Source: Spirochaetota bacterium
GTDB taxonomy: Bacteria; Spirochaetota; GWE2-31-10
Reading direction: 5' to 3'
DNA length: 15,978 nt
Assembly (NCBI GenBank): GCA_022361115.1
Contig: JAKSBL010000332.1
Coordinates: forward strand, 1 to 15,978
Positions 1 to 15,978 of this stretch are shown piece by piece; within the stretch, counting starts at the first letter, position 1, and every line of letters starts with the position of its first letter. The notes under the pieces were generated by a model. It was not told where the DNA came from. It searched no databases and saw nothing but the letters and a program-made list of their open reading frames with translations. Both the position numbers and the translations under genes were made by a program.

Positions 1-1165
1 AAATTATAAATTTAATACTGAGAAAAAAATAGAACTTCATGAAGAAGACGGTAGAGTAGATTTTAAAAATCTTAATATTGTACAAAATGTTGTTGCTGGA
101 CAAATCCTGGCAACAAAATCACCTGCCGATGAAGGTGAACCTGGTAGAACAGTAACCAATGAAATTTTACCAGCTAAATCAGGTAAAGATGTTCCTCTTA
201 ATCCCGGGAAGAATACAATTTTAACTGAGGATGGTATGAGTATTGTAGCTGAAAAAAATGGACAAGTTGCAATTACTGCAGGGAAAGTTGTTGTTGAAGA
301 GGTACTTACCATTCAAGGTGATGTAAATATGAAGGTTGGTAATATAACTTTCCTGGGAACTGTAATAGTTATTGGCAATGTTGAGGATGGTTTTTCCATT
401 AGTGCCCAAGGGAATATTGAGATTAGAGGTAGTGTGGGTAAATGTAACCTGGATGCAGAAGGAGATATAGTAGTCAGTCAGGGAATTATGGGTAAAGGTG
501 AAGGAACAATCCGTTCTGGTAAAAATTTATTTGCCAAATTTATTGAGAATGTGAAAAGTATTGATGTTACTGAAACTGTTATCGTTCAAGATGGCATTAT
601 GCATTCCTATATTGATGCTACTAAAGAGATTTCCTGTGTTGGTAAAAGGGCAACCATTGTTGGTGGGCGTTTAAGAGCCGGAGAGTTAGTAAAATCAAAA
701 ACAATTGGTTCAACAGCCGGAACTGAGACTATTATTGAAGTGGGTATTGATCCCAAGAAACGTCAAAGAATGCATGAGTTAAATGAAGATGCGGAAAAAG
801 CATATAAAGAATTAGAAGCGATTGAAGCGAATTTCCATAATCTGGAAAATCAAAAAAGACAATTGAGGAAAAACTTTCCTGAAGAAAAACAAAAACTATT
901 TGATGAATTAAAGGAAGAAATTACCAAACACAATGAAGTGATAGAAAATGTCAATAAAGAAAAAGAAGAAATTAATAAATACTTGGCAATGTTAAAAAAC
1001 AAAGGTAAAATCATAGCATCTAAGACCTGTTTTCCACAGGTAAAATTATATATCAAAAATGCGTTTCTCCAAATCCGTACGGAATATAAAAAAGTTGAGT
1101 TCGTGTTAGAACACGAAGAAATCAATGTGGAACAGTATACGGAGTCGGAGGATGACAGGAAATAA
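1..1165 (+). CDS. FapA/DUF342-family (flagellar assembly protein A-like) protein, 5'-truncated by the window edge. The frame is open from nt 2 and the track ORF at 236 is an internal Met.
   Basis: Open frame from nt 2 to the TAA at 1163-1165. Gly/Val/Ile-rich segments typical of the DUF342 repeat region are followed by a Lys/Glu-rich segment at 770-1000, which is a coiled-coil prediction by eye. Motility context comes from the downstream YjfB-like ORF. Confidence 0.6.
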   Translation, partial: NYKFNTEKKIELHEEDGRVDFKNLNIVQNVVAGQILATKSPADEGEPGRTVTNEILPAKSGKDVPLNPGKNTILTEDGMSIVAEKNGQVAITAGKVVVEEVLTIQGDVNMKVGNITFLGTVIVIGNVEDGFSISAQGNIEIRGSVGKCNLDAEGDIVVSQGIMGKGEGTIRSGKNLFAKFIENVKSIDVTETVIVQDGIMHSYIDATKEISCVGKRATIVGGRLRAGELVKSKTIGSTAGTETIIEVGIDPKKRQRMHELNEDAEKAYKELEAIEANFHNLENQKRQLRKNFPEEKQKLFDELKEEITKHNEVIENVNKEKEEINKYLAMLKNKGKIIASKTCFPQVKLYIKNAFLQIRTEYKKVEFVLEHEEINVEQYTESEDDRK

Positions 1166-1168
1166 ACA

Positions 1169-1501
1169 ATGGCAGTTAATCCATTAGATCTGCAAACAAA
1201 TTTTTTACAAATGTCCAATGTTGGAAAACAACAGGCATTATCTAAAGAGTCGCAGGTATTAAGACAGGACCATGCCAGTGAAAATTTGAGTAAAACTAGT
1301 GAAAAGAATGCTGAAGACGTACCTGAAACCAAACAAATAGCAGAGAACAGCGGGAAAGTAAAAAACGACGGTAGTCGAAAACAAAACCAGGAAGAAGAAA
1401 AAAATAAGCAAAAAAAAGAGAAAGAAAAATCTGATCAGCAAAATAGCAATTTAGAAGCAAATCCTTCTGGAATTGGTCAAAACATAGATTTACTGGGATG
1501 A
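1169..1501 (+). CDS. Small YjfB-like putative motility protein (PF14070-like termini) with an internal Lys/Glu-rich low-complexity insert
   Basis: ATG at 1169 with AGGAAA 7 nt upstream, only 3 nt after the FapA stop. The N-terminus 'LQMSNVGKQQALSKESQVL' and C-terminus 'GIGQNIDLLG' resemble the conserved ends of the YjfB family, whose proteins are normally about 60 aa. The middle is KEKEK-rich. Terminator immediately downstream. Confidence 0.5.
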   Translation: MAVNPLDLQTNFLQMSNVGKQQALSKESQVLRQDHASENLSKTSEKNAEDVPETKQIAENSGKVKNDGSRKQNQEEEKNKQKKEKEKSDQQNSNLEANPSGIGQNIDLLG

Positions 1502-1542
1502 TATTGGCCTTATGAAAAAACTTGTGTTTTATAAAAGACCAT

Positions 1543-1582
1543 AAAAAAACCTGTATCCGTTGAGTTGAATACAGGCTTTTTT
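1543..1582. terminator. Bidirectional rho-independent terminator between convergent genes
   Basis: Stem cctgtat (1550-1556) pairs with atacagg (1569-1575) around a 12-nt loop. A7 tract lies upstream (1543-1549) and T6 downstream (1577-1582). It sits between the + strand stop at 1501 and the - strand stop at 1599. Confidence 0.6.
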
Positions 1583-1598
1583 ATAGTTAAGTTATCCA

Positions 1599-1826
1599 TT
1601 AATCTCTAATTTTTTCCATGGTTCTCAAACAACGAGAACATACTCTCATTTTTTTGTTTGCACCATTGACTTCAATCACTTTGTTATGAAGATTAACTTT
1701 AAAAAGTCTTTTTGTTTTTACACCAATTTTAGAACCAGTACCACCTTTTTTCTTAGCCAGACCTTTTCTAGGTACATTGTTTCCAACTGAGGTACCTCTT
1801 CCACAAATATCACAATTTCTTCCCAT
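1599..1826 (-). CDS. rpmB: 50S ribosomal protein L28-like, C4 zinc-ribbon variant with an inserted Gly/Lys-rich loop
   Basis: ATG at 1826 preceded by GGAGGAAAATC. L28-like signatures are C-x2-C-G...VGNNV, KTKR..F.VNLH, and RV..R.LRT. A second CxxC (CSRC) completes a Cys4 ribbon. About 16 extra residues (RKGLAKKKGGTGSKIG) sit between GNNV and KTKR. Confidence 0.6.
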   Translation of the reverse strand: MGRNCDICGRGTSVGNNVPRKGLAKKKGGTGSKIGVKTKRLFKVNLHNKVIEVNGANKKMRVCSRCLRTMEKIRD

Positions 1827-1940
1827 GATTTTCCTCCGTATTATTCGTTTATCATTACAATGAATTCGTTAAAGGATATTCTCGTTATCCAGAGCATTAG
1901 AATATATTATTTCATTCTGCTATTTTCTCTTATTCGCAGA

Positions 1941-1969
1941 AATATAGTATTTTTTTTAGAATTTGTCAA
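1941..1969 (-). promoter_or_regulatory. Sigma-A-type promoter for the L28-like gene
   Basis: On the minus strand, TTGACA (1969-1964) is followed by a 17-nt spacer and TATATT (1946-1941). The predicted TSS is near 1933, about 107 nt upstream of the ATG at 1826. Confidence 0.4.
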
Positions 1970-2007
1970 GATTTCACCAGTTTTTTTTAAACATTACTCA
2001 CCTTTTT

Positions 2008-3615
2008 TTAAGTCAGTGAATGATGTAAGGTATGTTCATCCGAATATACCATATAATCCATATCCTGAAAAATAGTATCTCTTTTTTCACATTCTTCTAA
2101 ATAACCTATATCATAATGACCACTTTTTATCATTTCATATAAATCTAGAAATCTCTTGCTATGGCACTTAATTTTTTTTAAGGCATACTGAACTGTCGTA
2201 TTAGTCGTTAAGATAAAAGCCCAGCAAGATGTTTGTGCAATTTGTAATTCCCTGGCCATTTGATTCAGCAATCTTTTAAGTGTATGATCATTAGTATTTG
2301 GGTGCTGATTTGCCATTTCAACCATTTTATCAGCACATTCATGTAAATGTCGATATATCCAATCATTGGAATCATTTAGCCAAACTTCCATATAACCTTT
2401 GTTTCCCCAACTGGACATGGAAGGGGTAGAGACTTGGTTGACCGGATATTTTTTTAAATATTCTGTCGGTGTAATTAAATCAACCGTTTCAGATTGATAG
2501 ATCTCTCGGCAGAGGTAATTAATAAATTTAGGTCCTTCATACCACCAATGGCCAAAAAGTTCTGCATCATAAGGAGCTACGATAATTGGTTCCCGGTCCA
2601 TTATGGAACTGAGATATTCGACCTGTTTTTCCCGATTAAAACGAAAATTTGCTGCATGACTTTTTGCTTTAGCATCTGCCCATTCAGGGTGATAAGGTTG
2701 TTTTTCAACATTACGCCCGGTAATTCGATAATATTTAAAACCTGTCATCATACGAATACCATCATTATGAATATAAGGGCCAATGTAATCCAGAGGCAGG
2801 TCAAATCCAATATCCCGGTAAAATTCCCGATAATCCGAATCCCCTGGATAACCTTCTTCTGCTGACCAGACCTGTTTAGAGGACTCAACATCCCTGCCAA
2901 TAGCTGCTACCCCATTTCGACAGTATAGAGGAGCGAAAACACCATATTTAGGTCTTTTTTCTGCATATAATATGCCATGAGTATCAACAAAAAAGAAACG
3001 AATTCCCCACTTTTTTAAAAACTCTTCCAACCCAGGATAATAGGCACATTCTGCATTCCAAATACCTTTTGGATAACGGCCAAAATGTTTATAATAATTT
3101 TTGACTGCAGTTTCAATCTGGCCATTAATGGCATTATTATTGATATTCATTAATGGCATAAAGCCATGGGTAGCTCCACAGGTAATAATTTCTAATTTAC
3201 CCATGTCCTGGAAAGTCTTAAAACCCTTTAGTAAATTTTTCTGATATTTATTGACAAATACATCATAACAGGCAGTTAGATGATGGTGATACATTTCAGC
3301 TGTTGCATAAAAATCTGTATTGCGGGTTCGATTCAGTTCTTTATGAGAAAGTTCTATGAGTTTGTTTAATTTTGTTTCAAAACGATTTTGCAAAAGGTGA
3401 TCAGCAAACATTTCACATAGTGGAGGTGTTAAAGACATGGTTATTCGAAAATCAATTCCGTCATTTACCAAACTCTCATATGTTTGCAATAATGGGATGT
3501 AGGTTTCTATAATGGCTTCGTAAAACCAGTCTTCTTCCATAAAGGATTCATGTTCTGGATGACGAACAAATGGCAAGTGGGCATGAAGCATGAGACATAA
3601 ATAACCTTTAGACAT
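2008..3615 (-). CDS. GH57-family 1,4-α-glucan branching enzyme-type protein (GH57 catalytic domain + DUF1957-type C-terminal region)
   Basis: Real start is ATG at 3615 with GGGAGGAAAA immediately upstream. The track's TTG at 3636 would run through the RBS. GH57 signatures are the HxHxP motif 'LHAHLPF', the nucleophile motif 'WNAECAYYPG', and the acid/base motif 'YDAELFGHWWYEG'. Length about 535 aa. Confidence 0.85.
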   Translation of the reverse strand: MSKGYLCLMLHAHLPFVRHPEHESFMEEDWFYEAIIETYIPLLQTYESLVNDGIDFRITMSLTPPLCEMFADHLLQNRFETKLNKLIELSHKELNRTRNTDFYATAEMYHHHLTACYDVFVNKYQKNLLKGFKTFQDMGKLEIITCGATHGFMPLMNINNNAINGQIETAVKNYYKHFGRYPKGIWNAECAYYPGLEEFLKKWGIRFFFVDTHGILYAEKRPKYGVFAPLYCRNGVAAIGRDVESSKQVWSAEEGYPGDSDYREFYRDIGFDLPLDYIGPYIHNDGIRMMTGFKYYRITGRNVEKQPYHPEWADAKAKSHAANFRFNREKQVEYLSSIMDREPIIVAPYDAELFGHWWYEGPKFINYLCREIYQSETVDLITPTEYLKKYPVNQVSTPSMSSWGNKGYMEVWLNDSNDWIYRHLHECADKMVEMANQHPNTNDHTLKRLLNQMARELQIAQTSCWAFILTTNTTVQYALKKIKCHSKRFLDLYEMIKSGHYDIGYLEECEKRDTIFQDMDYMVYSDEHTLHHSLT

Positions 3616-3763
3616 TTTTCCTCCCTTATATTTCAAATGTGTACTTTTGTATTGTAAATTATTTCAATATAAATACAATCATTTTTTCTATTTATTCTTT
3701 TTTTGAATGGATACTTTGATCTTACTTAATTTTGTGTTTTCTGTAATCCAGTTTATATTAATT

Positions 3764-3798
3764 TAAAAAAATACCCTGCCTTTCGCACTGACAGGGTA
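3764..3798 (-). terminator. Rho-independent terminator downstream of the DUF4912 gene
   Basis: Stem taccctg (3772-3778) pairs with cagggta (3792-3798) around a 13-nt loop. On the minus-strand transcript it is followed by U7, the complement of aaaaaaa at 3764-3770. It lies 23 nt past the stop at 3821. Confidence 0.6.
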
Positions 3799-3820
3799 GA
3801 AAATATGTTTTTATTTATGT

Positions 3821-4600
3821 TTATTTACTGGATAAAGGTTTTACAGGTGAACTTACATTGCCACTGAACAAGCTTTCTTCTGTTACATTGCCGGCTAAAA
3901 ATTTCATGAGTTCCTGGCTGCCAATTTGTTGAAATAATTGATCAGCTCCTGAAGCTTTTAATATATTATTAAAATACTCATCACTCATCATCCATTCCTC
4001 ATCAATCTGGTCAGAAACATCGTCTCGAGGAGTGCTAGCTATATTTGATCGTAATACGGTTATAAATTGTCCATCTTTGATATAACCTAAATCTATAACA
4101 TAAGTGCGGTTAGGCTGTGGAAAGTTAATATACCAGTTATTAGCAGTGTTATTTATTTTAATATCAAAATGTGAATGAGGCTGTTCAGGATTATTGGTTC
4201 CAGTAATATCATACACCCGTAAATATTTTGTCTGGTTGTATAACTGATGTTCGTCCATTACAGCTTGGTTGGTTTCCCAGTAAACAAAACCCCAAAAAGG
4301 ATCTCTCACCATAAAAATCATTTTATTTTTACCATAATGACTTGGTAATGGAGGTGCATCTGAAAAAGTATTATACTGTGGTTGAGGCTGGGGTTGACTT
4401 AAAGCACTGCTACTTTGAGAACTGCTATCTTGAGAAAAATCTTTCTTTATTTCTTGAGCTGTTTCAGTAACTTTTTCAGCTGTTAAAATTAGCTGTATCA
4501 AGTCGGATTTTTTAGCTTTTGCAGTGAATTTCAGTTTTTTTTCATTAGCAATTGTTTTTAATTCTGCAACAGTTTTTTTCTTTAAATTACTCTCATTCAT
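3821..4600 (-). CDS. Rho_N-like N-terminal motif + DUF4912 domain protein
   Basis: ATG at 4600 with GGGAG 9 nt upstream. The N-terminus 'TVAELKTIANEKKLKF..KKSDLIQLIL' matches the Rho-termination-factor N-terminal (Rho_N/SAP-like) motif. It is followed by a Ser/Gln/Pro linker and a C-terminal region 'MIFMVRDPFWGFVYWE...' typical of DUF4912. Confidence 0.6.
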   Translation of the reverse strand: MNESNLKKKTVAELKTIANEKKLKFTAKAKKSDLIQLILTAEKVTETAQEIKKDFSQDSSSQSSSALSQPQPQPQYNTFSDAPPLPSHYGKNKMIFMVRDPFWGFVYWETNQAVMDEHQLYNQTKYLRVYDITGTNNPEQPHSHFDIKINNTANNWYINFPQPNRTYVIDLGYIKDGQFITVLRSNIASTPRDDVSDQIDEEWMMSDEYFNNILKASGADQLFQQIGSQELMKFLAGNVTEESLFSGNVSSPVKPLSSK

Positions 4601-4689
4601 AATTATGCTCCCTTTTTTTATTCCGATAGATACTGTAGGATCATGAAAAAAAAGACAAGCGTGCAGTGTTCTTACCGGATTACTTTTTG

Positions 4690-4719
4690 TTGACTAATAT
4701 ACCATTAGTTCAGTATAAT
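4690..4719 (+). promoter_or_regulatory. Orphan near-consensus sigma-70-like promoter on the + strand with no downstream + strand ORF
   Basis: TTGACT (4690-4695) is followed by an 18-nt spacer and TATAAT (4714-4719). It sits in the 385-bp AT-rich gap between two minus-strand genes. A 7-bp perfect inverted repeat TAGTTAA-ct-TTAACTA follows at 4727-4742. Confidence 0.25.
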
Positions 4720-4931
4720 TAATTTATAGTTAACTTTAACTATTTTTTTAAAATTATGGTTATTTCACAAAAAAAGTACTGAATCCTAAAAAAATATTTA
4801 CATTTCCTGTGAATCTAATAAAAAAATAAATGTTTGTCAAATGTTTTTTTTAATATTGTAAACAAAAAAAGAGAAATTAATTTTTTTTAAAAAATCAATT
4901 TCTCTGGAATAAAATTATTTGGAAAATGAAT

Positions 4932-4968
4932 GAAAAAAGTCTTGAAAGTAATATAAGCGGATAAGACT
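4932..4968 (-). terminator. Weak candidate terminator after the outer-membrane protein gene (end of the 8-gene cluster)
   Basis: A 6-bp stem agtctt (4938-4943) pairs with aagact (4963-4968) around a 19-nt loop. On the minus transcript it is followed by U6, the complement of a6 at 4932-4937. Poor stem and long loop, so low confidence. Confidence 0.25.
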
Positions 4969-4985
4969 CTTTTTGCATTTTCTTG

Positions 4986-6457
4986 TTAAAATTCTATCTT
5001 ACAGCTTATTTGATAATCCTGGTAAAATCCAACCATATTTGGACCAAACTCACCAGCTCGCCAATTTTTGTTAAGTAAATGCCAATCAAAAGGGTATTTT
5101 GCTGATATATTGATATTTAAAGCACTGATTGGTTCAACATCAAAGCTAATGTTTAATAATCCCGATTGATCTTCAATTCCAAATAAATAAGAGGTACTGA
5201 TATTTAAAAAATCATTAACAGTTACCCGCACCATTCCAAATAAATAGTTATGGCGTAAAAAATGCTGGGGCTTTATTGCTGTATTCATTACATAATATCT
5301 ATCCAATAAAGACATTTCTTCCCACTTTTGTGAGTCTGATGTATTATTATAAATACGATCCAATTCAAAATCATCATCTTCACTATTAAATGCCCAATCT
5401 AAAGCTCCCGGCCCATAAAAGAGATATTCAGCCAGAATATATACTTTTCCTTTGATGGTATAATCAAAACCAATGGCTGCCTCTAAACCTTCATAGCCAT
5501 AAAAATTCCGTTCATCATAAAATTGAGCTTCATAAAACCATTGCTGGTTAAAACGGTATATCATATCAATAAACAGAGCTATTTCAATATCTGCTTTTAA
5601 AGAAAAACCCACAATATGGGAGAAATCATTATTGGTATATTCTGGCAGATTATTTACACTAGGATCTGCAACGGTTCTGAATTCCATTTCTGGTAAAAAA
5701 AAACTGTATAAAAATTCAAAATTAATTTTTCCCAGATAAAAATTCGTAGCATTACCAAATTTCCAACCCCAACCTTGGCTATTGATTGGGTTTTCTGGTG
5801 CTAAAGCAAATAACTCTATCCTCCAGAAATCCATTGGATAAAATTTTGCCAATATACCCAATTGGCCATCTGGACGAGCACTAAGATTTATAGGATTACG
5901 AGGATTAAATAGATCAGTGGGACTGAAGGAATAACCAAATCCTCTGGCCACTCGAATCAGACCAATATCAATGTTAAAAAAATCATGCTGAATACTCATT
6001 TCCAAACGGTCTAATTCAAAAGCACCAATGTAAGTGGACTTATAATAAAAGGTATAGAGAAGAAACTAGTATTAGCCGAATTCCAGGCATGGGTAATACT
6101 TCCATCTAAAGATAAAGGATTATAATAAGAAGTTAAATCAGGAACAACGGAGTTCATAAATGAATAATATTGATACTGATATGTTTCAGTAGCTGTACCA
6201 GCTAACATGGTAAGGTTAAAAGAAGCCTGGAATTTCAAATATTGACCAATGTTAGCTTTAAAACGGAGATTTGTATAATTATCCCATCCCCAGCGAAATT
6301 CTCCATAGTCAGGATCATCTTCAAAAGTGAGAGCTTGCTGAAATTTAACAGTACTTTCATTGCTTCCATAAAATTTCAGTTTTGTTTTCACTGCAAATAG
6401 CTGACTGATTAATATTAAAACCAGGATGATGGATAATAATCTTTTAAACATAATCAT
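4986..6457 (-). pseudogene. Putative outer-membrane β-barrel protein gene split by a 1-nt frameshift (N-terminal part 6457..6011, C-terminal part 6005..4986). Either an authentic pseudogene or a homopolymer sequencing error.
   Basis: The 5' piece starts at ATG 6457 and encodes the signal peptide MIMFKRLLSIILVLILISQLFAV. The 3' piece has no signal peptide of its own, is rich in alternating aromatic/hydrophilic β-strand-like segments, and ends ...YQISCKIEF with a C-terminal Phe. The two frames are both open only across 6014-6063, around the run tataataaaagg (6041-6052). Joined, the product is about 490 aa. Confidence 0.6.
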
Positions 6458-6504
6458 TTTCCTTGGTATCTTGAATTATTAAAAATTTCGATTTTAACCC
6501 TGCG

Positions 6505-6536
6505 TCTTAATCCCTGAATTGATTCAGGGATTAAGA
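6505..6536 (-). promoter_or_regulatory. 32-bp perfect palindrome (15-bp arms) in the LolA-like/OMP intergenic spacer. Intra-operon hairpin (attenuator, processing or stabilising element) or protein-binding site.
   Basis: tcttaatccctgaat (6505-6519), then tg, then attcagggattaaga (6522-6536). On the minus transcript it lies about 40 nt after the LolA-like stop (6575) and about 50 nt before the OMP start (6457). No immediate U-tract follows. Confidence 0.45.
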
Positions 6537-6574
6537 ATAACACACAAAACCAGAGTTTTATCAATCAAGTTCCA

Positions 6575-7309
6575 TTATCTTTCTAAATTTCGCAGGGTAA
6601 ATGTATTAGAAGGAATTTTGATGTCTAATTCAATATTTTTCATAATAAATATGGTTTTAGAGTTTTTTCGTAATAAGTCATCAAAGATAATTTTGGTAGG
6701 AAAATTTTTACCTTTTATCTTTATAAAATCATCAATAATGGTTTCTCTTAATTTAACTCCTGATAGAGCAAATAATTCTTCCTTTATTGGAATAAAATCT
6801 TCTTTATCAACCCACATCATCCGTTTAGGGTAGGCTACTGTTTTCCGTTTTGCATTAAGTTCCAAAACCCAAACTGGCCGTCCATTTAAGGTGGTTTCTT
6901 TTACTATTTTTGCATTATACTGATTCGCTAAAGAATCATTGTTCTCTGACATATCTTCATAAGACATATCAGATCCCATCATGGATTCTTTTAACATATG
7001 TCCGGTAATGGGCATGATCTCTTCTAAGTCTTCTGTATAGACATAAATTTTACCATCTTTTTTTAGATATTTTGTTCCTTCATCATCAGAATTGGTGAAT
7101 TCCAGGAACATGTTTTCTTCACCTTCAAAGTACCCGTAAAAAGTTTTAACAATTTCTTTTCCTGAAATTTCAATAATCATTTCACCAGTATATTTACTGG
7201 ATTCTGATGTTTGGTTATTATCCACCCGATCTAAAATTTCGGTTGTATCAATAGCAAACGTAGAAAATGCCGTCCCCAGGATTAAAATGAATATCATTAT
7301 TCTTCTCAT
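6575..7309 (-). CDS. LolA-like periplasmic protein ('outer membrane lipoprotein-sorting protein' family, PF17131-like), with signal peptide
   Basis: ATG 7309 with AAAGGAGATAAT upstream. Signal peptide MRRIMIFILILGTAFSTFA. Length about 244 aa. Motifs such as 'TFYGYFEGEENMFLEF', 'KDGKIYVY' and 'RPVWVLEL' are consistent with the open β-barrel LolA-like fold. It is adjacent to the FtsX-type ABC genes. Confidence 0.5.
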   Translation of the reverse strand: MRRIMIFILILGTAFSTFAIDTTEILDRVDNNQTSESSKYTGEMIIEISGKEIVKTFYGYFEGEENMFLEFTNSDDEGTKYLKKDGKIYVYTEDLEEIMPITGHMLKESMMGSDMSYEDMSENNDSLANQYNAKIVKETTLNGRPVWVLELNAKRKTVAYPKRMMWVDKEDFIPIKEELFALSGVKLRETIIDDFIKIKGKNFPTKIIFDDLLRKNSKTIFIMKNIELDIKIPSNTFTLRNLER

Positions 7310-7547
7310 ATTATCTCCTTTAATATATAAAATTCAAAATATATATAAATTTAGTTTAATTCAATTTAAAATTAAAGTTCACATAAAATCACTAAAAGGT
7401 CACGGAGGAACACAAAACGAGTGTTGTTTATTTGAGCTAAAAAATCTTTAAAGCTGCTCTGATAACTAAAGGTTCTGTTAACTTGCTTCAGTTTTCTATT
7501 TTTAGTGTTCATTTGTGTCTTTCCGTGCCTTTTTGTGATCATTTTCT

Positions 7548-9194
7548 TTACCTTCTCAAAGCTTCCACTGGTTCAATAAATGCTGATTTTAGTGAGGGAA
7601 AAATGGTACAACAGGATGATATTACAACTCCGAACAAAAATCCGTATAATAGGTAAAATGGTGAAAACTTAATAAAAATCGTATTTGCAACTGGGAATTC
7701 TACTCCTCCTGTCATTGCTAAAATATCAATGGGTACATAGGAAAGTATCAGTGAGAGGACACCTCCGATAAAGGTACCTGCGATGGACCCAAAAAAACTT
7801 AAGAGTATGGCTTCCAGGAAAAAAACCATGATAATTTCAAAACGGGACATCCCTAGAGCTCCCATCATGCCAATTTCCTTAATCCTTTCATGAATGACCA
7901 TAATAACTGTATTCACAATCAAAAATGATGCTACAATAATAAACACTCCATAAACAATAGCGTAAATGGTTTCCGCCATTTTCATCATTGCCATGAAAGT
8001 GTGAGAAGCCAGTTCTCTGATAAAGATATCCTCTTGATGGTTTAAGGCAGCAATTTTTTTTGTAACTGCTTTATATTCCTCAGGTTTATCCAGGTATACA
8101 TAAATAGCTTGAGTCTGTCCTTTTAAAGATGCCAGGCTTTGTACTCTTTCAAAGGGAAGCAAGATATAATAGCCGTCATAAGAAACATAATCAAAATCAA
8201 AAACCCCAACTACTCGAGGATTGTAAAATCTATCCGAATAGGTACTGGAGATCATTTTCATGGGAATACTCGGCAAAGCTGCTTTTTGTACGATATACAT
8301 GATTTCTTCTTTATCTGATGCAGTGATATTCGGATTTAGTTGATAGAAGTTATTTTCATATAGAGTATAGTATTGTTCAAATGTTGATTTAGCAATGATG
8401 CTGTTTTCCAAACTGATCATTAAGTTACTGGATTTACTAACTTTTTCTGGCAATTTGGTAACTTCTAAATTGATAAAATTATCCAGTAATTGCAGGTTAT
8501 CATTTTCTTCAATAATATCTGCAACAACATACAGGCCATGGCCATTTTTAGAATAATATTTATCCAAAAGAGTATTCATCTCTGAACTAAACATGTCTTT
8601 CCACCACTGCATTTCATACTCTTCAACCTGTCTGGGAATAATCCCCAGTTTTTTGGCAATGTTGATTCCTACAACAGCTTCATTGGCATACCGGGTTTTT
8701 GATTTTTTTTCAGGAAAACGTCCAATGACCAAACCATTACTTTTATTCTTGAGATTATAATCATTGATTCGAGTTTCGTCTGGCATAGCCAGTTCTTTTT
8801 CAATATCAACTCCCCAAACAATAGCATGTTTGATCAGGTTGCTGGTTAAGGTTGCATAAGATGTTATTCTTGGAAAAACTGCTTTCACTCCTTCAATAGA
8901 ATCAATCTCTGCTAAATAATTATCCAGATCTCCATTAGGGGGAGTAATTGGATATTGCACCGGAAAAAAATCTTCATTTGTTTTAAAATCTTCTGTAACT
9001 AATGAAATATCCCCTGTTTCAAAGGTTTTAACAATTGACTCCATACTGCCAATCATACCATTGATATAAGAAATCATGGCAATAATAAAGAATACCGCCA
9101 TAGCAATGGCAAAGATACAGAGAACCGATCTTCTCCTGTTACGGTTTATATTTCTTAAGGCAATGGTGAATAGATAACCTAATCCATTTTGCAT
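7548..9194 (-). CDS. FtsX/MacB-type ABC transporter permease, the third and divergent copy, with an unusually large extracytoplasmic domain of roughly 370 aa
   Basis: Preferred start is ATG at 9194 with AGGAGGTGAttaaa upstream. The track's 9203 is a GTG. N-terminal TM segment 'SVLCIFAIAMAVFFIIAMISYI' is followed by a long soluble region, then three C-terminal TM segments containing the FtsX motif region 'ERIKEIGMMGALGMSRFEIIMVFFLEA'. Confidence 0.8.
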   Translation of the reverse strand: MQNGLGYLFTIALRNINRNRRRSVLCIFAIAMAVFFIIAMISYINGMIGSMESIVKTFETGDISLVTEDFKTNEDFFPVQYPITPPNGDLDNYLAEIDSIEGVKAVFPRITSYATLTSNLIKHAIVWGVDIEKELAMPDETRINDYNLKNKSNGLVIGRFPEKKSKTRYANEAVVGINIAKKLGIIPRQVEEYEMQWWKDMFSSEMNTLLDKYYSKNGHGLYVVADIIEENDNLQLLDNFINLEVTKLPEKVSKSSNLMISLENSIIAKSTFEQYYTLYENNFYQLNPNITASDKEEIMYIVQKAALPSIPMKMISSTYSDRFYNPRVVGVFDFDYVSYDGYYILLPFERVQSLASLKGQTQAIYVYLDKPEEYKAVTKKIAALNHQEDIFIRELASHTFMAMMKMAETIYAIVYGVFIIVASFLIVNTVIMVIHERIKEIGMMGALGMSRFEIIMVFFLEAILLSFFGSIAGTFIGGVLSLILSYVPIDILAMTGGVEFPVANTIFIKFSPFYLLYGFLFGVVISSCCTIFPSLKSAFIEPVEALRR

Positions 9195-9245
9195 TTTAAT
9201 CACCTCCTATAAATGCTAATTTATATAATTCAGGCATTAATGGGT

Positions 9246-10553
9246 TTATTCAAACCTTAATGCATCTGAGACTGCAATTTTTAAAGCTTTTTTCACTGGA
9301 ATCAAAGCCATTAATCCGGCAACTAAAACAGAGCCGATAAAGGATCCGGCTATCATTCCATAATTCCAGGCAGAACGGGTAATTCCGGTAACCCGGTATC
9401 CAAATCCATCTTCAAAACCTTCCTCCAGCATTGCTGTTAAATCTATGCCAATTGGTATCATGTAAAAGTAATTAAATAGAGAAGCTGTGATTAAGCCCAG
9501 GGCTCCGCCGATTAAGCCGATTAGCATAGATTCATAAATGTAGAGCCGGGTAACCTGTCCGTCAGTTAAGCCCAGGGCCCGAACCATACCGATTTCTTTT
9601 GTCCGTTCCAGAACTGCCATGAGCATGGTGTTGGCGATTCCGGCTATGGCTAAGATCATTAGAAATCCAATGATTACATAAGTACCGTACGTATCACCAG
9701 CAGCCATAGCTAAAAAGTCTTTGGCATCTTCTTCCCAGCTGACCAGAGTTAAATGATCAGGTAAGGGTTCTGCCATATTGGCTAAAATTGCTTCTGGAGT
9801 TTCTTTTTTTCCTGGTAAATCAGTACTAAGTGCTCCCAGTTTTCGGATGCAAAGTTCTGAAACATGGCCTTGTAAAAGAATTCCCATTTCATCCTGTAAA
9901 ATATCTAATGGCAGCAAACCCAGCTTTCCATTAATAATAGGATTTGGTGAGTTAATGATTCCTCCGACAATCAAATCGATTACCTGATGGGTGTGATGGA
10001 TTTTACCAATCTCATCTTTTGTATCAATAGTGGTTGTCAATCTTAAAGTATCTCCGACTCTTACATTAAGATCTTGGGCTCCCCGTACACCTAGTACAAT
10101 TTTAGATACGCCATTAGCAATAAAAGATCCGCTTTCAATAAAATCCTCAAATAAAAAGAGGTTTTTAGAGAGTTTTGGGTCAATTCCCCAGAATTGAAAG
10201 GGAACTTCCTGGTCTTTACTGATGAGAGTACCGGCAAAAGCAGCTTTTGGTGCAGCTTTATAGCCAGCTTGAGCTAACTGGTCAATAACGAACTGATACT
10301 GATCAAAACCTTCGTATAGTGGTAACTCATCTTTGTTTTCATAATAGGCTTTTGTATAAATCTTAGCTGCTCCAGTTTCAAAATTGACCAGATTTCTTTT
10401 TGAATCAATTTTCATTCCCAAAACCCAGGAATCCATCCAGATTAACAGAAATACAGAAATAAATATAGCAATGATGGTTATAATAGACTTAACTTTGTGT
10501 CTTCCCAGGTTTCGATAAGCCATATCAAGTAAATTTATCTTTGAGCTGCTCAT
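9246..10553 (-). CDS. LolC/LolE-like FtsX-family ABC transporter permease (paralog 2 of a tandem pair)
   Basis: Real start is ATG 10553 (MSSSKINLL...) with AGGAGA 7 nt upstream overlapping the upstream gene's TAG. The track start 10571 is a TTG inside the upstream gene. Topology is 1 TM + a periplasmic domain of about 230 aa + 3 TM. 'RTKEIGMVRALGLTDGQV' is the FtsX motif. Ends ...DALRFE. Blockwise similar to the upstream permease. Confidence 0.85.
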   Translation of the reverse strand: MSSSKINLLDMAYRNLGRHKVKSIITIIAIFISVFLLIWMDSWVLGMKIDSKRNLVNFETGAAKIYTKAYYENKDELPLYEGFDQYQFVIDQLAQAGYKAAPKAAFAGTLISKDQEVPFQFWGIDPKLSKNLFLFEDFIESGSFIANGVSKIVLGVRGAQDLNVRVGDTLRLTTTIDTKDEIGKIHHTHQVIDLIVGGIINSPNPIINGKLGLLPLDILQDEMGILLQGHVSELCIRKLGALSTDLPGKKETPEAILANMAEPLPDHLTLVSWEEDAKDFLAMAAGDTYGTYVIIGFLMILAIAGIANTMLMAVLERTKEIGMVRALGLTDGQVTRLYIYESMLIGLIGGALGLITASLFNYFYMIPIGIDLTAMLEEGFEDGFGYRVTGITRSAWNYGMIAGSFIGSVLVAGLMALIPVKKALKIAVSDALRFE

Positions 10554-10563
10554 TTTATATCTC

Positions 10564-11865
10564 CTATTCAAACCTCAGAGCATCGGTAATTGGTTTTTTG
10601 ATAACCTTTAAAGAGGGCATGATTGCTGCTAATACTGGGATTAACATGCCAAAAATCAATGCTGTGACATAAGATTTTATACTCCAGGCAGAGCGGAATA
10701 CTCCTGTTACCCGGTAACCAAAATCATCAATATTCATCTGTTCCATCATAAATGTATAATCAATACCATAGTTTACCATAAAATAATTTATGATTGTTCC
10801 GATAATCAAACCCATTAAAGTACCAAACAAGCCGATTAAGAATGCTTCATAGAGAAATGCTTTCAAGATTTCTCCATCCTTCATCCCTAAAGCTCTCAGC
10901 ATACCCAGTTCCTTGGTCCGTTCAAAGGTTGCCATGAGTATGGTATTGGAAATGCCTGCTGCAACAATGATAAAGAGAAACATCAAAATAACCCCAGTTC
11001 CCCCTTTTTTTGTACTTGAGATAGCCAGGTAATCTTTGGCATCCACTTCCCAGCTGACTAATATTAAATCACTAGGGATATCACCAATAGTGCTCAGAAT
11101 GACTTCTGGTTTTTCTTTTTCAGAAGGTAATTGGGTTAAAGCAGCATCTTTAATCCGTATGACTATTTCAGATACTGTTCCTTCTAACCGGATACCCATA
11201 TCATCCTGTAAAATATCTAATGGTATAAATCCGATATTGCCATTGGCATATGGATTGGGGGTATTGATGATTCCACTCACTTGTAAATCAATCACCTGAT
11301 GAGTGTGATGAACTTTTCCCCTTTCATCCTTTTTATCAATAGTCGTTGTTAACCTTAAAGAATCACCTTTTTTTACTTTGAGCCTTTTTGCCCCTTTTAC
11401 CCCTAGCATTATTTCAAATTTGTTTTCTTGTAAATACTGGCCTTCTTCTACATAGTTATGGTAACGGAAAACAGTTTTTTCCTGGTCCGGATCAATCCCG
11501 ATAAACATAAAAGGTATTTCATTATCTTTGCTGATCAGGGTTCCGGAAAAAACTGCATGGGGAGCTGCTGCATAACCCGCTTCATTGAGTTTCGTAATCA
11601 ATTTTTCATGATCCTTAAAACCTTCATATAAAGGACGTTCATCTTTTCTCTCAAAATAGACTTGAGAATAAATTTTTGCAGACCCCGTTTCAAAATTGAC
11701 TAAATTACGCTGAGATTCAATATCAGCACCATATAGCATACAATCAATATAAATATAGGCCATAATCCCAATAATAATGGCAGTCATGGTTAAGGCTGTT
11801 TTAACCTTATGCCTGCCAAGATTTCGGAAGGCAAAATAAATATAATTAGGCTTAGTCCGGCTCAT
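10564..11865 (-). CDS. LolC/LolE-like FtsX-family ABC transporter permease (paralog 1)
   Basis: ATG 11865 overlaps the ATPase stop (ATGA), with GAGGAAAG upstream. Same 1+3 TM topology with a periplasmic domain. 'RTKELGMLRALGMKDGEI'. C-terminus ...DALRFE. Confidence 0.85.
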   Translation of the reverse strand: MSRTKPNYIYFAFRNLGRHKVKTALTMTAIIIGIMAYIYIDCMLYGADIESQRNLVNFETGSAKIYSQVYFERKDERPLYEGFKDHEKLITKLNEAGYAAAPHAVFSGTLISKDNEIPFMFIGIDPDQEKTVFRYHNYVEEGQYLQENKFEIMLGVKGAKRLKVKKGDSLRLTTTIDKKDERGKVHHTHQVIDLQVSGIINTPNPYANGNIGFIPLDILQDDMGIRLEGTVSEIVIRIKDAALTQLPSEKEKPEVILSTIGDIPSDLILVSWEVDAKDYLAISSTKKGGTGVILMFLFIIVAAGISNTILMATFERTKELGMLRALGMKDGEILKAFLYEAFLIGLFGTLMGLIIGTIINYFMVNYGIDYTFMMEQMNIDDFGYRVTGVFRSAWSIKSYVTALIFGMLIPVLAAIMPSLKVIKKPITDALRFE

Positions 11866-12545
11866 TTTGTTCTTTCCTCAGTGATTTTGCCATCACGCAA
11901 GAAAATCAGCCTTCTTGCATAATCCATAACCATTTTGTCATGGGTAGAAAAAATAAAAGTTGCTTTTTCTTCTTGATTGAGTTTGAGCATAATTTCTAGT
12001 ATTTCTGCTCCAATTTTAGAATCAAGATTTGCTGTAGGTTCATCGGCCAGAATTAATTTTGGTTTTTTCACTAATGCTCTGGCAATAGCAACTCTCTGCT
12101 GCTGTCCTCCAGATAGTTCTTTGGGTCGTCTTTTTTCCATCCCTTCTAATCCGACCTCTTTAATCGCAGCATAAGACCTTTCTTTAATTTCACCAGGTGC
12201 TAAGCCTAAAAGGGTGAGAGGAAAAGATACATTTTCCAATATGGTTAATACTGGAATTAAATTATAGGCTTGAAAAACAAAGCCTATATTTTTTCTTCTT
12301 AAAATTGCCTGTTCTTTTTTGGATAAATGCTTTACTGTTTGTTCATTGAGCACAATGTCTCCATCAGTAATGGTATCTAAACAACCAATTAAATGAAGTA
12401 GGGTAGATTTACCACTCCCTGAAGGGCCAACAATGGCAGTAAATTCCCCTTCAGCAAAATCTGTGGTGACTCCCCGCAGAGCTTTGACCACTATTTTATT
12501 TAAATAGTAATCTTTAAATACATTATTTACTTGAACTGTCTTCAT
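11862..12545 (-). CDS. ABC transporter ATP-binding protein, LolD/MacB-NBD type
   Basis: Walker A GPSGSGKST, Q-loop, signature LSGGQQQRVAIARAL, Walker B LILADEPT, H-loop STHD. AGGAGG lies 6 nt upstream of ATG 12545. The start sits 23 nt inside the 3' end of the SPFH gene. Confidence 0.95.
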   Translation of the reverse strand: MKTVQVNNVFKDYYLNKIVVKALRGVTTDFAEGEFTAIVGPSGSGKSTLLHLIGCLDTITDGDIVLNEQTVKHLSKKEQAILRRKNIGFVFQAYNLIPVLTILENVSFPLTLLGLAPGEIKERSYAAIKEVGLEGMEKRRPKELSGGQQQRVAIARALVKKPKLILADEPTANLDSKIGAEILEIMLKLNQEEKATFIFSTHDKMVMDYARRLIFLRDGKITEERTK

Positions 12546-13644
12546 CTACAACCTCCTTTGTAGCTTTCTTTTTACCTTTATTTAAAAGTCCCAATGCTTC
12601 AATGCCAGGTAGACTCAAGGAGTTTACCGAATCAGTAATTGAATGTGGAACCATAAACATTGAATTGCCATTTTTTAAACCTTCCAGAAGAACATTCAGC
12701 TCCCTTAGTTTAAGAGCAACTTCATCATTTTGATAGATAGCCGAAGCTTCTTCCAGCTTTTTGGCTAATTCAATTTCTGCATCTCCCAGAATGATCCTGG
12801 ATTCTTTTTCTCTAATGGCCTGTGCTTTTTTTGTTAAAGCATTTTCTAATTGTTTTGGAAAAGTAATGTCTCTGATTTCAATGGACTGGATAGTTATTCC
12901 CCATTCTGTTGTTTTTTTATCAACAGCAACTCTGAGTTCTTCTCCTAACTCTTCCCGTTGAGCAATAAAAACTGCCAGGTCATTTTCTCCAATAGCATCT
13001 CTTAAGGCAGTTTGAGCACTTAAAATAACAGCATGCATGTAATTTTCAACTTCTAAAACAGCCTTTTCAGCATCCCAGACCATCCAGAAAGCAATGGCAT
13101 CGACATTGATTGGAACACTATCTTTGGTAATTGTCATTTCTGCAGCAAAATCAGTAGAACGAATCCGTAAATCAATAATTTTATTAATAGAATCACTAAA
13201 AGGAAGGATTATAAATAATCCTGGCCCTTTGATTTTGTGAAATTTTCCGAATCGGAGAATAATTGCTCGTTCCCATTCTTTAATGATTTGAAAAACAGGT
13301 GCTAGTAAGCTTCCGACACTAACGATGGCAGCATAGTAGAGAGCTGTATTTCCATTCCACCAGTAAAAATAGATAACTGCTGCTAAGTCAATAAAAATAA
13401 TGGTTTCCCAGCGCCCTTTTAAGGAAATGGTGAGTAATAATAAAACAGGAAATACCATTAAAGTGATTAAATCTGCTTCTTTTAAAACTCCTGCATTAAA
13501 ATAGTAATACAAAAAGCCTAAAACAATGAAAACAGAAAGAATAAAAATTGAGATAGGATTAATAGTAAAGTTTTTTTCCAGAGTCCTTTCAATGATATTC
13601 TTAATGAGATAGTTACTTTTACCTTGCGGTTTCATTTTAAACAT
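12523..13644 (-). CDS. SPFH/Band-7 (stomatin/prohibitin-like) membrane protein with an atypical N-terminal region of about four TM segments
   Basis: SPFH core runs from 'EWERAIILRFGKF...GPGLFIILPF' through 'SRIILGDAEIE' and a coiled-coil tail. The roughly 120 residues ahead of it contain four hydrophobic stretches. Start ATG 13644 overlaps the GntR stop (TAATG). Confidence 0.85.
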   Translation of the reverse strand: MFKMKPQGKSNYLIKNIIERTLEKNFTINPISIFILSVFIVLGFLYYYFNAGVLKEADLITLMVFPVLLLLTISLKGRWETIIFIDLAAVIYFYWWNGNTALYYAAIVSVGSLLAPVFQIIKEWERAIILRFGKFHKIKGPGLFIILPFSDSINKIIDLRIRSTDFAAEMTITKDSVPINVDAIAFWMVWDAEKAVLEVENYMHAVILSAQTALRDAIGENDLAVFIAQREELGEELRVAVDKKTTEWGITIQSIEIRDITFPKQLENALTKKAQAIREKESRIILGDAEIELAKKLEEASAIYQNDEVALKLRELNVLLEGLKNGNSMFMVPHSITDSVNSLSLPGIEALGLLNKGKKKATKEVVDEDSSSK

Positions 13645-14072
13645 TAGTTATTTTCCTCCACCCGATAGTTTCTTAAAAAATTAATCAGTTCTTCTTTCCC
13701 TAATCCATAAGGTTTTAACTGATTTAAACAGTTAACGACTATTTCCTCGATCTTTTGTTTTTTTTCAATTTCACTCATTTCAACTCTTTTTTCTGAAATA
13801 AAAGTTCCAGACCCAACCTGTGTATTGACCAAACCTCTGATTTCCAGTTCAGAATAAGCTTTAGCTACAGTATTGGGATTGACTTTGAGTTGAATGGCCA
13901 AAGACCGAACAGTCGGTAACTGATCACCGACTTTTAATTCGTCAGTGCTAATTGCCAGCTCAATTTGCTGGATAATTTGTCGGTATACAGGGATACCACT
14001 TTTGCTATCTAATACAAAATTAAACTCTTTCATTTCTTCCTTTGGTTCAGTTACTAATTGTACTATTGTCAT
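13644..14072 (-). CDS. GntR-family transcriptional regulator, YtrA-like subfamily (short C-terminal domain)
   Basis: Winged-HTH 'IPVYRQIIQQIELAISTDELKVGDQLPTVRSLAIQLKVNPNTVAKAYSELEIRGLV'. Total 142 aa, the size of the YtrA subclass. First gene of the ABC cluster. No Shine-Dalgarno upstream, consistent with the leaderless promoter in the next feature. Confidence 0.85.
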   Translation of the reverse strand: MTIVQLVTEPKEEMKEFNFVLDSKSGIPVYRQIIQQIELAISTDELKVGDQLPTVRSLAIQLKVNPNTVAKAYSELEIRGLVNTQVGSGTFISEKRVEMSEIEKKQKIEEIVVNCLNQLKPYGLGKEELINFLRNYRVEENN

Positions 14073-14108
14073 AATACAATTATAAATGTATTAGTACAAT
14101 ATGTCAAT
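14057..14108 (-). promoter_or_regulatory. Consensus sigma-A promoter giving a leaderless GntR mRNA, overlapped by a 9-bp perfect inverted repeat as candidate autoregulatory operator
   Basis: On the minus strand, TTGACA (14108-14103) is followed by an 18-nt spacer and TATAAT (14084-14079), which ends 6 nt before ATG 14072. The TSS is therefore at or next to the A of the ATG. The inverted repeat ATTGTACTA (14057-14065, codons 3-5) pairs with TAGTACAAT (14092-14100, in the spacer). Each arm has a GTAC core. Confidence 0.55.
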
Positions 14109-14163
14109 ACCTTTTATGAAAAAAATTATACTTTTTTATAAAATCAGGATAAAAAAGAGAAAA

Positions 14164-14190
14164 AATCATATTTTTTTCTTTAATATGATT
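14164..14190. promoter_or_regulatory. AT-rich 8-bp inverted repeat AATCATAT-N11-ATATGATT between the divergent promoters
   Basis: aatcatat at 14164-14171 pairs with atatgatt at 14183-14190. It lies 15 nt upstream of the -35 of the + strand promoter and is flanked by A- and T-runs. Either a regulator site or a weak hairpin. Confidence 0.3.
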
Positions 14191-14204
14191 ATTTTGATTT
14201 TTTA

Positions 14205-14233
14205 TTGACTCACTTTTAACAATTATCTATCAT
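14205..14233 (+). promoter_or_regulatory. Sigma-A-type promoter for the CheW-like multidomain gene
   Basis: TTGACT (14205-14210), then a 17-nt spacer, then TATCAT (14228-14233), with 'aat' extending to 14236. AGGAT lies 7 nt before ATG 14318. An in-frame TAA stop at 14300-14302 sets the start. Confidence 0.35.
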
Positions 14234-14317
14234 AATAAAAGAATGGAGGAAGAGAAGTATTAGCTCATTTCTTCATTAACCTTGCTTATTTATCTCACAT
14301 AATACAGGATACCTGTT

Positions 14318-15978
14318 ATGGAAGATATCTACATACTTCAATTTAATAATGATCAATATGCCATCCGAAAGAAAGAAATTATTGATATATTGGAAGCACA
14401 AGATGTTCGGGAATTTCCGCTGGCTAATCAGAATCAAGGGTTGTACTATGCTTTTATTAATGGCAAAATATCTTATTTTTATGACTTGTCCAAATTTTTA
14501 GGTTATTATGCATTTGATTTAACACAACCAGGTAAATTGATATTAGTAACTAAAAATAATGATATGCCTGGTTTTATTTTTAACGGGATCAGTAAACAGG
14601 TCTTAATTGATGAGTTTATTTCTATTCCTCCATTTCTTAAAAGTAGTTTGATTAACCAGGGAATCATATTAGATAATCAGATAATTCCAATAATCAATAT
14701 TAAAGATGGCTATCAGCAACTGCAATCAGATCAATATCAACCTCCTCAACTTGAGTATCACATAAATAAAATCGAAAAATTAAATCTAAAAAATATTAAG
14801 AAAATTATTTTTTACAAAACCGGAGAACATTCCTTTTGCATACCAGAGAATGTAATTGAAGACGCAAAAATGGTTATTAATCAAATTTCTCATGGGACAC
14901 TTTTTAATGAATGTATAAAGGGAATAACTTACTGTAAAGAACAAGTTATTCCAATTATTGATTTTTCTAAATTTTTAAAGTGTACTAATAATAATACAGA
15001 TCACTTATTTACATCAAAAGTCGGCACTCAAGTGTTTGCTTTTTCTGTTGAAACATATATTGAAGAAATTACCTTATCAAAAGGCCAATGTAAAAAGCTT
15101 CCATTATTGATTCAAACCGAATGGGTAAGCCATGCAGTGATTTATCAAAATGAAATCTTTCCTGTTTTCAATCCTCAAGCAATTTTAAAAAATATCAATG
15201 AGGAATTCAATTTTCAACCTTTTCTTGATCAATATCATACTTCATCCCCCTTTCCCAATCAGTTTTTAAAGGAAGAAATTGAATTATTGGAATTTGAGCT
15301 TGCAGGAAATGAATATAGTCTTCCTGAAATGGAAATAATTGATACTTTTGCAATGCAAAAATATTATCCCTTTCCAAATATGACCACTTTAATGATGGGT
15401 CTGACAGTTTATAAGAATGAATTTTTACCTGTATTAGATCTGGTGGGAAAAAAAAGAAATCTTCCTGATCATTTATCTGGTTATCAAATGATTGTGATTA
15501 AGAATGGAAATTTCAAAGCAGTAATTATTGCTGAGAAAATTATCGGTAAGAAAAAGATATCTTTAAATATGCAGCACCATCTGCCTATTAAACAGAGGTA
15601 TCCATTAATTTATGGGTGCTATATTGAAAAACATGTGAAGCTTATCCTGAATATTGAAGCGATAGCTGTCTACTATGATCAAGCTGATTATGATTATTTT
15701 TCCAAGTCATTTTCGCAACAAATCAGAAATATTGATGAACAAGTTGTTATTTTAGAAAAAAATAAAGAATCGACTCAAGCAGAAGAATCGACTCAAGCAG
15801 AAGAATCTATTCAAGCAGAAGAATCTATTCAAGTAGAAGAATCGGTTCAAGTAGAAGAATCGGTTCAAGTAGAAGAATCGGTTCAAGCAGAAGAATCTAT
15901 TGAAGCAGAAGAATCTATTGAAGCAGAAGAATCTATTGAAGCAGAAGAATCTATTGAAGCAGAAGAATCTATTGAAGC
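14318..15978 (+). CDS. Protein with about four tandem CheW-like domains followed by an acidic hexapeptide tandem-repeat region. 3'-truncated by the window edge, with 553 codons in window.
   Basis: Uninterrupted ORF from ATG 14318 to the window end. The best CheW-like block is 'LLEFELAGNEYSLPEMEIIDTFAMQKYYPFPNMTTLMMGLTVYKNEFLPVLDLVGKK'. Weaker repeats of the same pattern begin near residues 5, 165 and 250 ('...IIFYKTGEHSFCIPENV...KGITYCKEQVIPIIDFSKFL'). Confidence 0.55.
   Translation, partial: MEDIYILQFNNDQYAIRKKEIIDILEAQDVREFPLANQNQGLYYAFINGKISYFYDLSKFLGYYAFDLTQPGKLILVTKNNDMPGFIFNGISKQVLIDEFISIPPFLKSSLINQGIILDNQIIPIINIKDGYQQLQSDQYQPPQLEYHINKIEKLNLKNIKKIIFYKTGEHSFCIPENVIEDAKMVINQISHGTLFNECIKGITYCKEQVIPIIDFSKFLKCTNNNTDHLFTSKVGTQVFAFSVETYIEEITLSKGQCKKLPLLIQTEWVSHAVIYQNEIFPVFNPQAILKNINEEFNFQPFLDQYHTSSPFPNQFLKEEIELLEFELAGNEYSLPEMEIIDTFAMQKYYPFPNMTTLMMGLTVYKNEFLPVLDLVGKKRNLPDHLSGYQMIVIKNGNFKAVIIAEKIIGKKKISLNMQHHLPIKQRYPLIYGCYIEKHVKLILNIEAIAVYYDQADYDYFSKSFSQQIRNIDEQVVILEKNKESTQAEESTQAEESIQAEESIQVEESVQVEESVQVEESVQAEESIEAEESIEAEESIEAEESIEAEESIE
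15767..15978 (+). repeat. Perfect-period 18-bp tandem repeat of about 11.8 copies that continues beyond the window. In frame it encodes E-S-[T/I/V]-[Q/E]-[A/V]-E hexapeptides at the C-terminal part of the CheW-like protein.
   Basis: Units from 15767 in order: gaatcgactcaagcagaa x2, gaatctattcaagcagaa, gaatctattcaagtagaa, gaatcggttcaagtagaa x2, gaatcggttcaagcagaa, gaatctattgaagcagaa x4, then a partial unit. Variants sit in contiguous blocks. Confidence 0.95.

Follow-up and report, generated by a model that had tools for sequence, protein, structure and literature searches.

The 15,978-nt window, the whole stretch of DNA that was analyzed, comes from an uncultured spirochaete (MAG) and contains an eight-gene minus-strand operon (Table 1). 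Judged from sequence, the operon is a conserved variant of a module that also occurs in other phyla. We give about an even chance to the reading that it is an inducible operon that would move a hydrophobic or amphipathic, most likely non-protein cargo outward from the inner membrane. The preliminary description of the locus had assigned it to a likely diderm Firmicute; the host is a spirochaete instead, and its argument from lipoprotein sorting in Halanaerobiales and Negativicutes therefore falls. The gene order that it gave for the minus-strand ORFs is correct, and the domain assignments made from the raw sequence all hold in a Pfam profile search of the ORFs.

Table 1 Features of the operon, with positions in the window
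Feature	Position	Strand	Detail
Sigma-70-type operon promoter TTGACA-17-TATAAT	14079..14107	-	12/12 consensus
Putative YtrA-type operator	14057..14108	.	inverted ATTGTACTA / TAGTACAAT words plus ATTGTATTA
YtrA-like short GntR repressor, 129 aa from Met14 (probable start)	13644..14033	-	maximal ORF to 14072
Stomatin-type SPFH protein	12523..13644	-	three or four N-terminal hydrophobic segments
ABC ATPase, Lol/MacB/DevA group	11862..12545	-	ABC_tran 2e-36
A-type permease 1, 433 aa	10564..11865	-	FtsX + MacB_PCD
A-type permease 2, 435 aa from ATG at 10553	9246..10553	-	FtsX + MacB_PCD
B-type permease, 551 aa, start codon uncertain	7548..9203	-	FtsX + MacB_PCD
Secreted LolA-superfamily carrier, PF17131 (TP_0789-like / LolA3) type	6575..7309	-	LolA_like PF17131 3e-49
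Inverted repeat, perfect 15-nt arms	6505..6536	-	between carrier and barrel genes
18-stranded outer-membrane beta-barrel gene	4986..6457	-	1-nt deletion at T-run 6047-6050

The gene set GntR-SPFH-ATPase-FtsX(2-3)-PF17131-barrel is kept in seven other loci (L003, L004, L005, L006, L008, L022, and L024), all from spirochaetes, with barrel identity down to 34%. Because of this retention, the arrangement is more than chance, and the cluster, whose neighborhood had been singled out for comparison, proved to be a conserved unit with relatives in Spirochaetes. The carrier gene is directly upstream of the barrel gene, or one gene away, in 12 of 14 informative contig loci, and again in L022-L024. In Persicobacter and Burkholderia thailandensis, the carrier-barrel pair was also found with FtsX-type ABC transporters, and in the metagenomic loci L020/L021 it was found with an MMPL exporter. 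Two barrel relatives have no recognizable carrier: one barrel stands alone (L001), and the other has a MacB-like pump with a membrane-fusion protein (MFP) nearby (L007). SPFH and GntR genes were not found in the non-spirochaete versions or in L010, and are therefore accessories.

The junctions of the first five genes are as first described, and their coordinates were confirmed. TAATG at 13644 links the GntR and SPFH genes, the SPFH and ATPase genes overlap by 23 nt (12523-12545), and the ATPase and permease 1 genes overlap in ATGA (11862-11865). The TAG stop codon of permease 1 is followed by GAGATATAAA and then by the ATG of the next permease at 10553, and an AGGAG ahead of this ATG overlaps the stop. 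Spacing is loose for the last three genes (gaps of 42, 238, and 117 nt). The RNA fold of the carrier-barrel intergenic region (-33.4 kcal/mol, z -4.35) pairs 14 bp of the inverted repeat, a possible attenuator or processing site. In relatives, the corresponding gap is between about 6 and 150 nt long.

The best NCBIfam match of the ATPase is LolD (TIGR02211; 225.8 bits, below the cut-off of 307.75), followed by DarD and DevA. Permease 1 scored 102.7 against lolCE (TIGR02212; cut-off 362), and its best PDB matches are LolF/LolE (1e-15 to 1e-16); YtrF is also among the PDB matches of the permease. All the Lol equivalog scores are far under their cut-offs, and the FtsX equivalog scores are the weakest among the family matches. 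Permease 2 is a paralog of permease 1 (53% identical) that is missing from some related clusters and placed after the carrier gene in others. The periplasmic domain of the B-type permease is enlarged and contains an additional stretch of about 135 aa, and the protein resembles the A-type in the FtsX part only (34% identity). Its relatives were detected by tblastn in every complete related cluster examined; for the third FtsX protein of L022 (575 aa) and the second of L024 (431 aa), only Pfam and length were used for typing. Hydropathy indicates a 1+3 TM layout in all three permeases. No HlyD/MFP gene was found by the Pfam search of the ORFs in the window, and the window has no TolC gene. The system is neither canonical LolCDE/LolA nor MacAB-TolC, in agreement with the preliminary description.

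The SPFH protein matched Band_7 (1e-37, Pfam) and, among PDB entries, stomatin (4e-42), QmcA (8e-26), and, more weakly, HflK/C (1e-7 to 1e-8). Its hydropathy peaks at 31-49, 57-75, and 100-121 confirm the extra N-terminal segments noticed earlier. The carrier belongs to PF17131, with just weak DUF1329 co-matches, and has a single signal-like segment at its N terminus, with no lipobox Cys. Its structure model has the LolA-superfamily fold, predicted to form a lipid carrier with a hydrophobic groove, and is closest to DUF1329 and LolA3 in structure comparison; the LolA-like assignment holds.

The barrel gene consists of two ORFs in different frames, 6011-6457 (148 aa), which carries the signal peptide, and 4986-6005 (339 aa), which ends in KIEF. 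Addition of one T in the run at 6047-6050 restores FSIPF joined to YYKSTYIGAF, matching the family consensus FSIPFYYKSTYIGSFELERL; at the frameshift site the window has CCTTTTAT, whereas relatives have CCTTTTTAT or CCATTTTAT. The gene is frameshifted in the assembly, so that the operon may not function here, unless this base is an assembly error. Like the carrier, the barrel has a single N-terminal signal-like segment and no lipobox Cys. Its structure model is confident and 18-stranded, with AlgE and Occ as neighbors. No Pfam model matched the barrel family, and only distant relatives gave sub-threshold DUF1302 or Wzi matches. The signal-peptide barrel ending in -KIEF that had been read from the sequence stands as to export signal, fold, and terminus, but it is not a single ORF and has no Pfam model.

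The repressor ORF matched PF00392 (8e-17, Pfam) and aligned end to end with the NCBIfam models of PmtR and Rv1152, both below cut-off. Its best PDB matches are short GntR proteins of ~121-134 aa (3by6, 4r1h, 4ham, and 3neu). Within 3600-14700, the promoter alone has a 12/12 match to the consensus, and its position is kept in five related loci. It sits within a 52-nt imperfect palindrome of two 26-nt arms (77% complementary), the putative operator, which covers the -35, -10, and start region. The operator words are invariant or nearly so in six loci whose proteins are just about 45-60% identical. A conserved putative operator over the gene's own promoter agrees with the YtrA-like repressor with a self-operator described before. 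Contrary to the earlier claim, the repressor is probably not leaderless. The ATG at 14072 falls within the conserved operator word TGTATTAT, and in five related loci the start lies 25-45 nt further on, after a Shine-Dalgarno sequence; relatives' repressors are called at 126-131 aa. In the window, Met14 (ATG at 14033) is preceded by AAGGAAG and is probably the start, as judged from this Shine-Dalgarno sequence and the relatives.

We propose that a type-VII (Lol/MacB-like) ABC machine would draw the cargo out of the inner membrane, from its outer leaflet or periplasmic face. This machine would comprise one ATPase and a heterodimer of A-type and B-type FtsX permeases, and the extra A-type paralog may be a spare here. 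The soluble LolA3/DUF1329-type carrier (PF17131) would ferry the cargo over the periplasm, and the dedicated 18-stranded AlgE/OprD/DUF1302-like barrel would take it into or through the outer membrane. The stomatin-type SPFH protein is probably a scaffold for the inner-membrane complex, and the YtrA-like GntR repressor would close its own promoter via the inverted ATTGTACTA words until a signal relieves it. Candidate cargoes are lipids or pigments that the cell makes itself and membrane-active toxicants. Outward hand-off from the ABC machine via the LolA-like carrier to its own barrel, already put forward in the preliminary description, is the most economical reading; known MacB/Lol-type ABC systems all either work in the outward direction or serve as periplasmic mechanotransmitters (PMC5985334). 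The LolA Arg and the LolB Leu are both missing from LolA3, which does not bind LolB (PMC13103446), no phenotype in gliding motility or type IX secretion follows deletion of lolA3, LolA2/LolB2 are located in a pigment operon (PMC11885536), and related modules are induced on alkanes or under iron limitation (PMC6304351; PMC10434189). These are hints of a non-protein cargo, and knowledge of LolA3/DUF1329-type proteins argues against a general lipoprotein cargo (PMC13103446; PMC11885536). The nearest characterized relatives of the permeases are the lipoprotein extractors LolE/LolF, so the cargo may instead be a lipoprotein.

A second, dedicated Lol-type pathway would use the ABC machine to extract a subset of lipoproteins and the LolA-like protein to carry them, with the barrel as the spirochaetes' missing LolB-like insertase or as a surface flippase. 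In its favor, LolB is missing from spirochaetes, which have numerous surface lipoproteins (PMC11326224; PMC13078400), the ATPase and permeases find their best NCBIfam and PDB relatives in LolD and LolC/E/F, and the carrier has the LolA-superfamily fold. We regard this pathway as quite unlikely, given the missing lipoprotein-transfer residues and LolB pairing of LolA3 (PMC13103446) and the lolA3 deletion result (PMC11885536). Every Lol equivalog score is also far under cut-off, and repressor control and patchy distribution are unlike housekeeping sorting. Furthermore, we know of no 18-stranded AlgE/OprD-like pore that acts as a lipoprotein insertase. FtsX or ABC export operons are the typical targets of YtrA-type repressors, which favors a MacB/YtrBCDEF/Pmt-like detoxification pump, induced by stress, for antimicrobial peptides or other amphiphiles, in which the LolA-like protein and barrel would replace MFP and TolC. 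The repressor's match to PmtR, the YtrF match, the window's lack of MFP and TolC genes, and the MacB-like pump near one barrel relative point the same way. This pump overlaps largely with the preferred export reading, the cargo being the sole difference; no tripartite pump known to us works by a soluble shuttle, and we consider it unlikely.

Two further readings depart from export. FtsX-family permeases include non-transporting regulators (PMC5985334), and the extra insert of the B-type permease would suit FtsEX-type mechanotransmission, in which ATP hydrolysis and large periplasmic domains would switch on and off a partner, either the LolA-like protein or the barrel. The weak FtsX equivalog scores, the modeled lipid-carrier fold and groove of the partner, and the occurrence of the carrier-barrel pair with an MMPL/RND exporter, a true transporter, make this very improbable. 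Least probable of all is hydrophobic nutrient uptake, with the barrel as entry channel, the LolA-like protein as inward ferry, and the ABC machine completing import. To our knowledge, there are no MacB/Lol-type ABC importers. No catabolic genes flank the cluster, and the permeases of solved relatives have no transmembrane substrate path (PMC5985334). In favor of uptake, related DUF1302/DUF1329 and MMPL-LolA-like modules lie in, or are induced with, alkane, monoterpene, and ester catabolic clusters (PMC6304351; PMC6394551; bioRxiv 10.1101/2020.07.04.188060).

The composition had been called an undescribed hybrid. The operon itself is uncharacterized, but PF17131/DUF1329-type carriers recur beside DUF1302-like 18-stranded barrels and an inner-membrane exporter, an association noted earlier and never characterized (bioRxiv 10.1101/072470; PMC13499233; PMC6304351). 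For DUF1329 and DUF1302 with an RND/MMPL exporter in Shewanella and Pseudomonas, "export of a cell wall component" was proposed (bioRxiv 10.1101/072470; PMC13499233); DUF1302 is predicted to bind DUF1329 (PMC13499233), and its reported structural neighbors are AlgE and Occ, as for the operon's barrel. Both systems combine a secreted LolA-superfamily protein and an 18-stranded barrel (AlgE/Occ nearest) with an adjoining inner-membrane exporter, and a remote relative of the operon's barrel has a PF17131 gene on one side and an MMPL gene on the other. The operon differs in its barrel family without a Pfam match, its PF17131 carrier, its FtsX-type ABC rather than RND energizer, and the added stomatin and YtrA repressor.

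With LolCDE-LolA(-LolB), the operon shares a LolD-like ATPase that is a protein of its own, two distinct 4-TM FtsX/MacB_PCD permeases, and a soluble carrier that has the LolA fold and an SPase-I signal. Its equivalog scores are far below the cut-offs, however, its carrier is of the LolA3/DUF1329 type, its outer-membrane partner is an integral barrel rather than the lipoprotein LolB, and it is repressor-controlled and patchily distributed. In the same phylum, Borrelia burgdorferi BBJ23-BBJ29 (lp38) represents the same concept, a computationally proposed MacB-like ABC, LolA-like, and barrel export system for a non-polar ligand (PMC13078400). The two are not orthologs: matches are confined to the ATPase (32% identity) and the FtsX domain, BBJ28 gave no match to PF17131, and BBJ25 is Omp85-like and unrelated to the operon's barrel. 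The Borrelia cluster encodes a single permease plus two TPR proteins and lacks SPFH and GntR proteins. Porphyromonas gingivalis LolA3 (PGN_0947, PDB 9tp6), the PF17131 and MMPL operon PG1175-81, which is induced by iron limitation, and Treponema pallidum TP0789/TP0790 were also compared; unlike the operon, the P. gingivalis and T. pallidum PF17131 systems have an MMPL/RND partner and a TetR regulator. MacAB-TolC has the same MacB-type permease architecture, but the operon has neither an MFP nor a TolC-like factor, and its nucleotide-binding domain is not fused. Bacillus subtilis YtrA-YtrBCDEF has no LolA-like or outer-membrane component, but shares with the operon a YtrA-type short GntR repressor over an FtsX/ABC operon.

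The genes placed by the preliminary description on the minus strand between 4986 and 14108, and their order (repressor, SPFH protein, ATPase, permeases 1-3, LolA-like carrier, and β-barrel), were borne out by the ORFs read there, and each of its checkable domain calls was upheld by Pfam. GntR (PF00392, residues 30-92, 8e-17) was found in the repressor, Band_7/SPFH (PF01145, 1e-37, 130 bits) in the SPFH protein, ABC_tran (2e-36) in the ATPase, and FtsX together with MacB_PCD in 3/3 permeases. The junctions also agree with that description. The GntR and SPFH genes overlap by one base at 13644 (TAATG), the SPFH and ATPase genes share 23 nt, an ATGA overlap joins the ATPase gene to permease 1, and permeases 1 and 2 meet at TAG-GAGATATAAA-ATG, where AGGAG spans the stop codon. 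Hydropathy analysis indicated 1+3 TM segments in each permease, additional N-terminal hydrophobic segments in the SPFH protein, and one N-terminal signal-like segment each in the carrier and the barrel, both lacking a lipobox cysteine. As previously noted, there is no membrane-fusion protein (MFP) among the window ORFs or the flanking genes. The flanks are unrelated genes: FapA, a GH57 branching enzyme with DUF4912, and a divergent CheW-like gene. The GH57 and DUF4912 genes are not kept beside the cluster in its relatives, and the C-terminus of the CheW-like ORF consists of a tandem repeat. A defense-system reading was dropped, as the PADLOC matches were confined to generic ATPase and LolE-TM models. 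The host had been taken for a diderm Firmicute but is a spirochete: at NCBI, the carrier and the C-terminal barrel piece are listed as proteins of a Spirochaetes MAG, and all named relatives belong to Spirochaetes, Spirochaetota, or Treponema.

Positions of features in the cluster and its surroundings
Feature	Positions	Strand	Description
GH57 branching enzyme and DUF4912 protein	2008-4600	-	Downstream of the cluster; DUF4912 protein has a Rho_N/HeH-like N-terminus
Barrel C-terminal piece	4986-6005	-	339 aa, ends KIEF
Barrel N-terminal piece	6011-6457	-	148 aa, carries signal peptide
T-run with 1-nt deletion	6047-6050	-	Splits the barrel gene
Inverted repeat	6505-6536		Between carrier and barrel genes; perfect, 15-nt arms, 14 bp paired in fold
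Carrier	6575-7309	-	Secreted LolA_like (PF17131) protein
Permease 3	7548-9203	-	B-type, long form
Promoter	14107-14079		TTGACA-17-TATAAT
CheW-like ORF	14318-15976	+	Divergent; CheW-like domains, three in number; incomplete at the window end
Tandem repeat	15765-15978		18-nt unit, 11.9 copies, encoding EESIQA/EESIEA units

The closest relatives of the ATPase and the permeases are Lol proteins, yet their scores are far under the equivalog cut-offs. The ATPase scored 225.8 bits against LolD (TIGR02211, cut-off 307.75), with DarD, DevA, and FtsE nearly equal, and the three permeases scored 102.7, 80.2, and 90.0 bits against lolCE (TIGR02212, cut-off 362.45). In the PDB, the permeases matched LolF/LolE (1e-15 to 1e-16), MacB (1e-10), and YtrF (3e-9). 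Their fold is that of 4-TM FtsX proteins, in which a large periplasmic domain separates TM1 from TM2, and permeases of two kinds accompany one ATPase. Permeases 1 and 2 are A-type paralogues with 53% identity, and permease 3 (B-type) has only the FtsX domain in common with them. A-type and B-type permeases were found together in each complete cluster checked by tblastn, and Pfam detected two FtsX genes in L024 and three in L022 (L numbers denote other loci with relatives of the window's genes). The second A-type copy is missing in L006, L008, and L024; in L003 and L004, it follows the carrier gene. The permease core is one A-type plus one B-type protein. The B-type permease occurs in a long form of 551-575 aa (window, L006, and L022) and a short form of about 415 aa (L003, L004, L005, L008, and L010), and the about 135 added residues of the long form are in the periplasmic domain. 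The SPFH protein is of the stomatin type, with Band_7 behind an N-terminal membrane anchor; its PDB match to stomatin is 4e-42, and those to HflK/C are just 1e-7 to 1e-8.

The carrier matched PF17131 over model positions 2-184 of 184 with 167.4 bits (E 3.4e-49; gathering score 30 bits). The protein is secreted and soluble and shares its fold with 3bk5, 3buu, and 9tp6; it falls outside the canonical LolA fold and sequence family. Residues 101-119 form a Met-rich loop (ITGHMLKESMMGSDMSYED), which is invariant or nearly so over 40 relatives, although its pLDDT in the model is just about 70. This loop is a candidate for a lid or for an element that binds a partner. The intergenic RNA between carrier and barrel has a folding energy of -33.4 kcal/mol (z -4.35). 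The inverted repeat in it is without a subsequent T-tract and may serve in attenuation or in RNA processing or stability.

The barrel gene, formerly described as one intact ORF, is in two pieces in separate frames. A 1-nt deletion in a minus-strand T-run relative to all relatives splits the gene (window, CCTTTTAT; relatives, CCTTTTTAT or CCATTTTAT), and addition of one T yields FSIPF|YYKSTYIGAF, in agreement with the family consensus. The repaired barrel has 490 aa and aligns end to end with relatives of ~465 aa. The NCBI annotation contains the C-terminal 337 aa alone, as a hypothetical protein. At CCU_UUU_A, a programmed -1 frameshift is mechanically possible and would restore the frame. The ORFs of the relatives are intact with one extra T, which makes an indel the simpler account. 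The frame break thus reflects either an error of the assembly in a homopolymer or a gene that is truly inactivated. No Pfam or NCBIfam family was found for either piece or for 34 relatives, and there was no match to the TolC-like OEP family (PF02321) in the barrel. As a single chain, the barrel protein was modeled with 18 strands, and AlgE and Occ are the solved folds closest to it; its gene is beside that of a LolA-superfamily protein. DUF1302 (PF06980) gave zero Pfam matches at E <= 1 among 34 members of the barrel family. One barrel relative (P0169) scored 17 bits against DUF1302, and others had weak Wzi or Porin_4 matches; the putative link of the family to DUF1302 is drawn from such sub-threshold HMM matches and the literature. 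A profile search of a word-indexed protein database added four remote barrel relatives, and a full HMMER scan found 514.

The repressor gene had been regarded as leaderless, which, as judged from the sequences, it probably is not. The promoter before it is perfect, the sole 12/12 match in the region. The ATG at 14072, however, sits within the conserved putative operator word TGTATTAT, Met14 is preceded by a Shine-Dalgarno sequence (AAGGAAG), and the start in five related loci is 25-45 nt farther downstream, after a Shine-Dalgarno sequence, the repressors of the relatives being called at 126-131 aa. From Met14, the protein has 129 aa, comprising the GntR winged helix and a short C-terminal part of ~50 aa, which is the architecture of the YtrA subfamily (~120-130 aa in total). 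In the PDB, it is closest to short GntR proteins of approximately 121-134 aa; with PmtR and Rv1152, it aligned end to end, under their NCBIfam equivalog cut-offs. Inverted words overlap the promoter in six loci: ATTGTACTA, ATTGTATTA, and TAGTACAAT, over the -35 and -10 boxes, are invariant or nearly so among them. This conservation supports autoregulation by the short repressor through a putative operator. At the other promoters of the window, the operator word was no more frequent than expected by chance. The conserved putative operator offers a clean regulatory handle on the locus.

The order GntR-SPFH-ATPase-FtsX(2-3)-PF17131-barrel recurs in seven other loci (L003, L004, L005, L006, L008, L022, and L024). 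Over the clusters, the barrels share between 34% and 49% identity with the window's barrel. The carrier gene is directly upstream of the barrel gene or one gene off in 12/14 informative genome loci, and again in L022-L024. In L010, from a termite-gut Spirochaetaceae, the ATPase-A-B-carrier-barrel core stands without GntR and SPFH. There (497-4769), it is preceded by Pyr_redox_2/DoxX, polyprenyl synthetase, and UbiA prenyltransferase genes; this arrangement may, as a single case, hint at a prenyl-lipid cargo. L001 has the barrel relative alone. In L007 (2990-11395), a MacB-like pump, made up of a fused 857-aa FtsX permease, an ATPase, and an HlyD-type adaptor, is encoded ~2.6 kb from the barrel relative, and no LolA-like gene was recognizable there; the 267-aa protein encoded upstream was rejected as a carrier, having no detectable LolA-like character. 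This arrangement suggests that the barrel may also serve MFP-containing pumps.

Related modules are present outside the Spirochaetes. Plasmid p1 of Burkholderia thailandensis carries PF17131, an ATPase, a fused double-FtsX permease, and a 380-aa hypothetical protein in this order. The last matched the barrel profile with 33.7 bits via the motif G.R.A.G.G..FSP.D..NP.NP and, over the same stretch, DUF1302 with 21.2 bits (cut-off 23.2). In Persicobacter, the order is TetR, a barrel relative (26.4 bits), ATPase, FtsX, FtsX, and PF17131. On two metagenome contigs (L020/L021, 5115-9828), PF17131, a remote barrel relative, and an MMPL transporter are consecutive, and the opposite strand carries an OEP (TolC-like) gene close by. 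This arrangement recalls TP0789/TP0790 of T. pallidum (PMC8407342; PMC10600179) and the iron-starvation-induced PG1175-81 of P. gingivalis (PMC10434189).

Domains, folds, and export signals of the cluster were observed here, as were its synteny and its putative operator. We propose an outward relay as the most likely mechanism; its direction, the hand-off of a cargo, the nature of that cargo, and the role of a scaffold are our inferences. The first stage would be a type-VII ABC extractor whose permeases form a heteromeric pair, the second a soluble carrier of the LolA3/DUF1329 type, and the last the dedicated 18-stranded barrel; the stomatin-like protein may act as a scaffold, and the autoregulated YtrA-like repressor would keep the relay off. 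The type of the carrier, the resemblance of the barrel to a pore, the patchy distribution, and the control by a repressor all favor a hydrophobic non-protein cargo or a toxicant over lipoproteins in bulk. A dedicated route for lipoproteins, for which the kinship of the ATPase and permeases with Lol proteins speaks, is less likely. More broadly, it is conceivable, if somewhat doubtful, that the PF17131/DUF1329-type carrier and the DUF1302-like barrel constitute a module, shared across phyla, that receives hydrophobic cargo at the outer membrane and is driven by FtsX-type ABC or MMPL/RND motors. It would be a general trans-envelope lipid route beside Lol, Lpt, and Mla, and its stress-regulated, stomatin-scaffolded spirochete form may place lipids or lipoproteins in the unusual spirochetal outer membrane. 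How hydrophobic molecules cross the periplasm, LPS and ordinary lipoproteins aside, has been poorly mapped so far, and spirochetes are without LolB and have atypical outer membranes. Direct tests are limited because the spirochete hosts are uncultured; B. thailandensis and Persicobacter are tractable stand-ins for genetics.

The preliminary description was essentially right in the anatomy, and its model was reasonable; its taxonomic frame, the leaderless start, and the intact barrel did not stand. Its term "undescribed hybrid" overstates the case: with YtrA, stomatin, and three permeases, the cluster is better described as a new, spirochete-specific form of a putative carrier-plus-barrel export module, which is widespread and known so far from its genes. 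Our literature search found no description of an FtsX-ABC, PF17131, and barrel arrangement or of the spirochete operon. MacAB-TolC has an HlyD-type adaptor, whereas no window ORF matched the HlyD family. DUF1302 and DUF1329 show cofitness with an RND exporter, and export of a cell-wall component was proposed as their role (bioRxiv 10.1101/072470). Among solved folds, AlgE and Occ are the nearest to the 18-stranded barrel DUF1302, whose binding to DUF1329 was predicted with an ipTM of 0.84 (PMC13499233). An MMPL-LolA-like fusion and the adjacent porin are induced on C28 alkane (PMC6304351). The groove of P. gingivalis LolA3 is hydrophobic; this protein has neither the arginine of LolA nor the leucine of LolB, and it does not bind LolB (PMC13103446). 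Deletion of lolA3 in F. johnsoniae left gliding and T9SS unaffected, and the LolA2 and LolB2 genes are within a flexirubin pigment operon (PMC11885536). [quoted passage not shown] This cluster was rejected as an orthologue: BBJ26 and BBJ27 alone are related (ATPase and FtsX domain), and BBJ25 (Omp85-type barrel), BBJ28, and the two TPR proteins BBJ23 and BBJ24 did not match the window's cluster. The two clusters are analogous, not orthologous. The locus joins four formerly separate observations, the LolA3-type proteins, the DUF1302/DUF1329 pairs, the MMPL-LolA-like operons, and the Borrelia BBJ cluster, into a joint picture of a carrier with a dedicated barrel that could be used by different inner-membrane motors.

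Follow-up and report, generated by a model that had tools for sequence, protein, structure and literature searches.

The question raised by this locus is what kind of protein carries several CheW-like domains in one chain and, as far as the contig reaches, runs out in an acidic repeat. The window, that is, the whole stretch analyzed here, is the entire 15,978-bp contig of a Spirochaetes MAG. The partial ORF of the triple-CheW protein lies on the forward strand at 14318..15978 and comprises 553 codons, stop-free to the end of the window. The start at ATG 14318 was considered fixed because an in-frame stop lies 5 codons upstream and the N-terminus is aligned with residue 1 of all homologues. Since the window is the entire contig, the C-terminus of the protein was not assembled. 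No 3' extension of the gene came from scanning the genome collection for peptide patterns and exact DNA. A metagenome scan for sequence beyond position 15978 returned nothing but relatives, and the contig was not extended by an exact look-up of the GntR protein encoded next to the gene.

Each third of the protein was scanned on its own with PF01584, for which the gathering cut-off is 23.5 bits. CheW-like domain 1 (aa 8-129, 14339..14704, + strand) scored 26.7 bits (E 4.6e-6, profile 6-131 of 138), domain 2 (aa 164-292, 14807..15193, + strand) scored 32.5 bits (E 7.8e-8, profile 3-136 of 138), and domain 3 (aa 323-449, 15284..15664, + strand) scored 37.5 bits (E 2.2e-9). All three are individually above the cut-off, each match spans nearly all 138 profile positions, and the whole protein reached 87.5 bits in three stretches. 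The sequence-only reading had proposed about four CheW-like domains. The tandem arrangement was borne out by the per-domain scan, and the adverse outcome that it had named, no more than one significant domain, did not occur; the number has to be corrected to exactly three, which is also the count in every homologue. A fourth CheW domain was ruled out, as domain 3 is separated from the repeats by only about 25 residues and none of the homologues has one. A recent internal duplication was also ruled out: the three domains are barely alike (BLAST E 0.009-0.3). Across the family, each domain is orthologous to the domain at the same position. As had been noted from the sequence, no kinase or receiver domain, and no Hpt domain, was found by the Pfam scan in the 553 residues. 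Response_reg matched neither the window protein nor any of the homologues scanned, so the architecture is not that of CheV. NCBIfam holds no model for this architecture, and its CheW, LysM and OmpA matches were all sub-threshold.

The AlphaFold model of the window protein, built on a 6-sequence alignment and of moderate confidence, had a pLDDT of 70 and a pTM of 0.66. The top 18 Foldseek matches to the model (E 1.6e-7 to 1.5e-4) were without exception chains of CheW or CheA-P5, and the solved CheW and CheA-P5 structures 6s1k, 2ch4 and 2qdl were matched with a target TM-score of at most 0.76. The domains are thus predicted to have the CheW/CheA-P5 fold of two intertwined beta-barrel subdomains. 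With the family profile, domain 1 was aligned to E. coli CheW 2ho9 and domain 2 to CheW 2qdl at 62 bits.

Behind domain 3, an 18-nt tandem repeat encoding acidic hexapeptides of the type ES[TIV][QE][AV]E occupies 15765..15978 on the + strand (TRF: 11.9 copies, 95% matches, score 302). The repeat runs off the contig end, so about 70 residues of the acidic region are visible, and their composition fits the family spacer; the last 75 residues of the protein contain 29 Glu and 2 Lys. The acidic tandem repeat recognized by the sequence-only reading is therefore real. Its description as a tail did not hold, because by homology it is a linker, which in every complete relative leads to a transmembrane (TM) helix and a LysM or OmpA-like domain. 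Judged from the relatives, the repeat is very probably the start of a long cytoplasmic spacer and not the tail of the protein.

This homology came from an exhaustive profile search, which gave 224 cluster representatives at E<=1e-30. Practically all of the best 150 of the 224 align colinearly with profile positions 1-473, and their length, truncated sequences aside, is 700-1627 aa. Three CheW-like domains, colinear from residue 1, are common to the window protein and the family. The closest relative, P0005, shares 37% identity over 462 aa (E 1e-101) and has an OmpA-like C-terminal domain, while identity to the other listed members is 24-28%. All family members come from metagenomes, and the organism names found for them were Spirochaetota MAGs only.

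In 152 family sequences, a C-terminal LysM was found in 126 and an OmpA-like domain in 4. Most of the remaining 22 are short, and almost all 22 stop inside the spacer or in frameshifted sequence. All 129 complete members analyzed have a peptidoglycan-binding C-terminus, which is LysM in 125 and OmpA-like in 4 (P0005, P0072, P0080 and P0113). Pfam confirmed the C-terminal wall-binding domain on 9 of the 152, and on 8/12 others. A hydrophobic helix precedes the wall-binding domain in 128/129 complete members. Lys and Arg are enriched before the helix in 98 members and after it in 14, which argues for an N-in/C-out topology. Peptidoglycan is bound by both LysM and OmpA-like domains, although their folds are unrelated. 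Because the two exchange within the family, we argue that selection is for wall binding.

The spacer of the 129 complete relatives is 119-715 aa long, with a median of 256 aa (misparsed P0009 excepted). It is of low complexity, with 23% D+E against 9% K+R, and is net negative in 123/129. The repeat types differ between members: ESIEAE in the window, SPEVKE-type in P0005 and ERLEA in P0101. Since spacer sequence and repeat type vary in this way, composition and length appear to matter, and not sequence.

The family therefore consists of three cytoplasmic CheW-like domains (about 470 aa), an acidic spacer, one TM helix and a periplasmic LysM or OmpA-like domain. By homology with its relatives, the window protein itself would continue with the helix and a wall-binding domain. 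The window gene encodes the N-terminal 553 residues of a member of this distinct family from uncultured Spirochaetota. Its domain composition suggests a scaffold that would tie the chemoreceptor array to the cell wall, with the CheW-like domains presumably binding array components; this best explanation as a whole we hold with slightly better than even confidence. The proposal of the sequence-only reading that the protein is a multivalent scaffold thus retains its core, by domain content and fold, while the four-domain count and the terminal tail do not stand. A search of the searchable literature for membrane- or wall-anchored CheW gave nothing relevant, and no description of this architecture was found there.

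Tandem CheW is less unusual than the sequence-only reading claimed. CheW.II, CheW.III and CheW.IV have been catalogued at approximately 1-3% of the abundance of single-domain CheW (10.1101/2022.05.07.491035), and the concatenated triple CheW VC1402 is known to form the baseplates of the cytoplasmic arrays of the V. cholerae F9 system (PMC7534058). CheW.III and VC1402, which was compared by description, resemble this family in having three CheW-like domains in one chain without kinase, Hpt or receiver, and in the baseplate location expected. They differ in that CheW.III has no other detectable domain (Vass et al.), belongs to an F9 che cluster and serves membrane-free, double-layer cytoplasmic arrays, whereas this family adds the spacer, the TM helix and the periplasmic wall-binding domain and is encoded alone. 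Tandem CheW itself is already known.

The second half of the architecture recalls HubP and FimV, which also have a periplasmic LysM, a single TM helix and a large, strongly acidic, repeat-rich cytoplasmic region. In HubP, the periplasmic LysM is both required and sufficient for targeting to the pole, and partners are recruited by the acidic repeats in the cytosol; HubP positions chemotaxis arrays, which ParP tethers to the HubP anchor (PMC8789113). However, the LysM is N-terminal in HubP/FimV and C-terminal in this family, the TPR/FimV C-terminal region is absent here, and there is no detectable sequence homology, so the likeness is an analogy and not membership. HubP reaches arrays via ParC and ParP, whereas this family has CheW-like modules in the same chain. 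ParP, according to Ringgaard 2014 as cited in PMC8789113, likewise joins the array through a CheW-like domain and tethers it to an anchor; it is a soluble protein, relies on ParC/HubP and contains a single CheW-like domain, and this family is without a ParC-binding region.

CheWS, a CheW-CheR-like protein of Treponema denticola and other spirochetes, is also a spirochete-specific, non-canonical CheW fusion in array ring positions (10.1101/2020.03.11.986844; PMC10653840). It differs in having one CheW domain and a soluble SAM-binding CheR-like domain, with no membrane or wall anchor. The four OmpA-like members share with MotB and Pal a single helix followed by a C-terminal OmpA-like domain. Their similarity to the MotB, MotY and Pal models of NCBIfam was sub-threshold, none at the curated cut-off; they have neither stator plug nor channel helix, and their cytoplasmic part has nothing in common with that of these proteins.

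The three domains were compared with E. coli CheW in 14 sequences, in an alignment that is uncertain at approximately 15% identity. In 14/14 sequences, none of the three domains keeps the Arg62 of E. coli CheW, which is replaced by D, N, E or K. The equivalent of Gly57 is kept in 14/14 in domains 2 and 3 and in 11/14 in domain 1, where the window protein has Tyr. That of Gly63 is kept in 5/14, 9/14 and 10/14 in domains 1, 2 and 3, and Gly99 is lost in window domain 3. The Glu38 position remains acidic in domain 3, as Asp in 13/14. Domain 3 is also the most conserved of the family, with 20 columns conserved at 90% or more, compared with 8 for domain 1 and 3 for domain 2. The E. coli-type (F7) hallmarks, Gly57/Gly63 and the Arg62-Glu38 salt bridge, are thus not those of the three domains, and the conservation of contact residues for which the sequence-only reading had called failed at Arg62 and was partial at Gly63. 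Arg62 and Glu38 are near-invariant only within class F7 (PMC3828127). Because the CheW-like domains are divergent and canonical residues are lost, the putative binding to CheA or receptors is not assured.

In this study, we propose that the three CheW-like domains may insert into or nucleate the CheA-P5/CheW ring layer, the baseplate, under the chemoreceptors, where they would act like single CheW and the triple CheW of V. cholerae. The acidic, sequence-unconstrained spacer of at least 119 aa would reach from the baseplate back to the inner membrane alongside the receptor stalks. The distance between membrane and baseplate is 20-30 nm in cryo-ET surveys, and the spacer minimum of about 120 residues fits the need to span it. 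The helix and the wall-binding domain would then pin the assembly to the sacculus; such pinning would fix the array site and halt its drift, and it may stabilize the array. One polypeptide would do the work of the Vibrio chain, in which HubP (LysM, TM, acidic repeats) is joined by ParC and ParP (CheW-like).

The gene neighborhood bears on how this proposal is weighed. No che gene is present in the window or beside the homologues examined. No relative lies in a chemotaxis or flagellar operon, the genes standing alone; neither cheA nor cheY is next to any relative, and an MCP gene lies within 10 kb at two loci only. The F9 chemosensory cluster in which CheW.III is found is likewise absent from the window and the homologues. 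The sequence-only reading had taken FapA and YjfB genes at the other end of the window as making a motility or chemotaxis role plausible. The identity of FapA was confirmed (236-1165, 241 bits), and the motility argument proved weak: the gene is 13 kb from the triple-CheW gene, with unrelated genes in between, and this synteny is not conserved. The supposed YjfB neighbor (1169-1501) gave, at E<=1, only chance-level Pfam matches (E 0.57-0.98), none of them a motility family. Relative L019 (80% GH57 identity) has only the GH57-DUF4912 pair in common with the window, and with synteny not conserved, no ortholog of the triple-CheW gene was reached there. In three related contigs, a peptidoglycan carboxypeptidase gene is found two genes upstream.

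Three other explanations were weighed against the array-to-wall scaffold. The visible part, three CheW-like domains and nothing else in 553 residues, is what would be expected of an ordinary soluble triple CheW (CheW.III, F9) with an acidic repeat tail that ends shortly past the contig and serves as a multivalent coupler in the cytoplasm; CheW.III does exist, and one builds cytoplasmic arrays. We consider this very improbable, as the window protein is colinear with, and closest to, a family in which every complete member analyzed carries a peptidoglycan-binding domain, as the 22 members without one nearly all break off in the spacer or in frameshifted sequence, and as the gene is outside any F9-type che cluster. 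Less improbable, though still unlikely, is a wall-anchored landmark or hub like HubP/FimV, which would mark a site such as the pole or the subpolar motor zone and recruit partners other than the receptor array; its degenerate, repurposed CheW folds would be generic protein-binding modules and the acidic region a recruitment platform. The parts match those of HubP (LysM, single helix, acidic repeats), canonical CheW residues are lost (Arg62 in no domain, Gly63 variable), and there is no linkage to che genes, with FapA on the same contig. However, the three domains exceed the curated Pfam cut-off for CheW, and the folds matched by the model are those of CheW and P5. Conservation in domain 3 is strong and extends to the Gly57 equivalent and the acidic Glu38 position, and the protein has no similarity in sequence with either FimV or HubP.

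By analogy with the sensor-fused CheW protein CheWS of Treponema denticola, the protein could also be a signal-input device, in which the state of the wall or envelope (strain, remodelling, muropeptides) would pass through helix and spacer to CheW-like domains that sit in the array and modulate CheA. CheW fusions can be input sites (CheWS, CheW-CZB; PMC10653840), and the carboxypeptidase gene mentioned above would suit such a role. This explanation is very improbable. Conformational signals would be poorly carried by a disordered spacer that is 119-715 aa long and unconstrained in sequence, LysM and OmpA-like domains serve for binding and are not known to have a signalling output, and the carboxypeptidase linkage is confined to one closely related contig group.

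The array-to-wall scaffold can be stated more specifically. Uncultured spirochetes may have a dedicated single-chain tether, with three CheW-like domains in the baseplate ring, a polyanionic spacer running up among the receptor stalks and, as the bolt to peptidoglycan, a LysM or OmpA-like domain; we put this forward tentatively, with rather less than even confidence. Spirochete arrays sit close to the subpolar motors. To our knowledge, array positioning is understood in a few proteobacteria (ParC/ParP/HubP, stochastic nucleation, TipN-type) and not in spirochetes. If true, the tether would be the first physical connection to run directly from a chemosensory array to the cell wall, and it would explain how arrays stay fixed at a subpolar site although periplasmic flagella constantly twist the cytoplasmic cylinder. 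In a bolder version, strain in the wall would be fed into the array through the tether. Approximately 200 sequence clusters that fuse putative array-binding modules to a wall anchor offer a testable candidate for spirochete array positioning, and the differing spacer lengths within the family amount to a natural experiment. Such a family would also broaden the view, now emerging, that CheW is a 'hub' and not a passive adaptor.

The triple-CheW gene is a separate unit, transcribed divergently from the GntR operon. In the 245-nt divergent intergenic region upstream of it, a candidate sigma-70-like promoter (TTGACT / 17 nt / TATCAT, 10/12 matches, by consensus only) lies at 14205..14233 on the + strand. 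The divergent GntR operon has its own sigma-70-like site at 14107-14079 on the - strand, with a perfect 12/12 match to the consensus.

The triple-CheW gene (14318-15978, +) starts at ATG 14318 and has 553 open codons up to the last base of the window. An in-frame stop lies 5 codons 5' of this ATG, and the first residue of the protein falls opposite residue 1 of all homologues in the alignments; the N-terminus is therefore secure. Since the window (G+C 33%) is the entire 15,978-bp contig, the gene is cut by the assembly break, which falls within its tandem repeat. Tandem repeats are a typical stopping place for short-read assemblies. A candidate sigma-70-like site, found by sequence match, is located at 14205-14233 (+). 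Between the gene and a divergent GntR-SPFH-ABC transporter operon lie 245 nt; ahead of the operon's GntR and SPFH genes is a perfect 12/12 match to the sigma-70 consensus (14107-14079, -). The small GntR-family regulator (13644-14072, -) and the SPFH/Band-7 membrane protein (12523-13644, -) are joined by a stop/start junction.

The Pfam model PF01584 (CheW-like) matched the whole protein with 87.5 bits in three stretches. When each third was scanned as a separate piece, as the sequence-only reading had proposed, all three individually passed the curated cut-off of 23.5 bits: domain 1 (residues 8-129) with 26.7 bits (E 4.6e-6), domain 2 (residues 164-292) with 32.5 bits (E 7.8e-8), and domain 3 (residues 323-449) with 37.5 bits (E 2.2e-9), all encoded on the + strand. 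Each match spans nearly all of the 138-position model. That reading had counted about four CheW-like domains; the tandem is real and the number is three. Residues 1-478 were modelled with AlphaFold2 from a six-sequence alignment (pLDDT 70, pTM 0.66). The top 18 Foldseek matches of this model in the PDB were CheW and CheA-P5 chains; the matches include 6s1k, 2ch4, 2qdl, 4jpb and 8c5v, with target TM-scores up to 0.76. At the sequence level, the family profile also matched CheW chains of solved structure (2qdl, 62 bits; 2ho9, 41 bits). The window protein carries three CheW-fold domains. They are barely alike (BLAST E 0.009-0.3), which indicates that the triplication is old.

Searching 5.8 billion proteins by word index turned up just three relatives, with identities of about 28%. 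Two more came from a profile search, among them the closest, P0005 (37% identity over 462 aa), which is an OmpA-like form, and a metagenome scan added 12 further loci. With HMMER, an exhaustive profile search over 1.84 billion cluster representatives returned 224 proteins at E<=1e-30. Essentially all of the best 150 aligned colinearly with the three-domain module, in nearly every case from the first residues on, and they were 700-1627 aa long unless truncated. Judged by sequence, the window protein is a family member through its N-terminal three-domain module.

The C-terminus carried LysM in 126 and an OmpA-like domain in 4 of the 152 family sequences analysed; the other 22 were mostly short, and nearly all broke off within the acidic stretch or where the sequence is frameshifted. 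In the subsets scanned with curated Pfam, LysM (PF01476) or OmpA (PF00691) was confirmed. Peptidoglycan binding is common to LysM and OmpA-like domains, whose folds are unrelated. That members of one family carry either the one or the other speaks for wall binding as the property under selection at the C-terminus. A strongly hydrophobic 19-residue segment was present in 128 of the 129 complete proteins. Lys/Arg was enriched just before it in 98 and after it in 14, the positive-inside signature, which indicates an N-in/C-out topology. The median distance from this helix to the wall-binding domain was 59 residues. Automatic names in IMG, such as 'chemotaxis signal transduction protein/LysM repeat protein', cover both halves, and none of the curated NCBIfam models covers the 3xCheW-LysM/OmpA architecture. 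In the homologue P0001, an example of the 22 sequences that lack a C-terminal LysM or OmpA-like domain, LysM lies in a separate downstream overlapping ORF (contig L003, 2323-2526), probably through a frameshift or assembly error. In the homologue on contig L011 (translated ORF 378-3308), the segment before and into LysM is duplicated within the C-terminal 120 aa, KDPVVVRKPVPAQ...VVYNVKKGDTLYKI occurring twice.

The acidic tandem repeat described in the sequence-only reading was borne out. An 18-nt unit is repeated 11.9 times at 15765-15978 (+) with 95% matches and encodes ES[TIV][QE][AV]E hexapeptides, and the final 75 residues contain 29 Glu vs 2 Lys. The repeats begin only about 25 residues after domain 3. 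Successive units shift stepwise (STQAE, SIQAE, SIQVE, SVQVE, SVQAE, SIEAE), as would be expected from recent slippage or duplication. The copy number, counted here up to the contig end, may differ within the population. In the 129 complete proteins (misparsed P0009 excepted), the spacer that leads from domain 3 to the membrane helix was 119-715 aa long, with a median of 256. Its composition was 23% D+E vs 9% K+R, and it was net negative in 123 of the 129. The spacers could not be aligned between members, and unrelated tandem repeats were frequent: ESIEAE in the window protein, an SP/KE-rich unit in P0005 and ERLEA in another homologue, P0101. Selection thus appears to act on spacer length and charge, not sequence.

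The CheW-like domains of 14 family sequences were aligned to E. coli CheW, with its residues 18-151 confirmed by the alignment. The Arg62 position held D, N, E or K in all three domains of all 14, and the Glu38 position was Asp in domain 3 of 13. Gly57 was kept in domains 2 and 3 of all 14 and in domain 1 of 11 (Tyr in the window protein), Gly63 was kept in 5, 9 and 10 of the 14 in domains 1, 2 and 3, respectively, and Gly99 was kept in domains 1 and 2. Arg62 and Glu38 are near-invariant in class F7 only, and just two glycines hold throughout F1 and F7 (Ortega et al., PMC3828127). These differences therefore indicate divergence and are not proof of lost function. Domain 3 has 20 columns that are at least 90% conserved, domain 1 has 8 and domain 2 has 3. 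By this count domain 3 is clearly under the strongest constraint, and it is the best candidate for the key interface.

The sequence-only reading had called tandem CheW domains unusual. This rarity was overstated: CheW.II, CheW.III and CheW.IV are catalogued at roughly 1-3% of the abundance of single-domain CheW, CheW.III being tied to F9 systems (10.1101/2022.05.07.491035). Only one such protein has been studied by experiment: VC1402, a concatenated triple CheW that forms the baseplates of cytoplasmic arrays in V. cholerae (PMC7534058). Muok et al. treat 2xCheW and 3xCheW as already known and refer to 30 Pfam architectures not yet described (PMC10653840). The available parts of the texts and supplements of 10.1101/2022.05.07.491035 and PMC10653840 do not mention LysM or OmpA fusions to CheW, and targeted literature searches found none. 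The more interesting feature is the membrane and cell-wall tether in every complete relative, its interest tempered because the C-terminus of the window protein lies beyond the contig and the members come from MAGs and metagenomes, none cultured.

The closest functional analogy is the HubP/ParC/ParP chain of Vibrio. HubP has one transmembrane helix; its periplasmic LysM is both required and enough for targeting to the pole, and its cytoplasmic region is highly acidic and rich in repeats. HubP recruits ParC/ParP, of which ParP tethers arrays by a CheW-like domain (PMC8789113). The family has like parts in one chain, but their order is reversed and homology to HubP is not detectable. We classify it as a CheW scaffold joined to a HubP/MotB-style anchor. 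The multivalent scaffold suggested earlier was a reasonable reading of the triple domains; the tether of the relatives lies beyond the window.

We lean slightly towards a CheW-type scaffold tethered via the spacer to membrane and cell wall. The architectural part of this reading is highly probable, and the functional part is evenly poised. Beyond the contig end the window protein would carry a helix and then an OmpA-like or LysM domain, and its CheW-like domains would take positions in the CheA-P5/CheW ring layer. The acidic spacer would bridge the baseplate-to-membrane distance, roughly 20-30 nm in cryo-ET surveys; the shortest spacers, of about 120 residues, have a contour length of more than 40 nm and could cover it. 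The wall-binding domain would then immobilise the array. A soluble CheW.III protein with an acidic tail would match the visible part of the gene, and is very improbable beside the membrane segment of the relatives.

Alongside the family-wide architecture and the topology signal, the data show a stand-alone gene context. No chemotaxis or flagellar operon surrounded the relatives on the contigs inspected, and their neighbours vary between contigs. Such a context would also suit a HubP-like landmark with CheW folds that bind other partners, a reading we consider unlikely; the fold matches are to CheW and CheA-P5 themselves. MCP genes occurred within 10 kb of a family member at two loci only, the sole contexts with a signalling gene nearby: L023 has a lone MCP gene, and L001 (1-9818, upstream of the homologue P0003) has an MCP with a periplasmic-binding-protein sensor, a stand-alone receiver, a sigma-54 activator and a hybrid histidine kinase. 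On three related contigs (L018 8356-9315; L020 6419-7315; L021 4995-5954), the homologue is directly preceded by a gene for a D-Ala-D-Ala carboxypeptidase (Peptidase_S11) and a 167-aa ORF. This may be a peptidoglycan-related linkage, confined to one closely related group. An envelope-state input device would share the wall-binding end with the tethered scaffold, and is very improbable. The organism names attached to family members were only 'Spirochaetota bacterium' MAGs, and none of the roughly 25 clusters with sources listed had a UniRef source.

Elsewhere in the window, the FapA gene (236-1165) proposed earlier is solid (241 bits); its 309-aa product has the beta-solenoid domain only. The 110-aa Lys/Glu/Gln-rich ORF just after it (1169-1501, +) had been read as YjfB, which was not confirmed: Pfam at E<=1 gave only chance-level matches (E 0.57-0.98), none to a motility family. 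An apparent operon at 6575-12545 (-) encodes a LolA-like protein, three consecutive FtsX/MacB-periplasmic-domain permeases and one ABC ATPase; three permease paralogues per single ATPase is unusual. Two ORFs downstream of it (4986-6457; 339 and 148 aa) had no Pfam match, and the 148-aa ORF has a signal-peptide-like N-terminus. A GH57 branching-enzyme gene is paired with a gene for a DUF4912 protein with a Rho_N/HeH-like N-terminus (2008-4600, -). All other synteny with the relative L019 was lost, and this pair was kept there (9164-11608), the identity of the GH57 proteins being 80%.
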